Part shown: in pieces, positions 1 through 64,000 of the stretch | Layout: the number at the start of each line of letters is the position of its first letter | How positions within the stretch are numbered: the first letter of the stretch is position 1 | Assembly (NCBI GenBank): GCA_025059775.1 | Contig: JANXCW010000003.1 | Coordinates: 80,284-144,283, forward strand | Length of the DNA: 64,000 nucleotides | Direction: 5' to 3' | Origin: Armatimonadota bacterium | GTDB lineage: Bacteria > Sysuimicrobiota > Sysuimicrobiia > Sysuimicrobiales > Sysuimicrobiaceae | Notes under the pieces: generated by a model | Database searches by the model: none | Told to the model about the DNA's origin: nothing | The model's input: the letters and a program-made list of their open reading frames with translations, nothing else | Translations under genes and position numbers: made by a program

Positions 1-1
1 A

Positions 2-292
2 AACGGATGGCGGACCTTCTGGGGTGTGGTGGCGCGGCTGGTGTGGCCCTCCGTGGCGGTGGGTTGGATCCTCAGCTTCGTGCTCATCGTGCGGGAGGTG
101 AGTGCCTCCATCATGCTGGCCGCTCCAGGGGCCCAGGTGCTCTCCGTGAGCATCGTGTACCTGTGGGGACAGGGAAGGCTGGAGGAGGTGTGTGTGGTGG
201 CGGTGCTCATGCTCGTGCCGGTTTTCCTCGGGAGGTACTTGGTGGGGCGACTGCAGCGGGCCGAGCTGCAGCGCGGGAGCGCCGGAGGATAG
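2..292 (+). CDS. ABC transporter permease, C-terminal fragment (5' end outside window)
   Basis: Frame-2 ORF ends TAG 290-292. Hydrophobic C-terminal segment typical of binding-protein-dependent permease tails. A strong RBS for the next gene follows immediately. Confidence 0.5.
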   Translation, partial: NGWRTFWGVVARLVWPSVAVGWILSFVLIVREVSASIMLAAPGAQVLSVSIVYLWGQGRLEEVCVVAVLMLVPVFLGRYLVGRLQRAELQRGSAGG

Positions 293-303
293 GAGGTGAG
301 GAG

Positions 304-1989
304 ATGCGCGGCACGGAGACGGGGCAGGTGAGGGCTGCGTACGCCTTGCTGGGGGTTCTGCGAGCCCGGGGCGTGCGGTTCCTCTTCGGCCTGCCGGGCA
401 GCACGGAGGCTGCGGTGCTGGATGCCCTGCGGGAGGTGCCGGACATCCGGTACGTGCTGGCCCTGCAGGAGGGGATCGCGGTGGCCATGGCGGACGGATA
501 CGCCCGGGCGAGTGGAGGTGTGAGCGTGGTGAACCTGCACACCACGGTGGGGACCCTGGGGGGCTTGAGCCTGCTGTACAACGCGTGGCGGGATCGGGTT
601 CCCGTGGTGGTCCTGGCGTGCCACAAGGACACCCGGATCTTGGGACGCGGCGGGTTCACCACGCTTCCGGACACCACGGCCCTGGTACGTCCCCTGACGA
701 AGTGGGCGCACCAGACCCTGAATCCGGAGCAGGTGGCGGAAGATGTGGAACGGGCCTTCCAGCAGGCCCTGGCCTGGCCTCGGGGCCCCGCGTACGTGAT
801 CGTGCCCGAGAACCTGCTCGCCGCGCCGGTCTCCGTGGATCCTCCACGTCCTGCGCCCCTTCCGTTCCCTTCCCGCCCGCACCCGGAGGCGGTACGGGAG
901 ATCGTGGGGCATCTGAGCCGGTCGGAGCGGGCCGTGCTCGTGGTGGGGACGGAGGTGGCGCGCCGGGGGGCGGTGGAGCACGCGGTGCAGCTCGCGCATG
1001 CGCTGGAACTTCCCGTCCTGTGGGAGTCGCGGCGCACCCTGCTCGAGCCCTCGTATCCCGTGGAGGATCCGCACTTCGTGGGGATCTACGATCCCAGGCA
1101 CCCCGCGGTGGCGGAAGCGGAGGTACTGCTGGTGGTGGGAGCGATCCTGTTCGTGGAGTTCGCCCCCGCTCCTGCTCAGGAGGTCCCGCCTCGGGCTTTC
1201 CTCATCCATGTGCACCCCGATGCCGGGGAACTGGGCCGTCTGTATCCGCCGAATCTGGCGGTCCAGGCGGACGTGGGGCTGCTGTTGCGGGACCTGGTGG
1301 AGGCGGGGCGTTTGGAACGCTCCTCCCTGGAGGACCGCAGGGCCTCCCGGAGGAGGTGGGTGGCGGAGTTGCGGGCCCGGTGGGAAGCGCAGCGGGCGGA
1401 GCAGCGCCGCCGGGAAGCCGGGATGCGGCCCCTCACGGCGTTCCAGGTGGGCGAGGTCCTAGGCCGGGTCCTCCCCCAGGAGGCGGTGGTGGTGGAGGAA
1501 GCCGTCCGCTCATGCTGGGCGTTTCTGGCGGGATTTCCCGTGCGCTTGGGCGGGCTGTTCCGGACAGCCGGGGGGTCGCTCGGGTGGGGAGTCCCGGCGG
1601 CCCTGGGGGCGCAGATGGCACTGGGGGATCGGCCGGTGGTGGCCGTGGTAGGGGACGGAAGCCTGCACTTCACTCCTCAAGCCCTGTGGACGGGGGTCCA
1701 GCAACGCCTACCGGTGCTGGTGGTGGTTCTCAACAACCGCAAATACCTCGCGGTGGAGGTCGGGGTCCGGGAGCTCCTGAGGACCTCGGAGTCCCTCCCT
1801 GGACTTCCCGGCATCGAGCTTCCGGGCCTCGATCATGCGACCGTGGCCCGGGGATACGGCGCGGGGGGGGTTCGAGTGGAGGAGCCGGGTACCCTCGGGG
1901 ATGTGGTGGGTGATGCCTTTCGGAAGGCCCGGGAGGAGGGACGGCCATACCTCGTGGACGTGCCCATCCGGGAGGAGTGGGGAAGGTAG
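304..1989 (+). CDS. Thiamine-pyrophosphate-dependent enzyme (acetolactate synthase large subunit / benzoylformate decarboxylase family)
   Basis: ATG 304 preceded by GGAGGATAGGAGGTGAGGAG. N-terminal TPP-enzyme Pyr domain (GLPGSTEAAVLDAL...), central domain and C-terminal GDGS..N TPP-binding motif (VVGDGSLHFT...VVVLNN). The 7..1989 ORF is an upstream extension of this frame. Confidence 0.85.
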   Translation: MRGTETGQVRAAYALLGVLRARGVRFLFGLPGSTEAAVLDALREVPDIRYVLALQEGIAVAMADGYARASGGVSVVNLHTTVGTLGGLSLLYNAWRDRVPVVVLACHKDTRILGRGGFTTLPDTTALVRPLTKWAHQTLNPEQVAEDVERAFQQALAWPRGPAYVIVPENLLAAPVSVDPPRPAPLPFPSRPHPEAVREIVGHLSRSERAVLVVGTEVARRGAVEHAVQLAHALELPVLWESRRTLLEPSYPVEDPHFVGIYDPRHPAVAEAEVLLVVGAILFVEFAPAPAQEVPPRAFLIHVHPDAGELGRLYPPNLAVQADVGLLLRDLVEAGRLERSSLEDRRASRRRWVAELRARWEAQRAEQRRREAGMRPLTAFQVGEVLGRVLPQEAVVVEEAVRSCWAFLAGFPVRLGGLFRTAGGSLGWGVPAALGAQMALGDRPVVAVVGDGSLHFTPQALWTGVQQRLPVLVVVLNNRKYLAVEVGVRELLRTSESLPGLPGIELPGLDHATVARGYGAGGVRVEEPGTLGDVVGDAFRKAREEGRPYLVDVPIREEWGR

Positions 1990-2385
1990 CGAATGGCTTG
2001 CCCTTCCCCGGACGGTGAACCGGAAAAGCCCCCTGGCCACGTATCCGTCATCCGCGGAGACCGCGACCCACCGGACCGTGTAGGTTCCCGGGGCCAGACG
2101 CCGCACCCGGACCATGAGACTCCGCCGATCCAGGTCCTCCAGGTCCACGCCACCCCGGGCAACTAGGCGTCCCCGCGGATCCAGGACCTCGATCCGACTC
2201 CTGGAGGGATCTAGCTCCTCGTTGAACCAGGCGCGGACCACGGAAGGGGGAATGAAGAGCACGGCCCCATTCTGAGGGGTCGACCCCACCAATCGGGCGT
2301 GGGCGGACAGCGGGAGATGGTAGACTCCCACCAGCAGCAGGAGGAAAAGAGCTCGTCCGATTCCCTTCCTGATCGGTTCGCTCAC
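1708..2385 (-). CDS. CopC-domain copper-binding protein with a low-complexity C-terminal extension
   Basis: GTG start overlaps the TGA of the upstream gene (GTGA). N-terminal hydrophobic signal, then CopC hallmarks (HARLVGSTPQNGAVL ... YTVRWVAVSADDGY..GLFRFTV). The last ~100 aa are P/G/R-rich and overlap the 3' end of the convergent TPP gene. Confidence 0.6.
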   Translation of the reverse strand: MSEPIRKGIGRALFLLLLVGVYHLPLSAHARLVGSTPQNGAVLFIPPSVVRAWFNEELDPSRSRIEVLDPRGRLVARGGVDLEDLDRRSLMVRVRRLAPGTYTVRWVAVSADDGYVARGLFRFTVRGRASHSLPSPLLPDGHVHEVWPSLLPGLPKGITHHIPEGTRLLHSNPPRAVSPGHGRMIEARKLDAGKSREGLRGPQELPDPDLHREVFAVVENHHQHR

Positions 2386-4235
2386 GGGGACAGCAGCAGG
2401 AGGGCGTCGCTCACGGGGCGCTCTCCCGTCTCATCGGATGGCCGGTTCCACACCCGGCCGTGGACCACGAGGGTGGTGGAGCCGCCGCCATCGAGGTTCA
2501 AGGCTTCTACGGCACCCAACCGCCGCATCTCCGCGGCGAGCTCTGGAATGGTCATCCCCAGGCTGTGCTCGGGGGCGCGCCCGTCCACCACGAGGAGGAT
2601 CACGGTACCGTCCGGATCCACCCCGATCGCGGTCCGCGGATGCCTCCGGTAGAGGAACGCCTCCGGAAACCCTTCCGGATCCGGTACCGGTTGGCCCCGT
2701 CTCAGCAGCCTCGGACCTCCGCACAGGATGTCCCGTACCTGTTGCCAGCGGGGATCTCCGGAGGAGGGCTCCGCGCGAATCCGCACGTGCACGGGATCCC
2801 CGACTCGGAGTCTGGCGAGCAACGCCCCGGGAGCCCCGTGACCGGAGAGGACAAATCCGTCAGGGGGGACCCAGGCCGGCGGCGCCTCTCGGACCTCCTG
2901 GACCATCCCCCCAGAAACCACCACCTCCACACCCCTCACCTGGACCCGGGGGGTTCCGCCGAACCGGGGGGTAAACAGCACCACCTCACCGGATCCCCGC
3001 GTGCGGTTGAGTCCTTGGATCGGGATGGTTGCCCAAGCGGTCACCGCTTCCGCCCTCCACTCCAGCGTGTCGAACACCACCTCCTGCGTGTCCGTGATCC
3101 CGAGGCACGAACGGCCGGGGAGGGGTTCGCTCGCCCATTCCCTTTGGATCATCACCCCTCCCACCGGATCTCCCTCCGGAGCGAAGTACCCGCCGTTCAC
3201 CGCGGCCACGGCTCCGGATCGCTGCGCGATGGCGGAGGTTCGCTCCCGCCCCATTACCCGGTCCTGGGCAAGGGCCACCCGAAGCCTTCCGCTTCCCCTC
3301 GTGATCCGGAGGGTGGCCGTCCACTGGGGTCCGGGCAGGGAGTCGAAGTCACGCAGGGTGGAGATGACCCACGTAGGATAGCCTTCCTCCGCGAGACGGG
3401 TACGAAGGAATTCCGCCTCCACCCGGCTCCCAAACGACCCCACCCGCACCTTCGCGAGCCCGTCGAGGAGGTCCACGAAAACGGGAAGTCCCCGCTTCCG
3501 GATCTCCTGGGCCAGACGGTGAGCGTTCTGGAGGGACGCAAAAGCCCCCACCTGCACCCGCCAGACGGGCAGCGTCCGCAACGCTCCCCGTTTCTCCACC
3601 GTCAGCAGCACGCCGGGGCGAAGGAGGTGCAGTACGCGCAGACGGGTGCCGTTCTCCAGGGCCTGGAGTAGGGTCCAGATCAGGAAGGCTCCTTCCGTCC
3701 GGCTGACGTGGGCCAGGGGGCGGAACCTGCGGGAGGAGGGGTCTGGGAGGAGGGAGGGACGGCTGAGGAGGGCTACCGCTACTGCTCCTCGGTAGGAGGG
3801 AGAGATCCGATCGAGATCCTCGAACGGGAGCGGATGGTCCGCGAGGGCGGCGGCCTCCCACGCGTGTCCCAGGGCCCGCACCGTCCACAGGATCGCGTCC
3901 TGTCGGGTAAGGGGGGCGTGCGGCCGGAACAGCCCCTGCACGTTGAGGATTCCGTGAGCCAGGGCCGCGTGCACGAAGGGCGCCATCTCCCGAGGCACGT
4001 CCGGGAGCGGTGTGCGGACTCCGGAATCCAGCGGCAGGCCCTTCGCGCGCACCAGCCACCGCACGTACTCTCCCCGCAGCACGGGGCGGAGGTGCTTCTC
4101 CTCGGCGGATTCCAGAATCCCGCGCTCCGCGAGGAGGGCCAGAGGATCCCCGGTCCGGAGGGATTTCTCCGTCGGCCCCGGGAAGGAACCCGTCCCAAGC
4201 GCAATGGCCAACGCGAGCGCCACGGGAATCCGCAT
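2382..4235 (-). CDS. SLH-domain / SPOR-domain phosphodiester glycosidase family protein (cell-wall anchored)
   Basis: Signal peptide, three SLH-like repeats (..FVHAALAHGILNVQGLFRPHAPLTRQDAILW..; FEDLDRISPSYRGAVAVALL), a SPOR-like segment (RVQVGAFASLQNAHRLAQEIRKRGLPVFV..VRVGSFGSRVEAEFLR) and a C-terminal phosphodiester-glycosidase/NAGPA motif (ALNLDGGGSTTLVV). Confidence 0.8.
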   Translation of the reverse strand: MRIPVALALAIALGTGSFPGPTEKSLRTGDPLALLAERGILESAEEKHLRPVLRGEYVRWLVRAKGLPLDSGVRTPLPDVPREMAPFVHAALAHGILNVQGLFRPHAPLTRQDAILWTVRALGHAWEAAALADHPLPFEDLDRISPSYRGAVAVALLSRPSLLPDPSSRRFRPLAHVSRTEGAFLIWTLLQALENGTRLRVLHLLRPGVLLTVEKRGALRTLPVWRVQVGAFASLQNAHRLAQEIRKRGLPVFVDLLDGLAKVRVGSFGSRVEAEFLRTRLAEEGYPTWVISTLRDFDSLPGPQWTATLRITRGSGRLRVALAQDRVMGRERTSAIAQRSGAVAAVNGGYFAPEGDPVGGVMIQREWASEPLPGRSCLGITDTQEVVFDTLEWRAEAVTAWATIPIQGLNRTRGSGEVVLFTPRFGGTPRVQVRGVEVVVSGGMVQEVREAPPAWVPPDGFVLSGHGAPGALLARLRVGDPVHVRIRAEPSSGDPRWQQVRDILCGGPRLLRRGQPVPDPEGFPEAFLYRRHPRTAIGVDPDGTVILLVVDGRAPEHSLGMTIPELAAEMRRLGAVEALNLDGGGSTTLVVHGRVWNRPSDETGERPVSDALLLLSP

Positions 4236-4239
4236 CAGG

Positions 4240-4815
4240 CTAACGGAGCTCCAGGGACTCTACGCGAAGTTCAAGTTCCTCGAGTACAACGCGGAGTTCG
4301 TAGTGGCCTATGGGAACCTGGGAGAAGGCGAACTGCCCGAGGTCGTCCAGGGGAGCCGAGAAGGAGAACGAGGCCGAGGAGAGGATCACCTCTCCTCGAG
4401 GAGGGGTCCTGTACCCTCCGAGGATTCCGAACACGGATCTGCAAGCGGGATCTCGGGGGTCTCCGGCCACCTCCAGGGTGAGCGTGTATCCCTCTTCCGC
4501 GTATGCGGCTCGGGAGGGGGACGTTTCTCCCCGGAAGGCGAAGGCAGGGGGAAGGGAGGGGATCGGGCGAAGCAGAAGGATTCGACGCCCGAGCTGGGGG
4601 ACGCCCGTTGCCAACAGAGCGTCCAGCCACCGGAGCTCCTCCCGGCAGTAGGGGCAGACGGTCAGGTGGTCCGGGATCTCCGGAGCCTCAAGGAGGCCGA
4701 GACGCCACTCCCCCAACCGCTCCGGGGGAGGGCAGTGGAGACGGTACAGCCGTCGGTGGAGGGTGTCCTCCAGGGGATCCGGGGGGTGGGCAGGTTGCGC
4801 CGGACGCTCCGACAT
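4240..4815 (-). CDS. Putative zinc-finger (zf-HC2 / ZAS-type) anti-sigma-factor-like protein
   Basis: ATG at 4815..4813, 4 nt upstream of the SLH gene start. Contains the H-x3-C-x2-C motif (DHLTVCPYCREELRWL) characteristic of zinc-binding anti-sigma factors. The rest has no recognisable domain. Confidence 0.55.
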   Translation of the reverse strand: MSERPAQPAHPPDPLEDTLHRRLYRLHCPPPERLGEWRLGLLEAPEIPDHLTVCPYCREELRWLDALLATGVPQLGRRILLLRPIPSLPPAFAFRGETSPSRAAYAEEGYTLTLEVAGDPRDPACRSVFGILGGYRTPPRGEVILSSASFSFSAPLDDLGQFAFSQVPIGHYELRVVLEELELRVESLELR

Positions 4816-4941
4816 AAATCCCCCAATCGAGACAAATGGTTTTCGATTGCCTATTCGAACTCAATGAGCGGGATCCTGCGAACCTGGCAAGGAAGTTGCT
4901 GGAATTCCGACAGCGGATCTGGAAAACATTTGATCGCATTA

Positions 4942-4962
4942 TTGCACGGTTTAACCGTGCAA
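4942..4962. promoter_or_regulatory. 21-bp near-perfect palindrome TTGCACGGTT-T-AACCGTGCAA (candidate operator)
   Basis: Seen directly in an AT-rich divergent intergenic region between the minus-strand operon (start 4815) and the XRE regulator gene. 10-bp arms around one central base. Confidence 0.45.
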
Positions 4963-5008
4963 ATTTCTCGGTCTAATTCGATGTACTGTCAGGTAAAGTT
5001 AGCCATTT

Positions 5009-5017
5009 TGATAGAAT
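5009..5017 (+). promoter_or_regulatory. Extended -10-like element TGATAGAAT upstream of the XRE regulator gene
   Basis: TG-n-TAGAAT lies ~20 nt upstream of the GAGGAGGGG RBS. No good -35 is seen. The AT-rich context fits a promoter. Confidence 0.3.
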
Positions 5018-5037
5018 AGATCGTGAGGAGGGGATGG

Positions 5038-5607
5038 ATGGGCCGGCTGGTGGCGGAGGTTCTGCGCACGTTCGGATTACGGGTTTACGAGGCCCGCACG
5101 GCCGCGGGGCTCTCGCAGCGGGCGCTGGCGAGGCTGCTGGGCTTGCGGAGCGCGGTAGCGGTGGGAGACTGGGAACGGGGTAAGGCCTTCCCCAAGTTCC
5201 TCACCTTCCTTCGCTTGTGTGAGGTCCTCAACCGGCCCCCGGCGTATTTTCTGGAGGGCTATACGGAAGCCCCCGCTCAGGAGGGGACCGTGGAGGCGCT
5301 GGAGCGCCTGGAGGCGAAGCTGCACCAGCGTCATCTGGAGCTCCTCCACCGGCTGGAGCAGTTGCCCGCGGAAATCAGTGGGTGCATACCTCCCGACGAA
5401 ATCCTCTCCTTCCTGCAGAAGATGGACTTCGAGCGGGATGTGCTCCCACACCTCCCCCTCGACCTCCGCGCCGCCCTTCGGGCCCGGAAGCTTCCCCCCG
5501 AATTCGAGGAGGCCGCTTACAGCATCGCCCGCAACGCCGCCTGGCATGCCTGGGAGGTGACCCGTGAGGAGGTTCGGGATTGGGTCCGGAAGCGGAGAAG
5601 GGTCTGA
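5038..5607 (+). CDS. XRE-family helix-turn-helix transcriptional regulator with uncharacterised C-terminal domain
   Basis: ATG 5038 after GAGGAGGGG. N-terminal HTH_XRE signature (RTAAGLSQRALARLLGLRSAVAVGDWERGKAFPKFLTFLRLCEVL). A GTG at 5023 is possible but has a worse RBS. Confidence 0.75.
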   Translation: MGRLVAEVLRTFGLRVYEARTAAGLSQRALARLLGLRSAVAVGDWERGKAFPKFLTFLRLCEVLNRPPAYFLEGYTEAPAQEGTVEALERLEAKLHQRHLELLHRLEQLPAEISGCIPPDEILSFLQKMDFERDVLPHLPLDLRAALRARKLPPEFEEAAYSIARNAAWHAWEVTREEVRDWVRKRRRV

Positions 5608-5697
5608 AAACCGTCAGCGGCTGCGCTTCCAAAGTGACCTCGGTCGGTTCCCCGGCCTCGACCCCTCTGGATCGCTTGCCGCTGACGGTTTTCTTTT
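5607..5697 (+). terminator. Long stem (15 bp) with structured loop and U-tract, candidate terminator for the XRE gene
   Basis: AAAACCGTCAGCGGC (5607-5621) pairs with GCCGCTGACGGTTTT (5678-5692) and is followed by CTTTT. The loop contains an internal GGTCGG/CCGGCC hairpin. Lies between convergent genes. Confidence 0.35.
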
Positions 5698-5700
5698 ACC

Positions 5701-5743
5701 ACGGATTTAAAGCAAAAAGCAATGGGGAACATATGTTCCCCAT
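5701..5743 (-). terminator. Rho-independent terminator of the minus-strand DUF402 gene
   Basis: 22-nt perfect palindrome ATGGGGAACATATGTTCCCCAT (5722-5743) directly after the DUF402 stop (5745-5747). On the minus strand it is followed by UGCUUUUUGCUUUAAAU. Confidence 0.55.
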
Positions 5744-5744
5744 C

Positions 5745-6239
5745 TCACCAGGCCCCCCTCTCTGCGGCGGAGAGCAGGCGGTGGGTGGCGGCGGTCACCT
5801 CCTTCACGATGGAGGGCCAGCGAGCAAGGATCTCCGCAAGCGCCTGCTGCGCCTGGACCCTCAGGGTTTCCGGGAGGGATCCCATCTCCTCCTCGTCCAG
5901 CACCTTCGGCTGTGCATTGGGCAGAACAAGCACGTCGGCTGCCAGGTCGAGCCAGGCGATCCGATCCGCCTCCAGCCGTACCTCCCCGCTCAGATTGATG
6001 TACCACCCCAGGGTTTCCCCGTGCGGTGTGACCCAGTGGTACACGTTGTACGGACGGTCCACCCAGAAATGGCCATAGGTGACCGTGCCGGGATCCAAGG
6101 ATAGGTCGTCCACCCGCCAGGGGTGCGTGATCACGTAACGGAGCACCACGCGGTCTGCGTCCCGGAGGAGGAGTTCGCACGGGAACACCTCCTCGCGGCC
6201 GTCCGGTCGCCGTTTGATCTCCAGGAACAGGACCCCCAT
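5745..6239 (-). CDS. DUF402-family protein (nucleoside di/triphosphatase-like fold)
   Basis: ORF 5745..6419, but the conserved part starts at the internal ATG at 6239 (MGVLFLEIKRRPDGREEVFP...). The upstream 60 codons are S/R/P-rich read-through, so I prefer the 6239 start. DUF402-like core (YGHFWVDRPYNVYHWVTPHGETLGWYINL). Confidence 0.65.
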   Translation of the reverse strand: MGVLFLEIKRRPDGREEVFPCELLLRDADRVVLRYVITHPWRVDDLSLDPGTVTYGHFWVDRPYNVYHWVTPHGETLGWYINLSGEVRLEADRIAWLDLAADVLVLPNAQPKVLDEEEMGSLPETLRVQAQQALAEILARWPSIVKEVTAATHRLLSAAERGAW

Positions 6240-6381
6240 GGCGCCGATCCCAGGGTCCCTTCGACGTCTCCTGCTCGAACTCCTAGTACAATGGGGGTAC
6301 CCGGAACGGTCTTGGGGCCTTTGGGGAACCCCGGGGCTTACCGGAGACGGCAGGGAAGGGATTCCTGAGCGGGAGTGCACG

Positions 6382-6945
6382 ATGAACATCGTCCTCACGG
6401 CCAAGAACGTGACGCTCAACGAGCATCTGCGCCAGTATGCAACGAAGAAAATCGAACGGCTGGCCCGGTTCTTTGACCACGTTCAGGAGGCAAAGGTGGT
6501 CCTCCGGACCAGCCGGGATCGCAACCAGGGACGCGAATCCCTCGTGGAGGTCACGGTGTACGGAGACGGTTTTGTGCTGCGGGGGGAGGAGGCCGCGCCG
6601 GACTTCTTCGCGGCCGTGGACCTGGTGTCCGAAAAACTGGAGCGGCAGATCCAGAAGGTACGGGACCGCTGGATCCACAAGCGCCGTCTGGACGAGGCCC
6701 GCCGGCGGCGCCAGGAGGAGGTGGAGGCGGAGGAGGCGCGAAGGGCCGAGGAGTTCCCGGAACCCCTTCCGCAGATCGTGCGCCGCAAGCAGCTCACCAC
6801 CAAACCCATGACGGAAGAGGAGGCCACCGTCCAGATGGAGCTGCTGGGCCACAGCTTCTTCGTGTACCGGGACGCGGACACGGGACACGTTCGGGTGCTG
6901 TACCGTCGGCGGGACGGGCAGCTGGGCCTCCTCGAGGTGGAATGA
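6382..6945 (+). CDS. hpf: Ribosome hibernation-promoting factor, long form
   Basis: MNIVLTAKNVTLNEHLRQYATKKIERLARFFDHVQEAKVVLRTS... (RaiA/HPF N-domain) plus the C-terminal dimerisation domain of long HPFs (TEEEATVQMELLGHSFFVYRDADTGHVRVLYRRRDGQLGLLE). GGGAG RBS 6 nt upstream. Confidence 0.9.
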   Translation: MNIVLTAKNVTLNEHLRQYATKKIERLARFFDHVQEAKVVLRTSRDRNQGRESLVEVTVYGDGFVLRGEEAAPDFFAAVDLVSEKLERQIQKVRDRWIHKRRLDEARRRRQEEVEAEEARRAEEFPEPLPQIVRRKQLTTKPMTEEEATVQMELLGHSFFVYRDADTGHVRVLYRRRDGQLGLLEVE

Positions 6946-7967
6946 GGCGGGTGGCGTGGGCCTGCGCATGGGCCGCGCTCCTCGCGGGGTGCGCGGTCCG
7001 GCCCGATCTCTCCCGCCTGCCTCCCCTGCGCCTGCGGGCGCCGGGGGATATGGTCCGGCAGGTGAAGCCGGGCTACACCCTCTCCGGGAGTCTAGTGACC
7101 GCCTGTGCCCCCACCCACGACGGACGGCTGGTGGGGGTGGTCGTGGACAACGACCCGCGCGCCCGGCCGCAGAGCGGACTGAGCTTCGCGTGCCTCCTCT
7201 ACGAGATCCCTACGGAGGCTCGGATTCCCCGCTTCCTCGCGGTGTTCAACGGCCAGGAACCGGCCCGTGTGGGACCCGTGCGCAGCGTGCGGCCCGCGTT
7301 CCTGGAGATCGCCCAGGAGCTGGATGCCGTGGTGGCCCACGCAGGGCAGAGCCTCCCCGCCTTCCAGTGGATCCGCGCCCACCGTTACCCCGTGGTCAAC
7401 GAGTTCTGGACTCCGCAGCCATTCTGGCGCAGCCGGGACCGGCGCATGCCCCACAACCTCTACGGAGCCGTTCCCCGGATCCGGGAGGTCATGCGGCGTC
7501 GGGGCTATGACCGTCCTCCCGTGCTTCCGCGGCCCGCTGCCCTCACCTACACGGAGCCTTACGGTCCCGCCGCGGGTCACATCCGGATCGGGGTTATGAA
7601 GGGGTTCCAGGCCGAGTTCGTCTACCAGGACGGCCGCTACCTCCGGACCACCGCGGGCCGGCCACATCTCGATGCCCTCACCGGGGCGCCGGTGTGGGCT
7701 CGGGCCGTGTTGGTCCAGTTCGTCACGTGGCGGGGGGGGCGGTCGGGGAGGGTGGACGTCTCGGAAGTCGGGGTGGTGGGACAGGGGAGGGCCCTGATCT
7801 TTGCCTACGGACGCGCGGTGGAGGGTCGATGGGAGAGAGCCTCCGAGGAAACTCCTACGGCGTTCACGGATTCCCAGGGCCGGGGCCTGTTGCTCCCGTC
7901 CGGCCCTCTCTGGGTGGTCCTTGTACCCCTCGGCACTCCGGTCACGTACGTCCCGAGAGGGCTCTGA
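6942..7967 (+). CDS. DUF3048-domain lipoprotein (YerB-like)
   Basis: ATGA overlap with the hpf stop. Lipobox LLAGC after a signal peptide. Body resembles DUF3048 proteins (..[36 protein letters not shown]..). Confidence 0.65.
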
Positions 7968-8016
7968 CGGAACCCCCGGCCTCATCCGGCGGTTTATACT
8001 GAAAGGGAGTGAGCCC

Positions 8017-10680
8017 ATGCTGAAGACTCTGGCGAGGCTGTTCGGGCGGGGAGAGGACGCGGCGGTGCGCCGCTACCTGCCTGCGGTGCAACGCATCAAC
8101 GGGCTGGAACCGGAGTTCGAGCGCCTCTCGGACGAGGCCCTGCGGGCCAAGACGGAGGAGTTCCGGACCCGCCTGCGCTCCGGCGAGACCCTGGATGATC
8201 TCCTCCCCGAGGCCTTTGCCGCGGTGCGGGAGGCCAGCAAGCGCACCCTCGGGCTCAGACACTTTGACGTCCAGCTCATCGGCGGCATCGTGCTGCACGA
8301 GGGCAAGGTGGCGGAGATGAAAACGGGGGAAGGGAAGACCCTGGTGGCCACCCTGCCCGTCTACCTCAACGCGCTTTTAGGCCGCGGGGTGCACGTGGTC
8401 ACCGTCAACGACTACCTGAGCCGCCGGGACGCGGGCTGGATGGGGCCCATCTACCATACCCTGGGGCTGCGGGTGGCGGCCATTGCGCATGAGTTCAGTG
8501 GCCTCTACGATCCCGCCTACCAGGACCCCAAGCCCCATGCGGACGACCGCCTGAACCACTTCCGTCCCATCTCCCGACGGGAGGCCTACCTGGCGGACGT
8601 CACCTACGGTACCAACAACGAGTTCGGATTCGACTACCTCCGGGACAACATGGCCCTGCGTCCAGAGGACATCGTGCAGCGGGAGCTCTACTACGCCATC
8701 GTGGACGAGGTGGACTTCATCCTCATCGACGAGGCCCGTACCCCCCTCATCATCTCCGGGCAGTTGGAGGAATCCACCCGCAAGTACTACGAGTTTGCAC
8801 GCTTGGTGCGTCGACTGCGCCTCGGTGAGGACTACACCGTGGACGAGAAGCTGAAGACCGCCACCCTCACGGAAGCGGGGATTCGGAAGGTGGAGCAGAT
8901 GCTGGGGGTGGACAACCTCACAGACCCGGAGCACCTGGACCTCATGCATCACGTCCACCAGGCCCTGCGGGCCCATGCCTGCTACAAGCGGGACGTGGAC
9001 TACGTGGTGAAGGATGGCCAGGTGATCATCGTGGACGAGTTCACGGGCCGGCTCATGTTCGGCCGGCGGTACGCGGATGGACTGCACCAGGCCATCGAGG
9101 CCAAGGAGGGCGTGCGGATCGAGCGGGAGACCCAGACCCTAGCTACCATCACCCTCCAGAACTACTTCCGCATGTACGAGAAGCTGGCGGGCATGACGGG
9201 GACCGCGAAGACGGAGGAGGAGGAGCTCCGAAAGATCTACGGTCTCGAGGTGGTGGTGATCCCTACCCACAAGCCCATGATCCGAGTGGATCTCCCGGAC
9301 CTGGTGTTCAAGACGGAGGCGGCCAAGTGGCGGGCCGTGGTGCAGGAGATCAAGGAGTGCTACCAGAAGGGCCGTCCCGTGCTGGTGGGGACCCGGTCCA
9401 TCGAGAAGAGCGAAATGCTGTCCCGGATGCTGCGTCAGGAGGGGGTTCCGCACCAGGTGCTCAACGCCAAGTACCACGAGAGGGAGGCGGAGATCATCGC
9501 CCAGGCCGGACGCCTGGGAGCCGTCACCATCGCCACCAATATGGCGGGCCGCGGGGTGGACATCCTCCTCGGCGGCAATCCCCCGGATCCGGAGGAAGCA
9601 GAGAAGGTCCGGCAGCTCGGGGGGCTGCACGTGATCGGCACGGAGCGACACGAGGCCCGGCGCATCGACAACCAGCTGCGAGGGCGCTCCGGCCGCCAGG
9701 GGGATCCCGGCAGCAGCCGGTTCTATGTCTCCGCGGAGGACGAGCTCCTGCGCCTGTTCGGAGGCGAACGCATCGCGGCCATCATGGATCGGTTCCGCAT
9801 CGACGAGGATACCCCTATCGAGAGCCCGTTGCTTACCCGACAGATTGAGGCGGCGCAGAAGCGGGTGGAGCAGTATCACTTCGACATCCGCAAGCACCTT
9901 CTGGAGTACGACGATGTGATGAACGTGCAGCGGCAGACCCTCTACCGGGAGCGCCGCAAGGTGCTCTTCGGCGAGAACCTCCGAGAGAACGTGCTGGACA
10001 TGATGGAGCGGGTCGTGGCGGAGGTGGTGGAGACCTACTGCCCCGCCTCCCTTCCCCGCGAGGAGTGGGATCTGGAGGGCATGCTCCAGGAGCTGGAGCA
10101 GCTGGCACCTGTTCCGGAGATCCTGGCCATTTCCCTCCAGGACCTGGCGGGCCGTTCCCGGGAGGAGACTCAGGAGATCCTCACCACAGCCGTGCTCCGG
10201 GCCTATGAAGCCAAGGAGGAGGCGGTGGGCCCGGAGGTGATGCGGGAGGTGGAGCGGATAGTACTCCTCTCCCACATCGATCGCAAGTGGATAGACCACC
10301 TGTATGCCATGGACGAGTTGCGGGAGGGGATCGGGCTAAGGGCCTACGGACAGGTAAGCCCGCTGGTGGAGTACCAGCGGGAGGCGTACGAGATGTTCCA
10401 GCAGATGCTGCGGGCCATCCAATCCGACACCGTCCGGGACCTCCTCCGGGTGCGGGTGGAGCGCGAGATCCCCCGCGTCCTCCGACCCGTGGCCCGCATT
10501 ACTGCCCAGGCGGGTCCGGACGCGGACCGCATCCTGGGAGCCCTCCCGGCCTCCACCGACCGCGCGGCGACTCCCCCCAAGCCCCAGCCTGTGGTGGTGG
10601 GGGCCAAGGTGGGGCGCAACGACCCCTGCCCCTGCGGCAGCGGTAAGAAATACAAGAAGTGCTGCGGCCGGGAATCCTGA
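8017..10680 (+). CDS. secA: Preprotein translocase ATPase SecA
   Basis: ATG 8017 after AAAGGGAGTGAG. Full-length SecA signatures throughout (Walker [31 protein letters not shown]). C-terminal zinc-binding [14 protein letters not shown] tail. Confidence 0.95.
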
Positions 10681-10753
10681 TCCCCTCCCACCGGTTTGCG
10701 GTTTTGCGGGGATTCCGCAGCGGATACCATGATCGCGGAGAGGTGAGGGAAGG

Positions 10754-11879
10754 ATGACGTATGCTACCCTGGACGAACTGCGGGCCCAGGTAGGTGAGGA
10801 CCTGGCGCGACTCCGGGAGATCAGGGGGCACCTTTGACCTGGATCGCATCCGGCGCCGCATCCAGGAGCTGGAGGAGGCAGCTGCCCGCCCCGAGGTGTG
10901 GTCGGATCCGGAGCGGGCCCGGGAGGTAGGCCGGGAGCTGGGGCGCCTCCGCGCGCAGCTGGTGGCCTTCGAGGCGCTGGAACGGGGGCTCCTGGACCTG
11001 GAGGAGCTGCTGATCCGGGGGCCGGAGGATCCTGAGGAGCTCGGGCTTTTATGGGAGGAGGCCCAGACCCTACACGCCCGGCTGGAGCGGCTGGAGATCG
11101 AGACCCTGCTCTCCGGTGAGCACGATCCCTCCAACGCCATCCTCTCCATCCACGCGGGCGCGGGAGGGACGGACTCCCAGGACTGGGCGGAGATGCTCCT
11201 CCGGATGTACCTGCGGTGGGCTGTCTCCAAGGGGTACGAGGCAGAGGTGGTGGACCTCTCCTTGGGCGAGGAGGCGGGGATTAAGAGCGCCACGGTGATG
11301 GTGCGGGGGCCGTATGCCTACGGGTACCTGAAGGCGGAACGGGGGACCCATCGCCTGGTGCGCATCTCGCCCTTTGACGCGGCCCACCGGCGTCACACCT
11401 CCTTCGCCCTGGTGGAGGTTCTCCCAGAGGTGGAGCCCGTGACGGTGGACATTCGGCCGGAGGATTTGCGGATAGAGACCTTCCGGTCCCGGGGGGCCGG
11501 CGGGCAGAACGTGAACAAGGTGGAGACCGCGGTCCGCATTACGCACCTGCCCACGGGGATCGTGGTGCAGTGTCAGAACGAGCGCAGCCAGCACGCCAAC
11601 CGGGAGACCGCCCTTCGCCTCCTCGCCGCCCGCCTATACGAGCACTACCGACGGGAGCAGGAGAGGAAATTGCAGCAGCTGCGGGGGGAACACCGCGATG
11701 CCTCCTGGGGGAACCAGATCCGTTCATACGTCCTCCATCCATATACCCTCGTGAAGGACCACCGGACGGGCGTGGAGACGGGGAACGTGCAGGCGGTGCT
11801 CGAGGGCGAGCTGGATCCCTTCATCTACGCCTACCTGCGGGCTCAGGCGGCCACAGACCGGGTTCGGGCAAGAGGATAG
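10754..11879 (+). CDS. prfB: Peptide chain release factor 2, expressed via programmed +1 ribosomal frameshift
   Basis: Frame 0 runs from ATG 10754 ([27 protein letters not shown]) into an in-frame UGA at 10835-10837 within AGGGGGCAC-CUU-UGA-C. The +1 frame from GAC 10836 continues [14 protein letters not shown]... through SPF and GGQ ([23 protein letters not shown]) to TAG 11877-11879. Confidence 0.9.
10821..10838 (+). promoter_or_regulatory. RF2 autoregulatory +1 frameshift site (internal SD-like AGGGGG, then CUU UGA C)
   Basis: Canonical arrangement. The SD-like AGGGGG sits 3 nt before the CUU slippery codon, followed by UGA and C. Confidence 0.85.
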
Positions 11880-11881
11880 GG

Positions 11882-13900
11882 GTGCGGCTTCTTCCCCCCT
11901 TGATCCTCCTGGGTCTTTTCGCCTCCCTCGCGGTAGTCTGGGAGCGCCACGGGGTGGAAGCTCCCTACCGCACCGTGGAGCTCGTCCTCGACAGCGAGGG
12001 CTGGCGGCTCGTGGCCAGGCGGGAGGGCCTGGAGGAGGAGGGGTTCTGGCGGACGCTGCGGGAGGCGGGAGCCACCAGCGTGGCGGTGTACGAGCAGACC
12101 CTGCGGCGCCTGGAGGATGCGGGGTTGGTGGCGGTCCTCGATGGCCCGGAACTGCTGGCGCAGGCGCGGACCGGCCGCCTCTCTGCGGCTCTCTCCGCCC
12201 TGACGCGTCGGCCGGACCTCCTCCGGTCCGTATACGTACTGCCACTTCGACCCGACGTGGCCACCCTGGTGGAGCAGGGCTTTCGGAACGCCCTGGGAGC
12301 CCACCGGATCCGCCTCGTGCTCCGGAATCCCCTCGTGTACGAGCTCCTCGGGTGGCGCAAGGATCTGGAGGAGGTCGGCCTCGGGTTCCTTCCCTGGGAG
12401 GTCCGGCGATGGGAGCGGCGGGGGTTCTGGGTGGTCCTGCGGCCCCGGAACGTGCGGACCCTGGATGCGGAACGCCTGCGGGAACGGGTCCGGGCATACG
12501 GAACGCTGGGACATGGTCTCACCCTGATCTTCGAGGGGGTGGAGGTTCTCGGGTACGAACACCTGATCCCTCAGGCGGCCGCGGTCCTCCGGGAGATCGG
12601 CGCGGTCTACGGACGGGTGGAGGTCCTCACCGCGGCGCGCCGGATGCGGGGAGAGCAGAGCCTGGCGGTCCGGATGATGCCTCGGGTGGTGCGGGTGTTC
12701 AGCATCGGACAGGACGAACTAGATCGCATGAACCCTCCGGCGGCCCGGGAGCGGTTCCTGCGGGCGGCCCGGGAGCGCAACCTCCGGATCCTCTACATTC
12801 GGCCGTTCCAGTCTGTGCCCGGAGGCGTGGATCCCGTGGCGTACAACCTCCACTACCTCCGATCCCTCGTCGCCGACCTGCAGACCGCCGGTTTCCAGCG
12901 CGGACGGGCGGCTCCGCTTCCGATGCTGCGGCTTCCGCGCCCCGTGCTGTACGCCGCGGGGTTAGGGGCCGTAGCGGCGGGTGTGCTCTCGCTCGTCCTC
13001 CTCGTCGGGAGGACTTGCTCTCCCCTCGGAGCGGTGGTCCTGGTGGGCGCGGGATGGGTTGGACTTTTGGGGCTGGGTATGGTCTCCGAGCTGTGGGCGC
13101 GCAAGCTCACGGCCCTCCTGAGTGCCGTGGTCATCCCCCCCCTCGCGATCCACGCAGGTCTACCCCGGGGCGGACCGCGGGCGGTCTCCGGAGGTCGGGT
13201 GCTGCTGGAGGCCGTGGGCCGGCTGTGGCTTATCTCCCTGGGATCCACCGCGGGGGGATTCCTGGTGGCCGCGCTGCTCACGGACTGGCCCTTCCTGCTG
13301 GCCTTCGAGGTCTTCTTCGGGGTGAAGGCGGCCACCGTCCTCCCCCTCGTCCTGATCCTGCTGTTGGAGCTCTCGGAGCCGACAACCGCCGACCCTCCGT
13401 GGCGGAGGCTGTGGCGGGCCATGGACCGGCCCCTCTCCCTTCGAACAGCCCTGATCCTGGTGGTGCTGGGATCCGCGGGCTTGCTGTTGGTGCTGCGTAC
13501 CGGCAACGTGAGCCTGCCCATGCTCGATCTGGAGGAGCGACTGCGTACGGCGTTGGAGACGGCCATGGGAGCCCGGCCCCGCACGAAAGAGTACCTGGTG
13601 GGCCACCCCGCCCTGCTGCTCGGCGTTGCCGCGTATCTCGTGGGTATGCGGCGATGGGGCCTCCCCCTGGTCGTGGTGGGAGCCGTCGGGCAGGCGGGAC
13701 TCGTGAACTCCTTCGCCCACCTCCACACCCCCATCCTCTATACCCTCTGGCGCACCGCCAACGGTCTGCTGCTGGGAACCGTGATCGGGGTGGCGGTCTG
13801 GGTAGTGGCGTGGTTCCTCCTCCGGCCCCGGGGGCTCCTTCCCGCCCCCGGGCATCCTGTGCTGGTGCAGGCCGCGATTCGCGAACAGCTCCCTCCCTAG
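11882..13900 (+). CDS. Large membrane protein (N-terminal anchor, extracytoplasmic domain, C-terminal polytopic domain); resembles the DUF5693-type proteins that precede csaB
   Basis: GTG 11882, 3 nt after the prfB stop. N-terminal hydrophobic anchor (LLPPLILLGLFASLAVVW). The last ~250 aa hold multiple predicted TM helices. Family assignment is tentative, by gene neighbourhood (immediately upstream of csaB). Confidence 0.55.
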   Translation: MRLLPPLILLGLFASLAVVWERHGVEAPYRTVELVLDSEGWRLVARREGLEEEGFWRTLREAGATSVAVYEQTLRRLEDAGLVAVLDGPELLAQARTGRLSAALSALTRRPDLLRSVYVLPLRPDVATLVEQGFRNALGAHRIRLVLRNPLVYELLGWRKDLEEVGLGFLPWEVRRWERRGFWVVLRPRNVRTLDAERLRERVRAYGTLGHGLTLIFEGVEVLGYEHLIPQAAAVLREIGAVYGRVEVLTAARRMRGEQSLAVRMMPRVVRVFSIGQDELDRMNPPAARERFLRAARERNLRILYIRPFQSVPGGVDPVAYNLHYLRSLVADLQTAGFQRGRAAPLPMLRLPRPVLYAAGLGAVAAGVLSLVLLVGRTCSPLGAVVLVGAGWVGLLGLGMVSELWARKLTALLSAVVIPPLAIHAGLPRGGPRAVSGGRVLLEAVGRLWLISLGSTAGGFLVAALLTDWPFLLAFEVFFGVKAATVLPLVLILLLELSEPTTADPPWRRLWRAMDRPLSLRTALILVVLGSAGLLLVLRTGNVSLPMLDLEERLRTALETAMGARPRTKEYLVGHPALLLGVAAYLVGMRRWGLPLVVVGAVGQAGLVNSFAHLHTPILYTLWRTANGLLLGTVIGVAVWVVAWFLLRPRGLLPAPGHPVLVQAAIREQLPP

Positions 13901-13903
13901 CCC

Positions 13904-14947
13904 ATGCGGGCGGTGGTCCTGGGCTACTATGGCTTCGGCAACGTAGGAGACGAGGCGGTGCTGTGGGCCATGCGCCAGCACCTGCGGGAGGTTCTTCCGA
14001 ACCTCCGGCTCTGTGTGCTCTCCGCGGACCCTGAGGCCACATCCGCCCTGCACGGCACGGAGAGCGTCCTGCGCACGGATCCCAAAGGGGTGCGGCGGGC
14101 CATGCGGGAAAGTGTGGTGGTCCTGAGCGGCGGAGGTAGCCTCTTCCAGGACGCCACCAGCTGGCGGAGCCCACTCTACTACGCCTGGCTGCACGAGCTC
14201 GCCGCCAGGGAACGCAGGCCCCTGGTGGTGTACGCGCAGGGCATAGGCCCCCTCCGGCGGCGCCTCAGTCGGTGGACGACCCGACGGGCCATGGGACACG
14301 CCGCGCGCCTCACGGTGCGGGATGCCCCAAGCGCCCGACTCCTCAGACACCTCGGCGTGCGGGACCCCGTCGAGGTAGTCTGCGATCCCGTCCTCGGGTT
14401 GCCGACTCCCGGGCCCGGAGAGGGCTCCCCGTGGATCGGCGTCTCCCTCCGTCCCTGGCCGGGGGTATCCCTAGATCCCATCGTCGAGGCCATCGCGAGG
14501 CTTCAGGACGAGGTCGGAATTCCGGTACGGGTGGTGTGCTTCCACGAAAGCATGGATCGGGGGCTGAACGAAGTCCTGGCCCGCCGGGTGCGGGCCGAGG
14601 ACCTCGTGGTGGTGCGCTCGCCCCAGGAGGCTTGGCGGGTCTTCTGCGGCGCGGGTCTCGTGGTGGCCATGCGGCTCCATGCCCTCCTCTTCGCGGCCCT
14701 GGCAGGGGCCGTTCCCGTGGGTATTGCGTACGATCCGAAGGTTCAGGCCCTGGCGGACCAGCTCCCCGGCTTGGAGGTGGTTTCCCTGGAGGAACTCTCC
14801 CGCGGCCTGTGGGGGGCCGTGGAGCGCGCGTGGCGGGATCGGGAGTCCAGAGTGGAGCAGCTGCGGAAGGCGGTTCCCCCGCTTTCAGCCCGGGCCCGGC
14901 TCCCCGCCCGGGCCGTCGCCGCCTTGTTGGGGGGTGTACCCCTCTAG
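13904..14947 (+). CDS. csaB: Polysaccharide pyruvyl transferase CsaB
   Basis: MRAVVLGYYGFGNVGDEAVLWAMRQHL..SGGGSLFQDATSW.. typical of CsaB/PS_pyruv_trans. Starts 4 nt after the upstream stop. Confidence 0.85.
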   Translation: MRAVVLGYYGFGNVGDEAVLWAMRQHLREVLPNLRLCVLSADPEATSALHGTESVLRTDPKGVRRAMRESVVVLSGGGSLFQDATSWRSPLYYAWLHELAARERRPLVVYAQGIGPLRRRLSRWTTRRAMGHAARLTVRDAPSARLLRHLGVRDPVEVVCDPVLGLPTPGPGEGSPWIGVSLRPWPGVSLDPIVEAIARLQDEVGIPVRVVCFHESMDRGLNEVLARRVRAEDLVVVRSPQEAWRVFCGAGLVVAMRLHALLFAALAGAVPVGIAYDPKVQALADQLPGLEVVSLEELSRGLWGAVERAWRDRESRVEQLRKAVPPLSARARLPARAVAALLGGVPL

Positions 14948-14953
14948 GGACGG

Positions 14954-15724
14954 ATGGGCGGACGGGTGTGGGTCCTGGGAGTTCCCTTCGACCCTGTAGA
15001 TCTGGAGGGTGCGGTGGCGGCGTGCATCCGCATGGTGGCCGACGGGCGGCCGCACCTGGCGGTCACCGCCAATCCCGAGGCGGTGGTCCGGGCCCAGGAC
15101 GATCCGGAGTTTGCGGAGATACTCCGGAGGGCGGATCTCGTGGTCGCGGATGGAATCGGCGTGGTGTGGGCGTCCCGGAGGCTGGGGCAGCCGCTGCCCA
15201 TGCGGGTCCCCGGCATCGAGCTCATGGAGGCCCTCTGCGCCCACGCGGCGCGCGCAGGGCTGAGGGTGTTCCTGCTGGGCGGAGCCGAGGGAGTGGCAGA
15301 GCAGGCAGCCCGCACCCTCCTCCGAAATCACCCCGGCCTGCGGATTGCGGGCACCCACCACGGGTACTTCCCGGACGACGGACCGGTGGTCGAGCGGATC
15401 GCGGAGAGCCGCGCGGACCTGCTGTTCGTGGGGATGGGGATGCCCCGGCAGGAGAAGTGGTTGAGCCGCCACCTTCCCGAGCTCGGGGTACGGCTGGCCA
15501 TGGGGGTGGGCGGGAGCCTGGATGTGCTCGCGGGCCGGGTCCGCCGGGCACCGGGCTTTGTACAGCGGGTGCACCTGGAGTGGCTGTACCGCCTCCTGCA
15601 GGAACCCCGCCGGTGGCGCCGCCAACTCGCCCTGGTGCGTTTCGTGTGGCTGGTCCTCCGGAGGGGAGAGGAGAAGCCAGGGGGAAGGCGGAATACAAAC
15701 ACGCGACAGGACACGCGGGGGTGA
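14954..15724 (+). CDS. WecB/TagA/CpsF-family glycosyltransferase (N-acetylmannosaminyltransferase-like)
   Basis: VLGVPFDPVDLEGAV...ANPEAVV...DLVVADGIGVVWASRRLG..PRQEKWL... matches the TagA/WecG family. Confidence 0.85.
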   Translation: MGGRVWVLGVPFDPVDLEGAVAACIRMVADGRPHLAVTANPEAVVRAQDDPEFAEILRRADLVVADGIGVVWASRRLGQPLPMRVPGIELMEALCAHAARAGLRVFLLGGAEGVAEQAARTLLRNHPGLRIAGTHHGYFPDDGPVVERIAESRADLLFVGMGMPRQEKWLSRHLPELGVRLAMGVGGSLDVLAGRVRRAPGFVQRVHLEWLYRLLQEPRRWRRQLALVRFVWLVLRRGEEKPGGRRNTNTRQDTRG

Positions 15725-15728
15725 GTCG

Positions 15729-16031
15729 GTGCCGGAGGTGCTGAAGGTCTCTGCGGAGTCAAACCCGAAGGCGGTGGCCGGAGCCATCGCGGCGATCCTG
15801 CGGGAGCACGGATCCGTGGAGCTGCAGGCGATCGGAGCCGGTGCCGTGAACCAAGCGGTGAAGGCCATCGCCATCGCACGGGGGTTCGTGGCGCCCAACG
15901 GCCTGGAGATCGTGGTGGTCCCCGCCTTCACCAAGGTCCTCATCAACGGCGAGGAGCGGACCGCCATCCGGTTCCTGGTGGAGGCGCGGCGGTCGGGCCG
16001 GGCGAGCGCACCCCCGTCGGACCGCGCCTAA
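15729..16031 (+). CDS. spoVS: Stage V sporulation protein S homologue
   Basis: GTG 15729 after GGGGGTGAG, 4 nt after the tagA-like stop. VLKVSAESNPKAVAGAIAAILREHGSVELQAIGAGAVNQAVKAIAIARGFVAPNGLEIVVVPAFTKVLINGEERTAIRFLVE is a near-textbook SpoVS sequence. Confidence 0.85.
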   Translation: MPEVLKVSAESNPKAVAGAIAAILREHGSVELQAIGAGAVNQAVKAIAIARGFVAPNGLEIVVVPAFTKVLINGEERTAIRFLVEARRSGRASAPPSDRA

Positions 16032-16061
16032 GAGCCGCCACGTGGTAGGATCCGGTTGGGG

Positions 16062-17003
16062 ATGGACTACGGACCCCTGAAGGTCTTCTCCGGAACCGCG
16101 AACCCTGGTCTGGCACAGGAGATCGTGGACTACCTGGAGATCCCCATGGGCCGGGTCTACATCCGACGGTTCGCGGATGGGGAGATCTACGTGCGGTACG
16201 AGGAGAACGCCCGGGGGGTGGACGCCTTCGTGGTCCAGCCCCTGTGCCATCCCGTGAACGAGAACCTGATGGAGCTCCTCATCATGCTCGACGCCCTCCG
16301 CCGGGCCAGCGCGGGGCGGATCACCGCGGTGATCCCGTACTACGCGTACGCGCGGCAGGACCGGAAGTCCGCACCCCGGGAGCCGATCTCCGCGCGCCTG
16401 GTGGCCGACCTGCTCACGGTGGCGGGGATCCATCGGGTGCTCACCATGGACCTGGATGCGGACCAGATCGAGGGGTTCTTTACCGTCCCCGTGGACCACC
16501 TGCGGGCCCTCCCCCTGTTCGCGGAGGCCCTCCGGCAGCGTCAGATCTCGGACGGGGTGGTGGTGGCGCCGGACGACGGCGCAGTGAAGCAGGCCAAGCG
16601 CCTCGCGGATCGTCTCGGCCTGCCACTTGCGGTGGTGTTCCAGCGCAGGGCCGAGGGCGGCAAGACGCCGGTGCAGCTGGTGGGCGAGGTGGAGGGGCGC
16701 ACGCCCATCCTCATCGACCGGATGATCGCCACGGCGGAGACGGTGGAGGTGGCGGTAGAGGCGCTGCTGCGGGCAGGGGCGCGGCCGGAGGTGTACCTGT
16801 GTGCCACGCATCCCATCCTGGCTCCGGGAGCCCTGGAACGGCTCGCCCGCCCGGAGATCCGGGAACTCCTGGTGACGAACACCATTCCGGTGGCCGAGGA
16901 GAAGCGGCGAGCCAACATCACAGTGCTTTCCGCAGCACCGTTGCTGGCGGAGGCCATCCGCCGCATCCACGCGGATCAGTCCGTGAGCGCCCTGTTCACG
17001 TAA
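16062..17003 (+). CDS. prs: Ribose-phosphate pyrophosphokinase
   Basis: LKVFSGTANPGLAQEIVDYLEIPMG...DGEIYVRYEENARGVDAFVVQ..VNENLMELLIMLDALRRASAGRITAVIPYYAYARQDRK.. is the canonical PRPP synthetase. A TTG at 16056 is also possible. Confidence 0.95.
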   Translation: MDYGPLKVFSGTANPGLAQEIVDYLEIPMGRVYIRRFADGEIYVRYEENARGVDAFVVQPLCHPVNENLMELLIMLDALRRASAGRITAVIPYYAYARQDRKSAPREPISARLVADLLTVAGIHRVLTMDLDADQIEGFFTVPVDHLRALPLFAEALRQRQISDGVVVAPDDGAVKQAKRLADRLGLPLAVVFQRRAEGGKTPVQLVGEVEGRTPILIDRMIATAETVEVAVEALLRAGARPEVYLCATHPILAPGALERLARPEIRELLVTNTIPVAEEKRRANITVLSAAPLLAEAIRRIHADQSVSALFT

Positions 17004-17027
17004 TCCGGTTAGCCCCGGGAGGAGGAC

Positions 17028-18545
17028 ATGAGCGTTCGGACGCGGTACGCGCCGAGCCCCACGGGGTTCCTGCACGTGGGCGGAGCGTGGAACGCCTTCT
17101 TCAACTGGCTGTTCAGCCGCCACCACGGAGGTGTCTTCGTACTCCGCATCGAGGACACGGACCGCTCCCGCTCCACCGTGGAATACGAGCAGGCCATCTG
17201 TGAGGATCTGCGGTGGCTGGGGATCGACTGGGACGAGGGTCCGGACGTGGGCGGACCCTACGGTCCTTACCGCCAGACGGAGCGGAGGGAGCTCTACGCC
17301 CGCTACGCGGAGGAGTTCCTGCGCCGGGGAGTCGCCTACCCGTGTTACTGCACCCCCGAGGAACTCCTGGCGGAACGACGGCGGGCGGAGGCAGAGCGCC
17401 GACCTCCTCGATACTCCGGCCGGTGCCGGAACCTGGACGATGCGGAACGTGCGAGGCTGCAGGCGGAGGGCCGGCGGCCGGCGCTGCGGTTTCACGTGGA
17501 GCAGTTCCGAAATCCCTCCCTCGGAGATCCCGGGTGGCTGCAGGAACGGGAAGGGCGGAGGGCGGTGGTGGTCCAGGACCTCATCCGAGGGGAGGTCGTG
17601 TTTGACCTCGCGGAGCTCGATGACTTCCTCATCGTGCGTTCGGACGGTACCCCGCTGTACAACTTCGCGAACGTGGTGGACGACCACACCATGGCCATCA
17701 CCCACGTCCTGCGGGGCGTGGAGCACCTGGGGAACACCCCCCGTCAGCTTCTCATGTACCACGCCCTGGGCTGGACTCCCCCCGCCTTCGCCCACCTCCC
17801 CGTCCTCCTGGGGCCGGACCGGAAGAAGCTCAGCAAGCGACACGGGGATACCGCCCTCCGGGAGTACCGGGACGAGCTCTTCCTGCCGGAGGCCCTGCGG
17901 AACTTCTTCGCCCTCCTGGCCTGGTATCCGGAGGACGGCCGGGAGCTCTTCCCCACAGAGGAGCTCATCGAGCGGTTCGACATCCGGGAGCTCAAGGGTG
18001 CGAGCCCCGTGTTCGACCGGCAGAAGCTCGTGTGGATGAACGGAGAGTACCTGCGTCAGTTGCGGCAATCTGACCCTGATCGGCTCGTGGACCTAGCGAC
18101 CGCCTACCTGGTCCGACGGGGACTGCTGGAAGAGCCGGTGACGGAGGCGGAGCGAAGCCTGGTGCGGCGGGTGATCGGGATCCTGGGTGACCGGCTGAAG
18201 GTGGGATCCGATCTAGTGCTCTACGCGGATTTCTTCTTCCTGGACCGACCCCGCTACGACCCTCAGGCGGTGGCCAGGTATCTCGCGGGCGCGTCCGAGC
18301 TCCTGGCCGAGGTGCGGGCGACCCTGGAGCCCGTGGACCCCTTCCACGCGGACCGCATCGAGCAGGCCCTCCGGGCGTTCGCAGAGGCTTCCGGGCTCGG
18401 GATGCGGGCGGTGGTGCATCCGGTGCGGGTAGCCCTGACCGGACGGACGGTGGGCCCCGGGCTGTTCGAGCTCATGGAGGTACTGGGAAAGGAGCGGGTG
18501 CTGCGACGGCTGGAAGAGGCCCGAGCCCTGGCAGGGGTGGCGTAG
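17028..18545 (+). CDS. gltX: Glutamate--tRNA ligase
   Basis: RYAPSPTGFLHVGGAWNAFFNW (HIGH region) and KLSKRHG (KMSKS). Zinc-binding CYC..C motif region. GGGAGGAGGA RBS. Confidence 0.95.
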   Translation: MSVRTRYAPSPTGFLHVGGAWNAFFNWLFSRHHGGVFVLRIEDTDRSRSTVEYEQAICEDLRWLGIDWDEGPDVGGPYGPYRQTERRELYARYAEEFLRRGVAYPCYCTPEELLAERRRAEAERRPPRYSGRCRNLDDAERARLQAEGRRPALRFHVEQFRNPSLGDPGWLQEREGRRAVVVQDLIRGEVVFDLAELDDFLIVRSDGTPLYNFANVVDDHTMAITHVLRGVEHLGNTPRQLLMYHALGWTPPAFAHLPVLLGPDRKKLSKRHGDTALREYRDELFLPEALRNFFALLAWYPEDGRELFPTEELIERFDIRELKGASPVFDRQKLVWMNGEYLRQLRQSDPDRLVDLATAYLVRRGLLEEPVTEAERSLVRRVIGILGDRLKVGSDLVLYADFFFLDRPRYDPQAVARYLAGASELLAEVRATLEPVDPFHADRIEQALRAFAEASGLGMRAVVHPVRVALTGRTVGPGLFELMEVLGKERVLRRLEEARALAGVA

Positions 18546-18548
18546 CGG

Positions 18549-18594
18549 GCCGGAGGCGTTTGACAGAGGAGGCCGGAGGCGTTTGACAGAGGAG
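18549..18594. repeat. Tandem 23-bp direct repeat x2 (GCCGGAGGCGTTTGACAGAGGAG), each copy containing TTGACA
   Basis: Two adjacent identical copies seen directly, right after the gltX stop and upstream of the tRNA genes. Confidence 0.8.
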
Positions 18595-18612
18595 GCGGAG
18601 TTCGGGAATAAT
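18583..18612 (+). promoter_or_regulatory. Sigma-A-type promoter for the tRNA-Gln/tRNA-Glu genes (-35 TTGACA, 18-nt spacer, -10 AATAAT)
   Basis: TTGACA at 18583-18588 (a second copy at 18560-18565 in the upstream repeat unit), AATAAT at 18607-18612, tRNA-Gln starts at 18626. Confidence 0.5.
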
Positions 18613-18625
18613 GATGGGCGGCCGG

Positions 18626-18699
18626 TGGGGGATCGTCTAACGGTAGGACAACGGGCTCTGGACCCGTTAGTGGAGGTTCGAATCCTCCTCCCCCAGCCA
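18626..18699 (+). tRNA. tRNA-Gln (anticodon CUG), CCA encoded
   Basis: Acceptor stem TGGGGGA/TCCCCCA, anticodon loop CTCTGGA (CTG), T-arm GGAGGTTCGAATCCTCC, discriminator G, then genomic CCA. Confidence 0.9.
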
Positions 18700-18714
18700 G
18701 CGGCAGCGGTGGGT

Positions 18715-18790
18715 GGCCCCATCGTCTAGAGGCCTAGGATACCGCCCTCTCAAGGCGGAGACGGGGATTCGAATTCCCCTGGGGCCACCA
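18715..18790 (+). tRNA. tRNA-Glu (anticodon CUC), CCA encoded
   Basis: Acceptor stem GGCCCCA/TGGGGCC, anticodon stem CCGCC/GGCGG with loop CTCTCAA (CTC), T-loop ATTCGAAT, discriminator A, then CCA. Confidence 0.9.
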
Positions 18791-18828
18791 AGCTCCAGGT
18801 TCCCGTCCTGGGACGCGGGAAGGATTCC

Positions 18829-20076
18829 GTGGACAAAGCCGACGTGGTCGTGGTGGGTGGGGGTGCCATAGGCCTGTGCTGCGCGTGCGCGTTGGCGCGC
18901 GATGGGCTGCGGGTGCTCCTCCTGGAACGCAAACACCCCGGGGCAGGCGCCTCCTGGGGGAATGCAGGGTTGGTGGCGCCCTCGCACAGCCTCCCCCTCG
19001 CGGAGCCCGGTGTCGTGCGGCGCGGCCTGCGGTGGATGCTGGACCCCGAAAGCCCCCTGTACGTGCCTCTGCGGCCGGACAGAAACCTGTGGACCTGGCT
19101 ATGGCGCTTCCTAAGGTCCGGTACGGACGCGCACGTACGCCTTGCCGTCCCCCTGCTGGTGCGGTTGCAGCGCCGGAGCCTGGAACTGTACGAGCAGCTG
19201 GCGGCGGAGGGACTGGACTTCGGATGGCACCGGGCCGGCTCGCTTTCTGTCTTCCTGGACGAGCGGGAGTACCGGGCCTTCCTGCACGAGGTCAATCGGC
19301 TCCGCCGAGAGGGGATGGTCGCGGAGGTGCTGGACGGCGAGGCCGCGCGGGAGCGGGAGCCCTTGCTGCGACCTGAGGTGGCCGGTGCGGTGTACTTTCC
19401 CCACGACGCCCACCTGGATCCCGCGGCCCTGGTGCAGGCCCTGGCGCAGCGCGCCCTGTGCCTCGGCGTGGAGGTGCGGGCGGGTTGCCCCGCGCGCCTT
19501 CAGCGGCGCGGCAGGATGGTGGCGGTGCAATGGAACGGGCAGGAGATCCGGCCGGCGGCGGTGGTGGTGGCCGCGGGCGCGTGGAGCGGGCCATTGTTGT
19601 GCCCTGTGGGGGTGCGCCTCCCTGTCCTCCCCGCCAAGGGATACAGCGTGACCCTGGCCGGTGGGTCCCTACCGGGAAGCCCCCTGATGCTCAGCGAGGC
19701 CCGGGTGGCTGTGACTCCGCTTTGGAGTCGTGCGGAGGGGCCCCGGGTGCGACTGGCGGGCACCCTGGAGTTGGGGATAGGGGAGGACGCCGCCAACCCC
19801 CGGCGCGTGAGGGCCATCCGCAGGGCTACCTCCCGGTACCTGCGGCTGGAGCCGGAGGGAGGGGTGGTTTGGTCCGGGCTCCGGCCGTGCACGCCGGATG
19901 GCCTCCCCGTAGTGGGTAGGCCGCGGGGTCTGGACAACCTGGTGGTAGCAACCGGCCACGGGACCCTGGGCATCTCCCTGGCCCCGGTGACCGGGGAGCT
20001 GGTAGCGCAGCTCGTGGCGGGGGAAGAACCCGAAGACCTGGTGCCCCTGAGCCCTGACCGGTTCAGCCCGCTCTGA
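18829..20076 (+). CDS. FAD-dependent oxidoreductase, DAO family (D-amino-acid dehydrogenase-like)
   Basis: GTG 18829. N-terminal dinucleotide-binding fold VVVVGGGAIGLCCACALARDGLRVLLLER. C-terminal GHG..G DAO-type motif (VVATGHGTLGISLAP). Confidence 0.8.
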   Translation: MDKADVVVVGGGAIGLCCACALARDGLRVLLLERKHPGAGASWGNAGLVAPSHSLPLAEPGVVRRGLRWMLDPESPLYVPLRPDRNLWTWLWRFLRSGTDAHVRLAVPLLVRLQRRSLELYEQLAAEGLDFGWHRAGSLSVFLDEREYRAFLHEVNRLRREGMVAEVLDGEAAREREPLLRPEVAGAVYFPHDAHLDPAALVQALAQRALCLGVEVRAGCPARLQRRGRMVAVQWNGQEIRPAAVVVAAGAWSGPLLCPVGVRLPVLPAKGYSVTLAGGSLPGSPLMLSEARVAVTPLWSRAEGPRVRLAGTLELGIGEDAANPRRVRAIRRATSRYLRLEPEGGVVWSGLRPCTPDGLPVVGRPRGLDNLVVATGHGTLGISLAPVTGELVAQLVAGEEPEDLVPLSPDRFSPL

Positions 20077-20241
20077 CCCGTCCGGGAAACCGCCGTGGAG
20101 CCGTCGAGAAGCCGGCGGTAGACCGCCCGACAGCGGTCGGGGCCCACGCGTTGGCAGGAAGGGGGATCCTGTTCGTAGAAGTCCCGCATCCAGACGGATT
20201 CCATGCCTCGGAGGCGAGAGGTGCGGGCACACCGGGTGGTG

Positions 20242-20769
20242 ATGACGGGGCTGCTCGTGGCGGTGGCCTTCCTGCTCATGGCTACGGTGCAGCTCCCGAT
20301 CCTACCTCAGGCCCCCTTTCTGAAGTACGATCCCAGCGACGCCGCCGCCTTGGTGGCCGGGGTCCTCTACGGTCCCGGCACCGGGGTGCTGGTGGTGTTC
20401 CTGAAGGACGTGCTTTTCCTCCTGTTCCGGGCAAAAGGACCCTTCGGGCCCCTCGCGGACTTCATTGCCGCGGGCACGTTCGTGGCCGTGACCGCATGGG
20501 CCTACCGGCGCATGGGCGGTGCCTTCCCCTGGCGGCTCCTGGCCGCGGCCCTGGTGGGGATGGGTGCCCGGGTGCTGGTGATGATCCCCGCTAACTTCGT
20601 GATCCTGTACCTGGAGTTCGGGATGCCACCGGCTCGGGTGGCGGGGCTGCTGCTTCCAGCCATCGTTCCCTTCAACGCGGTGAAGGCGGCCCTCAATGCC
20701 CTCCTGGCCCTGGTGGTGGCGGAACCCTTGGGCCGCTACCTGCCCGTGCCGGAGTTTCCCGACCGATAG
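20242..20769 (+). CDS. ECF-type transporter S (substrate-capture) component, substrate unknown
   Basis: ~175-aa all-helical membrane protein with the ECF_trnsprt hallmark (FLKYDPSDAAALVAGVLYGPGTGVLVVFLKDVLFLLF ... IPANFVILYL). Sits alone with no EcfA/EcfT adjacent. Confidence 0.7.
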   Translation: MTGLLVAVAFLLMATVQLPILPQAPFLKYDPSDAAALVAGVLYGPGTGVLVVFLKDVLFLLFRAKGPFGPLADFIAAGTFVAVTAWAYRRMGGAFPWRLLAAALVGMGARVLVMIPANFVILYLEFGMPPARVAGLLLPAIVPFNAVKAALNALLALVVAEPLGRYLPVPEFPDR

Positions 20770-20834
20770 GTTGAGCAGGGTTGCGCGGCCCCGTGGCCAA
20801 TTCTCGTCCTGGAGGATGCCCAGGAGGACTTTCC

Positions 20835-21611
20835 TTGCGGGTTGCGGTCAATCTCTCCATCCTGTTCACGGAGTTCCCTTTCCTGGAACGGTTCGAGCAC
20901 GCCCGCCGGGCGGGGTTTTCCGCGGTGGAGTTCTGGTTCCCCTACGGGGAGGATCTGGGGGCCATCGCCCGGGAGCTGCGACGGCTACGGCTGGAACTCG
21001 TGCTCTTCAACCTGGAAGTGGGGAACTTCGCCGCTGGGGAACGGGGGTACGCATGTCACCCAGACCGGCGGGAGCGCTTCCGGGAAACGGTGGAGCTGGG
21101 GATCGAGGTGGCGCAGCATCTGGGATGCCGCCGCCTGAACGTACTGGTGGGAAACGCCCTCCCGGACATCCCCCGGGCGGACCAGCGCCGGGTTCTGGTG
21201 GAGAACCTCCGGGAGGCGGCCCGGGCCATTGAGCGCTGGGGAATCCTGCTGCTCTTCGAGGCCCTCAACCCCCACGATGCTCCCGACTACTTCCTGCACA
21301 CCTCCGCGGAAGCCTTCGCGATCCTGGAGGAGGTGGCGGAGCCCAACCTGAAGTTCCAGTACGACGTCTACCACATGCAGCGCAGCGAGGGGAACCTCAC
21401 CGACACCATCACCCGGCACGTGGACAGGATCGGCCACATCCAGATTGCGGATTCCCCGGATCGCGGACCGCCCGGCACCGGTGAGATCAACTTTCGCTAC
21501 CTGCTGCGCCGGATTGCGGCAAGCGGGTACACGGGATATGTAAGTGCGGAGTACCGGCCTCAGGGACCGAGCGCGGAGTCCTTCGGGTGGATGCGGGAGG
21601 TGCTTCCTTGA
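20835..21611 (+). CDS. Hydroxypyruvate isomerase-like TIM-barrel sugar-phosphate isomerase/epimerase (Hyi/OtnI family)
   Basis: TTG 20835, 7 nt after AGGAGG. LRVAVNLSILFTEFPFLERFEHARRAGFSAVEFWFPY... matches the Hyi N-terminus. ~258 aa. Confidence 0.75.
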   Translation: MRVAVNLSILFTEFPFLERFEHARRAGFSAVEFWFPYGEDLGAIARELRRLRLELVLFNLEVGNFAAGERGYACHPDRRERFRETVELGIEVAQHLGCRRLNVLVGNALPDIPRADQRRVLVENLREAARAIERWGILLLFEALNPHDAPDYFLHTSAEAFAILEEVAEPNLKFQYDVYHMQRSEGNLTDTITRHVDRIGHIQIADSPDRGPPGTGEINFRYLLRRIAASGYTGYVSAEYRPQGPSAESFGWMREVLP

Positions 21612-22387
21612 TGGAAAACCGGGTCAAACGCCGGCTGCAGCGGGGCCTTCCCGTGATCGGACACTGGCTGAGCTTTCCGTGCCCGGCGGTGGCGGAGCTG
21701 CTGAGTGCCTTCGAACCGGACTGGCTCGTGGTGGACACGGAGCACGGGCCCGCCAGCTGGGAGACGGTGGAGCACCAGCTGCGGGCCATGCGGGGGACCG
21801 GCGTGACCCCCATCGTGCGGGTGGCGGCCAACGACGCCGCCCTCATCAAGCTGGCCCTGGATCGGGGCGCCATGGGCGTGATCGTTCCCCTGGTGAGTTC
21901 TCCGGAGGAGGCCCGGAGGGCCGTCCTAGCCTCCCGCTACCCTCCCGAGGGGATTCGAGGGGTCGCGGGCACCCGGGCGAGCCGATACGGCCTGGACCTC
22001 CCGGCGTACTTCGCCGCCTGGAACCGGGAGGCCTTGGTGATCTGCCAAGTGGAGACGGTGCAGGGACTGGAGCAGGCGGAGGAGATTGCGGCCGTGGAGG
22101 GGGTGGACGTCCTCTTTGTGGGGCCCAACGATCTCTCCGCGAGCGTAGGGTGCTTCCGGCGGTTCGAGGCACCGGAGTACGAGGAGGCGGTGCAGAAGGT
22201 GCTCTCCGCGGCCCTGGGGCACGGCAAGGCCGCCGGGTACCTGGCCTCAGATCCGGAGGAGGCGCTCCGCCGCATCGCGCAGGGATTCCGGTTCGTGGGC
22301 ATCGCCAGCGACAGCCGCCTTCTGGCGGCTGCGGCCTCCTCAGCCCTGCAGCGGGTGCGGGCACACCTCCAGGAGGGAACGTCATGA
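21611..22387 (+). CDS. HpcH/HpaI-family 2-keto-3-deoxy-acid aldolase
   Basis: Start overlaps the upstream stop (TGATG). GHWLSFPCPAVAELL...VVDTEHGP...PIVRVAANDAALIKLALDRGAMGVIVPLV matches the HpcH family. Confidence 0.85.
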   Translation: MENRVKRRLQRGLPVIGHWLSFPCPAVAELLSAFEPDWLVVDTEHGPASWETVEHQLRAMRGTGVTPIVRVAANDAALIKLALDRGAMGVIVPLVSSPEEARRAVLASRYPPEGIRGVAGTRASRYGLDLPAYFAAWNREALVICQVETVQGLEQAEEIAAVEGVDVLFVGPNDLSASVGCFRRFEAPEYEEAVQKVLSAALGHGKAAGYLASDPEEALRRIAQGFRFVGIASDSRLLAAAASSALQRVRAHLQEGTS

Positions 22388-23301
22388 GGGTGACCCCGGA
22401 GACCACCCGGGTGGGCGTGATCGGCCTCGGGATCATGGGCAGACCCATGGCCCGCAACCTCCTGCGGGCCGGGTACCGCCTGGTGGTGCACAACCGGAGC
22501 CGGGCGCCCGTGGAGGAACTGGTGGCCCTGGGAGCCACGGATGGGGGATCCCCGAAGGGCGTCGGACAGGCCTCGGATGTGGTGATCACCGTCCTTCCGG
22601 ACACCCCGGACGTGGAGCGGGTGCTCTTCGGGCCAGAGGGACTCGTGGAGGGGATGCGGCCGGGCTCGGTGCTCATCGACATGAGCACCATATCGCCCGA
22701 GGCCACCCGGAGCTTCGCGAAACGGTTGCACGAGCGCGGGATCGAGATGCTGGATGCACCCGTCAGCGGTGGACAGCGGGGTGCGGAGGAGGGAACCCTC
22801 GCCATCATGGTGGGAGGGCCCGCGGAGGTCTTCCAGCGATGCCGTCCCCTCTTCGAGATCCTGGGGCGGCACGTCGTGCACCTGGGACCCCATGGAGCGG
22901 GGCAGGTGTGCAAGGCCTGCAACCAGATCGTGGTAGCCCTCACCCTCCAGGCGGTCTCCGAGGCCTTGGTGCTGGCGGAGCGGGCAGGGGTGGATCCCGC
23001 AAAGGTGCGGGAGGCTCTGCTCGGGGGCTTCGCCTATAGCCGCATCCTGGAGGTGCACGGGCAGCGCATGCTGGAGGGCAACTTCGTCCCGGGCTTTCGG
23101 GTGGAGCTGCACCACAAGGATCTGCGCCTTGCCCTGGAGGCCGGACGGGCCTACGGGGTGCCCCTTCCCGGAACCGCCATCACCCACGAGCTCCTGGGAG
23201 CCCTGGTGGCCACGGGCCGCGGAAAGCTGGACCACTCGGCCCTGGTCCTGCTCGCGCGGCAGCTCGCGGGTGGGGGCGGGCTTGACGCGGGGTCCGTATA
23301 A
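22384..23301 (+). CDS. 2-hydroxy-3-oxopropionate (tartronate semialdehyde) reductase / beta-hydroxyacid dehydrogenase family
   Basis: ATGA overlap. VGVIGLGIMGRPMARNLLRAGYRLVVHNRS (NAD-binding) and the 6-PGDH-like C-terminal domain. The 21544..23301 ORF is an artefactual upstream extension. Confidence 0.85.
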   Translation: MRVTPETTRVGVIGLGIMGRPMARNLLRAGYRLVVHNRSRAPVEELVALGATDGGSPKGVGQASDVVITVLPDTPDVERVLFGPEGLVEGMRPGSVLIDMSTISPEATRSFAKRLHERGIEMLDAPVSGGQRGAEEGTLAIMVGGPAEVFQRCRPLFEILGRHVVHLGPHGAGQVCKACNQIVVALTLQAVSEALVLAERAGVDPAKVREALLGGFAYSRILEVHGQRMLEGNFVPGFRVELHHKDLRLALEAGRAYGVPLPGTAITHELLGALVATGRGKLDHSALVLLARQLAGGGGLDAGSV

Positions 23302-23376
23302 TTAAGGCGGATCGGGGGCGGTGATAGGGGCGGCCTTGCGCAGGAGGGTCTACAGAATAGGCGCGGAGAGGGCCGG

Positions 23377-24318
23377 ATGAGGTCGTCCACTGCTGCTGTC
23401 CGGCCCTGGGTGAGCTTCCTCACGCGGGGGGGCCGCTGGCTTCGGAGGGAGCGGGTGTTCGCGCCCCTGCTCGTTTTGCCCGCCTTCCTGTACGTAGTCC
23501 TCCTCGTAGGTCTGCCCTTCCTCTATGCGCTCTACCTGAGCCTCACGGACGCCACCACCGGGAACCCCTACGGGAGCTTCATCGGGTTGCGGAACTTCTC
23601 AGAGGTGGTCCAGGACCGGGTCTTCCGCACGGCCCTCAAGAACACCTTCGTCTTCACCCTCTCCGCACAGGGGGCGGTGATCCTGCTCTCCAATGTCCTC
23701 GCCCGGGCCCTGAGTACGGAGTTCCGGGGCAAGGGGTTCGTGCTCTTTCTCCTCCTGCTCCCCTGGGTGGCCCCGGTCTCGCTCTCCACCATCGGCTGGC
23801 TGTGGATCCTCCACGCCCGGTTCAGCGTCCTGGACTGGGTGGCCTGGCAGCTGGGATTGCTGCCCCACGGCCAGAACACCTTCTGGCTTGGGAAACCGAA
23901 TCTGGCTATGTTCTCCGTGGTGATGGTGCACGTGTGGCGGATGCTGCCCTTCGCCACCGTGGTCCTCCTGGCTGGCCTTACCTCCCTGCCCCGGGACCTG
24001 CTGGACCAGGCGGAGGTGGATGGGGCGAGGTTCTGGCGGAAGCTCTTCCAGATCGAGCTCCCCCTGCTGCTTCCCATCATGAGCGTGGCGGTTCTGTTCG
24101 GCACTATCTTCACCTTCACGGACATGGCGGTGGTGTATGTGCTCACCCGGGGCGGGCCCTTTGACACCACCCAGGTGCTCAGCAGCCTCGCCTTCTTCAA
24201 GGGGATCGTGGGCGGAAACCTCAGCGTAGGGGCGGCCATCTCCCTCTTCCTGTTCCCCGTGCTCCTTGTGGCGGCGGTCCTCATCCTGCGAGCCGCCCGG
24301 CGGGCGGAGGTGACGTAG
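23377..24318 (+). CDS. Carbohydrate ABC transporter permease (MalF/UgpA-type)
   Basis: Six-TM permease with the EAA-like motif region (..LDQAEVDGARFWRKLFQIELPLLLP..). Confidence 0.85.
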   Translation: MRSSTAAVRPWVSFLTRGGRWLRRERVFAPLLVLPAFLYVVLLVGLPFLYALYLSLTDATTGNPYGSFIGLRNFSEVVQDRVFRTALKNTFVFTLSAQGAVILLSNVLARALSTEFRGKGFVLFLLLLPWVAPVSLSTIGWLWILHARFSVLDWVAWQLGLLPHGQNTFWLGKPNLAMFSVVMVHVWRMLPFATVVLLAGLTSLPRDLLDQAEVDGARFWRKLFQIELPLLLPIMSVAVLFGTIFTFTDMAVVYVLTRGGPFDTTQVLSSLAFFKGIVGGNLSVGAAISLFLFPVLLVAAVLILRAARRAEVT

Positions 24319-25172
24319 TGCGGAAGCGCGGAAACTGGCAGAGAGCTCTGCGGGTCGGCGGGCGTGCCCTGATCCTGGTGGCCTTCTGCACCTTCACCTC
24401 CTTCCCCTTTGCCTGGATGCTCATCACCGCCTTCAAGCGGAATTCCGACCTCTACAACCCCGTGAACAACCCCTTTTGGTTTAACGAACCTCCCACCCTG
24501 GAGCACCTGGAGTACGTGTTCACCAAGACCCTGTATGCCAACTGGATCGTGAACACCGCCCTGGTGGGGGTGGTGGTGGTGGCCATCACCCTCCTGCTGG
24601 CCCTGCCCGCGGGCTACAGCCTCAGCCGGTTTTTGGGACCGTGGGGCACGCAGCTGGGGATCGGGATGTTCCTCGTGTACCTGGTTCCTCCCACCCTGCT
24701 CTTCATCCCTCTCGCCCGGGTGGTGAGTGAACTGCGGCTGCACAACACCCTCTGGTCCCTCATCCTGATCTACCCCACCATCACCGTGCCCTTCGCCACC
24801 TGGCTGCTGATGGGGTTCTTCAAGTCCATCCCTCCGGAGCTGGAGGAGCAGGCCCTGGTGGACGGGTACAGCCGACTGGGCGCCTTCTGGCGGGTCACCC
24901 TGCCCCTCGCGGTTCCGGGTATCATCGCGGTGGTGATCTTCAGCTTTACCATCTCCGCTCAGGAGTTCGTCTACGCCCTCTCCTTCGTCACCAACGTGGC
25001 CCGCAAGACGGTGAGTGTGGGGGTCCCCGCGGACATGGTCCGCGGGGATATCTTCGACTGGGGGCCGCTCATGGCGAGCGCGTTCCTGGCGAGTGTGCCC
25101 GTGGCTATCCTGTACTACTTCGTGATAGACAAGTTCGTGCGTGGGTTCACCACGGCGGGAGCGATCCGATGA
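24318..25172 (+). CDS. Carbohydrate ABC transporter permease (MalG/UgpE-type)
   Basis: GTG start overlaps the upstream TAG by 1 nt. EQALVDGYSRLGAFWRVTLPLAVPG signature. Confidence 0.85.
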   Translation: MRKRGNWQRALRVGGRALILVAFCTFTSFPFAWMLITAFKRNSDLYNPVNNPFWFNEPPTLEHLEYVFTKTLYANWIVNTALVGVVVVAITLLLALPAGYSLSRFLGPWGTQLGIGMFLVYLVPPTLLFIPLARVVSELRLHNTLWSLILIYPTITVPFATWLLMGFFKSIPPELEEQALVDGYSRLGAFWRVTLPLAVPGIIAVVIFSFTISAQEFVYALSFVTNVARKTVSVGVPADMVRGDIFDWGPLMASAFLASVPVAILYYFVIDKFVRGFTTAGAIR

Positions 25173-26743
25173 GAAGGGGGGTGCACGAGGACATGTCGGA
25201 CGAGAGGCAGGAACTGCGGTGGGTACGGGTCGCGGAGGGGAGGTGGCGCCTCGTGACCCGGAGGGAGTTCTTGCGGCTTGTGGGCGCGGGGCTCACCGCG
25301 GCCAGTTTCGGACCGTTCATCTTTACGGAGAAGACCGCGGCTCAGCCCGTGACCCTGCGCATCCTGCAGTGGAGACACTTCGTTCCACCCTACGACGAAT
25401 GGTTCAACAAGGTGTTCGCGCCCCGGTGGGGGGAGAAGAACGGCGTACGGGTGGTGGTGGAGAACGTGGGACTGGCGGAAATCCCCGCCATTGCCGCGGG
25501 GGAGGCGGCCCGGGTGGCCGCGGGTGCGGATCCGGGGCACGACATGATCCAGTACCTCACCCCGCCCGCCACCCTGGAGCGGCAGGTGGACACGGACGCC
25601 CACCGGGAGGTCATCGAGGAGCTCAAGCGCAAGGTAGGACCGTACATCCCGCTTGCGGAGAAGAGCACCTACAACCCCGTGACCCGGCGGTACTTCGGGA
25701 TCTCAGACAACTTCGTGCCGGACCCCATGCACTACCGGGGGTGGATGTGGCGGGAAGCCTCCGGTAAGGCCCTGGGGCGCTCCACACCGGGACCGGTGAC
25801 GTGGGACGACGTCCGCAAGGTGGGGCGGGAGCTGCGACGCATGGGCCACCCCGTGGGCCTGGGGCTGAGCCAGGAGATCGACACGGGGATGTGGCTGCGC
25901 AGCCTCCTCTACTCCTGGGGCACCGGCGAGCAGGACGAGGGCGGCAACGTGATCCTGGATGTCCCGCCCTACCGACAGCGGACCCTGGACGCCCTGAAGT
26001 TCGTGCGGGATCTCTACAACGAGACCATGTTTGCGGGGGTCTTCGCGTGGACCGCGGCCTCCAACAACGAGGAATTCCTGGCAGGCCGTATCTCCATCGC
26101 CATGAACGCCATCTCCATCACCCGGACCGCCCAGGCCCTGGCCGCCCAGGCCCTCAAGCGGGGAGAGGATCCCAAGACCAGCAAGGCCGTGCTCCTCGCG
26201 CGGGATACCCTGATCACGGAGCGGGCGCCGCAGGGACCGGCAGGAGCCCGCGGGCTGGAGCACGTCATGGGGGTTTACTTCATCTGGAAGAACCGGCCCC
26301 GTCCCGTGCGGGAGGCGGCGAAGAAGCTGCTCATCGACCTCATCCTGAGCTACGATCCCGACGTGGCAGCCCGGGAGGGTTGGGCCCCCGGGAAGTTCCA
26401 GGCTTCCCAGGCCTACGACTACCCCACCTTCGAGAACGCCATCCCCAAGGCCAAGCGGCTCGCATACCTGCGCAACGATCCCGTGAGCCGGGCCGCGGGA
26501 GACCGTCCGGATAAGCTGGTGACCATCGAGACCGCATACGAGTGGGCACACAACGTGGGGTGGCCCGGGCCCTCGAGTGCGGCCATCGACGAGGTGTTCA
26601 ACACGTGGATCCTCAACGTGATGTTCGCCCGGGTGGCCCAGGGGATCGACACGCCCGAGCAGGCCCTGGACGCCGCGGCCCGTCAGATCCGCCGGGTGTT
26701 CCAGAAGTGGCGGGAGCAGGGGCTGGTGGGCGGTCGGCGGTGA
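25169..26743 (+). CDS. ABC transporter extracellular solute-binding protein (family 1) with Tat-type signal
   Basis: ATGA overlap with the permease. TRREFLRLVGAGLTAASF twin-arginine signal. An alternative GTG start at 25253 (M-TRREFL) has a strong GGAGGGGAGGTGG RBS and may be the true start. Confidence 0.8.
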   Translation: MRRGVHEDMSDERQELRWVRVAEGRWRLVTRREFLRLVGAGLTAASFGPFIFTEKTAAQPVTLRILQWRHFVPPYDEWFNKVFAPRWGEKNGVRVVVENVGLAEIPAIAAGEAARVAAGADPGHDMIQYLTPPATLERQVDTDAHREVIEELKRKVGPYIPLAEKSTYNPVTRRYFGISDNFVPDPMHYRGWMWREASGKALGRSTPGPVTWDDVRKVGRELRRMGHPVGLGLSQEIDTGMWLRSLLYSWGTGEQDEGGNVILDVPPYRQRTLDALKFVRDLYNETMFAGVFAWTAASNNEEFLAGRISIAMNAISITRTAQALAAQALKRGEDPKTSKAVLLARDTLITERAPQGPAGARGLEHVMGVYFIWKNRPRPVREAAKKLLIDLILSYDPDVAAREGWAPGKFQASQAYDYPTFENAIPKAKRLAYLRNDPVSRAAGDRPDKLVTIETAYEWAHNVGWPGPSSAAIDEVFNTWILNVMFARVAQGIDTPEQALDAAARQIRRVFQKWREQGLVGGRR

Positions 26744-27567
26744 GTCCGGCGAGCACCGCAGGGGTCAAGCTCCGGGGGGGCGCGCGGCGGAGCCAGGGAA
26801 TCGTTCCCTCCGTCCTTCGGGCCATCCGGATCCTGGAGGCCGTGGGCAGCGCCGCGCACCCCCCGACCCTGGGAGAACTCGCGCGGATCCTGGGAATCCC
26901 CAAGAGCAGCCTACACGATCTCTGCACCACCCTCCTGCAGGAGCGCCTGCTGGAGCGCACGGACGGAGGGGGCTTCCGGATCGGGGTGCGGGTGTTGGAC
27001 TTCTACAGGGCGTACGACGCCGCCACCCACCTGGGCACGGAGTTCCACCGGGTATGCGAGGAGCTGGTTCCCCGACACGAGGAGACCATTGTGCTCTCCG
27101 TGCTGGATGGACGGGAGGTGGTGTACGTGGCCTGCCGGAACGGCACCCAGCCCATCGCGGTGAACTACCGGATCGGCCTGCGCCTTCCGGCCCACACCAC
27201 AGCCACGGGAAAGGCCATTCTGAGCACCCTCCGGGAGGAGGAGGTGCGCGCCCTGTTCTCCGGCCAGCCCCTGGTACGCCCCACCCGGCGCAGCATCGGG
27301 CAGGTGGAGGAACTCCTCGAGGAGCTGCGAACGACCCGGGCCCGGGGATACTCCGTGGACGACGAGGAGACGGTGGAAGGGATGTGCTGCGTGGGAGCTC
27401 CCCTGTGCGTATCCGGAGACGTACGCGCGGGAGTCGCCTTCAGCATGGTGAAGGCCAGAACCCGGCGGGATCGCCTCCAGGATCTCGGCGGGAAAATCCG
27501 ACACCTCGCCACCGTGCTGTCCGAACGGCTGGGAGGACGGGTTCCGGTCTGCCGTCCGCGGGGATAA
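26740..27567 (+). CDS. IclR-family transcriptional regulator
   Basis: GTGA overlap with the binding-protein gene. N-terminal wHTH (SVLRAIRILEAVGSAAHPPTLGELARILGIPKSSLHDLCTTLLQERLL) and C-terminal IclR effector domain. Confidence 0.85.
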   Translation: MSPASTAGVKLRGGARRSQGIVPSVLRAIRILEAVGSAAHPPTLGELARILGIPKSSLHDLCTTLLQERLLERTDGGGFRIGVRVLDFYRAYDAATHLGTEFHRVCEELVPRHEETIVLSVLDGREVVYVACRNGTQPIAVNYRIGLRLPAHTTATGKAILSTLREEEVRALFSGQPLVRPTRRSIGQVEELLEELRTTRARGYSVDDEETVEGMCCVGAPLCVSGDVRAGVAFSMVKARTRRDRLQDLGGKIRHLATVLSERLGGRVPVCRPRG

Positions 27568-27574
27568 CAGCCAG

Positions 27575-27650
27575 TTGACAAAATTCCAGGGGGTTTGCTG
27601 TACTGAAGCCGATTGTTCTAAATATCGGATAATGTCCGGATATCCGAACA
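27575..27650 (+). promoter_or_regulatory. AT-rich promoter/operator region: TTGACA -35-like box plus clustered CGGATA / TATCCG repeats
   Basis: TTGACA at 27575-27580, followed by ATCGGATAATGTCCGGATATCCGAAC containing the palindrome CGGATATCCG and a direct CGGATA repeat. Lies between the IclR stop and the ALDH start. Confidence 0.35.
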
Positions 27651-27698
27651 CCCCCCAGGGGAAGGTACCCCGGGGAGGATGGGTGGGAGGATCACGGG

Positions 27699-29159
27699 AT
27701 GCGGGGCGTGGAGGTCCAGGAGGTTCTGAACTGCGTGGGTGGGGTGTGGAAGCGGCCCCAGGGGCAGGAGGTCCTGCCCGTGTACAACCCCGCCACCGGG
27801 GAGGTCATCGCGCGGGTGGTGACGAGCAGCCCGGAGGACGTGGACCGGGCGGCCCTGGCCGCGGCCCGCGCGGGTGCGGAGTGGCGCCGAACTCCGCCCA
27901 CGGAGCGGGTGCAATACCTGTTCCGGTTGAAACACCTGCTGGAGGAGAACCTGGAGGACCTCGCCCGCACCATCACGGAGGAATGCGGGAAAACGTATGC
28001 GGAGGCCGTAGGGGAGCTGCGGCGGGGCATCGAGAACGTGGAGGTGGCCTGCGGGATCCCCAGCCTCATGCAGGGGTACAACAACGAGGACATCGCCCGG
28101 GGTATCGACGAGTACATGTTTCGGCAGCCCGTGGGCGTGGTGGCCGCCATCACCCCGTTCAACTTCCCTGGGATGATCCCCCTGTGGTTTTTGCCGTACG
28201 CCATCGCGTGCGGCAACACGTTTATCGTGAAACCGTCTGAGAAGACGCCGCTGACGATGCAGAAGCTCATGCGCCTGGTGGAGCAGACAGGGCTTCCGCC
28301 GGGCGTGGTGAACGTGGTGAACGGGGCGAAGGAGACGGTAGACGCCCTCCTGGATCACCCGCTGATCCGGGCCATCAGCTTCGTGGGCTCCACCCCCGTG
28401 GCGAAGTATGTGTACGCACGGGCCGCCGCGGGGGGCAAGCGCGCCCAGTGCCAGGGTGGAGCGAAGAACCCCGTGATCGTGCTCCCGGACGCGGATCTGG
28501 AGTGGGTACCCCGGGCCGTGGCCGATTCCGCCTTCGGGTGCGCGGGGCAGCGGTGCCTGGCGAGCTCGCTGGCGGTGGTGGTGGGCGAAGCGCAGGGGCG
28601 GTTTCGGGAGGCCATCGCAGACCTGGCCGCCTCCCGCCGGGTGGGGTACGGGCTGGATCCGGGAGTGGAGATGGGGCCGGTGATCCGGCGGGAGAGCAAG
28701 GAGCGCATCGAGGGACTCATCGGCAAAGGCGCGGAGGAAGGAGCCCGGATCCTGGTGGACGGACGGGGCGCTCGGATCCCTGGATATGAGGGCGGCTTCT
28801 TCGTGCGGCCCACGGTGCTGGAGGACGTCCCGCCGGAAGGTCTAGTTGCCCGCACGGAGATCTTCGGACCGGTGCTGGGCCTGATCTATGTGCGGGACCT
28901 GGACGAGGCCATTCAGCTGGTGAACCGGGGCCAGTACGGGAACATGGCCTGCCTGTTCACCCGCAGCGGGGCCGCGGCCCGGAAGTTCCGCTATGAGGCG
29001 CAGGTGGGCAACATCGGGATCAACGTGGGGGTGGCCCAGCCCATCGCCTTCTACCCCTTCGGGGGCATGAAGGAGAGCTTCTTCGGCGACCTCCACGGCC
29101 AGGGGCGGGACGCGGTGGAGTTCTACACGGAGAAGAAGATCGTGGTGGAGCGGTGGTAG
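27699..29159 (+). CDS. CoA-acylating methylmalonate-semialdehyde dehydrogenase-like aldehyde dehydrogenase
   Basis: GGGAGGA RBS. ALDH catalytic region ([12 protein letters not shown]..., [11 protein letters not shown] with catalytic Cys) and an MmsA-like overall pattern. Confidence 0.85.
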
Positions 29160-29182
29160 TTCCCCGTTGACGGCACCCGAGG

Positions 29183-30046
29183 ATGAAACCGGCGCCGTTT
29201 CGGTACGTACGGCCGCAGACCCGCATGGAGGCCATGGAGGCGCTTGCCCGCTACGGGGAGGACGCCAAGGTGCTGGCGGGGGGGCAGAGTTTGGTGCCTC
29301 TGATGAATCTGCGGCTCGCCCGCCCCAAGGTGTTGGTGGACATCAACCGCGTCGCGGAGCTGGGAACCCTGGAGCGGCGGGATGGAGTGCTGATCCTGGG
29401 AGCCCTCGTCCGGCACCGGCAGGTGGAGCGGGATGTGAGGGTAACGGAAGCCTGTCCCATCCTGAGTCGGGCCGCAGCCCACATCGGGTTTCCCGCCGTC
29501 CGGAACCGCGGGACCGTGGGAGGAAGTCTCGCCCATGCGGATCCCGCGGCAGAACTCGGTTGCGTGCTTCTCGCCACGGGGGCCGTGGTGGTGCTGGAGT
29601 CCACAGACGGCCGACGGGAAGTGCCGATCGAAGATCTGTTCGTGGGTCCCTACACCACCTGCATCCGCCCTGAGGAACTCCTGGTGGAGGTCCGGGTACC
29701 CGTGTTCGGAGAGACCACCCGCTGGGGATTTGCGGAGTTCACCCGCCACGAGGGTGGGTTCGCCCTAGCCCTGGCCGCCTGCGTACTCCACCTGGACGGG
29801 CAGGGCAGGGTGGCTGCTGCCCGGGTGGCGGTGGGCGGTGCAGGACCCGTTCCGGTAAGGCTTCGCGAGGCCGAGCAGGTCCTACAGGGCGCTCCCCTCT
29901 CGGAGGAGCGGGTGGCCGAGGCTGCCTCCTTCGCCTGCGCCGTGGAGGGCTACGACGACGTCCACGCGCCCGCCTGGTACCGCCAGCGGCTGGCAGGCTG
30001 GCTCGTACGCCGGGTGCTTCAACAGGCCGTGGGAGAGGAGATGTAA
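29183..30046 (+). CDS. Molybdopterin dehydrogenase FAD-binding subunit (CoxM/XdhB-like medium subunit)
   Basis: MKPAPFRYVRPQT..VLAGGQSLVPLMNLRLARP...AVRNRGTVGGSLAHADPAAE matches the FAD_binding_5/CO_deh_flav_C family. Confidence 0.85.
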   Translation: MKPAPFRYVRPQTRMEAMEALARYGEDAKVLAGGQSLVPLMNLRLARPKVLVDINRVAELGTLERRDGVLILGALVRHRQVERDVRVTEACPILSRAAAHIGFPAVRNRGTVGGSLAHADPAAELGCVLLATGAVVVLESTDGRREVPIEDLFVGPYTTCIRPEELLVEVRVPVFGETTRWGFAEFTRHEGGFALALAACVLHLDGQGRVAAARVAVGGAGPVPVRLREAEQVLQGAPLSEERVAEAASFACAVEGYDDVHAPAWYRQRLAGWLVRRVLQQAVGEEM

Positions 30047-30540
30047 TGGACCGTATCTCCATCGCCCTGTCGGTCAACGGCAAGCCCTACCAGTTGGCGG
30101 TAGAGCCGCGCCGCCTGTTGGCGGACGTCCTGCGCCGCGATCTGGGGTTCACGGGCGTGCATCTGGGGTGCGAGCACGGGGTGTGCGGCGCGTGCACCGT
30201 GCTCCTGGATGGGGAGGTGGTGCGTTCCTGCCTGATGTTCGCGGTGCAGGCGGACGGATATGAGATCCTTACGGTGGAGGGGCTGAACACCTCCGGGGAA
30301 CTTCACCCCGTCCAGCGGGCGTTCATCGAGGAGTTCGGGTTCCAGTGTGGGTTCTGCACGCCCGGCATGATCCTCTCCGCATACCGCCTGCTGCAGGAGC
30401 ATCCGAATCCCTCGGAGTACGAGATCCGTCGTGCTCTTGCGGGCAACCTGTGCCGCTGCACGGGATACGTGGATATTGTGCGGTCCGTTCAGCGCGCTGC
30501 TGTGCTCCTCACGCAGAGGGAGGCATACCGTGCTCCCTAG
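30046..30540 (+). CDS. (2Fe-2S)-binding small subunit of a molybdenum hydroxylase (CoxS-like)
   Basis: [15 protein letters not shown] (plant-type ferredoxin cluster) and QCGFCTPGM...CRCTGY (second cluster). Start overlaps the upstream TAA by 1 nt. Confidence 0.9.
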
Positions 30541-32887
30541 CGGCCGGTACGTGGGCCAGCGCGTCCCCCGTTGGGAGGACCGTCGGTTCGTGGAGGGCCG
30601 GGGACGGTACCTGGATGACCTCAGTCTTCCGGATCAGGTAGAGGTCGCTTTCGCCCGCAGTCCTTACGCCCATGCGCGCATTCGGCGCATCGACCTACAG
30701 GCCGCCCGGAGCCATCCGGAGGCGATCGGGGTGTATGCGTGGGAGGATCTGCGGGACCTCCTGCGTCCCTACTGGACCATGCCGCGGGGTCCTATCCGGC
30801 AGGCGCGCGTCACACCCCTGGCTAGCGAAAAAGTGCGGTGGGTCGGAGAACCGGTGGCCGTGGTGGTGGCGCGGGATCGGTATGTGGCGGAGGACCTGTG
30901 TGAGCTCGTGACGGTGGAGTACGAGCCGCTTGCCCCGGTGGTAGACGCGCTGGAGGCGATGAAGCCCGACAGCCCCCGGCTGTACGAGGAGTGGCCGGAC
31001 AACGTGGTCTCCCACCAGACCTTCCAGGCGGGGAATCCCGAAGCAGAGCTCAGGGGCTGTGCCGTAGTGGTCCGGAAGCGCTTCCGCAGCAATCGGGTCA
31101 CCGCGGTGCCCCTGGAGGGCCGGGGAGTTCTGGCTCGCTGGGACCCGCGGGAGGAAACCCTCACGGTGTGGATGGGGCACCAGGATGTGCACCTCGCCCG
31201 GGCAGTGCTCTCCGAGATCCTGGGCTTGCCCCTGAGCCGGATCCGCGTGGTCAGCCCGGACGTGGGGGGAGCCTTCGGAATCAAGTTGCCCATCTATCCG
31301 GAGGAGATGGTGGTGTGCGCCCTCTCAAGGCTTTTGGGGCGGCCCGTGAAGTGGGTGCAGGATCGACGGGAGAGCCTGCTGGGCGACACGCACGCGCGGG
31401 AAGCCGTGGTGGATGTGGAGGCGGGCTTCGACGCCGCGGGGAAGCTCCGGGCCATGCGGATCCACGTGATCAGCGATGCGGGCGCCTACGCGGTGGCGGG
31501 GCGGGGTCCCATCATCGAGGGCAGCATGCTGGCCCGGGAGCTCCCGGGACCGTACGATCTGCGCCACTACGCCTACACCCTGGACGTGGTGATGACCAAT
31601 AAGGCACCCGTGGCCGTGTACCGGGGCGTGGCCATCCCCGTGAGTACCTTTGTCATGGAACGGGTGATGGACCTCGCCGCGGACGCCCTCCAGATGGACC
31701 CCGCGGAGATCCGGCGCCGGAACCTCATCCGCACGTTCCCCTACGCGACGGTCACCGGGCACGTCTACGACGCGGGTCAGTACCTGGAGGGCCTGGAGAA
31801 GCTGCTGGAACTCGTGGACTACGGAAGGTGGAGGGCGGAGCAGGCGCGGCTGCGGGAGCAGGGGCGCTACCTGGGCGTGGGGATCTGCTGTCTTGTGGAC
31901 GCCACCGCCCGGGGAGGCGGGTTCTACGGTCGGCTGGGGCTGAAGGCGGCCACCCAGGAGGGCTGCATCCTCCGGGTGGATCCCTCCGGCGGGATCATCG
32001 CGGCTTTGGGGACCACCACGCAAGGGCAGGGGCTGCACACGGCGCTCGCGCAGCTCATCGCGGACACCCTCGGGGTTCCCCTGGAGCGGGTCACCGTGGT
32101 GATGGGGGATACCGCCACCACCCCATATGGCGGAGGAGCCTGGGCCAGCCGGGGGGCCGTGGCGGGTGGAGCCGTGGCCCTGCTGGCGGCCCGGAGGTTG
32201 CGGGAGAAAATCCAGCACATCGCGGCCCACCTGCTGGAAGCCGCGCCGGAGGACATCGAACTGGCGGAGGGACGTGCCTTTGTGCGGGGTACCACGGCCC
32301 GCAGTCTGTCGCTGGAGGAGATCGCCCACACCGCCTACTTCGTGGCCGTGGACCTGCCCGCTAGAATGGAGCCAGGCCTGGAGGTGATGGTCCACTGGGA
32401 GCCGGAGATCCCCGCCACCTTTGCATATACGGCGCAGGCCATGGTGGTGGAGGTGCAGCCCGAGACGGGGGCCGTGAACATTTTGAAATACGTCGTGGTG
32501 GAGGATTGCGGCCCCATCATCAACCCGGGGCTCGTGGACGGGCAGCTGCGGGGCGGAATCCTGCAGGGCCTGGGCCAGGCCCTCTACGAGGACCTCGTGT
32601 ACGACGCCCAGGGGCAGCTGCTCACCTCCACCCTCCTGGACTACCTCCTTCCCGGGTTCTGTGAGGCGCCGGAAGTGGAGATCCACCACCTCTCGACCCC
32701 GTCCACGCGGACCGTGGGGGGGCTGCGGGGGATGGCGGAGAGTGGGACCGCTGGTGCGCCCGCGGTGCTGGCGAATGCGGTGGCGGATGCCCTCAAGCCG
32801 TTCGGAGCGGAAGTCACCGCCCTTCCGCTCAGTCCCGCGCGGGTGGCGGAGCTGATACGGGGTCAGAAACCGACGAAAGGAGGGTGA
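30530..32887 (+). CDS. Molybdopterin-binding large subunit of a xanthine-dehydrogenase-family hydroxylase (not a canonical CO dehydrogenase)
   Basis: GTG 30530 after GAGGGAGG. Ald_Xan_dh_C/C2 architecture. The active-site loop reads AVYRGVAIP, not the CODH form I AYRCSFR or form II AYRGAGR. Confidence 0.8.
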   Translation: MLPSGRYVGQRVPRWEDRRFVEGRGRYLDDLSLPDQVEVAFARSPYAHARIRRIDLQAARSHPEAIGVYAWEDLRDLLRPYWTMPRGPIRQARVTPLASEKVRWVGEPVAVVVARDRYVAEDLCELVTVEYEPLAPVVDALEAMKPDSPRLYEEWPDNVVSHQTFQAGNPEAELRGCAVVVRKRFRSNRVTAVPLEGRGVLARWDPREETLTVWMGHQDVHLARAVLSEILGLPLSRIRVVSPDVGGAFGIKLPIYPEEMVVCALSRLLGRPVKWVQDRRESLLGDTHAREAVVDVEAGFDAAGKLRAMRIHVISDAGAYAVAGRGPIIEGSMLARELPGPYDLRHYAYTLDVVMTNKAPVAVYRGVAIPVSTFVMERVMDLAADALQMDPAEIRRRNLIRTFPYATVTGHVYDAGQYLEGLEKLLELVDYGRWRAEQARLREQGRYLGVGICCLVDATARGGGFYGRLGLKAATQEGCILRVDPSGGIIAALGTTTQGQGLHTALAQLIADTLGVPLERVTVVMGDTATTPYGGGAWASRGAVAGGAVALLAARRLREKIQHIAAHLLEAAPEDIELAEGRAFVRGTTARSLSLEEIAHTAYFVAVDLPARMEPGLEVMVHWEPEIPATFAYTAQAMVVEVQPETGAVNILKYVVVEDCGPIINPGLVDGQLRGGILQGLGQALYEDLVYDAQGQLLTSTLLDYLLPGFCEAPEVEIHHLSTPSTRTVGGLRGMAESGTAGAPAVLANAVADALKPFGAEVTALPLSPARVAELIRGQKPTKGG

Positions 32888-32892
32888 GGCGG

Positions 32893-34119
32893 ATGAAAAT
32901 CACACGGCGGGAGTTCCTGAGAGGTGCGCTGGCAGGAGGGGCAGCCCTGGCTGTCCCGGAGGCTCTGCGCTCCATCGCCCATGCGGCACCCCGGGAGCCC
33001 ATCCGCATTGGGTTCCCCGCCCCGCTCACGGGAGCCTTTGCGGACGAGGCGAACTACATGGTACAGGGAGCCACCCTGGCGGTGGAGGAGTTCAACCGGG
33101 CCGGGGGTGTGCTGGGCCGGCAGGTGGAGCTCCTCGTGCGGGACGATAGGCTCAGCCCAGATGAGGGAGCCCGGCGTGCGCTGGAGCTCATCGAGCGGGA
33201 GCGGGTGCACTTCCTGGCGGGCGTGCTCTCCGCCGCGGTGCAGCTCGCGGTGAACGAGGTGGCCAAGCGCCACCGCCGGATCTTCGTCTCCACCAGCCAG
33301 TCGGACAAGATCGTCATGCCTCCGGATTTCAGCCCGTGGACCTTCCACGAGGCCCTCACACCCTGGATGACCTCCACCGCCCTGGCCCGGTATGTCCTGC
33401 GGGAGGGCCGCGGAAAGCGGGTGTACATCCTCTATGCAGACTACGCCTACGGACAGGAGCACACCGCCGCCTGGCGCCGCGTGATCGGGGAGGTGGGAGC
33501 GACCCTGGTGGGGGTGGATCCACACCCCCTCGGTACCACGGACTACTCCGCATACCTGCCGAAGATCGTGGCAGCCCGTCCTGACGTGCTGGTGCTGAAC
33601 AACTTCGGAAGGGACATCGTGAATTCCGCCAAGCAGGCGGTGGAACTGGGCCTCAAGCAACGGGCGCAGATCGCGGTTCCCATCATCCCTACCGCCGCAG
33701 CCCTGGAGGCGGGTCCGGAGGTGCTCGGAGACGTGGTGTGTGCCTCAAGCTACTGGTGGGAGGTCCAGGAGCGGATTCCCAAGGCGAAGGAGTTCAACAC
33801 GAAGTTCAGCCGGCGCTTCAACCGGGTGCCCTCGGACTACGCGGCCTACGCCTACAGCGGCGTGCGGGAGCTACTGGAGGCCGTGCAGCGGACCGGAACC
33901 ACGGACAGCGACCGGGTGGCAAAGGCCATGGAGGGACGCCGCTACGCCCACTACAAGGACACCCAGTACTGGCGCGCGTGCGACCACCAGTCCGTCCAGA
34001 CCATCTTCCTCCTGCGGGGACGGGAGCGGCCGCGGGGGCCTTATGGGCTCTTCGACATCATCGCCACTGTGGAGGGGGAGCGCGTGATCCCCAGCTGCGA
34101 GGCCCTGGGACACCGCTAG
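32893..34119 (+). CDS. Branched-chain-amino-acid-type (Liv-family) ABC transporter substrate-binding protein, Tat signal
   Basis: MKITRREFLRGALAGGAALAVPEA signal, then the periplasmic binding fold of the LivJ/LivK family (..IRIGFPAPLTGAFADEANYMVQGATLAVEEFN..). Confidence 0.85.
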   Translation: MKITRREFLRGALAGGAALAVPEALRSIAHAAPREPIRIGFPAPLTGAFADEANYMVQGATLAVEEFNRAGGVLGRQVELLVRDDRLSPDEGARRALELIERERVHFLAGVLSAAVQLAVNEVAKRHRRIFVSTSQSDKIVMPPDFSPWTFHEALTPWMTSTALARYVLREGRGKRVYILYADYAYGQEHTAAWRRVIGEVGATLVGVDPHPLGTTDYSAYLPKIVAARPDVLVLNNFGRDIVNSAKQAVELGLKQRAQIAVPIIPTAAALEAGPEVLGDVVCASSYWWEVQERIPKAKEFNTKFSRRFNRVPSDYAAYAYSGVRELLEAVQRTGTTDSDRVAKAMEGRRYAHYKDTQYWRACDHQSVQTIFLLRGRERPRGPYGLFDIIATVEGERVIPSCEALGHR

Positions 34120-34141
34120 GGGAGGAGACGAGGCGGTCCCC

Positions 34142-35005
34142 GTGAGCGGGCAAGCCCTGTTGCTGCAGCTCGTGACGGGCGTGGTGGTAGGTGCCATCTG
34201 GGTGATCGTGGCCATTGGGCTTTCCCTTATTTTCGGGATCCTGCGCATTGTGAACTTCGCCCACGGCGCCTTCTACATGCTCGGAGCATACCTGGCCGCC
34301 TTCGCCGTCGGCTGGACCGGACACTTCTGGATTGCTCTCCTCGTGGCTCCCTTGAGCATGGCTGCCTTCGGCGTGCTGGTGGAGCGGGGACTGATCGGGC
34401 GGCTCTACGGCCGGGGCCTTGTTTACAGCGTGCTGGCCACCTACGCGGTCAGCCTGGTCGTGATCGAGGGGGTCAAGATCCTGTGGGGAACCGTGGGCCC
34501 TCAGTTCCGGGTGCCCGCGGAACTGGCGGGCATGGTGAACCTGGGGTTCAGTCTCTTCCCCAAATACCGGTTGTTCGTGCTCCTGGCTACAGCCCTCACG
34601 GTGTTGGGCGTGTGGTGGTGGCTGCACCGCACGCCCATGGGGCTCTTTGTCCGGGCCGCGAGCCAGGACCCTCTGATGACGCAGGCTCTGGGGGTGGACA
34701 TCGCCCGGGTGCTGGCCGGCGCCTTCGGCGCAGGGGTCGCCCTGGCGGGGCTAGGAGGGACTCTGGCGGGGCCCCTGCGGGGCGTCTTCCCGGAAATGGG
34801 GCTCGATATCCTCGTGGAGTCCTTCGTGGTCGTGGTCATCGGAGGGATGGGGAGCCTGCTGGGCGCGGTGGTGGCAGGGCTGCTGGTGGGTGTGGTTCAA
34901 AGCTTCACCTTCCTCCTGGCCCCGGTGTTCGCGCACGTGGTCCTCTTCCTCCTCATGATCGCCACCCTGCTGGTTCGGCCCCAGGGTCTGTTCGGCACGG
35001 AGTGA
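34142..35005 (+). CDS. Branched-chain amino acid ABC transporter permease (LivH-type)
   Basis: GTG 34142. Polytopic LivH-like permease (..IVNFAHGAFYMLGAYLA..). Confidence 0.85.
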   Translation: MSGQALLLQLVTGVVVGAIWVIVAIGLSLIFGILRIVNFAHGAFYMLGAYLAAFAVGWTGHFWIALLVAPLSMAAFGVLVERGLIGRLYGRGLVYSVLATYAVSLVVIEGVKILWGTVGPQFRVPAELAGMVNLGFSLFPKYRLFVLLATALTVLGVWWWLHRTPMGLFVRAASQDPLMTQALGVDIARVLAGAFGAGVALAGLGGTLAGPLRGVFPEMGLDILVESFVVVVIGGMGSLLGAVVAGLLVGVVQSFTFLLAPVFAHVVLFLLMIATLLVRPQGLFGTE

Positions 35006-35014
35006 GGGGTAGGC

Positions 35015-36031
35015 ATGGAGCTGAAGGTCCCGTCTGAATTGCTCATGACCCGCCGGCCCCTGCAGGCCCTGGCCTTTCCCGCGGCCCTGGTCGCCTTCCT
35101 CGTCCTCCTTCCCGTGGGGCTCCCCTACGAGGCCCTGGCAGCCCAGATCCTCGTATACGCCCTGTTCAGCCTGGGTTACAACCTGCTCTTTGGGTACACG
35201 GGGCTACTGTCCTTCGGGCACGCGGCCTTCTTCGGACTGGGAGGCTACACCGCGGGGCTGCTGGCCCGGAGGATCACCGCGAACGTGCTGTGGACCCTCC
35301 CCGCCGCCGTCGTCGTCGGTGCGGTGGCGGGAGCGGTGGTGGGGTTTTTCTGTCTCCGCCGGCGGGGGGACTACTTCTCCCTCATGACCCTGGCCTTCGG
35401 GCAGCTTCTGTACTTCATCGCGCACCAGTGGCGGGAGCTGACGGGGGGTGATGACGGTCTGCGTGGGATCCCCACGGCCTACCTGCAACTGGGACCGTGG
35501 ACGTTCCCGCTGGAGAGCTCCCGGGACGTCTACGTCCTCATCGCCACGCTGACCTTCGCGGGGTTCCTAGGCTTCCGGAGGTTGCTCCGCTCCCCCTTTG
35601 GCAGCGCCCTGCAGGCCATCCGGGAGAACGAGCTCCGGGCGGAGGCCGTGGGCTACGACACCTTTCGTCTGAAGCTGTGGGCCTTTGTGCTCTCCGCGGC
35701 CCTGAGCAGCGCCGCGGGGGCCCTGAACGTGTACCTCCTGAAGTTCGTGGGCCTCAACAGCCTGCACTGGACCACTTCCGGTTACGCGGTTCTGATCACC
35801 ATCCTGGGAGGAGCGGGGACGCTGCTGGGACCCCTCGTGGGAGCCCTAGCCTTCGTGGGGCTGCAGGACGTCCTCAGCGCCATTCCCGCCATCGTGGACC
35901 GATGGCCCTTTTTTGTGGGGCTGCTGTTCATTGTGTGCGTCCTGGTGTTCCCGCACGGGATCTGGGGGACTGTGGAGCGGCTGCAGGCCCGGCTGCGGTG
36001 GCGTGCGGTTCCAGGAGGGGTGGAGGGATGA
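35015..36031 (+). CDS. Branched-chain amino acid ABC transporter permease (LivM-type)
   Basis: LivM-like permease (..FGYTGLLSFGHAAFFGLGGYTAGLL..). Confidence 0.85.
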   Translation: MELKVPSELLMTRRPLQALAFPAALVAFLVLLPVGLPYEALAAQILVYALFSLGYNLLFGYTGLLSFGHAAFFGLGGYTAGLLARRITANVLWTLPAAVVVGAVAGAVVGFFCLRRRGDYFSLMTLAFGQLLYFIAHQWRELTGGDDGLRGIPTAYLQLGPWTFPLESSRDVYVLIATLTFAGFLGFRRLLRSPFGSALQAIRENELRAEAVGYDTFRLKLWAFVLSAALSSAAGALNVYLLKFVGLNSLHWTTSGYAVLITILGGAGTLLGPLVGALAFVGLQDVLSAIPAIVDRWPFFVGLLFIVCVLVFPHGIWGTVERLQARLRWRAVPGGVEG

Positions 36032-36777
36032 CGGCACCGGTGCTCGCAACGGAGCGGCTGACCCGGCGGTTCGGATCCCTGGCCGCGGTGGACGAGGTGA
36101 GCCTAGCCTTGTGGCCCGGGGAGATCCGGGGGATCATCGGACCGAACGGGGCCGGCAAGAGTACCCTCCTCCGCTTGATGGCGGGAGAGATCCGGCCGAG
36201 CGCGGGGAGGATCCTCTACCGGGGCCAGGACATAACGGGCCGGTCCATGTACCAGCTGGCGCGAAGCGGTATTGTGAAGTCCTTTCAGATCACGCAGGTG
36301 TTCCCGAACCTCACCTGCCTGGAGAACGTCCGGGTGGTGGTCCAGGGACCCGGTCGGGCGTGGAACTTCTGGCAGCGGGTGGATCTGGATCGGACCACCC
36401 TGGAGCGGGCGGAAGCCCTGCTGGCCCGGGTGGGGCTGTACGGGAAGCGGGACCTCCCCGCCTATGCGCTGTCCCACGGGGAACAGCGGCACCTGGAGAT
36501 CGCCATGGCCCTCGCCATGGATCCGGTGGTTCTGCTCCTGGACGAGCCGACCGCAGGGATGAGCGCGGAGGAGATCCAGAGCACCATGAAGCTCCTGCAG
36601 GACGTGGCACGGGAGCGGACCATCGTCATCGTGGAGCACAAGATGCCCGTCATCATGAACCTCTGTCAACGGATCACCGTGCTGCACTTCGGGCGCATCC
36701 TGGCGGAGGGGACTCCGGAGGAGATCCAGGCGTCCGAGGAGGTTCAGGCGGTGTACCTGGGGAGGGCCCGGGGATGA
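36028..36777 (+). CDS. ABC transporter ATP-binding protein (LivG-type)
   Basis: ATGA overlap. Walker A GPNGAGKSTLL, signature LSHGEQRHLEIAMAL, Walker B LLLDEPTAGM. Confidence 0.9.
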   Translation: MTAPVLATERLTRRFGSLAAVDEVSLALWPGEIRGIIGPNGAGKSTLLRLMAGEIRPSAGRILYRGQDITGRSMYQLARSGIVKSFQITQVFPNLTCLENVRVVVQGPGRAWNFWQRVDLDRTTLERAEALLARVGLYGKRDLPAYALSHGEQRHLEIAMALAMDPVVLLLDEPTAGMSAEEIQSTMKLLQDVARERTIVIVEHKMPVIMNLCQRITVLHFGRILAEGTPEEIQASEEVQAVYLGRARG

Positions 36778-37502
36778 GCCGGGAGGCACTGCGGCTGGAG
36801 GACGTTCACGCGTACTACGGGAAGAGCCATGTGCTCCAGGGCGTCTCCCTGGAGGTGGCGGAGGGGGAGTTCGTGGCCCTAGTCGGGCGCAACGGAGCGG
36901 GCAAGTCCACCATCCTCAAGAGCATCATGGGCATCGTGCCACCACGCACGGGCCGGGTGCTGCTGGGAGGGCAGGAGATCACCGGGTTCGCCCCACACGA
37001 GGTCTCCCGACGCGGGATCGCGTGGGTACCCGAAGAGCGCCGGGTGCTCCCGGAGCTCACCGTGGAGGAGAACCTGTGGCTCGCCCTGCACGCCGCGGGC
37101 ATAAGGGGGAGGGAGGCCAGCGCGCGGCTGGAGGATGCCTTCTCCCTGTTCCCCAGACTTCGGGAGCGGCTCCATCAGAAAGGCCGGACCCTCTCCGGCG
37201 GGGAGCAGCAGATGCTCGCCATCGCCCGGGCCCTGGTGGTGCGTCCCAAGGTCATGCTGGTGGACGAGCCCACCCAAGGGTTGATGCCCCGTCTGGTGAG
37301 CGCCCTGGCGGATGTCCTGCGGGAGATCCACGCCCGCGGGGTGACGGTGGTGCTGGTGGAGCAAATGGTCACGGTGGCCATGGAGCTGGCGCAACGGCTG
37401 TACATCGTGGATCAGGGAAGGGTGCGACTGTGTGCCACTCCCCAGGACATCCAGCGGGATCCACAGCTCGTGCAGTCCCTGCTGGGGGTCTCGGGGGTCT
37501 AG
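36774..37502 (+). CDS. ABC transporter ATP-binding protein (LivF-type)
   Basis: ATGA overlap. GRNGAGKSTIL, LSGGEQQMLAIARAL, MLVDEPTQGL. Confidence 0.9.
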   Translation: MSREALRLEDVHAYYGKSHVLQGVSLEVAEGEFVALVGRNGAGKSTILKSIMGIVPPRTGRVLLGGQEITGFAPHEVSRRGIAWVPEERRVLPELTVEENLWLALHAAGIRGREASARLEDAFSLFPRLRERLHQKGRTLSGGEQQMLAIARALVVRPKVMLVDEPTQGLMPRLVSALADVLREIHARGVTVVLVEQMVTVAMELAQRLYIVDQGRVRLCATPQDIQRDPQLVQSLLGVSGV

Positions 37503-37518
37503 GAACAGGAGGGAGCGC

Positions 37519-38274
37519 ATGCACCAGGAATACCGGGATCACGTGGTGGTGGAGCTCTTCGGAAAACGCATTCACGTGCTGGACCTTTCCCGGGAGATCG
37601 GGCCACACATCCCTGTCTATCCCGGCCACATGCGGGTGGCCACGTGGTGGCACCTGACCCACGAGGACGTCCGGAGGCTGCGTCTGCCGGCGGATTCCCC
37701 CTTCGGAGGATACGGGGTGTTCGGGATCGCCATGTGCGACCACATATCCACGCACGTGGACGCGGTCTACCACTTCAACCCCCAACGCCCGGAGAAGACC
37801 GTGGACCGAATCCCCCTGTCGCAGCTCATCACACCCGGAGTGTGGATCGATGTGAGCTGGGTGCCTCCCCGTCAGCACATCCGGCTTGCGGACGTGCAGC
37901 GAGCTCTGAGGGAAGCGCAGGTGGAGCTCCGCCCGGGCGTCACCCTCCTGTACTACACGGGAGCCGCACGGTACTGGGAAGATCCCTATCGGTTCCTGAC
38001 AGAGTACCCGGGCCTCGACGAGGAGGCCAGCCGCTGGATCCTGGATCAGGGAGTGGTCAACGTGTGCACGGACGCTCCCAGCACGGACAACCCCGCGGAC
38101 CTGAGCTATCCCAACCACAGGGTGCACGGGGAGCGGGAGGTGATCCACACGGAGATCGTGCACAACATCGAGCGCATCCCCCGACACGAGGGGTTCTACG
38201 TCATGTTCCTGCCCCTACGGTTCGTGGGGCTGTCGGGCTCCCCGGTGCGCGCTTTGGCCCTCTGGGAAGAGTAA
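37519..38274 (+). CDS. Cyclase-family protein (kynurenine formamidase / arylformamidase-like metal hydrolase)
   Basis: ATG 37519 after AGGAGGGAG. Cyclase-family His-rich motif region (..MCDHISTHVDAVYHF..) and later conserved HTE. Confidence 0.75.
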   Translation: MHQEYRDHVVVELFGKRIHVLDLSREIGPHIPVYPGHMRVATWWHLTHEDVRRLRLPADSPFGGYGVFGIAMCDHISTHVDAVYHFNPQRPEKTVDRIPLSQLITPGVWIDVSWVPPRQHIRLADVQRALREAQVELRPGVTLLYYTGAARYWEDPYRFLTEYPGLDEEASRWILDQGVVNVCTDAPSTDNPADLSYPNHRVHGEREVIHTEIVHNIERIPRHEGFYVMFLPLRFVGLSGSPVRALALWEE

Positions 38275-38298
38275 AATCAACGAAAGGAGGGGGTGGAG

Positions 38299-38481
38299 AT
38301 GCCTGTTATCCGCGTGAGCTCGTTCCCGCAGTCCAAGGAGACCCGCAAGGCCCTGGCGGAGGAGATCACGGAGGTAGTGCACCGCCACACCCAGGTTCCC
38401 AGGGAGTACATCTGGGTGATCTTCGATCCCGTCCCTCAGGAGAACTGGGCGGTGGCGGGTCGCCTGATCTCGGAGCAGTAA
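38299..38481 (+). CDS. 4-oxalocrotonate tautomerase-family protein (Pro-1 tautomerase)
   Basis: ATG 38299 gives an N-terminal M-PVIRVSSFP with the catalytic Pro at position 2. AAAGGAGGGGG RBS 6-8 nt upstream. ~60 aa, the family's typical size. Confidence 0.75.
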   Translation: MPVIRVSSFPQSKETRKALAEEITEVVHRHTQVPREYIWVIFDPVPQENWAVAGRLISEQ

Positions 38482-38499
38482 GCGGACTGCGCCGCGAAG

Positions 38500-39273
38500 G
38501 TGGATCCGAAAGGGACCGCGCGGTTCTCCCTGGAGGGCAAACGGGCCCTGGTGACGGGGGCGAGCCGGGGACTCGGGGAGGCCATCGCGGTGGGCCTCGC
38601 GGAGGCGGGAGCCCACGTCGCGGTAGCGGGGCGGAGTGGGGCGGACCTGGAACGGGTCGCCCGGCGGATCCAGGAGGTGGGACGACGAGCGGTGGTGGTG
38701 CAGGCGGACGTCACCAGGGTCCAGGACGTCCAGCGTATGGTGGCGGAGGCGGAGGAGCGACTGGGTCCTCTGCACATCCTGGTGAACAACGCGGGGATCA
38801 ACCTCCCGCGGCCCGCCCTGGAGGTCACGGAGGAGGAGTGGGACCTGGTCCTGGATACGAACCTCAAGGGCCTGTTCTTCGCGGCGCAGGCCGCGGGCCG
38901 GCGGATGGTGGAACGGCGCTACGGCCGCATCGTGAACATGGCCTCGCAGATGGGGTTCGTGGGATTCTACTTCCGGGCTGCGTACTGCGCCAGCAAGGCG
39001 GGGGTCGTGAACCTCACGCGGGTGCTCGCCGTAGAGTGGGCGCCGTATGGTGTGACGGTGAACGCAGTGGCGCCGACCTTTGTGGAGACCCCCATGACCC
39101 GGGGCATGCTAGAGGATCCCTGGTTCCGGGAGGAGGTGCTGCGCCGGATTCCCCTGGGCCGTTTGGCGGACCCTCAGGACGTGGTGGCCGCGGTCCTGTA
39201 TCTCGCCTCGGATGCCGCCGCCATGATTACGGGGCACACGCTCCTGGTGGATGGAGGCTGGGTCGCTTGGTGA
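38500..39273 (+). CDS. Short-chain dehydrogenase/reductase (SDR)
   Basis: KRALVTGASRGLGEAIAVGLAEAGAHV (TGxxxGxG), NNAG, catalytic YCASKAG. GTG 38500 start has a weak RBS. Confidence 0.8.
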   Translation: MDPKGTARFSLEGKRALVTGASRGLGEAIAVGLAEAGAHVAVAGRSGADLERVARRIQEVGRRAVVVQADVTRVQDVQRMVAEAEERLGPLHILVNNAGINLPRPALEVTEEEWDLVLDTNLKGLFFAAQAAGRRMVERRYGRIVNMASQMGFVGFYFRAAYCASKAGVVNLTRVLAVEWAPYGVTVNAVAPTFVETPMTRGMLEDPWFREEVLRRIPLGRLADPQDVVAAVLYLASDAAAMITGHTLLVDGGWVAW

Positions 39274-39283
39274 GGAGGAGGCC

Positions 39284-40561
39284 GTGCGGGAATACCTGAA
39301 GCGCGCTCTGCCGAAGGTGGAAGGGGACCGACGCACGGTGGAGGAGACGGTGCGCGGGATCCTGGAGGACGTGCGGCGGCGGGGGGAAGAGGCGGTGCGG
39401 GAGTACTCCCGCCGGTTCGATGGGTGGGATCCTCCGCGATTCCGGGTGACGGAGGAGGAGGTCCAGCGGGCCCGTCGGATCCTGCCGGGCCAACTTCTGG
39501 AAGACATCGAGTTCGCCGCGGAGCAGGTCCGGGCGTTTGCCCGCCTCCAACGGGAGACCCTGCAGCCCTTGGAGACCGAGATACGGCCTGGAGTGATCCT
39601 GGGACACCGACACATTCCCGTCGCTTCCGTGGGGTGCTACGTGCCAGGGGGACGGTACCCCCTCATCGCCTCCGCCCTCATGAGCATCATCACTCCCAAG
39701 GTGGCGGGGGTGGAACGGGTCGTGGCATGTGCCCCCCCACGGGGGGAGGGCATCTACCCCGCCACCCTGGTGGCCATGGCGGTGGCGGGAGCGGATGAGA
39801 TCTACTGCCTGGGCGGCGTACAGGCCCTTGCGGCCATGGCCTACGGGATCCCGGAGATCGAACCCGTGGACATGATCGTGGGCCCCGGTAACGCGTACGT
39901 GGTGGAGGCGAAGCGACAGCTGTTCGGGACCGTAGGCGTGGATCTCCTGGCGGGCCCCACGGAGATTCTCGTCATCGCGGACGATAGCGCGGACCCCCAC
40001 GTGGTGGCCGCGGATCTCCTGGGCCAGGCGGAGCACGGTCCGGACTCCCCGGCGGTGCTGGTGACCACGGATCGCCCTCTCGGCGTGCAGGTGCTGGAGG
40101 AGGTGGAGCGGCTCATTCCTCAACTGCCCACTCGCGAGATTGTCCAGGTCTCGTGGCGGGACCGCGGAGAGGTGATCTGGGTGGACTCCAGAGAGGAGGC
40201 GGTGGCGGTGGCGGACGAGTACGCACCGGAGCACCTGGAGGTTCAGACCCGCGACCCCTCCTGGTACCTGGAGCGGCTCCGGAACTACGGGACGCTCTTT
40301 TTGGGTGAGGAGTCCACGGTGGTGTACTCCGACAAGGCCATCGGCACCAACCACATCCTGCCCACGGGTCGCGCGGCCCGCTTCACGGGAGGGCTGTGGG
40401 TGGGGAAGTTCCTGAAGACGGTGACCTACCAGCGCCTGAGCCGGGAGGCCAGCGTGGAGATCGCCCGGCGGGCCGCGGGCATCTCGGAGGCGGAGGGGAT
40501 GATGGCCCACGCCTACACCGCGCGCTTGCGGATCGATCGGTACACGGAACCTGTGCCCTGA
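39284..40561 (+). CDS. Histidinol-dehydrogenase-family (HisD-like) NAD-dependent dehydrogenase, probably not in histidine biosynthesis
   Basis: GTG 39284 directly after GGTGAGGAGGAGG. HisD-fold signatures (..GCYVPGGRYPLIASALMSIITPKVAGV.., ..GPGNAYVVEAKRQLFGTVGVDLLAGPTE.., ..AEHGPDS..). An upstream in-frame ATG at 39251 would overlap the SDR by 23 nt. Confidence 0.75.
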   Translation: MREYLKRALPKVEGDRRTVEETVRGILEDVRRRGEEAVREYSRRFDGWDPPRFRVTEEEVQRARRILPGQLLEDIEFAAEQVRAFARLQRETLQPLETEIRPGVILGHRHIPVASVGCYVPGGRYPLIASALMSIITPKVAGVERVVACAPPRGEGIYPATLVAMAVAGADEIYCLGGVQALAAMAYGIPEIEPVDMIVGPGNAYVVEAKRQLFGTVGVDLLAGPTEILVIADDSADPHVVAADLLGQAEHGPDSPAVLVTTDRPLGVQVLEEVERLIPQLPTREIVQVSWRDRGEVIWVDSREEAVAVADEYAPEHLEVQTRDPSWYLERLRNYGTLFLGEESTVVYSDKAIGTNHILPTGRAARFTGGLWVGKFLKTVTYQRLSREASVEIARRAAGISEAEGMMAHAYTARLRIDRYTEPVP

Positions 40562-40588
40562 AGGCTGCATCGGGAAGGAGGGAGAGCG

Positions 40589-41029
40589 GTGGACATCCGG
40601 TCGCTGCAACACTGCAGCCTCGTGGTGCGGGACCTGGAACGCTCCCGGTGGTTCTACGGAACCGTCCTGGGGCTCGAGGAGATCCCGCGGCCCTCCACCT
40701 TCACCTTCCGGGGGGCATGGTTCCGGCGAGGGGGTGCGGAAGTACACCTCATCCTGGCGGAGGACACCACGGCTCCGCCGGGCTTTCCGGACGCGGGGAG
40801 CGCGAAGCGCACGGGTCTTGCCACCCATTTCGCCTTCGAGGTGGCGGACCTTGAGGCGGCCCGCGCGGAGCTCAGCCGGGCCGGGATCCCCATCGTGGGA
40901 GGTCCCATGCCGCGGGGCGATGGGGTGATGCAGATGTACGTGGAGGACCCGGACGGCTACCTAATTGAGCTCTTCCAGCGTACCCCCGAAGGGGTGGGAG
41001 GCCCGGAGCGGGGGGCGGTACGAGGATAG
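40589..41029 (+). CDS. VOC-family (glyoxalase/bleomycin-resistance/dioxygenase fold) protein, single domain
   Basis: GTG 40589 after GGGAAGGAGGGAGAG. LQHCSLVVRDLERSRWFYGTVLGLEEI... matches the VOC fold. Confidence 0.7.
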   Translation: MDIRSLQHCSLVVRDLERSRWFYGTVLGLEEIPRPSTFTFRGAWFRRGGAEVHLILAEDTTAPPGFPDAGSAKRTGLATHFAFEVADLEAARAELSRAGIPIVGGPMPRGDGVMQMYVEDPDGYLIELFQRTPEGVGGPERGAVRG

Positions 41030-41034
41030 GGGCC

Positions 41035-42264
41035 GTGCTCCGGAGGCCTCTGCGGGTCGCGGTCGCGGGGGGATCCCTGGGGGGACTCAACGCGGGGCTG
41101 TGGCTCCGCTCCATCGGCTGTGCGGTCACCGTTTACGAGCGCTCCTTGCACCTCCTGGAGGGTCGAGGAGTTGGGATCGTCCTGCATCCTGCCACCGTCC
41201 GGTACCTGGTGCGCCACGGGATGGCGCTTCCCTCGTTTGCGGCAGCGGTAGGTAAGCTACGGTATCTGGACCGCGCGGGTACGGTGGTCCACGAGAGTCC
41301 CTGCCGCTACTGGTTCGCCTCGTACTCCTCCCTGTACCGTGCGTTCCTTGGGTTTTTCGGGCGGGAGCGGTACCGCCTGGGCTGTGAGGTCTTGGCTTAC
41401 GAGGAACGGAGGGACGGAGTCCGGGTGCGGCTGGCGGACGGGACCGAGAAAAGCGCGGATCTTCTCGTGTGGGCGGACGGCGTCCGATCCACAGGCCGTG
41501 GGTGGATCGCGCCCGGAACTTCCTTCCGTTATGCGGGATACCTGGCCTGGCGGGGAACCGTGGGGCCGGGAGAGGTTTCTCCCCAGACCTTCGCGTGGCT
41601 GTCGGAGTCCATCACGTACTTCCTCCTGCAGCCCGGCCACGCCCTGGCTTACCCCATCGTGCAGGCGGATGAGGCCCGGGGAGCGGGCAGCCGGATCAAC
41701 TGGGTATGGTACTGGAACGTGGAGGCTGCCCATCTGGACGCGTTCATGACGGATCGGGCGGGCAATCGGCAGCCCGTCTCGGTTCCTCCGGGAAGCGTTC
41801 GGGAGAACTTGGTGGAGCAGCTGCGGGAGCGGGCGCGTTTGGAGCTCCCGCCGCAGCTGGCGGAGGTGGTTGTCGGGACTGTCCGGCCGTTCCTTCAGCT
41901 CATCGGCGACGTGGAGGTCGGGCGCATGGCCGACAGACGGACCTGCCTGATCGGAGACGCGGCCTTCGTGGCCCGACCGCACATCGCCGCGGGCACCGCG
42001 AAGGCCGCGGAGGACGCGTGGCAGCTCAGCCAGTTCCTGAGCCAGTGCCGGGGGGATGTGGAGGCGGCCTTAGAGCTCTGGGAGCCCCGACAGCGGGACC
42101 TGGGTGCGCGTGTGGTGGCCCGCTCCCGGGAGGTGGGCCAGCGGATGCAGGTGGAGGGCACGTGGCCCGTGGGGGCCCCCCTGCCTTATGGTCTGTACGA
42201 GCCGGGGGATAGCGAGTTCCAGGACGGGGGGGAGTCCGGGATCCGGCAGGGGAGGGGAGCATGA
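41035..42264 (+). CDS. Class A FAD-dependent aromatic-ring monooxygenase (salicylate / hydroxypyridine hydroxylase-like)
   Basis: GTG 41035. N-terminal RVAVAGGSLGGLNAGLWLRSIGCAVTVYER (GxGxxG), DG motif (LLVWADGVRS), C-terminal GD..H FAD contact (LIGDAAFVARPHIAAGTAKAAEDA). Confidence 0.8.
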   Translation: MLRRPLRVAVAGGSLGGLNAGLWLRSIGCAVTVYERSLHLLEGRGVGIVLHPATVRYLVRHGMALPSFAAAVGKLRYLDRAGTVVHESPCRYWFASYSSLYRAFLGFFGRERYRLGCEVLAYEERRDGVRVRLADGTEKSADLLVWADGVRSTGRGWIAPGTSFRYAGYLAWRGTVGPGEVSPQTFAWLSESITYFLLQPGHALAYPIVQADEARGAGSRINWVWYWNVEAAHLDAFMTDRAGNRQPVSVPPGSVRENLVEQLRERARLELPPQLAEVVVGTVRPFLQLIGDVEVGRMADRRTCLIGDAAFVARPHIAAGTAKAAEDAWQLSQFLSQCRGDVEAALELWEPRQRDLGARVVARSREVGQRMQVEGTWPVGAPLPYGLYEPGDSEFQDGGESGIRQGRGA

Positions 42265-43094
42265 GCGCACGGCGGTTCTCCCCAGTGACGCGGCTGGTGG
42301 GTCTGGTGTTCGCAAGCCCGGATCCTGCCAGACAGGTGCGGTTCTACCGCACCGTGATGGGCTTCGCCGCCCTCGGACCGAACCGGGTAGCGGCCGGCCC
42401 TGCACCCTGCTTTCTGGAGTTCCAGCCCGCTCCGGAGCCCGCCCTCCTGTGCACGGTGTATGAGGTGGAGGATCTGCGGGAGGCCCGCGGGCACCTAGAG
42501 GCCGCGGGGGTTCCCTACGAGGAGAGACCGGAGGGCCTGGCCCTGGAGGACGTGGAGGGGCGTCGGTTGGTACTGCAGCCCCCGCAGGAGGTTCCGGATC
42601 CTACCCCGCTGGCCTATCCGGGGCCATATCTACAGCACGTGACCTACACCACCCGGAACCCCGTGGGGGTGGCGGAGTGGTACGAGCGGGCTTTGGGGTT
42701 CCGGGTGTCCGACTGGCAGGGTCGCAACTTCGTGTGGCTCCGCTGCGGCCCCCCGCACCACGTGATGGCCGCGGTACGTGGACCGGAGGTGGGCCTGGAC
42801 CACTATGCCCTCGAGGTGGCTAGTTGGGAGGACATGAAGCGGTGGGCGGACCACCTGGCGACCCGTGGGATTCCCCTCATCTGGGGACCGGGCCGCCACG
42901 GGCCCGGTAACAACCTCTTCCTGTTCTTCCACGACGCGGACCGGAACCGGGTGGAGCTGTCCGCGGAGCTGGAGCGGTTCTACGACGAGCGGGCCCACTA
43001 CCCGCCCCGGGAGTGGCCTGATAGCCGCTGGGCCGCCAACCAGTGGGGCCCGCAGCCGGATTGGCGAAGGCCGGAGGGAGGCCCGGTGGAGTAG
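42261..43094 (+). CDS. Two-domain VOC-family extradiol ring-cleavage dioxygenase-like protein
   Basis: ATGA overlap. Two tandem VOC modules, the second with the HHVMAAV...HYALEV...GPGRHGPGNNLFLFFHDADRNRVELS pattern of catechol-2,3-dioxygenase-like enzymes. Confidence 0.7.
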   Translation: MSARRFSPVTRLVGLVFASPDPARQVRFYRTVMGFAALGPNRVAAGPAPCFLEFQPAPEPALLCTVYEVEDLREARGHLEAAGVPYEERPEGLALEDVEGRRLVLQPPQEVPDPTPLAYPGPYLQHVTYTTRNPVGVAEWYERALGFRVSDWQGRNFVWLRCGPPHHVMAAVRGPEVGLDHYALEVASWEDMKRWADHLATRGIPLIWGPGRHGPGNNLFLFFHDADRNRVELSAELERFYDERAHYPPREWPDSRWAANQWGPQPDWRRPEGGPVE

Positions 43095-43136
43095 GAGCAT
43101 CGGAGCGTAACGAGGACGTCGACCTAGCGTGGTAGG

Positions 43137-43658
43137 ATGACAGGAGTAAACGGGGAACGGTCGATGGATGCTCCCACCTTCCGTCGGATCATGGGGCAGT
43201 TCGCCACGGGGGTGACCATCCTCGCGGCGAGAGCGGGGAACGTGATACACGGCATGACCGCCAATGCCTTTACCTCCGTGTCCCTCCATCCCCCTCTCGT
43301 GCTCGTGTGCGTGGCGAACGCCTCCCGGACAAAGCAGGTGCTGGACAGGGCGGGCTGGTTTGCGGTAAGCATTCTGGCCGGTGACCAGGGGGAGGTGGCG
43401 CGGATCTTCTCGAACCCGGACCTGGACGGAACGCAGCGCTTCGCCCGGGTGCGGTGGCGGGCAGGGCAGAGCGGGGCCCCTATCATCGAGGATTGTCTCG
43501 CCTACCTGGAGTCCCGGGTCGTGGCCACCTACGAGGCCGGTGACCACACCGTGTACCTGGGGGAGGTGGAGCGGGGGGAGGTCGTCCGGCCGGAGGGAGC
43601 GCCCCTCGTCTTCTTTCGCGGGGACTACGGGATCCTGAACGGGAGGGGGGAAGCATGA
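43137..43658 (+). CDS. NAD(P)H-dependent flavin reductase (HpaC/RutF-like)
   Basis: FRRIMGQFATGVTILAARAGNVIHGMTANAFTSVSLHPPLVLVCV matches Flavin_Reduct. An alternative ATG at 43164 is in frame. Confidence 0.8.
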   Translation: MTGVNGERSMDAPTFRRIMGQFATGVTILAARAGNVIHGMTANAFTSVSLHPPLVLVCVANASRTKQVLDRAGWFAVSILAGDQGEVARIFSNPDLDGTQRFARVRWRAGQSGAPIIEDCLAYLESRVVATYEAGDHTVYLGEVERGEVVRPEGAPLVFFRGDYGILNGRGEA

Positions 43659-44878
43659 AGGTGTTCGTCTTCGATCTCCTGCCCTATGCGGAGCACCTGG
43701 ACCATCTGAAGAGAGGAGACGAGCTGCCGTGGCCGCTGCCGAGGAGGTACTTTAAGCCTGAAGTGGCGGTCCGCACGTACGAGGAGCACCTGGAGGCGTG
43801 GGAGGAGATGGAGCGGCTGGGCTACGACGGGGTGGGGTTCAACGAGCACCACACCTCCCCGTACGGCCTCATGAACTCTCCCAACCTCATGGCCGCGGCC
43901 CTGAGCCAGCGCACCAAGCGCCTACGCATGCTGATCTACGCGAACCTCCTGCCCCTCCACAACCCCCTCCGGCTCGCGGAGGAGATCGCCATGCTCGATT
44001 GCCTCACAAACGGCCGGATCATCGCGGGGATCGCCCGAGGTATTCCCCGGGAGTACCGGGTGTACAACATCCCCTATGCGGAGTCCCGGGAGCGGTTCGA
44101 GGAGGCGTGGGAGATCCTGCGGGGCCTGTGGACGGAGGAGATCTTCAGCTACGAGGGGAAGTACTGGACCTTCAAGGATGTGGCCATCTGGCCGAGGCCG
44201 GTCCAGCAGCCTCACCCTCCCGTGTGGGTGCCCGTGACCACCAGCAAGGAGACCATCGAATTCGCGGCCAAGTACAACCTGCCCATTACCCCGGGGCTTG
44301 GGGGCCGCGGGAGTCGGGGGCTACAACAGGACATCATCCGGTACTACGCGGCCCAACTGGCGGTCCACGGGCGTCGGATCACCCCGGAGCACCTGGTCAT
44401 TAGCGTGGACGTGTACGTAGCCGACAGCAAGGAACAGGCCTTCCGGGAGGCGGCACCGTACGCCCTGTACTTCTACCGGACGCTCTTCAGCCACGGGAAC
44501 GTGACGGACACCCGGGTGCAGCGGGAGATGGGGTACGTGAGCAAACATGCCCACGACTACATCCGGCCCGAGAACCGGACAGCGGCCCTCATGGAGCGGG
44601 AGTGGTACCGGGGGATGACCCCCGAGCGGCTCCGGCAGCATGTGGAGCACCTCCCCTGGGGAAGTCCGGAGGAGGTGCGGGAACGGATCCTCGAGGAGGC
44701 GGAGGCCCTGGGGGCGAACACCGTCCTCGTGCACATGAACCGGGGGGCCATGCCCCACGAGATGTTCTTAAACCAGCTCCGGCGTTTCGCCCGGGAGGTG
44801 CTGCCCGCCCTCCACGCCCATGAGGTACAGAAGGTGCCGTTGGAGGAAGAAGAAGTACCGGCCTCACGAAGGGAATAG
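43655..44878 (+). CDS. LLM-class (luciferase-like) flavin-dependent monooxygenase
   Basis: ATGA overlap with the flavin reductase. GYDGVGFNEHHTSPYGLMNSPNLMAAAL... matches the bacterial-luciferase-like TIM barrel. Confidence 0.85.
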   Translation: MKVFVFDLLPYAEHLDHLKRGDELPWPLPRRYFKPEVAVRTYEEHLEAWEEMERLGYDGVGFNEHHTSPYGLMNSPNLMAAALSQRTKRLRMLIYANLLPLHNPLRLAEEIAMLDCLTNGRIIAGIARGIPREYRVYNIPYAESRERFEEAWEILRGLWTEEIFSYEGKYWTFKDVAIWPRPVQQPHPPVWVPVTTSKETIEFAAKYNLPITPGLGGRGSRGLQQDIIRYYAAQLAVHGRRITPEHLVISVDVYVADSKEQAFREAAPYALYFYRTLFSHGNVTDTRVQREMGYVSKHAHDYIRPENRTAALMEREWYRGMTPERLRQHVEHLPWGSPEEVRERILEEAEALGANTVLVHMNRGAMPHEMFLNQLRRFAREVLPALHAHEVQKVPLEEEEVPASRRE

Positions 44879-44905
44879 CGAACAAACCCATAGGGGGTGA
44901 GGGGG

Positions 44906-46429
44906 ATGCGGAAGCGAATAATGGCCATTGCCGTCCTGCTCCCGCTCGCGTTGGGGGCGGTCAGTTTCGGGGGTCCGGCGGAGCCGGACACCCTCGTGAT
45001 CGTCTTTCCTTCCCATCAGACCACCCTGGACGGCCACTTCGCGGTCACCACCCAGGACATGCTGGTGGTCCGCAACGTGTACAACGCCCTCCTGAAGTAC
45101 AAGCCGGATAGCACGGAGCTTACGGGGGATCTGGCGGAGCGGTGGGAGGTCTCCCCGGACGGGCTTGTGTACACCTTCCGGCTGCGGCGGAACGTGACCT
45201 GGCAGAAGGGGTACGGACGCCTGACCGCGCAGGATGTGAAGGCCTCCTTCGACCGGCTGCGGGATCCGGAGACCCGATCCCCCTTCGCGGGGCTGCTTTC
45301 CATGGTGCGGGAGATCCGGATCCTCGACCCCTATACCGTCCGGTTCGTGCTGAGCGAGCCGTATGCCCCATTCCTGCACCTACTGACCAATTACCGGGTG
45401 GGTCCCGTGGTGAACGCCCGGGCGGCCCGGGAGCGGGGCACGGCCTTCGCGTGGGATCCCGTGGGCACCGGACCGTATGAGGTGGAGCGAGCTGTCCCCC
45501 GCACGGAGGTGGTCCTCCGGGCCTTCGACCAGCACTTCGGCGGACGCCCCCGCATCCGACGCATCATCACCCGAACGGTCCCGGATCTGAACGCCATGGT
45601 GGTGGGGCTGGAGAACGGGCAGTACCACATGCTGTACAGCATCCAGGCCCTGGACGAGACGGTGATCAAGCGCCTGCGGGAGCGGGGGTTCGCGGTGACC
45701 TACTACAGCCGGAACCTCCCCCGGGTGATCCTCATGAACGTCACAAAAAAGCCCCTGGACGACCTACGGGTACGACGGGCCATCGCCCACGCCATCAACC
45801 GGCAGCAGATCATCGCCCTCAGCATGGCGGGCTACGGCCGGCCGTGGTACTCGCCCGTTCCGGAGGGGTACTTCGCAGCCACCACGCAGGTGCCGCGGTA
45901 TGAGTACAGCCCGGACAAGGCCCGGCAGCTGTTGGCGGAGGCCGGCTACCGGGACGGCCTGGATCTCCCCATGCAGGTCTTCGACGTCATGAAGGTGACC
46001 TCGGATGTGATCGCGGAGCAGCTGCGGCGGGTGGGCATCCGGGTCCAGCAGGAGGTCCTGGATCAGCCCACCTTCATCCAGCGGGTCCTGCGGCGGGACG
46101 GCAGCATCTCCTTCGCGGTGCACTGCTGCGTGCGCCAGCCGGATCCGGACTTCTACCTCTCGGACGTCTTCAGCCGGTCCAAGGGCGGCGCCATCTACAT
46201 CAGCGGCCTGGATCTGGAGCCGGAGCTGGCGGCCGCGCGGCGGGAGACGAACGTGGAGAAGCGGCGGCAGATGTACGTGGCCCTCCAACGGAAGATCATG
46301 GAGAACGTGTGGATGATCCCGCTCGTGATGGAGTTCGACCGCAACGTGCACGTGCCCAATCTCCGGGGCCTACCGCGCAGGGTGGAGGCCCTGTGGGGCC
46401 TGGATCTCTCGCGGCTGTTCTTCGAGTGA
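44906..46429 (+). CDS. ABC transporter substrate-binding protein, family 5 (oligopeptide/nickel/opine type)
   Basis: ATG 44906 after GGGGGTGAGGGGG. Signal peptide (IMAIAVLLPLALGAVSF). SBP_bac_5 pattern (..YTFRLRRNVTWQKGYG.. DVKASFDRLRDP..). Confidence 0.85.
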   Translation: MRKRIMAIAVLLPLALGAVSFGGPAEPDTLVIVFPSHQTTLDGHFAVTTQDMLVVRNVYNALLKYKPDSTELTGDLAERWEVSPDGLVYTFRLRRNVTWQKGYGRLTAQDVKASFDRLRDPETRSPFAGLLSMVREIRILDPYTVRFVLSEPYAPFLHLLTNYRVGPVVNARAARERGTAFAWDPVGTGPYEVERAVPRTEVVLRAFDQHFGGRPRIRRIITRTVPDLNAMVVGLENGQYHMLYSIQALDETVIKRLRERGFAVTYYSRNLPRVILMNVTKKPLDDLRVRRAIAHAINRQQIIALSMAGYGRPWYSPVPEGYFAATTQVPRYEYSPDKARQLLAEAGYRDGLDLPMQVFDVMKVTSDVIAEQLRRVGIRVQQEVLDQPTFIQRVLRRDGSISFAVHCCVRQPDPDFYLSDVFSRSKGGAIYISGLDLEPELAAARRETNVEKRRQMYVALQRKIMENVWMIPLVMEFDRNVHVPNLRGLPRRVEALWGLDLSRLFFE

Positions 46430-46435
46430 CCGAGG

Positions 46436-47368
46436 ATGGCCAGGCGCCTCCTCCGCCGGATCGTGCAGATCCTGCCCACGGTCCTTGGGGCGGTGGTCAT
46501 CGCTTTCGTTCTCCTGCGGGTGGTCCCCGGGGATCCCGCGGCGGCCATGCTGGGCGTGAGCGCGACCCCTGAATCCGTGCAGGCCCTGCGGGCCCAGCTG
46601 GGCCTGGATCGGCCCCTGTGGCGGCAGTTCCTGGAGTACCTGGGCGGGCTGGTCCGGCTAGACCTGGGCACCTCTCTCGCGTTCCGGACCCCCGTGGCCC
46701 ACCTCCTGGCCCAGGCCCTGGGCCCGACCCTGCTGCTGGCCCTGGGAGGGACTGTGGTGAGCGTGCTCATCGGTGTCCCCACGGGGGTTGTGGCGGCCTT
46801 GAACCGGGGCAAGCCCGTGGACCAGCTGGTGAGCATCCTCGCCCTCGTGGGCGTGTCCCTTCCCGTGTTCGTGTGGGGGGTGGTGCTCCTCGTGGCCTTC
46901 ACCCTCCACTGGCGGATCTTCCCAGCTTCGGGGTTGGGGGAGGGGATCGGGGGAACCCTGAAGGCCCTGGTGCTTCCCTCCCTGGCCACGGGGATGTTCC
47001 TTGCGGGCTTGGTGAGCCGGATCACCCGGTCCAGCGTGCTGGGCGTCCTGAGCCAGGACTACGTGCGCACCGCCTGGGCCAAGGGCCTCGAGCCCTTCCA
47101 CGTGTTCCGGAGGCACGTCCTGCGGAACGCGCTCATCCCCGTGGTGACCGTGGTGGGCCTGAACATGGGGACCCTCCTGGGCGGCGTGGTGGTGGTGGAG
47201 GGGATCTTTGCTCGGCCGGGCCTGGGACGGCTGCTGCTGGACGCCATCTATGCCCGGGACTATCCCCTGATCCAGGGGATCGTGCTGGTCTCCGTCCTCC
47301 TCACCATCCTCCTCAACCAACTCGTGGATCTCCTCTACACCATCCTGGACCCCAGGGTGACGGCTTGA
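46436..47368 (+). CDS. ABC transporter permease (DppB/OppB-type)
   Basis: Polytopic BPD_transp_1 permease with the typical N-terminal RRIVQILPTVLGAVVIAFVLLRVVPGDP. Confidence 0.85.
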   Translation: MARRLLRRIVQILPTVLGAVVIAFVLLRVVPGDPAAAMLGVSATPESVQALRAQLGLDRPLWRQFLEYLGGLVRLDLGTSLAFRTPVAHLLAQALGPTLLLALGGTVVSVLIGVPTGVVAALNRGKPVDQLVSILALVGVSLPVFVWGVVLLVAFTLHWRIFPASGLGEGIGGTLKALVLPSLATGMFLAGLVSRITRSSVLGVLSQDYVRTAWAKGLEPFHVFRRHVLRNALIPVVTVVGLNMGTLLGGVVVVEGIFARPGLGRLLLDAIYARDYPLIQGIVLVSVLLTILLNQLVDLLYTILDPRVTA

Positions 47369-47376
47369 GGGGGGAG

Positions 47377-48327
47377 ATGGCGCAAGGCGGGTACTCCGGA
47401 GGCTGGGAGACCTCGGCGGTACGGCGGCTCCGGCGCACCATCCAGGGAAGCTGGATCCTCTGGCTGGCCTCCGGGTTCGTGGTCCTCCTGGTGGGGGTGG
47501 CGATTCTCGTCCCCTACCTGCGTTTGGCGGATCCCTTCGCGCAGAGCCTGGAGCGTCTGGCTCCTCCGACTCCGGAGCACCCCTTCGGGACGGATCGGCT
47601 GGGTCGGGACGTGCTCAGCCGTACGGTGTGGGCCACCCGGTACGCCCTGGTGGTGGGGATCGGGACCGTGGTGGTAGGGGGCGCCGTGGGAACGGTGTGG
47701 GGCATGGCCGCGGGCTTCTCCGGCCCCTTCGCCCAGGAGGTTCTCTCCAGGCTGGTGGATGTCTTCTTGGCCTTTCCTCCCCTGATCCTCGCCATGGTGG
47801 TGGTCACCCTGCTCGGAAACGGTGTTCTCCCCGTGGTGGTGGCCCTGAGCTTCGGAGTGGCGCCCCGGTTCGCGCGGGTGGCGAGGGCCGTGGTCCTGGC
47901 GATCCGTGTGCAGAGTTACGTGGAGGCGGCCCGCGCCATCGGAGCCTCCTCACCCCGCATCCTCCTGCGCCACATCCTGCCCAACACCCTGGACTCCCTC
48001 ATCGTGCTGGGAACCCTCACCATCCCCACCGCCATCCTCACGGAGGCCCTCCTGAGCTTCTTGGGGATCGGCATCGTGGAACCCACTCCCACCTGGGGCA
48101 ACATCGCCAGCATGGGGCAGATGGTGCTCCGGGAAGCGCCCTGGGTCGTGCTCTGCCCGAGCCTCGCGCTGCTGTGCACGGTGCTCTCCTTCAACCTGCT
48201 GGGAGACGCGGTGCGGGACGCCCTGGACCCCACCACCTCCCGGGGTGTTTGGATGCGGCGGGCGGAGCGGGCGGAACTGGAGACGGAGCCCGCCCGGCTT
48301 GCCTCCCGCAGGATCCCCGCGGGCTAG
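47377..48327 (+). CDS. ABC transporter permease (DppC/OppC-type)
   Basis: ATG 47377 after TGAGGGGGGAG. The 46618..48327 ORF is an upstream frame extension. Conserved LGTDRLGRDVLSR and a polytopic body. Confidence 0.8.
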   Translation: MAQGGYSGGWETSAVRRLRRTIQGSWILWLASGFVVLLVGVAILVPYLRLADPFAQSLERLAPPTPEHPFGTDRLGRDVLSRTVWATRYALVVGIGTVVVGGAVGTVWGMAAGFSGPFAQEVLSRLVDVFLAFPPLILAMVVVTLLGNGVLPVVVALSFGVAPRFARVARAVVLAIRVQSYVEAARAIGASSPRILLRHILPNTLDSLIVLGTLTIPTAILTEALLSFLGIGIVEPTPTWGNIASMGQMVLREAPWVVLCPSLALLCTVLSFNLLGDAVRDALDPTTSRGVWMRRAERAELETEPARLASRRIPAG

Positions 48328-48334
48328 GGAGATA

Positions 48335-49147
48335 ATGAAGGGGAGGGTGGCCGTCTTCACCGGAGCCGCCAAGCCCAGGAGCATCGGGTTCGCCGCGGCC
48401 GTGCGGCTTGCTCAGGAAGGCGCCTGCGTGGTGGTCGCGGATCTCTACGAGGCCGGGTTCGGAGCGCTCCGGTCCGCGGTGGAGGCCTTCGGTGTGCCGT
48501 GCGCGTGCGTGCGGGCGGACGTCAGCCGTCTGGAGGAGGTGGAGGCGGTAGCGGAGACGGTGGCGCGCCGGTTCGGGCGGGTCGACATCCTCGTGAACGC
48601 CGCGGGCGGGAGCTGGGCCATCGGACCGGAGGATCTGGAGGGGGGACCCCCCTCTGCCTTCCTGGGGATCACGAACTGTTCAAGGGAAGCCTGGCGCCGG
48701 ATTCTGGGCGTGAACCTGGAGGGGACCTTTTTCGCCTGCAGGACTTTTGCCCCGTGGATGATGCGGCAGGGATGGGGCCGGATCGTGAACTTCGCTTCCG
48801 TGACGGGACGGGCGGGCACGAGGCCCGCGGAGGTCTTCAGCAGCGGACCCTACGCGGTGGCGAAGGCGGGGGTCATCGGCCTCACCAAGCAGCTCGCTCT
48901 GGAGCTCGCACCCTACGGCATCACCGTGAACGCCATCGCCCCCGGGCTCGTGGCCAGCTGGCGGGGAAGGCGGGGGATGGAGGCCCTCCCGGAGGGCCAT
49001 CGGGAAGCGCTGATCGCCCAGATTCCCCTGCGCCGGCCTGGAACGCCGGAGGAGATGGCGGAGCTGGTAGCCGCCCTGTGCGCCGAGGAGATGGGGTATC
49101 TCACGGGCGTGGTGGTGGACGCAAACGGAGGGATCTACCGCGCGTGA
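48335..49147 (+). CDS. SDR-family oxidoreductase
   Basis: ATG 48335. KGRVAVFTGAA.., NAAG, YAVAKAG catalytic motif. Confidence 0.85.
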   Translation: MKGRVAVFTGAAKPRSIGFAAAVRLAQEGACVVVADLYEAGFGALRSAVEAFGVPCACVRADVSRLEEVEAVAETVARRFGRVDILVNAAGGSWAIGPEDLEGGPPSAFLGITNCSREAWRRILGVNLEGTFFACRTFAPWMMRQGWGRIVNFASVTGRAGTRPAEVFSSGPYAVAKAGVIGLTKQLALELAPYGITVNAIAPGLVASWRGRRGMEALPEGHREALIAQIPLRRPGTPEEMAELVAALCAEEMGYLTGVVVDANGGIYRA

Positions 49148-49908
49148 GGTTTACAGGAATCGCGGGGCGAGTGGCGGTGGTCACGGGCGCCGCGGGTGTG
49201 ATCGGCCAGGCCGTGGTGCGCCGGTTCCTGGAGGAGGGAGCCGCGGTGGCCGCGGTGGATCTCGATGAAAGGGGCCTGCAGAGCTTGGAGGAGGCGCTTT
49301 CCCACCCGCATCTGAAGGTCTACCCGGCGGATCTCACCTGCGAGGCGCACGTGGCTGGATTGGCGGAGCGGGTGGTGGAGGCCTGGGATCGGGTGGACTT
49401 CCTCGCGGGGCTCGCGGGCGGGATCCCGGGCCAACCGTGGATGGAGCGGGGATTCGAGCCGTTTGAGACCATAGATCTGGCCCGATGGCGGTTCGTGCTG
49501 GACGCCAACCTCACCACCGCGTTCCTGTGCTGCCGGGCCTTCGTGCCCGTGATGCGGCGGCAGCGGTTCGGCCGCATCGTCCTCTTCTCCTCCATCGCGG
49601 CCCGGCAGGGGAGCGTGCGGGTGGGGGCGCACTACGCCGCCGCGAAAGGAGGGATCCTCGGTCTCGTGAAGACCCTCGCCCTGGAACTTGCGCCCCACGG
49701 CATCACCGTCAATGCCCTGGCCCCGGGCTTCGTCCCGCACGGGGAGGTCCGGGGAGATCTGGAGGCCTTGGTCCAGAGGATTCCGCTTGGACGTCCGGGA
49801 ACCCCGGAGGAGATGGCCGCGGCGGTCCTGATGCTGTGTTCGGAGGCGGGCAACTACATCACGGGAGCCACCCTGGACGTGAACGGAGGCCTGTACCTCG
49901 CACCCTGA
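49144..49908 (+). CDS. SDR-family oxidoreductase (paralogue of the preceding gene)
   Basis: GTGA overlap. GRVAVVTGAAGVIGQAV, NAGG.., YAAAKGG. The C-terminal 40 aa are nearly identical in pattern to the upstream SDR. Confidence 0.85.
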   Translation: MRFTGIAGRVAVVTGAAGVIGQAVVRRFLEEGAAVAAVDLDERGLQSLEEALSHPHLKVYPADLTCEAHVAGLAERVVEAWDRVDFLAGLAGGIPGQPWMERGFEPFETIDLARWRFVLDANLTTAFLCCRAFVPVMRRQRFGRIVLFSSIAARQGSVRVGAHYAAAKGGILGLVKTLALELAPHGITVNALAPGFVPHGEVRGDLEALVQRIPLGRPGTPEEMAAAVLMLCSEAGNYITGATLDVNGGLYLAP

Positions 49909-49926
49909 GGAAAGGAGGTGGGGGAA

Positions 49927-50712
49927 GTGGAACCGACCTGGGAACGCGTCTCCGTGGCAGGGGTAGAAATCCGGATGTGGCAGGTCGGGGAGGGGCCACC
50001 CCTGGTGTTCCTCCACGGGGCCGGGGGCCCTGCATGGAGTCCGGGCATGGATCTTTTGGCCCGTCGGTACACCGTCCTCTACCCGGAGCACCCGGGATAC
50101 GGGGAGAGCGGGCGGCCGGGGTGGGTGGAGACGGTGCACGACTTGGGCATCTTCTACCTGGAGTTCCTGGAGGCGCAGGGCCTGCGGGATGCGGTACTCG
50201 TGGGCCACTCCCTGGGCGGTTGGATTGCCTCAGAGCTCGCGAGCGTGTGCACGCACCCGCTTCGGGCTCTCATCCTGGTGGCCCCCGTCGGGATCAACCT
50301 GGGAGCGGCGCAGGTGGACATCTTCGCTACCCCGCCCGATGAGCTCGCCCCCCTGGCATACTATGACAAGTCCCTGGCCGCGGCCCGGCCCCCCTTGGGG
50401 CGAGAGGAGGTGCGGATCCTGTACCGAAACCGGGCCACCTCCGCCCGCCTCTCCTGGGCCTCCGCGCCGACGGCTCCGAAGCTCGCGGCGCGGTTGTTCC
50501 GGATCCGCATCCCCACCCTGATCCTGTGGGGCCGGCAGGACGAGCTCATCCCCGCCAGCAGCGCGCAGATGTTCCTGGACCGGATCCCGCACGCCCAGCT
50601 TGTGACCCTCGATGCCTGCGGGCACGTTCCGCAGGTGGAACAGCCGGAGGCCTTCGCGCGGGCCATCACGGAGTTCCTGGACGCCGTGGTGGGGGTGGGA
50701 GGTCCGCGGTGA
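49927..50712 (+). CDS. Alpha/beta-hydrolase fold protein
   Basis: GTG 49927, 8 nt after AGGAGG. Nucleophile elbow GHSLGG, late DACGH His region. Confidence 0.75.
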   Translation: MEPTWERVSVAGVEIRMWQVGEGPPLVFLHGAGGPAWSPGMDLLARRYTVLYPEHPGYGESGRPGWVETVHDLGIFYLEFLEAQGLRDAVLVGHSLGGWIASELASVCTHPLRALILVAPVGINLGAAQVDIFATPPDELAPLAYYDKSLAAARPPLGREEVRILYRNRATSARLSWASAPTAPKLAARLFRIRIPTLILWGRQDELIPASSAQMFLDRIPHAQLVTLDACGHVPQVEQPEAFARAITEFLDAVVGVGGPR

Positions 50713-51809
50713 GGGCGGCAGTCCTTCCCGAAGTGGGCCAGCCCCTGCGTACGGAGATCCTGCGGGACCCTCGCCCGAAGGCCGGGGAGGTCCTGGTCCG
50801 CGTGAAGGCCTGCGGCGTGTGCCACACGGACCTCCACGTGCTCAAGGGGGAGGTGGTCTTTCCCACGCCGTGCGTGCTGGGCCACGAGATCAGCGGGATC
50901 GTGGAGGAGGTAGCAAGCGGGGTGGAGGAGCTCCGGCGGGGCCAGCCCGTGGTGTGCACCTTCATCCTTCCCTGCGGGCGATGCACGTACTGCGTGCGGG
51001 GGGAGGAGGACCTGTGCGAGCGGTTCTTCCAGTACAACCGCCTGCGGGGAACCCTCTACGATGGCGAGACGCGTCTGTTTCGTCCCGACGGGTCCCCCGT
51101 GTGGATGTACTCCATGGGAGGCCTCGCGGAGTACGCGGTGGTCCCGGCCACCGCCGTCTTCCCGCTGCCCCCCGCCATCCCCCTGGAGCCCGCCGCGGTG
51201 CTGGGGTGCGCGGTGTTCACCGCCTTCGGCGCGGTGCGCCACGCGGCCCGGCTGCGCTTCGGGGAGTCCGTGGCGGTGTTCGCGGTGGGCGGAGTGGGAT
51301 CCGCCCTCGTGACCCTGGCGCGGCTGTTTGGAGCCTACCCCGTCATCGCGGTGGATGTGCGGGAGGAGAAACTGGAGGCCGCGCGGCGTCTGGGAGCTAC
51401 CCACACCGTGGACGCCAGGCGGCAAAGCCCGCAGGAGGCCATCCGGGAGCTCACGGGGGAGCGGGGGGTGGACGTGGCCTTCGAGGCCCTCGGGCGGCCC
51501 GAGACCTTCGTGCAGGCGGTGGAGTCCGTGCGGGACGGCGGGCGGGCGGTGATGGTGGGGATCGCGCCTGCGGGGGTGACAGCTCCCGTGGAGGTCACCC
51601 GTCTGGTGCGGCGGAAGCTCCAGGTCGTGGGGTCCTACGGGGGCCGGGCCCGCTCGGATATGCCGCTCCTGGTGGAGTTGGTGGCCCGCGGCGCGTTCCC
51701 GCTTTCCCAGCTGATCTCCCGCACCTACCCCCTGGAGGAGGCGGACGCCGCCTATCGGGCCCTGGACCGGGGAGAGATCGTGGGACGGGCGGTGGTGGTT
51801 CCGGATTGA
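50709..51809 (+). CDS. Zinc-dependent alcohol dehydrogenase (MDR family)
   Basis: GTGA overlap. GVCHTDLHV, GHEISG, C..C..C..C structural-zinc cluster (CGRCTYCVRGEEDLC), GVGSA Rossmann. Confidence 0.85.
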   Translation: MRAAVLPEVGQPLRTEILRDPRPKAGEVLVRVKACGVCHTDLHVLKGEVVFPTPCVLGHEISGIVEEVASGVEELRRGQPVVCTFILPCGRCTYCVRGEEDLCERFFQYNRLRGTLYDGETRLFRPDGSPVWMYSMGGLAEYAVVPATAVFPLPPAIPLEPAAVLGCAVFTAFGAVRHAARLRFGESVAVFAVGGVGSALVTLARLFGAYPVIAVDVREEKLEAARRLGATHTVDARRQSPQEAIRELTGERGVDVAFEALGRPETFVQAVESVRDGGRAVMVGIAPAGVTAPVEVTRLVRRKLQVVGSYGGRARSDMPLLVELVARGAFPLSQLISRTYPLEEADAAYRALDRGEIVGRAVVVPD

Positions 51810-51810
51810 T

Positions 51811-51845
51811 CCCCGAGGGCCCGCAGGAAAAGCCTGCCGTCGGGG
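51811..51845 (+). terminator. GC-rich hairpin immediately after the alcohol dehydrogenase stop (weak terminator candidate, no U-tract)
   Basis: CCCCGA..GCAGG-AAAAG-CCTGC..TCGGGG nested stem seen directly. It lacks a 3' U-run. Confidence 0.25.
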
Positions 51846-51885
51846 CGTAACCGTTCCTCGAGGCTGAGGGAGGAGGTGGGTGGAG

Positions 51886-53330
51886 ATGGCAGAAGGGCGG
51901 AAAGTAGGGAACGAAGGCGGGGAGCGGATCTCCCGACGGGAGTTCCTCAGGCGGGCCGCGGTAGGCACCGCGGTGCTGTGGCTCCGTACGTGTTCGTGCG
52001 GAACTACGCCGCGGCCCAGCAGCGGGAGCTCCGGATCATGACCTGGAGCCACTTCGTGCCCGCCTTCGACGAGTGGTTCGACCCCTTCGCGGAGCGGTGG
52101 GGACGCGAGCGGGGGATCCGGGTCACCGTGGACCACATTTCGTTTGCGGACATCGTCCCGCGGGCCAACGCGGAGGTGGCCGCTCAGCAGGGCCACGACC
52201 TGTTCTTCTTCCTGGCTCCGCCCAGCGCCTTCGAGCCGCACGTCCTGGACCTGCGGGACATCAACCAGGAGGCGGAACGGCGGTACGGCCCCATGGTGCC
52301 GCTCGTGCGCAAGAGCGTGTACAACCCCAACACCCGGAAGTTCTATGGGTTCTCCGACAACTGGGTGCCGGATCCAGGCGACTACCTGCAGAGCGTGTGG
52401 ACCGCGGTGGGCTACCCCAACGGGCCAACGACCTGGGACGACCTGATCCGGGCCGGGAACGAGATCAAGCGCCGGTTTCCGGAGATCCAGATTCCCATCG
52501 GCATCGGCTTCAGCCAGGACATCGACTCCAACATGGCCTGCCGGGCCATCCTGTGGTCCTTCGGGGCCAGCATCCAGGATGCGAACGAGAACGTTGTCCT
52601 CAACAGCGAGCAGACCATCCGGGCGGTGGAGTACGGGGTGCGGCTCTTTCGGGAGTGCATGAACCCCGCGGTCCTGAGCTGGAACGCGGCCAGCAACAAC
52701 CAGGCCCTCAACGCCCGCCAGACCGCCTACATCCTGAACTCCATCTCCGCGTACCGTACGGCTCAGGACAACCGGCTTCCCGTGGCGGACGACATCTTCT
52801 TCGTGCCCGCCCTGCGGGGACCGGGAGGGCGGTGGGCCAGCGAGCACGTGATGGGCGTGTGGGTGATCTGGCGGTTCAGCCGCAACCCCGACAACGCCAA
52901 GGAGTTCCTGCTGCACCTGTTGGAGAACTACCGGGATGCGGTGCTGGCGAGCAAGCTCTACAACTTCCCCTCCTTCGTGGGCTCCGTGGCGGATCGGCGG
53001 GTGCCCGTGGCCCAGAAGCCCGACGAGGGGCGGAAGTGGATCCGGGCTGCCTGCCTGCGGGATCCCTTCGGGTCCAGGCCCCTCAACAAGCTCGCGGTGC
53101 TCGCGGATGCGGAGCAATGGTCCACGAACATCGGCCACCCCGGCCCTGCGAACCCCGCGGAGGGTGAGATCTTCGACACCTACCTCATCCCCGACATGTT
53201 CGCGCAGGCGGCCACGGGCCGTCTCTCCGTGCGGGAGGCCGTGGCGCAGACCCACCGCTGGTGTCTGGAGATCTTCCAGAAGTGGCGGCGCCAGGGATTC
53301 GTGGGGGGTGGTGACCGGGACCGGCGGTGA
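51886..53330 (+). pseudogene. Sugar ABC transporter solute-binding protein, apparently frameshifted within the signal peptide (paralogue of 25169..26743)
   Basis: Strong RBS GAGGGAGGAGGTGGGTGGAG then ATG 51886 encoding a Tat signal (MAEGRKVGNEGGERISRREFLRRAAVGTAVLW) that runs into a stop at 52039-52041. The mature domain (APYVFVRNYAAAQQRELRIMTWSHFVP...) lies in the other frame (51876..53330) and aligns along its length with the 25169 protein. The frames differ by one nucleotide near 51979-51983. Confidence 0.6.
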
Positions 53331-53361
53331 GCGAAAATGGCGATGTGTGGGAGCGGTGGCC

Positions 53362-54420
53362 ATGGGGTATGTGGAGATCCGAGACCTCCATAAGCACTTC
53401 GGGGACGTCCGGGCCGTGAACGGGGTGAACCTGTCGGTCGAGGAGGGTGAGCTGCTCGTCCTCCTCGGCCCCTCCGGTTGCGGCAAGACTACCCTCATGC
53501 GCATGATTGCGGGCCTGGAGGTGCCCACCCGCGGTGAGATCTACATCGGCGGGCAGCTGGTGGACGAGAACGTGCCGCCCCGGGCCCGGGGCATCGCCAT
53601 GGTCTTCCAGAGCTACGCCCTCTATCCCCACAAGACCGCGTTCGAGAACATCGCGTTTCCCCTGGAGGCCATGCGCCTGGCCCGGGAGAGCATCCGGGAG
53701 CGGGTGGTTCGCAGCGCCCAGATGTTCGGAATCGAGCGGCTGCTGGGCCGCAGGCCGCGGCAGCTGTCGGGTGGGGAGCGGCAGCGGGTGGCCCTGGCCC
53801 GGGCCGTGGTGCGGGACCCGAAGCTCTTTCTGCTCGACGAGCCCCTCAGCAACCTTGATGCGAAGCTGCGGGCGGTGGCACGGTTCGAGCTGAAGCAGCT
53901 GCAGCGACACCTGGGGACCACCACCATCTACGTAACCCACGATCAGGTGGAGGCCATGGGACTCGGAGATCGCATCGCGGTTATGGACGCGGGCCGGATC
54001 CGCCAGATCGGGAAGCCCCAGGAAGTCTACGACGATCCCGCGGACACCTTTGTGGCCACCTTCCTCGGCTCTCCGCCCATGAACCTCATCGAGCAGGATT
54101 CCCATACCCTCGTGGGGTTCCGGCCGGAGGCGTTTTTGCCCCGCAGCGTGTTCGATCCCGGGGAGGACGTGGTCACCTACTCCCTTCGGGTGCGGGAGGT
54201 GGAGTACCTGGGCTCGGACCGCTTGGTGTACGGGTACCTGGAGGAGGAACAGCGCACGGACCAGCCCGTGATCGCCGCGGTCCCCGCCACCATCACCGTG
54301 CCCATCGCGGAGGGGGAGGTGTACGCGTTCGCGGTTCCCCGACGGGCCCTCCGGTTTTTCGATCGGAACACGGGCCGCCGGCTGGAGCGGGCGGGAGCGG
54401 TGCGCCTCTCCACCCCCTAG
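53362..54420 (+). CDS. Sugar ABC transporter ATP-binding protein (MalK/UgpC-type)
   Basis: ATG 53362. GPSGCGKTT, LSGGERQRVALARA, LLDEPLSNLD and the C-terminal TOBE-like regulatory domain. The 52936..54420 ORF is an upstream extension. Confidence 0.9.
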   Translation: MGYVEIRDLHKHFGDVRAVNGVNLSVEEGELLVLLGPSGCGKTTLMRMIAGLEVPTRGEIYIGGQLVDENVPPRARGIAMVFQSYALYPHKTAFENIAFPLEAMRLARESIRERVVRSAQMFGIERLLGRRPRQLSGGERQRVALARAVVRDPKLFLLDEPLSNLDAKLRAVARFELKQLQRHLGTTTIYVTHDQVEAMGLGDRIAVMDAGRIRQIGKPQEVYDDPADTFVATFLGSPPMNLIEQDSHTLVGFRPEAFLPRSVFDPGEDVVTYSLRVREVEYLGSDRLVYGYLEEEQRTDQPVIAAVPATITVPIAEGEVYAFAVPRRALRFFDRNTGRRLERAGAVRLSTP

Positions 54421-54428
54421 GCGGGCCC

Positions 54429-55373
54429 ATGGCCCTGCGGCGCTCCGCGGAGTTCCCGGTTCCTGCCCCCGTGGCGCAGGCCCGACGCCGTACCCTGGCG
54501 GACCGGGAATCCGTCCTCGGTCCCCTTCTGCTCGCACCGGCCCTGCTCTACGTGATCCTTCTGGTGGGGGTCCCCTTCGTCCTCGCCATCCTCCTCAGCT
54601 TCTCCTCCGCGGTGGCGGGAGGGCTGGAGTTCTCCTGGGTGGGATTCCGGAACTTCCAGGTACTGCTCTCCGACAGCCAGTTCCACCGGGCCCTGCAGAA
54701 CACCCTGCGGTTCATGGTCGTCTCGCAGCTGCTGGTGATGGTGCTCGCCACCGTGGCGGCCCACGTACTGGATGCTGCCTTTGTGGGCAAGCGACTGGTG
54801 CGCTCCCTGCTCCTCCTGCCCTGGGCGGCTCCCGTGGCGCTGTCCTCCATGGCCTGGGTGTGGATCTTCGACTCCACCTTCAGCGTGATCAACTGGACCG
54901 CGAAGAAGCTGGGCCTCCTGCAGGGGTGGTGGTACTGGTTCGGAGACCCCGGGCTCGCCACCGTTGCCATCACCACCGTGCACGTGTGGCGCACCTTCCC
55001 CTTCGCCACCGTGGTGATCCTGGCAGGCATGGCCGCCATTCCCCAGGAGATCCGGGAGGCGGCCCTGATGGACGGAGCAGGGTTCTGGCGCAGGCTGTTT
55101 CACGTGAACCTGCCCATGCTGCTCCCGGTGGTGGCGGTGGCGGTGCTCTTCGGCCTTGTGTTCACCGCCACGGACTTCAGCGTGGTGTGGCTCCTGACCC
55201 GGGGAGGGCCCTACAACAGCACCCACGTGCTCAGCACCCTCGCCTTCCAGAGGGGAATCCTGGGCGCGAGCCTGGGCCAGGGGGCCGCGGTGGCCATCTT
55301 CCTCCTGCCCATCCTTCTGGTGGTGGCGGTGCTCCTGCTGCGGGTGGCCCGGAGGGCGGAGGTGGGGACTTGA
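54429..55373 (+). CDS. Carbohydrate ABC transporter permease (MalF/UgpA-type), paralogue of 23377..24318
   Basis: Same motifs as 23377 (..EIREAALMDGAGFWRRLFHVNLPMLLP..). Confidence 0.85.
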   Translation: MALRRSAEFPVPAPVAQARRRTLADRESVLGPLLLAPALLYVILLVGVPFVLAILLSFSSAVAGGLEFSWVGFRNFQVLLSDSQFHRALQNTLRFMVVSQLLVMVLATVAAHVLDAAFVGKRLVRSLLLLPWAAPVALSSMAWVWIFDSTFSVINWTAKKLGLLQGWWYWFGDPGLATVAITTVHVWRTFPFATVVILAGMAAIPQEIREAALMDGAGFWRRLFHVNLPMLLPVVAVAVLFGLVFTATDFSVVWLLTRGGPYNSTHVLSTLAFQRGILGASLGQGAAVAIFLLPILLVVAVLLLRVARRAEVGT

Positions 55374-56233
55374 AAGCCCGCAGGCTCGCCAAGTTCCTTC
55401 GGCGGGCGCTCCTGTACGCCGCGGCCCTGGCCTTCACCCTGTTCGCCGTCTTCCCTTTCTACTGGATGCTCATCACCGCCTTCAAACAGAACCGGGATCT
55501 GTACGTGGGGGCCACGAACCTGCAGCACATCCCCTGGATCTTCAACGAACCGCCCACCCTGCACCACGTGCGGCTCCTGTTCCTCAACACCCCCTACCTC
55601 CTGTGGCTTCGGAACACCGCCCTGGTGGGCGCCCTGGTGGTCCTCATCACCCTGCTGGTGGCGGTCCCCGCGGGCTACAGCCTCGCTCGCCTCGCGGGCC
55701 GGTGGGGGGAGCGGCTAGGGATCGGGATCTTCCTCACCTACCTCGTCCCGCCCACCCTGCTCTTCCTTCCCTTCGCCCGGGTGGTCTCGTGGCTCGGACT
55801 CCAGAACTCTCCTTGGGCCCTGGTGCTCGTCTATCCCACCTTCACCGTCCCGTTCTGCACTTGGCTCATGATGGGCTTCTTCCGATCCGTGCCCCGGGAG
55901 CTGGAGGAGCAGGGACTCGTGGACGGCTACAGCCGGCTCGCGGTGATCGGGAGGGTGGTGCTCCCCCTGGCGGTGCCCGGAATGCTCACCGTGGTCATCT
56001 TCGCCTTCACCCTGGTCCTGCAGGAATTCGTCTACGCCCTCACCTTCATCAGCCAGGTAGATCGCATGACCATCAGCCTGGGGGTTCCCGTGGCCCTGGT
56101 CCGGGGGGATGTGTTCTACTGGGGATCCCTCATGGCTGCCTGCTTTCTGACCAGCGTCCCCATTGCCGTGGTCTACTCTGCCTTCATGGACCGGTTCATC
56201 GCGGGCCTCACCGCGGGGGCCGTGAAAGGGTAG
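55370..56233 (+). CDS. Carbohydrate ABC transporter permease (MalG/UgpE-type), paralogue of 24318..25172
   Basis: TTG 55370 overlaps the upstream TGA. FPFYWMLITAFK, EQGLVDGYSRLAVIGRVVLPLAVPG. Confidence 0.8.
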   Translation: MKARRLAKFLRRALLYAAALAFTLFAVFPFYWMLITAFKQNRDLYVGATNLQHIPWIFNEPPTLHHVRLLFLNTPYLLWLRNTALVGALVVLITLLVAVPAGYSLARLAGRWGERLGIGIFLTYLVPPTLLFLPFARVVSWLGLQNSPWALVLVYPTFTVPFCTWLMMGFFRSVPRELEEQGLVDGYSRLAVIGRVVLPLAVPGMLTVVIFAFTLVLQEFVYALTFISQVDRMTISLGVPVALVRGDVFYWGSLMAACFLTSVPIAVVYSAFMDRFIAGLTAGAVKG

Positions 56234-56265
56234 GAGGTCTGTCACGGGGGTATGAAGCTCCCGCG

Positions 56266-56294
56266 TTGACCCCTCCCGTGGCCGGCGGTACCAT
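56266..56294 (+). promoter_or_regulatory. Candidate sigma-A promoter (TTGACC, 17-nt spacer, TACCAT) upstream of the MoxR operon
   Basis: TTGACC 56266-56271 and TACCAT 56289-56294, ~30 nt upstream of ATG 56324. Confidence 0.4.
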
Positions 56295-56323
56295 CGGATC
56301 AAACAGAGCCCCGGGAGGTCGGG

Positions 56324-57361
56324 ATGCCCCTTGCCACGGAAGTCTATGGGCAGGCGGCCAGCACCCTGCGCAACGTGCTCTTTGAGGTCAAGAAGGTCAT
56401 CGTGGGCCAGGACCTCATGCTGGAGCGGCTCCTGGTGGCCCTCCTTGCCCGAGGCCATGTGCTCATCGAGGGGGTCCCGGGGCTCGCGAAGACCCTCACG
56501 GTGAAGACCCTGGCCCGGGTCATCGGTGGAGAGTTCAAGCGGATCCAGTTCACCCCGGACCTCGTGCCCGCGGACCTCATCGGCACCCGCATCTACAACC
56601 AAGCCCGGGGGACCTTCGAGACGGAGCTGGGACCCATCTTTGCCAACCTGGTGCTGGCAGACGAGATCAACCGGGCTCCCGCCAAGGTGCAGTCGGCGCT
56701 TCTGGAGGCCATGCAGGAGCGGCAGGTCACCATCGGCAAGCAGACGTTTAAGCTTCCGGATCCCTTCCTCGTCATGGCGACCCAGAACCCCATCGAGAGC
56801 GAGGGAACGTACCCCCTGCCGGAGGCGCAGCTGGACCGGTTCATGTTCAAGGTGGTGATCGGGTATCCCTCCGTGCACGAGGAGATCGAGGTGGTGGAGC
56901 GGGGCACCGGAGAGCGCCCTCCGGAGGCGAACCAGGTGATCGACACGGAGCAGCTGCGGGAGCTGCAGCGGATTACGGACACCGTGTACGTGCCCCCGCG
57001 GGTGATGGAGTACGCGGTCTCCCTGGCGGTGGCTACCCGGGACCCGGGCGGCGTGGGGCTGCCGGAGCTGCGCCGGTACATCTCCTTCGGGGCAAGCCCC
57101 CGGGCCCCCCTGAACCTGGTGCTGGGTGGGAAGGCCCTGGCAGTCCTGCGGGGGCGGGAGTACGTGCTGCCCGAGGACGTGCGGGATCTGAGCTTTGAGG
57201 TCCTGCGGCACCGTATGGTGCTCTCCTACGAGGCCCTGGCGGAGGAGGTGAGCCCCGACCAGATCATCACCCGCATCCTGGAGCGGGTGCCCCTTCCCAA
57301 GGTGCACATCGGGGATCCGTATGGAGACACCCGAGCAGATCTTGAGGCGCCTCGAGTTTAA
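56324..57361 (+). CDS. MoxR-family AAA+ ATPase
   Basis: VIVGQDLMLERLLVALLARGHVLIEGVPGLAKT (Walker A), LADEINRAPAKVQSALLEAMQE, ATQNPIE matches MoxR/AAA_3. Confidence 0.9.
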   Translation: MPLATEVYGQAASTLRNVLFEVKKVIVGQDLMLERLLVALLARGHVLIEGVPGLAKTLTVKTLARVIGGEFKRIQFTPDLVPADLIGTRIYNQARGTFETELGPIFANLVLADEINRAPAKVQSALLEAMQERQVTIGKQTFKLPDPFLVMATQNPIESEGTYPLPEAQLDRFMFKVVIGYPSVHEEIEVVERGTGERPPEANQVIDTEQLRELQRITDTVYVPPRVMEYAVSLAVATRDPGGVGLPELRRYISFGASPRAPLNLVLGGKALAVLRGREYVLPEDVRDLSFEVLRHRMVLSYEALAEEVSPDQIITRILERVPLPKVHIGDPYGDTRADLEAPRV

Positions 57362-58211
57362 GGTCGTCCGGCGGCTGGACGGGTTCCTGTTCGGCGACTA
57401 CACGGGAATCTTCTACGGCCCCAGCCTCGACCTCGCGGAGGTCCGGGAGTACATCCCGGGGGACGAAGTCCGGCGCATCGACTGGAACGTCACCGCCCGC
57501 ACCGCCCGCCTGCATGTCCGCCAGTACCTGGAGGAGAAGGAGCTCACCGCGTGGTTCCTCGTGGACCTCTCCCCCTCCATGGGCTTCGGCACCCGGAGGG
57601 TCCTCAAGCGGGAGTTGGCCGCGGAGTTCTGCGGGGCCGCCGCCTACATCGTGGCACGGCACGGGGACAAGGTGGGGGCTTTGCTCTTCCCGAACCGGAT
57701 CCTGCTCCCACCCCGGACTGGCCGGCGACACGTCCTGCGGCTGGTGCACGCCCTCACCCGGACGGAGAAGGTTCCAAACGGAGGCCGCACGGACCTCGCG
57801 GAGGCCCTCCGCTCCCTGCACCGAATGCTGCGGCGGCGGTCGCTGTTGTTTCTGGTCTCCGATTTTCTGGCCCCGGACGGGTGGGAGGGACCGTTGCGGC
57901 ACCTGGCCCACCGGCATGACGTGATCGCGGTGCACATCACGGACCCCGCGGAACGGGAACTGCCAGACGTGGGCGTGGTGACCTTCGAGGATCCAGAGAC
58001 CGCGGAGCAGGTGCGGGTGGACACCTCAGATCCCGCGGTGCGCAAGGCCTACCGGGAGCTCGTGGCCGCGCGGGAGGAGCGGCTGCGGAGGGTCTTCCGG
58101 AGTGCGGGCGTGGACGTGCTTACCCTCTCCACCCACACCAGCATCGTGGAGCCCCTGGTGCGGTTCGTGGCGTTCCGGAGGAGGCGGCGGTGGAGTTCAC
58201 GTGGCCGGTGA
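57321..58211 (+). CDS. DUF58-domain protein (MoxR partner)
   Basis: ATG 57321, overlapping the MoxR gene by 41 nt. RRLDGFLFGDYTGIFYGPSLDLAEVREYIPGDEVRRIDWNVTART is the typical DUF58 core. Confidence 0.8.
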   Translation: METPEQILRRLEFKVVRRLDGFLFGDYTGIFYGPSLDLAEVREYIPGDEVRRIDWNVTARTARLHVRQYLEEKELTAWFLVDLSPSMGFGTRRVLKRELAAEFCGAAAYIVARHGDKVGALLFPNRILLPPRTGRRHVLRLVHALTRTEKVPNGGRTDLAEALRSLHRMLRRRSLLFLVSDFLAPDGWEGPLRHLAHRHDVIAVHITDPAERELPDVGVVTFEDPETAEQVRVDTSDPAVRKAYRELVAAREERLRRVFRSAGVDVLTLSTHTSIVEPLVRFVAFRRRRRWSSRGR

Positions 58212-59203
58212 TGCTGGTGGGGTTGGCGGGTGTGCCTCTGCTGGTGGCGGGGTGGTGGGCCCTGCGCCGCTACCAGGCCAGAGCCGCCACCGCATTCGCG
58301 GACCCCCACCTGCTGCCCCTGCTGCGCCGGGGACGGAGGGTGCGGGCACCGCACCTGCCGCTCTACCTGTACCTCGGGGCCATCGTGCTGTTCGTCCTGG
58401 CCTCCGCCCGTCCCGTGGGAGCCATCCTCCTCCCCGCGAACCGGGCCGCGGTGGTGCTCGCGGTGGACATGAGCAAGAGCATGGTGGCCACCGACCTCCC
58501 GCCCAGCCGCCTGGAAGTCGCCAAGCAGGTGGCCCGGGAATTCCTGCGGACTGTACCCCGCAGCGCCAAGGTGGGACTCGTGTCCTTCAGCGACTACGCA
58601 CAGGTGCTGGTGCGGCCCACCACCCAGCATCAGGACGTGCTGGAGGCCTTAGAACGCCTGCAGCCCACCCAGGCCACCTCCATCGGCTCAGCCATCCTCA
58701 CCGCGGTGCGAGCCCTCCCTGGCCGGGAACAGGCGGGGCAGGAGCTCCTCACAGGGCAGCCGGGGATGCTCCCGATTCCGCCTCCCACGCCCGCGCCCAC
58801 CCAGGAGCCTCTTCCGCCCGGCGCCATCCTTCTGATCTCAGACGGTGTGAGCAACCTCGGTGTGGATCCCTTCCAGGCGGCCCAGGTGGCCCGGCGGTTC
58901 GAGGTGAAGATCTACACGGTGGGGGTAGGAACCCCGCAGGGCAGTGTTCAGACGGTGGACGGCCAGCTGGTCTTCATCCCCTTCGACCCCACGGGGCTGC
59001 AGCAGATCGCGGCGATCACGGGCGGCCGGTACTTCTACCCTCCCACCAGTGAGGACCTGCGGCGGGTGTACCGGGAGCTGGGCCGGTCCTTCGGATGGGA
59101 GCGGCAGCGTATGGAGCTTTCGGTCCTCTTCGCCGCGGCCGGAGCGCTCGCCATGATGGCAGGGGGAGCGCTCTCCCTCGCGTGGCATCGGAGGCTCCCG
59201 TGA
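58190..59203 (+). CDS. VWA-domain membrane protein (BatA-like)
   Basis: N-terminal TM helix, vWA/MIDAS region (VVLAVDMSKSM...S.S...), C-terminal TM. Confidence 0.75.
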   Translation: MEFTWPVMLVGLAGVPLLVAGWWALRRYQARAATAFADPHLLPLLRRGRRVRAPHLPLYLYLGAIVLFVLASARPVGAILLPANRAAVVLAVDMSKSMVATDLPPSRLEVAKQVAREFLRTVPRSAKVGLVSFSDYAQVLVRPTTQHQDVLEALERLQPTQATSIGSAILTAVRALPGREQAGQELLTGQPGMLPIPPPTPAPTQEPLPPGAILLISDGVSNLGVDPFQAAQVARRFEVKIYTVGVGTPQGSVQTVDGQLVFIPFDPTGLQQIAAITGGRYFYPPTSEDLRRVYRELGRSFGWERQRMELSVLFAAAGALAMMAGGALSLAWHRRLP

Positions 59204-60177
59204 GCTTCCAGTGGCCCGCGGCCCTGGTGAGCCTGTTTCTGCTTCCCCTCTTGACCTGGGGATACCGGGGGCTACTGCGGCGGCGAAGCGCTCGGGCGGT
59301 CATGCATCCGGACGCCGCGACCCTCCTGACCGCCGCGGCCCGGGGAAGGCGCTGGTGGCAGCACCTGGGCGCGATCCTGTTCGGCAGCGCCCTCGCGGCG
59401 GCCCTGATGGCGCTTGCCCGGCCCGTGGCGCCGCTTCCGGTCCCCGCCAGCAACGTGTACGTGGTGCTCTCCCTGGACGTGAGCCGCAGCATGCTGGCGG
59501 AGGACATCCCGCCGAACCGCCTGGAGGCCACCAAGCGGGCGGCGGTGGAGTTCGTGCGGGCCATGCCCCGGGACGCCCGGGTGGGGCTTGTGACCTTCAG
59601 CTCGTACGCCTCCCTCCTGGTGCCGCCCACCACGGACCACGAGCGGGTGATCCGCGCCATCGAGGGGCTCGTGGCGGAGTTCGCCACCGCTATCGGGGAC
59701 GGGCTGTTGGAGGCCGTCTACGCCCTCCCGGGGCGGGAGCGACCCCAGGACCTCTCCACTCCCCCCCGAGCCCCTCAGGGCAAGCTCCCCCCCGGTACCG
59801 TGGTGCTCATGAGCGACGGACAGAGCAACCGGGGCGTCCCGCCCCTGGACGCGGCCCGCATCGCCCGGGATCTCCAGGTAAAGGTGTTCACGGTGGGGGT
59901 AGGGACTCCCGAGGGCACCTTCCTGAACCTCGGCGGCCGCATGATCTGGGTGCGCCTCGATGAGGAGACGCTCAAGGAGATCGCGGCCATCACGGACGGC
60001 ACCTATCACCACGCTTCCACCGCCTCGGAGCTGCGGCGCGTTTACCGTACCCTGGGCCGGGTGATCGGGTGGGAGAAGCGACCCACAGAGGTCACCGCCC
60101 TCGCGGCGGCCGCGGCCGCCGTCCTCCTCGCAGGCTCCGTGGCCATCTCCATGCTCCAGCTCCACCGCCTGCCCTGA
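59200..60177 (+). CDS. VWA-domain membrane protein (BatB-like), paralogue of the preceding gene
   Basis: GTGA overlap. VVLSLDVSRSM MIDAS motif. Same architecture as 58190. Confidence 0.75.
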   Translation: MSFQWPAALVSLFLLPLLTWGYRGLLRRRSARAVMHPDAATLLTAAARGRRWWQHLGAILFGSALAAALMALARPVAPLPVPASNVYVVLSLDVSRSMLAEDIPPNRLEATKRAAVEFVRAMPRDARVGLVTFSSYASLLVPPTTDHERVIRAIEGLVAEFATAIGDGLLEAVYALPGRERPQDLSTPPRAPQGKLPPGTVVLMSDGQSNRGVPPLDAARIARDLQVKVFTVGVGTPEGTFLNLGGRMIWVRLDEETLKEIAAITDGTYHHASTASELRRVYRTLGRVIGWEKRPTEVTALAAAAAAVLLAGSVAISMLQLHRLP

Positions 60178-60178
60178 C

Positions 60179-60691
60179 CTACTGCGCCCACAGGCCCCTC
60201 CGGGCCTCCCGCGCCAGGCGCTGGCAGGTTCGGAACCACTCCACGTACCGGACGTTGGGCGGTACGGTGTACAGCCGCGCGTACCCGGATTCCAGCAGCT
60301 CCAGGTTGAACAGACGCCCCCCGAGCCACACATAGCCCAGGAGTCTCCTGTAGCGGTCCCGTGGCTCCACGTCCAGCTCCAAACCCACCCGACGCCCCAC
60401 GAGCCGACCGCGGGTGAACTGGGCCGCGAGACGCGCCACCTCCCGGATGGACGGGCGGGGATCCCGCATCTCCGGGGTGTCCACCCCGATGAGCCGGATG
60501 CGCTCCAGATTCCCGTGGACCTCCACCTCCACCGTATCCCCGTCCACCGCGTGCCGCACGGTGGCTTCCAGGACCGCCTCCGGACGCGGCGGGTGGGGGC
60601 AGAGGGAGGTGGAGGGGCGCTGCTGCCACAGGAAGAATGCCGCGAGGAGAAGGGCGAGGGAACCGAGGCCCAGGGCACCGCGCCGTCGCAT
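60179..60691 (-). CDS. Secreted thermonuclease (staphylococcal nuclease-like, SNase fold)
   Basis: Signal peptide, VDGDTVEV...RIRLIGVDTPE... and later YVWLGGRLFNLELLESGYA, the SNase Ca-binding/catalytic pattern. Confidence 0.8.
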   Translation of the reverse strand: MRRRGALGLGSLALLLAAFFLWQQRPSTSLCPHPPRPEAVLEATVRHAVDGDTVEVEVHGNLERIRLIGVDTPEMRDPRPSIREVARLAAQFTRGRLVGRRVGLELDVEPRDRYRRLLGYVWLGGRLFNLELLESGYARLYTVPPNVRYVEWFRTCQRLAREARRGLWAQ

Positions 60692-60694
60692 GGG

Positions 60695-62137
60695 CTACAT
60701 GGGCTCCACGTCGTGCGGGTAGCTCTCCCGCAGACCCGCGGGGGTGATCCGGATGAACTCCGCGTTTCGCTGCAGCTCCTCGATGGTCCGGGCCCCGCAA
60801 TAGCTCATCCCGCCGCGCAGCCCGCCGAGGAGCTGCGCGACCACGTCCGCCACCTTGCCCCGGTAGGGCACCCGGGCTTCGATCCCCTCCGCCACGATCT
60901 GGCTCAGCTCCTCCTCCTCCACGGGGTGGTCCAGGGATCGCCTACGGGCCGTGGCCCACAGGCTCGCCATCCCGCGGAAGAGCTTGTACTGTTGCCCTCC
61001 CTGCACCACCAGCGCCCCGGGGCTCTCCTCCGTGCCCGCGAGGAGGTTGCCGAGCATTACGGTATGCGCACCCGCGGCCAGGGCCTTGGTGATGTCCCCG
61101 GAGTTCCGGATGCCGCCGTCCGCGATCACGGGCACGTCGTACTCCCGGGCCACCCGGGCCGCGTCCAGGATGGCGGTGAGCTGCGGTACGCCCGCGCCCG
61201 TGACGATGCGGGTGGTGCAGGTGCTGCCGGGCCCCACCCCTACTTTCACCGCATCCGCGCCTGCCAGGATGAGGTCCCGGGCTCCTTCCGCGGTGGCCAC
61301 GTTGCCCGCGATGAGGGGGATCCCCGGAAACTCCTCCCGGAGCCGCTCCAGGGCCCGGAGCACGCCCTCGCTGTGTCCGTGGGCCACGTCTACCACGAGC
61401 ACATCGACGTCCTCGGCCGCCAGGGCCGCGGCCCGCTCGAGGTAATCCCCCCGGATGCCCACCGCTGCACCCACCCGCAGACGGCCCTTATTGTCCTTCG
61501 TGGCCTGGGGGTAGCGCATCCGGCTCTGGATGTCCCGCTGGGTGATGAGGCCCCGGAGCCTGCCCTGCCTGTCCACGAGCGGCAGCTTCTCCACCCGGTG
61601 CCGGTGCAGGATCTCCTTGGCCTCCTCAATCGTCACCTCAGGTGGCGCGGTCACCAGCCGCTCCCGCGGAGTCATCACGCGGGTGATGGGCTGGTCCAGG
61701 TCCTCTTCGAAGAGGAGGTCGCGGGCGGTCACGAGCCCCAGGAGCCTTCCCTCCTCGTCCACCACCAGCAGTCCCGCGGACCCGTGCTCCTCCATGAAGG
61801 CCACCGCCTCCCGCAGGGTCTGGTGTGGCCGGAAGGTATAGGGGCGGTCGATGACCACGCTTTCGGCCCGTTTCACCCGCCGCACCTCCGCGGCCTGCTG
61901 CTCGATGGGCAGGAACCGGTGGATGATACCGATCCCACCCACCCGGGCCATGGCGATGGCCATCTCGCTCTCCGTGACGGAGTCCATGTTGGCGCTCACG
62001 ATGGGGATCTCCATCTCGATCCCCCGGCACAGGCGGGTGCGGGTGCTCACCTCCGCGCGGGAGGCCACGCCGCTGCGCTTGGGCACCAACAGCACGTCGT
62101 CAAATGTGAGTCCCAACCGGAACGTGTCCTGAGGCAT
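60695..62137 (-). CDS. guaB: Inosine-5'-monophosphate dehydrogenase
   Basis: [10 protein letters not shown], tandem CBS pair, active-site loop [28 protein letters not shown]. Confidence 0.95.
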
Positions 62138-62206
62138 GATCCGCCTCCTGGTGGCCGACTTCGGGGGAAGAGTTACCCCTTACGCAGAATGAAGGAAGAA
62201 GGGATC

Positions 62207-63715
62207 ATGCGCAACGGGGCCAAGGAGCTGCTGGCCTACCACGAGGCCACCAAGCACTCCTACTGGAGCGTGCGGAGCGCTCCGGGAGGGTTGGACTGGT
62301 CCAACGAGCCCCGCCTGCGGAAGCGCTACCGGGGACCGGACCTGCTTCCGCTTCCCCGGGACCTCCCAAGGGGCGGCCTTGCCGCGGTGGAGGCAGTGGC
62401 CTCGCCCGGGAGCGAGGGGAGGGGGAGCCTCGATCTCCGCACCCTGACGGCCCTGCTGCATTACTCTGCGGGGATCCTGCGCACCCGCCGCTACCCGGGC
62501 GGCGAGATCGCCTTCCGGGCCGCTCCCTGTACCGGGGCCCTCTACCACCTCGAGGTCTATGTGGTGTGCGCGGACCTGGTGGGGCTTCCCGCGGGCGTGT
62601 ACCACTACGGGCCGCACGACCACGGGCTGCACCGACTGCGCACGGGGGACTACCGAGCCCTCCTGGCCCGGGCCGCGGGAGGGGAGGAGAGGGTGGAGCG
62701 GTGTGCGGCGGCGCTGATCGTGACCAGCATGTGGCAGCGGAATGCCTGGAAGTACCGGGCCCGGGCCTACCGGCACGTCTTCTGGGACGCGGGCACCCTG
62801 CTCAGCAACCTCCTCGCGATGTCGGCCGCCCATGAAATCCCCGCGCGGGTGCTTGTTGGGTTCGTGGATCGGGAGGTCGCGCGGCTTTTGGATCTGGATC
62901 CGGACCGGGAGCTCCCCGTGGCCCTGGTGGCCCTGGGGAGCGGAGATCCCCCTTCGCCGTCGCCCCCCGTAGGACCCCTGGACTACGCCACAGAGCCCAT
63001 CCTGCGCCGGGAGATCAGAGAGCCCCTCCTCCTCGCCGCCCACGCGGCCTCCTCGTTCAGGAGTCCGGAGGAAGTGCGGACCTGGCGCGACTTCCAGGTT
63101 GACGTCCGGCGCGGAGAGGTGTCCGGAACCCTCTACCCCCTTCGCCGCATGCCTCCGGACCAGCTGCCGAGGATCCCCGTGGAAGACGTGATCCTCCGGA
63201 GGCGATCCACCCGTCGGTTCGGGAGGACGGCGATTCCCTTCGAGGCTTTCTCGGAGATCCTCCTGCGGGCTACGGGAGCCATTCCCGCGGATTTCGTCTC
63301 GGACGATACCTCCCTTGTCGTTCCCTTCCTGATCGTGCACGCAGTGGAAGCACTCCCACAGGGTACGTACGTGTTCCATCGGGATCGAGGGGCCTTAGAG
63401 CTCCTTCGGGCAGGGGAGTTCCGGGAGGAGGCCAGCTACCTGGCCCTGGAGCAGCCCGCGGCGGGGTCGGCGGCGGTGGCGGTGTTCTGGATGACGCGGC
63501 TGGATCAGGTCCTGGGGTCCCTGGGAGCCAGGGGATATCGGGCTGCGCAGCTGGAGGGCGGGGTCCGGGGAGGGAAGGTTTACCTCCTGGCCCACGCCCT
63601 GGGCCTGCGGGCCACGGCTCTCACCTTCTACGACGACGAGGTCACGGAATTCCTCCTGCCGGCCGCTTCCGGCTACAGCCCCATGTTCCTGGTGGTGTTC
63701 GGCCCTAGGGCGTAG
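62207..63715 (+). CDS. Two-domain SagB-type dehydrogenase / nitroreductase-superfamily protein
   Basis: ATG 62207 after GAAGGAAGAAGGGATC. Two tandem nitroreductase-like halves, each with the SagB/ThcOx-type start (..LLAYHEATKHSYWS.. and ..VILRRRSTRRFGRTAIPFEAF..). The 60515..63715 ORF is an upstream extension over the divergent region. Confidence 0.7.
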   Translation: MRNGAKELLAYHEATKHSYWSVRSAPGGLDWSNEPRLRKRYRGPDLLPLPRDLPRGGLAAVEAVASPGSEGRGSLDLRTLTALLHYSAGILRTRRYPGGEIAFRAAPCTGALYHLEVYVVCADLVGLPAGVYHYGPHDHGLHRLRTGDYRALLARAAGGEERVERCAAALIVTSMWQRNAWKYRARAYRHVFWDAGTLLSNLLAMSAAHEIPARVLVGFVDREVARLLDLDPDRELPVALVALGSGDPPSPSPPVGPLDYATEPILRREIREPLLLAAHAASSFRSPEEVRTWRDFQVDVRRGEVSGTLYPLRRMPPDQLPRIPVEDVILRRRSTRRFGRTAIPFEAFSEILLRATGAIPADFVSDDTSLVVPFLIVHAVEALPQGTYVFHRDRGALELLRAGEFREEASYLALEQPAAGSAAVAVFWMTRLDQVLGSLGARGYRAAQLEGGVRGGKVYLLAHALGLRATALTFYDDEVTEFLLPAASGYSPMFLVVFGPRA

Positions 63716-63903
63716 GGATCCTGGCACGCTTCTTGCCGTCCCCCCCTGCAGGTGGGAAGGCGGATGTGCCGTGGAGGCGTGGCTGGACCGGGTTTCGGTG
63801 TCCGGGGAGGACTTCCGGGGGGTCGCCCGGAGGGGGCTCGTGGTGGTCCTGCTTGGAGGTCCCCTGGCAGCCGTCCTCGCCCTGGCCGCGCACCCCGCCT
63901 GGG

Positions 63904-64000
63904 ATGTCCCGGAGGGTGGCGGATGTGCGGGCCCTGTGGTTGGGGTTGGCGTTTCTGAGCATCTCTGGATTTTTCCTGGTCCACGCCCTTGCCACCCCGC
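63904..64000 (+). CDS. Possible start of a membrane protein (3' end outside window)
   Basis: ATG 63904 gives MSRRVADVRALWLGLAFLSISGFFLVHALATP (basic N-terminus then hydrophobic stretch). Too short for the ORF track. Weak. Confidence 0.25.
   Translation, partial: MSRRVADVRALWLGLAFLSISGFFLVHALATP

Follow-up and report, generated by a model that had tools for sequence, protein, structure and literature searches.

The locus and its gene array

We analyzed a stretch of 64,000 nucleotides (hereafter the window) from an Armatimonadota bacterium, in which a gene of the HisD/HpsN dehydrogenase family, here called HisD-like, lies among about 25 co-directional catabolic genes. The intergenic gaps in this array do not exceed 69 nt, and its operon status was judged from spacing alone. 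The main features, in window coordinates, are as follows.

26542..27567, + strand: IclR-family regulator (PF01614, PF09339), 131 nt upstream of the array; the true start is probably further downstream
27699..29159, + strand: CoA-acylating methylmalonate/malonate-semialdehyde dehydrogenase-type ALDH, the first array gene (TIGR01722, 557 bits, cut-off 448.5)
29183..32887, + strand: three-subunit Mo-hydroxylase (FAD, 2Fe-2S and MoCo subunits) of the CoxL/Qor type (Pfam)
32884..37502, + strand: Liv/Urt-type ABC transporter with a binding protein, two permeases and two ATPases (Pfam, NCBIfam)
37519..38274, + strand: PF04199 "cyclase"-family metal-dependent hydrolase of the isatin hydrolase / kynurenine formamidase family (110 bits)
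38299..38481, + strand: 4-oxalocrotonate-tautomerase-family protein of 60 aa, ATG start, Met-Pro (PF01361, 52 bits)
38500..39273, + strand: SDR, gluconate-5-DH / KduD / GolD-DthD-like, the partner gene (PF13561, 233 bits)
39274..39281, + strand: Shine-Dalgarno-like GGAGGAGG, read from the sequence, 2 nt short of the GTG start
39284..40561, + strand: HisD/HpsN-family dehydrogenase of 425 aa (PF00815, TIGR00069, motifs, tree, fold)
40589..43094, + strand: VOC protein (146 aa; 40589-41029), FAD monooxygenase and two-domain VOC/extradiol-dioxygenase-like protein (Pfam, NCBIfam)
43164..44878, + strand: flavin reductase and luciferase-like monooxygenase pair (PF01613, PF00296)
about 50.7-51.8 kb: Zn-ADH closing the array, approximately 10 kb downstream of the HisD-like gene

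The GTG start codon of the HisD-like gene lies 11 nt after the last base of the SDR stop codon (TGA, 39271-39273; a 10-nt gap), and its TGA stop codon (40559-40561) is followed 28 nt on (27-nt gap) by the GTG of the VOC gene. Both spacings, and the ribosome-binding site in front of the start, are as given in the first-pass annotation of this DNA. An alternative in-frame ATG is present at 39251; we favor the GTG because of the ribosome-binding site, the existence of an identical database protein (P0001, 425 aa) with the same gene call on an identical metagenome contig (L006), and the N-termini of homologs, which begin with MREYLK. The protein matches PF00815 with 484 bits (residues 14-416 on profile positions 6-410 of 411) and the NCBIfam model TIGR00069 (hisD) with 477 bits at a cut-off of 243.8. 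A search of the six-frame translation with an HMM of the clade described below gave this gene as the sole match and thus no second PF00815 gene within the 64-kb window, and no his genes were found among the ORFs scanned with Pfam across the 64 kb. The gene at 39284-40561 is confirmed as real and as a HisD-family paralog outside a his context, and its assignment to a degradative cluster away from his genes stands.

The remaining array genes suggest the breakdown of an N-heterocyclic or aromatic compound. The FAD monooxygenase is similar to 2,6-dihydroxypyridine 3-hydroxylase (2VOU, 244 bits), and the two-domain VOC protein has weak matches to extradiol dioxygenases. The large subunit of the Mo-hydroxylase matches CoxL with 549 bits, quinoline 2-oxidoreductase with 521 bits and the NCBIfam model of glyceraldehyde dehydrogenase alpha with 632 bits (cut-off 790). 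Its identification as a CO dehydrogenase was rejected, as neither AYRCSFR nor AYRGAGR, which we take to be the signature motifs of that enzyme, is present. The best solved relative of the PF04199 hydrolase, the start of which was taken from the call on the identical contig L006, is isatin hydrolase (42 bits), and the tautomerase scores 55.7 bits against the DmpI model (cut-off 70). A scan of 26-45.9 kb for promoters and terminators yielded nothing above the shuffled expectation, and the Rfam scan found two tRNAs only, with no riboswitch or leader near the cluster.

Active-site residues, fold and phylogeny

The HisD-like protein keeps the ligands of the family's octahedral Zn site, which are Gln and His (GQAEHG), Asp (SDK) and a His supplied by the partner subunit (AEGMMAH), as well as the catalytic Glu-His (PEHLE) and Asn-His. 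These four motifs align with Q259/H262/D360/H419/E326-H327 of EcHisD and with E318/H319/D352 of CpHpsN, and the roles of the corresponding residues in HisD and HpsN have been described (PMC11382572, PMC5585171). The Asp behind the NAD+ preference of HpsN is also present, and the imidazole-binding Glu of HisD is kept both here and in HpsN. The substrate loop is different from those of both enzymes: it reads G-R-Y-P-L, whereas the published loops are G-R-Y-A/S-H in HpsN and G-S-A-P-L in HisD (GG[ST]A[PA][LY] in the sampled HisD sequences), so that it starts as in HpsN and ends in Pro-Leu as in HisD. The Zn-binding Asp motif continues with Asp-Lys, the HpsN pattern, instead of the Asp-Tyr of HisD, and SDK aligns with GDK of CpHpsN at the Lys353 position. 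A comparison of histidinol-binding residues, recommended in the first-pass annotation, therefore shows that the HisD-specific residues of the substrate loop are not conserved.

According to the structural study of HpsN, His126 distinguishes DHPS dehydrogenases, is conserved in HpsN homologs and serves as a Zn ligand in the free enzyme and as a sulfonate ligand in the complex; Lys353 hydrogen-bonds the sulfonate, and the enzyme is inactive on L-histidinol. In the HisD-like protein the His126 position is occupied by Leu. Of the 120 nearest homologs, 118 have Leu or Met at this loop position (no motif could be located in the remaining two), and His was seen there in none of the 120, while all four sequences of the HpsN clade (CpHpsN, P0122, P0130 and P0153) have it. 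Two further motifs differ from HpsN, GPSEV being replaced by GPTEI and GGLSVHKF by GGLWVGKF.

The AlphaFold model has a pTM of 0.82, and a Foldseek search with it retrieved HpsN chains as the best matches (TM 0.74-0.77; E 3e-36 for the match at 0.77), then HisD (TM about 0.70); all matches outside the PF00815 family had E above 1e-7. Together with the full-length PF00815 match this upholds the assignment of the protein to the histidinol-dehydrogenase fold. The pLDDT falls below 50 precisely in the active-site loops (94-111, 217-226 and 347-381), and the pocket geometry is therefore not readable from the model.

At the sequence level CpHpsN is the top match among solved structures (432 bits, about 50% identity), followed by HisD enzymes with 273-298 bits and about 33-38% identity. 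In the tree the protein is placed with HpsN, apart from E. coli HisD and GDY-type sequences; the HisD-like clade was monophyletic in 85 of 100 bootstrap replicates, HpsN in 98 and the two together in 93. The comparison with HpsN proposed earlier was hence apt in that HpsN is the nearest characterized and solved relative, but the protein falls in a separate clade and is not an HpsN ortholog, since the HpsN-defining His126 is replaced by Leu. Judged by its sequence, it is a member of a separate and very widespread sister clade of HpsN.

The closest known system is thus HpsN, as described from Cupriavidus pinatubonensis (8V35/9CP7), Ruegeria pomeroyi (8WWE) and Bilophila, where it acts on L-cysteinolate; the two share the fold, the Zn ligands, the catalytic Glu-His, Asp-Lys, the G-R-Y loop start, the NAD+-preference Asp and an adjoining SDR. 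With HisD (E. coli 1K75/1KAE, Brucella suis 4G07, Medicago truncatula 5VLB) the protein has in common the Pfam family, the fold, the Zn site, the catalytic residues, the Pro-Leu loop end and an expected two-step NAD+ mechanism, but it has GRY for GSA/GTA, Asp-Lys for Asp-Tyr and a place in the tree apart from canonical HisD.

Distribution and genomic contexts of the clade

The clade signature is G-[RK]-Y-P-[LM] / DK / GGLWVGKF, and at least 600 copies were found in GTDB species representatives. Because GGLWVGKF and [IVL]GTNH[IT]LPT were the peptide patterns used to collect these loci, the conservation of both in the GTDB set holds by construction. On plasmids there were 216 matches with 53-59% identity, and the four plasmid copies inspected (Geobacillus, Deinococcus, Arthrobacter and Salmonella) all have the clade motifs; the Arthrobacter copy is annotated as hisD_2, and Klebsiella plasmids also carry clade members.

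We surveyed the neighborhoods of 86 loci by homology clustering and by Pfam annotation of selected ORFs, which covers some of the commonest families. Of 52 loci, 26 have a homologous SDR no more than 2 kb away from the HisD-like gene, compared with 2 of 52 for distant bins, and about 27 of the 86 loci have an SDR directly adjoining the HisD-like gene on the same strand. The SDR of the window scores 260 bits against the NCBIfam model of gluconate 5-DH and 258 bits against GolD/DthD, both under the cut-off. An attempt to place it closer to HpsO than to other SDRs by comparison with solved structures did not discriminate (best matches: an uncharacterized SDR, FabG and KduD).

Fourteen loci from Armatimonadota, Chloroflexi and Alphaproteobacteria, including the window, combine the Mo-hydroxylase, the PF04199 cyclase, the SDR and the HisD-like gene: every locus with the Mo-hydroxylase (14/14) also has the cyclase and the SDR, and a PF04199 gene is near the HisD-like gene in 20 of the 86 loci. 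This recurring link points to a conserved and so far undescribed catabolic route. The other neighbors named in the first-pass annotation fared differently: the SDR is a recurrent partner, but the tautomerase and the VOC protein are not. The tautomerase, which does have 60 aa and a Met-Pro start, is not immediately upstream as had been stated, the SDR intervening (the tautomerase is the second gene ahead of the HisD-like gene); an unannotated homolog (67% identity) is present in the related Armatimonadota locus L007, and no other locus has one. A VOC homolog with 66% identity occurs in L003, where a PF01494 FAD monooxygenase also adjoins the HisD-like gene.

Elsewhere in the clade the HisD-like gene is accompanied by LacI with sugar or GntP transporters, or by aldolase/SnoaL sets, contexts unlike those of HpsN. 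HpcH/HpaI aldolases are near the gene in about 12 of the 86 loci (directly upstream in Deinococcus), and D-2-hydroxyacid dehydrogenases accompany it in 14 loci. GntP-family permeases adjoin the gene in Bacillus; on the Salmonella plasmid the adjoining gene is a 34%-identical permease, which itself has no Pfam match. The transporters differ by locus: the Liv/Urt-type ABC block of the window, also seen in L007 and L008, is replaced elsewhere by CUT1 sugar ABC, GntP or NMT1-type systems, and such diversity fits poorly with a single common substrate. The active-site motifs are, on the other hand, unchanged from one genomic context to another, and because they are identical everywhere, one small polar compound is probably the substrate common to the clade contexts.

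The hpsN-hpsO-hpsP unit offers a further comparison. In PMC11382572, HpsN sequences were chosen by neighboring hpsO (PF13561) and hpsP (PF08240/PF00107) genes, and desulfonation genes were often elsewhere in the genome than hpsN. Like that unit, the window has a PF00815 enzyme tightly linked to a PF13561 SDR directly upstream, and L009, which encodes a 75%-identical relative, has a PF08240/PF00107 Zn-ADH, an SDR and the HisD-like gene, that is, the hpsP-hpsO-hpsN layout. Unlike that unit, the Zn-ADH of the window is found only 10 kb downstream, and the set is embedded in an array of Mo-hydroxylase, amidohydrolase and ring-oxygenase genes, not of sulfonate transport and desulfonation genes. The scanned ORFs of the 64-kb window included no desulfonation route (SuyAB, Xsc/ComDE, CuyA), with the reservation that such genes often lie elsewhere.

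Proposed activity and alternative readings

We consider it reasonably probable that the HisD-like protein is an NAD+- and Zn2+-dependent four-electron dehydrogenase which oxidizes an alcohol to an acid, with a non-imidazole and probably non-sulfonate substrate, and that it is an ortholog of neither HisD nor HpsN. The enzyme would oxidize a primary alcohol beside a hydroxyl- or amino-bearing carbon, R-CH(OH/NH2)-CH2OH to R-CH(OH/NH2)-COO-, by two hydride transfers via an enzyme-bound aldehyde. The reaction type and the four-electron stoichiometry are taken over from the mechanisms of HisD and HpsN (PMC5585171, PMC11382572); the oxidation of a hydroxy- or amino-alcohol to an acid suggested in the first-pass annotation is consistent with the full conservation of Zn and catalytic residues. 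From the retained Lys, the GntP-family permeases that adjoin the Bacillus gene and the 34%-identical permease on the Salmonella plasmid we infer an anionic substrate. Our guess, and no more than that, is a diol or amino-alcohol with a carboxylate or another group that is not a sulfonate, such as an acid of the 3,4-dihydroxybutanoate type giving a malate-type product.

The database labels point to two other activities. The JGI/KEGG-style annotation implies a true DHPS-3-dehydrogenase HpsN (EC 1.1.1.308), acting on R-2,3-dihydroxypropanesulfonate or L-cysteinolate with sulfolactate or cysteate as the product, and this is in line with the identity of about 50%, the top structural match to CpHpsN, the Asp-Lys pair including the Lys that contacts the sulfonate, an adjoining SDR broadly similar in type to HpsO, the layout of L009 and the Zn-ADH that closes the array of the window. 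We nevertheless regard it as unlikely: Leu stands at the His126 position with no His in the 120 nearest homologs, the clade splits from HpsN in the tree, the ORFs that were scanned over the 64 kb show no Pfam family of the SuyAB, Xsc or CuyA type, and no sulfo-lyase-like family is among the annotated neighbors in the 86 loci, for which some of the commonest families were covered. The NCBI annotation, by which the gene would be an ordinary hisD (EC 1.1.1.23) merely placed apart from the his genes, agrees with the TIGR00069 score and with the retention of all Zn and catalytic residues, including the imidazole-binding Glu (kept in HpsN too), and his genes are scattered in many bacteria. It is very improbable, however, given that the protein matches solved HisD with 130-160 bits less than it does HpsN, has Asp-Lys and a GRY loop in place of Asp-Tyr and GSA, groups apart from canonical HisD with HpsN, an enzyme inactive on L-histidinol, and is encoded within a catabolic array, its start lying 11 nt past the stop codon of the SDR that is its conserved partner. 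Clade members also occur on plasmids of Salmonella, Klebsiella and Arthrobacter (hisD_2), hosts that have a chromosomal hisD, as enterobacteria do.

A third possibility is that the enzyme works mainly as an aldehyde dehydrogenase, performing the second half-reaction only on an alpha-hydroxy-aldehyde, such as lactaldehyde or glyceraldehyde, made by neighboring enzymes such as an aldolase. HpsN takes its aldehyde intermediate as a substrate, the Mo enzyme of the window is close to archaeal glyceraldehyde dehydrogenase (the 632-bit match below the cut-off of 790), and the HpcH/HpaI aldolases and D-2-hydroxyacid dehydrogenases of other loci would suit such a role. We find this unlikely, as the array has no aldolase (the closest one, at 21587-22387, lies beyond a regulator, 17 kb upstream), the minimal units of LacI, HisD-like gene and permease imply an imported, stable substrate and not a reactive aldehyde, and every residue needed for the alcohol step is kept.

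Returning to the four-electron dehydrogenase, we suggest that the HisD-like enzyme and the adjoining KduD/gluconate-5-DH-like SDR may act as a two-gene unit, much like HpsN with HpsO, which would have been inserted into varied catabolic islands; in the window and 13 other loci the unit would sit with the CoxL/Qor-type Mo-hydroxylase and the PF04199 amidohydrolase-type enzyme. In the literature we found two substrate classes for enzymes with the histidinol-dehydrogenase fold, one being histidinol and the other the sulfonates DHPS and cysteinolate. The clade forms a large third group of such proteins, with the catalytic machinery kept and the substrate loop different. As a tentative generalization, for which we put the chances at slightly under even, the G-[RK]-Y-P-[LM] / Asp-Lys / GGLWVGKF clade may represent a third activity of the fold, namely four-electron oxidation of a vicinal diol or amino-alcohol that is neither a sulfonate nor an imidazole (possibly a carboxylate analog of DHPS), forming with the SDR a portable two-gene unit in hundreds of bacterial species of many phyla and, in 14 loci, part of an undescribed four-enzyme pathway with the Mo-hydroxylase and the PF04199 hydrolase. 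Candidate substrates include 3,4-dihydroxybutanoate, tetronates, 1,2,4-butanetriol, propanediol, glycerol, phenylethanediol, hydroxymethyl-pyrimidines and pterin side chains. A search for a characterized member of the clade or another HisD-like paralog in the literature found only work on HisD, HpsN/DHPS and HpsN/cysteinolate; what turned up under the names "hisD2" and "putative histidinol dehydrogenase" was not informative.

The same clade members are named histidinol dehydrogenase by NCBI, because the TIGR00069 score exceeds the cut-off, and sulfopropanediol dehydrogenase by JGI. TIGR00069 is evidently not specific, since proteins with the JGI name receive the name histidinol dehydrogenase from NCBI, and we consider both labels wrong for the clade. 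The abundance of hpsN transcripts and genes serves to track DHPS turnover in ocean surveys (PMC11131964). Mislabeled clade members, many of them soil-associated (Rokubacteria, Chloroflexi, Actinomycetota), could inflate hpsN counts, and if the clade does have a third activity, many KEGG-style environmental "hpsN" counts and "hisD" annotations would be wrong. The minimal units of LacI, dehydrogenase and permease in cultured Bacillus and on the Salmonella plasmid are easy entry points for experiments.

The HisD-like gene and its co-directional array

The HisD-like gene lies in an array of about 25 co-directional genes (27699–51809, gaps of at most 69 nt), which is preceded by an IclR regulator gene; the G+C content of the window is 64–71%, with a mean of about 68%. 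No promoter- or terminator-like signals above the shuffled expectation were found within 26–45.9 kb. The genes of the array are, in order:

Start of array: CoA-acylating (methyl)malonate-semialdehyde dehydrogenase-type ALDH (TIGR01722 above cut-off)
29183–32887 (+): three-subunit CoxL/Qor-type molybdenum hydroxylase
Next: Liv/Urt-type ABC transporter
Next: PF04199 "cyclase"-family hydrolase; best solved relative, isatin hydrolase
38299–38481: 60-aa tautomerase, beginning Met-Pro
38500–39273 (+): short-chain dehydrogenase (SDR), with TGA at 39271–39273
39284–40561 (+): HisD-like gene (PF00815, 425 aa)
From GTG 40589: VOC protein, 146 aa
Next: FAD monooxygenase; best solved relative, 2,6-dihydroxypyridine 3-hydroxylase (244 bits)
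Next: two-domain extradiol-dioxygenase-like VOC protein
Within 43164–48327 (+): flavin reductase and luciferase-like monooxygenase, then a peptide/opine-type ABC transporter (SBP_bac_5 and two permeases)
End of array: two SDRs, an alpha/beta hydrolase and a Zn-ADH

The layout of 43164–48327 is reminiscent of Rut- or NTA-type two-component monooxygenase systems.

Rereading of the sequence agreed with the first-pass annotation in that the HisD-like frame opens just behind the SDR stop, with GGAGGAGG at 39274–39281 between this stop and GTG 39284, and in that a VOC gene follows. The frame opened by this GTG has 425 codons and closes with TGA 40559–40561. An alternative in-frame ATG exists at 39251; GTG 39284 is the better start, because this is where both an identical database protein (from an Armatimonadota MAG) and the gene predicted on an identical metagenome contig begin, and because homologues begin with MREYLK at the equivalent position. 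The tautomerase, which had been placed immediately next to the HisD-like gene, is real but lies two genes upstream, on the other side of the SDR gene. The separation from histidine genes was borne out: a scan of ORFs over the remainder of the window revealed no his gene.

The best-scoring relatives of the molybdenum hydroxylase are large subunits of CO dehydrogenase (549 bits), closely followed by quinoline 2-oxidoreductase; the NCBIfam model of archaeal glyceraldehyde dehydrogenase gave 632 bits at a cut-off of 790. Of two CO-dehydrogenase motifs looked for, AYRCSFR and AYRGAGR, neither is present in it.

Relationship to HisD and HpsN

The HisD-like protein matches PF00815 over its whole length (484 bits). 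In a sequence comparison with all solved structures, HpsN (DHPS-3-dehydrogenase) of Cupriavidus pinatubonensis came first (432 bits, residues 3–420), solved histidinol dehydrogenases (HisD) reaching 273–298 bits. The predicted structure (AlphaFold, pTM 0.82) shows the HisD/HpsN fold, with HpsN chains as first matches (TM 0.74–0.77) and HisD next (TM about 0.70). Judged from the alignment with E. coli HisD and C. pinatubonensis HpsN, the Zn-binding and catalytic apparatus is intact: the Zn-binding Gln and His are kept in GQAEHG, the Zn-binding Asp in SDK, the partner-subunit His in AEGMMAH and the catalytic Glu-His in PEHLE; the Asn-His is kept as well. The Asp behind the NAD+ preference of HpsN is also present.

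The discriminating loop reads G-R-Y-A/S-H in HpsN and G-S-A-P-L in HisD; its final His126 in HpsN binds Zn or sulfonate, and Lys353 of HpsN is also sulfonate-binding (PMC11382572). The HisD-like protein has the loop G-R-Y-P-L and keeps Asp-Lys. Unlike HpsN it lacks His126, and unlike HisD it lacks both the G-S-A loop and Asp-Tyr; it therefore carries neither published signature and, by these signatures, belongs to neither group. We consider it highly unlikely that the protein is an ordinary HisD.

The same pattern extends to its relatives. None of the 120 nearest database homologues (61–100% identity) has His at the loop position; with few exceptions the loop is [RK]YP[LM], and Asp-Lys is present in 118. 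These homologues are labelled "histidinol dehydrogenase" by NCBI and "sulfopropanediol 3-dehydrogenase" by JGI. A sample of the whole PF00815 family, made of 50%-identity cluster representatives (15,880 matches at E ≤ 0.001), separated the clade signature GG[RK]YP[LM] / GPTEI / [SG]DK / GGLWVGKF from that of HpsN, [AT]GRYAH / GPSEV / GDK / GGLSVHKF. In the neighbour-joining tree the clade had bootstrap support of 85/100 and the HpsN clade of 98/100, and the two were joined, with canonical HisD and many GDY-type paralogues outside, in 93/100. The HisD-like gene thus belongs to a sister clade of HpsN that is large, uncharacterised and misannotated. The earlier proposal of a HisD-family paralogue outside histidine biosynthesis is supported and sharpened. 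The clade HMM found no second PF00815 gene in the window.

A scan of one genome per species gave at least 600 matching stretches; the phyla among the matches listed include Proteobacteria, Actinomycetota, Bacillota, Deinococcota, Chloroflexota, Acidobacteriota and Bacteroidota. A plasmid search yielded 216 records (53–59% identity), and the clade motifs were present in all four plasmid copies inspected (Geobacillus, Deinococcus, Salmonella and Arthrobacter, the last annotated as hisD_2). The clade is widespread and experimentally accessible. In the literature searched, the only characterised activities of the family were those of HisD and of HpsN on DHPS and on L-cysteinolate. In many further representatives of the family sample a GGRYPL or GGRFPL loop occurs together with Asp-Tyr, and these sequences fit neither canonical HisD, HpsN nor the clade; therefore PF00815 appears to hold several more uncharacterised subgroups.

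Conserved neighbours of clade members

For 86 loci, every ORF lying up to 6 kb from the gene was included in a clustering. A homologue of the window's SDR was found in 63–66 loci and is the immediate same-strand neighbour in about 27; as an internal control, an SDR match lay within 2 kb in 26 of the 52 loci with full flanks and in only two of 52 for each 2-kb bin beyond 4 kb. The pairing of the HisD-like gene with the SDR is conserved. Other recurrent neighbours were LacI regulators (23/86), PF04199 hydrolases (20/86, often directly upstream), sugar-ABC permeases and D-2-hydroxyacid dehydrogenases (14/86 each), molybdenum-hydroxylase subunits (14–15/86) and HpcH/HpaI aldolases (12/86), as well as SnoaL-like and MetE-like proteins, cupins and alpha/beta hydrolases.

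Wherever a molybdenum hydroxylase was present (14 loci), the SDR and a PF04199 gene were present too. Besides the window, these loci come from a related Armatimonadota MAG and an Ardenticatenaceae genome (Chloroflexi), and 11 are from Alphaproteobacteria or unclassified proteobacteria. Therefore the arrangement in the window, molybdenum hydroxylase, PF04199 hydrolase, SDR and HisD-like gene, is a module that recurs and has not come together by chance. The related MAG (81% identity) has the gene order of the window, including an unannotated tautomerase. This 4-OT-family protein (GCA_031459175.1, locus L007:9046–9230; 67% identical to that of the window) is encoded by a 60-aa ORF that gene callers overlook, in the 240-nt "gap" that separates the cyclase gene from the SDR gene.

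Another context combines LacI, a CUT1 sugar ABC transporter, a Zn-ADH and an SDR, and a further one, in Deinococcus and marine bacteria, an aldolase/SnoaL/cupin set. The latter context occurs on a Deinococcus taeanensis plasmid (L092, 1–12064) and recurs in L086, L019, L026, L040 and L045, being common to Deinococcus, Calidithermus and marine Alpha- and Gammaproteobacteria. It is made up of three SnoaL-like "ester cyclases" in tandem, a sugar ABC transporter, a cupin, an alpha/beta hydrolase, an aldolase of HpcH type, LacI and an SDR. The minimal units are LacI and the HisD-like gene alone in Geobacillus; SDR, HisD-like gene, LacI and a GntP-family permease in three Bacillus genomes (L060, L053, L066); and LacI, HisD-like gene and a permease on Salmonella Milwaukee plasmid pIncFII.1 (L094, NZ_CP030176.1, 7799–11796). 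The Salmonella permease (472 aa) is 34% identical to the Bacillus one and has no match in Pfam; its gene is absent from the PLSDB gene table, and the plasmid is a conjugative IncFII. The Bacillus and Salmonella units would offer a convenient system for finding the substrate. The motifs not used for retrieval ([RK]YP[LM], Asp-Lys, GPTE) are unchanged in all contexts.

Putative function and other features of the window

By analogy with the HisD and HpsN mechanisms (PMC5585171, PMC11382572), a 2-OH or 2-NH2 of the substrate and a second group would chelate Zn, and the adjacent primary alcohol would be oxidized to the acid with the use of two NAD+. More speculatively, because Lys is kept and His126 lost, the substrate may have an anionic non-sulfonate group such as a planar carboxylate; the GntP-type permease encoded beside the HisD-like gene in Bacillus, and the Salmonella-plasmid permease 34% identical to it, agree with this. 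An equally speculative candidate would be the conversion of a 3,4-dihydroxybutanoate-type substrate to a malate-type product, isosteric with that of DHPS to sulfolactate. The SDR would use either the secondary alcohol or ketone on that skeleton or, like HpsO, the very primary alcohol that the HisD-like enzyme oxidizes. The other genes of the array point to a catabolic route for an N-heterocyclic or aromatic compound, with malonate semialdehyde at its end: they encode a Qor/CoxL-type hydroxylase, a dihydroxypyridine-hydroxylase-like monooxygenase, an extradiol-type VOC protein, an amidohydrolase-type enzyme, the tautomerase and a malonate-semialdehyde dehydrogenase-type ALDH.

That the protein is a true HpsN would agree with the retained Lys, the adjacent SDR and one relative with an hpsPON-like layout, but His126 is missing, the clade is separate, and the window holds no desulfonation genes (no sulfo-lyase-type families among the ORFs scanned across its remainder); we regard this as improbable. 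It is about equally improbable that the protein serves mostly as an alpha-hydroxy-aldehyde dehydrogenase acting after aldolases.

A small separate gene set lies upstream, at 20781–23301 (+). It encodes a hydroxypyruvate isomerase / 2-oxo-tetronate isomerase-like protein, for which both NCBIfam scores fell slightly short of the cut-off, together with an HpcH/GarL-type aldolase and a dehydrogenase of the 3-hydroxyisobutyrate/tartronate-semialdehyde reductase family, then two ABC permeases, and is reminiscent of a catabolic pathway for acid sugars (glucarate or tetronate). Two long ORFs of coding-like composition, 25169–26743 (+, 524 aa) and 62180–63379 (−, 399 aa), had no Pfam match; the former is preceded by two ABC permease genes and could encode a solute-binding protein of divergent sequence. 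The genes at 56324–60177 (+), for a MoxR AAA+ ATPase, a DUF58 protein and two VWA (BatA-like) proteins, form a typical MoxR-VWA cluster that has no connection with the HisD-like gene. Two tRNA genes (18626–18696 and 18715–18787, +) lie directly 3' of a glutamyl/glutaminyl-tRNA synthetase gene (17028–18545).

Follow-up and report, generated by a model that had tools for sequence, protein, structure and literature searches.

Does the second of two sugar ABC transporters encoded in the 64-kb stretch of DNA analysed here (the whole stretch is referred to as the window) still possess an exported receptor? The window, with a G+C content of 68%, comes from an uncultivated organism of CSP1-3 (Sysuimicrobiota), a hot-spring phylum (PMC11604079). 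A preliminary description of this DNA placed a single-base indel within the signal peptide of the transporter's substrate-binding protein, and offered as its cause either a genuine pseudogene, by which the transporter would have lost its receptor, or a sequencing error. We find that the locus is orthologous to a CUT1-type sugar-binding protein that is exported by the Tat route and widely conserved, and that it is one base short in this assembly; the question is then whether that base is missing from the organism as well.

Results

An export signal and a binding domain in different frames

The features on which the argument rests are collected in Table 1. The start codon of the binding-protein gene, ATG 51886, lies, in alignments, opposite those of the intact orthologues in ‘Candidatus Sysuimicrobium calidum’ (L068) and in a metagenome sequence (L081). 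The GGAGG of its Shine-Dalgarno element lies 9 nt ahead of the ATG, and the element, which aligns with a counterpart upstream of the orthologous ATG in L068, stands at the 3' end of the 76-nt spacer that follows the stop codon (51809) of a zinc-dependent alcohol dehydrogenase gene. A scan for promoters and terminators between 51600 and 53500 returned nothing informative.

From this ATG the frame reads MAEGRKVGNEGGERISRREFLRRAAVGTAVLWLRTCSCGTTPRPSSGSSGS, and it was correctly described as a Tat signal that runs for 51 codons and ends at TGA 52039-52041; its sequence up to that stop is MAEGRKVGNEGGERISRREFLRRAAVGTAVLW-LRTCSCGTTPRPSSGSSGS, opening with the Tat signal ISRREFLRRAAVGTAVLW. Here SRREFLRR is followed by the hydrophobic AAVGTAVLW, as in the pattern S/T-R-R-x-F-L-K plus a hydrophobic stretch, and the 51-residue peptide scores 19.7 bits against the Tat-signal model TIGR01409 of NCBIfam (cut-off 16.7; the restored protein described below scores 16.5 bits). 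The binding domain lies in another frame, within an ORF of 484 aa (51876-53330) that matches PF01547 (SBP_bac_1; 55.6 bits, cut-off 26, E 1.1e-14) and PF13416 (SBP_bac_8; 40.9 bits, cut-off 27, E 2.8e-10), both domains lying from residue 66 onwards. When the 64 kb was segmented by codon usage (Viterbi), coding signal for the gene likewise began in the mature frame, at 51985. In the window, then, export signal and domain are discontinuous.

A signal peptide read from GTG 51876 in the mature frame was considered and rejected, since the N-terminus of that ORF, MGGDGRRAESRERRRGADLPTGVPQAGRGRHRGAVAPYVF, is rich in arginine, has only about eight hydrophobic residues and lacks a hydrophobic core; the preliminary description was right that this call yields a binding protein with no signal peptide. 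As a start codon GTG 51876 was rejected too, because it overlaps the last base of the Shine-Dalgarno element and so leaves zero spacer.

Table 1. Coordinates of the frameshifted binding-protein gene, its operon partners and its paralogue within the window
Feature	Position	Strand	Remark
Shine-Dalgarno element GGGAGGAGG, serving ATG 51886	51868..51876	+	sequence read directly
True 5' end of the gene: start codon and Tat n-region/h-region, codons 1-32, ATG frame	51886..51981	+	
Twin-arginine motif S-R-R-E-F-L-R-R	51928..51951	+	TIGR01409; conserved in ~130 orthologues
12-bp palindrome GCACCGCGGTGC, adjoining the lesion on its upstream side	51965..51976		one of three CCGCGG sites
Missing-base site, CTGTG-GCTCC	51979..51983	+	CTGGGGGCGCC in L068, CTCGGGGCGCC in L081, CTGGGAGCCCC in L001/L083
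Remainder of the gene, other frame: end of h-region, c-region (..VRNYAAA/QQ), mature CUT1-type solute-binding domain	51982..53330	+	stop 53328-53330
ATGA: premature TGA of the signal frame overlaps the ATG of conserved ..RIMTWSHF..	52038..52041	+	sequence read directly
ABC ATPase, MalK-like, C-terminal TOBE-type tail, intact	53362..54420	+	Pfam ABC_tran 7e-36
Permease 1, BPD_transp_1, intact	54429..55373	+	52% identical to permease 23377-24318
Permease 2, BPD_transp_1, intact, TTG start overlapping the preceding stop codon	55370..56233	+	62% identical to permease 24318-25172
Binding protein of the first system, a paralogue; Tat motif TRREFLRL in frame	25169..26743	+	

One base is missing relative to the orthologues

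Alignment of the window's DNA to four relatives (L001, L068, L081 and L083) opened, in each case, one single-base gap in the window within CTGTG-GCTCC at 51979-51983, exactly where the indel had been suspected. The affected codon encodes Gly in those relatives (..AVLGAPYVF..) and directly follows Leu-31 of the signal peptide. The restored reading originally offered, ...AVLW-APYVF..., therefore stands in that one added base does return a continuous frame, but its Trp is only one of four residues (V, L, W or C) that can result, depending on the base lost, and the relatives carry Gly. The substitutions that flank the lesion (GTA/GTG and GCT/GCG) are synonymous in the restored frame.

With one base added, the protein aligns without gaps, between its RREFLR motif and its C-terminus, to the paralogue at 25169-26743 (E 6e-93, 35% identity), which bears out the earlier alignment of the mature domain with that protein, and it is 87-96% identical to the intact orthologues over their full length. 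Its best database match is 87% identical over 100% of the length, the other orthologues retrieved are 72-86% identical, and all those retrieved are 480-490 residues long; one of them (P0002) reads ..ISRREFLKRAAVGTAILGAPYVFVRNYAAAQQRELRIMTW.., a sequence that the two halves of the window gene match almost exactly. These proteins come from Sysuimicrobiota/CSP1-3 and Armatimonadota-labelled MAGs (for instance L068 ORF 5956-7434, L081 and P0001-P0009), are annotated as ‘ABC transporter substrate-binding protein’, and share with the window their gene order, start codon, ribosome-binding site and SRREFL Tat motif; they differ from it in that their frame is continuous, whereas the window is one base short in the Gly codon.

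The comparison with orthologous genes in relatives that had been proposed as a check was made by asking, at 133 orthologous loci, whether the Tat motif shares its frame with the conserved ..TWSHFVP.. motif. The two were in frame at 131 of the 133, so the frameshift in the window does not reflect a chance resemblance to a signal peptide in the wrong frame.

Among species-representative genomes the closest protein is that of L068 (96% amino-acid identity), and among metagenomes those of L081 and L082 (95-96%). The closest DNA found is again that of L068, at about 90% (89.9% over a collinear 13.4 kb), followed by L081 and L082 at about 89%; to judge by their sequences, L068, L081 and L082 represent sister species of the window's organism. 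Look-ups of five of the window's proteins as exact matches gave no hit. A further database protein (P0049, JGI, 718 aa), 82% identical to the binding protein, holds SBP_bac_8 and ABC_tran in a single chain, which suggests that the binding-protein and ATPase genes were read as one ORF in another metagenome, whether through a lost stop codon, a frameshift or an artefact of gene calling.

Selection on the gene and its operon

The binding-protein gene is followed by genes for an ABC ATPase and two BPD_transp_1 permeases, the neighbours of a CUT1-type binding protein. The ATPase gene has zero frame-breaking indels relative to L068 and a dN/dS of about 0.05. For the mature binding domain dN/dS is 0.062 between the window and L068 and 0.040 between the window and L081, as compared to 0.054 between L068 and L081, both of which are intact; by this measure the binding-protein and ATPase genes are on a par as the two under the tightest constraint in the operon, and the permease genes are similarly constrained. 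No second indel or stop codon was found in the binding-protein gene.

An established or old pseudogene was rejected on these grounds: the ORF is disrupted, yet dN/dS is the same as among intact orthologues, with no further lesion and an intact operon. NCBI's PGAP annotation flags a class of ‘frameshifted’ pseudogenes, and the window gene resembles these in that a single indel splits a conserved ORF, leaving the start in the upstream piece and the domain in the downstream piece; it is unlike an established pseudogene in having neither secondary decay nor relaxed selection. In the spacer between the binding-protein and ATPase genes (53330-53362, compared with L068 7440-7455) there are several small indels, and thus indels accumulate freely where they are unselected.

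Frame-breaking indels elsewhere in the window

The lesion is the only frame-breaking indel that we found in the 64 kb. In the 13.4-kb alignment to L068 the other indels were intergenic, multiples of three in length, or mutually compensating, with the exception of that at 51982. The Viterbi segmentation, adopted in place of a crude GC3 filter of ORFs that was too noisy, flagged several same-strand frame switches across the window, and all those checked against Pfam were true gene boundaries with full-length domains on either side; the screen is blind to short frameshifts at the 5' ends of other genes. An assembly riddled with indels was rejected on the strength of these two checks, and a sole frame-breaking indel found in 64 kb implies that the assembly is not generally prone to them.

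Local sequence context and a second frameshift in a relative

The segment 51940-52060 is strongly self-complementary, contains three CCGCGG sites, folds at a predicted -65.4 kcal/mol (z = -3.35) and encloses the frameshift site, which lies between hairpins and beside the 12-bp palindrome. The self-pairing probably arises incidentally from the Ala-Ala codons GCC GCG G. The missing-base site (TGG) is not a homopolymer in the window, where no run of four or more bases occurs within 50 nt of it; the longest runs nearby are GG/GGG in the window and G5 in L068. The signal-peptide end of the gene does vary in length between close relatives, by in-frame differences of 6 nt and 9 nt.

The one other locus out of frame is that of L082, a 165-kb JGI contig (Ga0079995_1075839). 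Over 6.7 kb this contig matches the intact L081 at 99.05% identity, and the alignment contains just two indels. One of these is an extra G in L082, GCGGCGG[G]TGGGC, at 3040-3050 (compare L081 3065-3080); it falls within the same h-region, about 25 nt 5' of the site in the window. This +1 G separates SRREFLK from the mature domain and is independent of the lesion in the window; three substitutions lie within 38 nt around it, all of them synonymous in the intact frame. A short palindrome adjoins both lesions, GCACCGCGGTGC in the window and ACCGCGGT in L082. Two of the four sequences of the genus Sysuimicrobium are thus frameshifted, by different lesions within about 30 nt, as compared to none of about 129 elsewhere, which speaks for a context-dependent process, either a local problem of sequencing or assembly or a local mutational hot spot.

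Discussion

We favour, at a probability of about 0.5, the reading that the gene is functional in the organism and that the missing base is an error of assembly or consensus, or else a transient minority allele caught by the assembly. In a GC-rich, palindrome-laden stretch a base might be lost in assembly or consensus calling, or a non-representative allele might be the one assembled. Purifying selection of the strength seen among intact orthologues, synonymous changes on either side of the lesion, the want of a second lesion and the intact partner genes would all be expected of a working gene, and the neighbouring lesion in L082 and the position of the site between hairpins, next to a palindrome, would fit a context-dependent cause. 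Two independent lesions within the same ~30 nt of a strongly constrained gene are, we reason, better explained by such a context-driven process than by two fixations of a loss of function. Against an artefact, no other frame-breaking indel was found in 64 kb, and a miscall of the usual homopolymer kind is not to be expected at a site that is no homopolymer. Furthermore, de Bruijn graph assemblers seldom incorporate random read errors, and indels in contigs are often those of real molecules.

The same selection data are equally predicted by a very recent real mutation, which would leave dN/dS and the neighbouring genes exactly as found. An artefact and a very young real lesion are roughly comparable in likelihood, and the second, a 1-bp deletion that is the majority allele of the strain or population, leaving the binding protein unexported and the second transporter without a dedicated receptor, has a probability only a little short of even. 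The lesion is unambiguous against some 130 continuous orthologues, the absence of any other frameshift found in the 64 kb makes the assembly look good, and the in-frame 6-nt and 9-nt differences reveal a signal-peptide end that is visibly prone to indels in nature. The published Sysuimicrobiota MAGs, which include the Sysuimicrobium type BF2_201808_bins_94, were sequenced on Illumina HiSeq X Ten, and according to the same paper metatranscriptome and metaproteome data are available for these springs (PMC11604079). As to the assembly, the lesion also has in its favour that Illumina data seldom contain indel errors. What weighs against a pseudogene of this kind is that, with no relaxed selection, no second lesion and intact partners, the event would need to be extremely recent, and that a loss-of-function allele would need to have reached the majority despite a dN/dS of about 0.05 and, if L082 is counted, have done so twice, independently, within 30 nt. 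The choice between pseudogene and sequencing error originally put forward has accordingly held up and been narrowed: a long-standing pseudogene is excluded, and a transporter that ‘lost its receptor’ is one of the two readings of comparable likelihood.

Two further explanations bear on the clustering of the lesions and on the structure of the RNA. The GC-rich, palindromic segment might be a hypermutable hot spot at which populations toggle the export of the binding protein, in the manner of a contingency locus, and the two frameshifts among four Sysuimicrobium sequences, together with the strong predicted structure of the segment, are what such a locus would produce; context-dependent errors predict the same pattern, however, the sample is of four sequences, and there is no homopolymer or simple-sequence repeat of a length that supports phase variation. 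We regard this switch as improbable, and give equally low odds to the proposal that the segment is a real Sysuimicrobium hot spot from which export-null alleles such as those of the window and L082 recur and reach high frequency in hot-spring populations. Were there such a hot spot, it would amount in effect to a reversible switch that removes one sugar-uptake receptor from the cell surface. Alternatively, a programmed ribosomal frameshift or other recoding might connect the Tat signal with the mature domain as the mRNA is translated, given that the two frames overlap by about 60 nt (51982-52041) and that the surrounding RNA is predicted to be strongly structured. Between 51886 and 52041, however, there is neither an X XXY YYZ slippery heptamer in any frame nor an A or T run for transcriptional slippage, and the predicted structure encloses the site instead of lying 5-9 nt downstream of it. 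The frameshift is also absent from 131 of the 133 orthologues, including one 96% identical, and the only other case, L082, would require a shift in the opposite direction. Without a slippery site, and with the frameshift not conserved, programmed recoding is very unlikely, and we rank it below even the hypermutable switch.

If the sequence is taken as written, ribosomes starting at ATG 51886, the only well-placed start, would make a 51-residue peptide that ends with the stop at 52041, and the binding domain could arise only in a form lacking the export signal, any re-initiation at the overlapping ATGA giving a cytoplasmic protein devoid of a signal peptide. With its receptor unexported, the importer could work only if some other binding protein stood in; the paralogue in the window, at 25169-26743, is only 35% identical. 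A true lesion would represent a very fresh case of a transporter disabled through the export signal of its receptor alone, and would involve no new mechanism. An annotation should start the gene at ATG 51886 and mark it as frameshifted, and should not present it as a signal-less 484-aa protein from GTG 51876; a metabolic reconstruction of this organism should carry the sugar transporter as ‘probably functional’ and not as lost. Both the frameshift and the transporter gene are ordinary, nothing about them departs from known biology, and the correction to the annotation is the main value of the finding.

The paralogous system and neighbouring genes

The second sugar ABC system is indeed a paralogue of the first, as had been recognised from the outset: the two binding proteins are 35% identical and the permeases 52% and 62%. 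The first system (permeases 23377-24318 and 24318-25172, binding protein 25169-26743) likewise has a binding protein with a Tat signal, but its gene comes last, whereas in the second system the binding protein comes first. In contrast to the second system, no ATPase gene was found around the first within the region checked (20781-27567).

More widely, the window gene belongs to the same domain family (SBP_bac_1/SBP_bac_8) as the CUT1-family binding proteins and, like them, is in an operon with a MalK-like ATPase and two BPD_transp_1 permeases; unlike CUT1 binding proteins generally, it is out of frame with its own signal peptide. The nearest solved structure is that of the Thermotoga maritima maltose-binding protein MalE3 (PDB 6dtq), a weak and partial match (E 1.7e-9, residues 160-349).

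Several neighbouring genes were also noted. Ahead of the first system are genes for a xylose-isomerase-like TIM barrel, an HpcH/HpaI aldolase and a 3-hydroxyisobutyrate-dehydrogenase-like enzyme, and after its binding protein there is an IclR-like ORF whose helix-turn-helix was read by eye. A three-gene cluster at 29183-32887, identified by eye from the translations, resembles the CoxM/CoxS/CoxL molybdenum hydroxylases; in it the stop codon of the first ORF (TGA 30044-30046) and the start of the second (ATG 30046) have one base in common, and there is also an overlap between the second ORF and the longest open frame of the third. Immediately after the transporter operon, at 56324-60177, come genes for a MoxR AAA+ ATPase and a DUF58/VWA protein, both assigned by Pfam, and then further ORFs.
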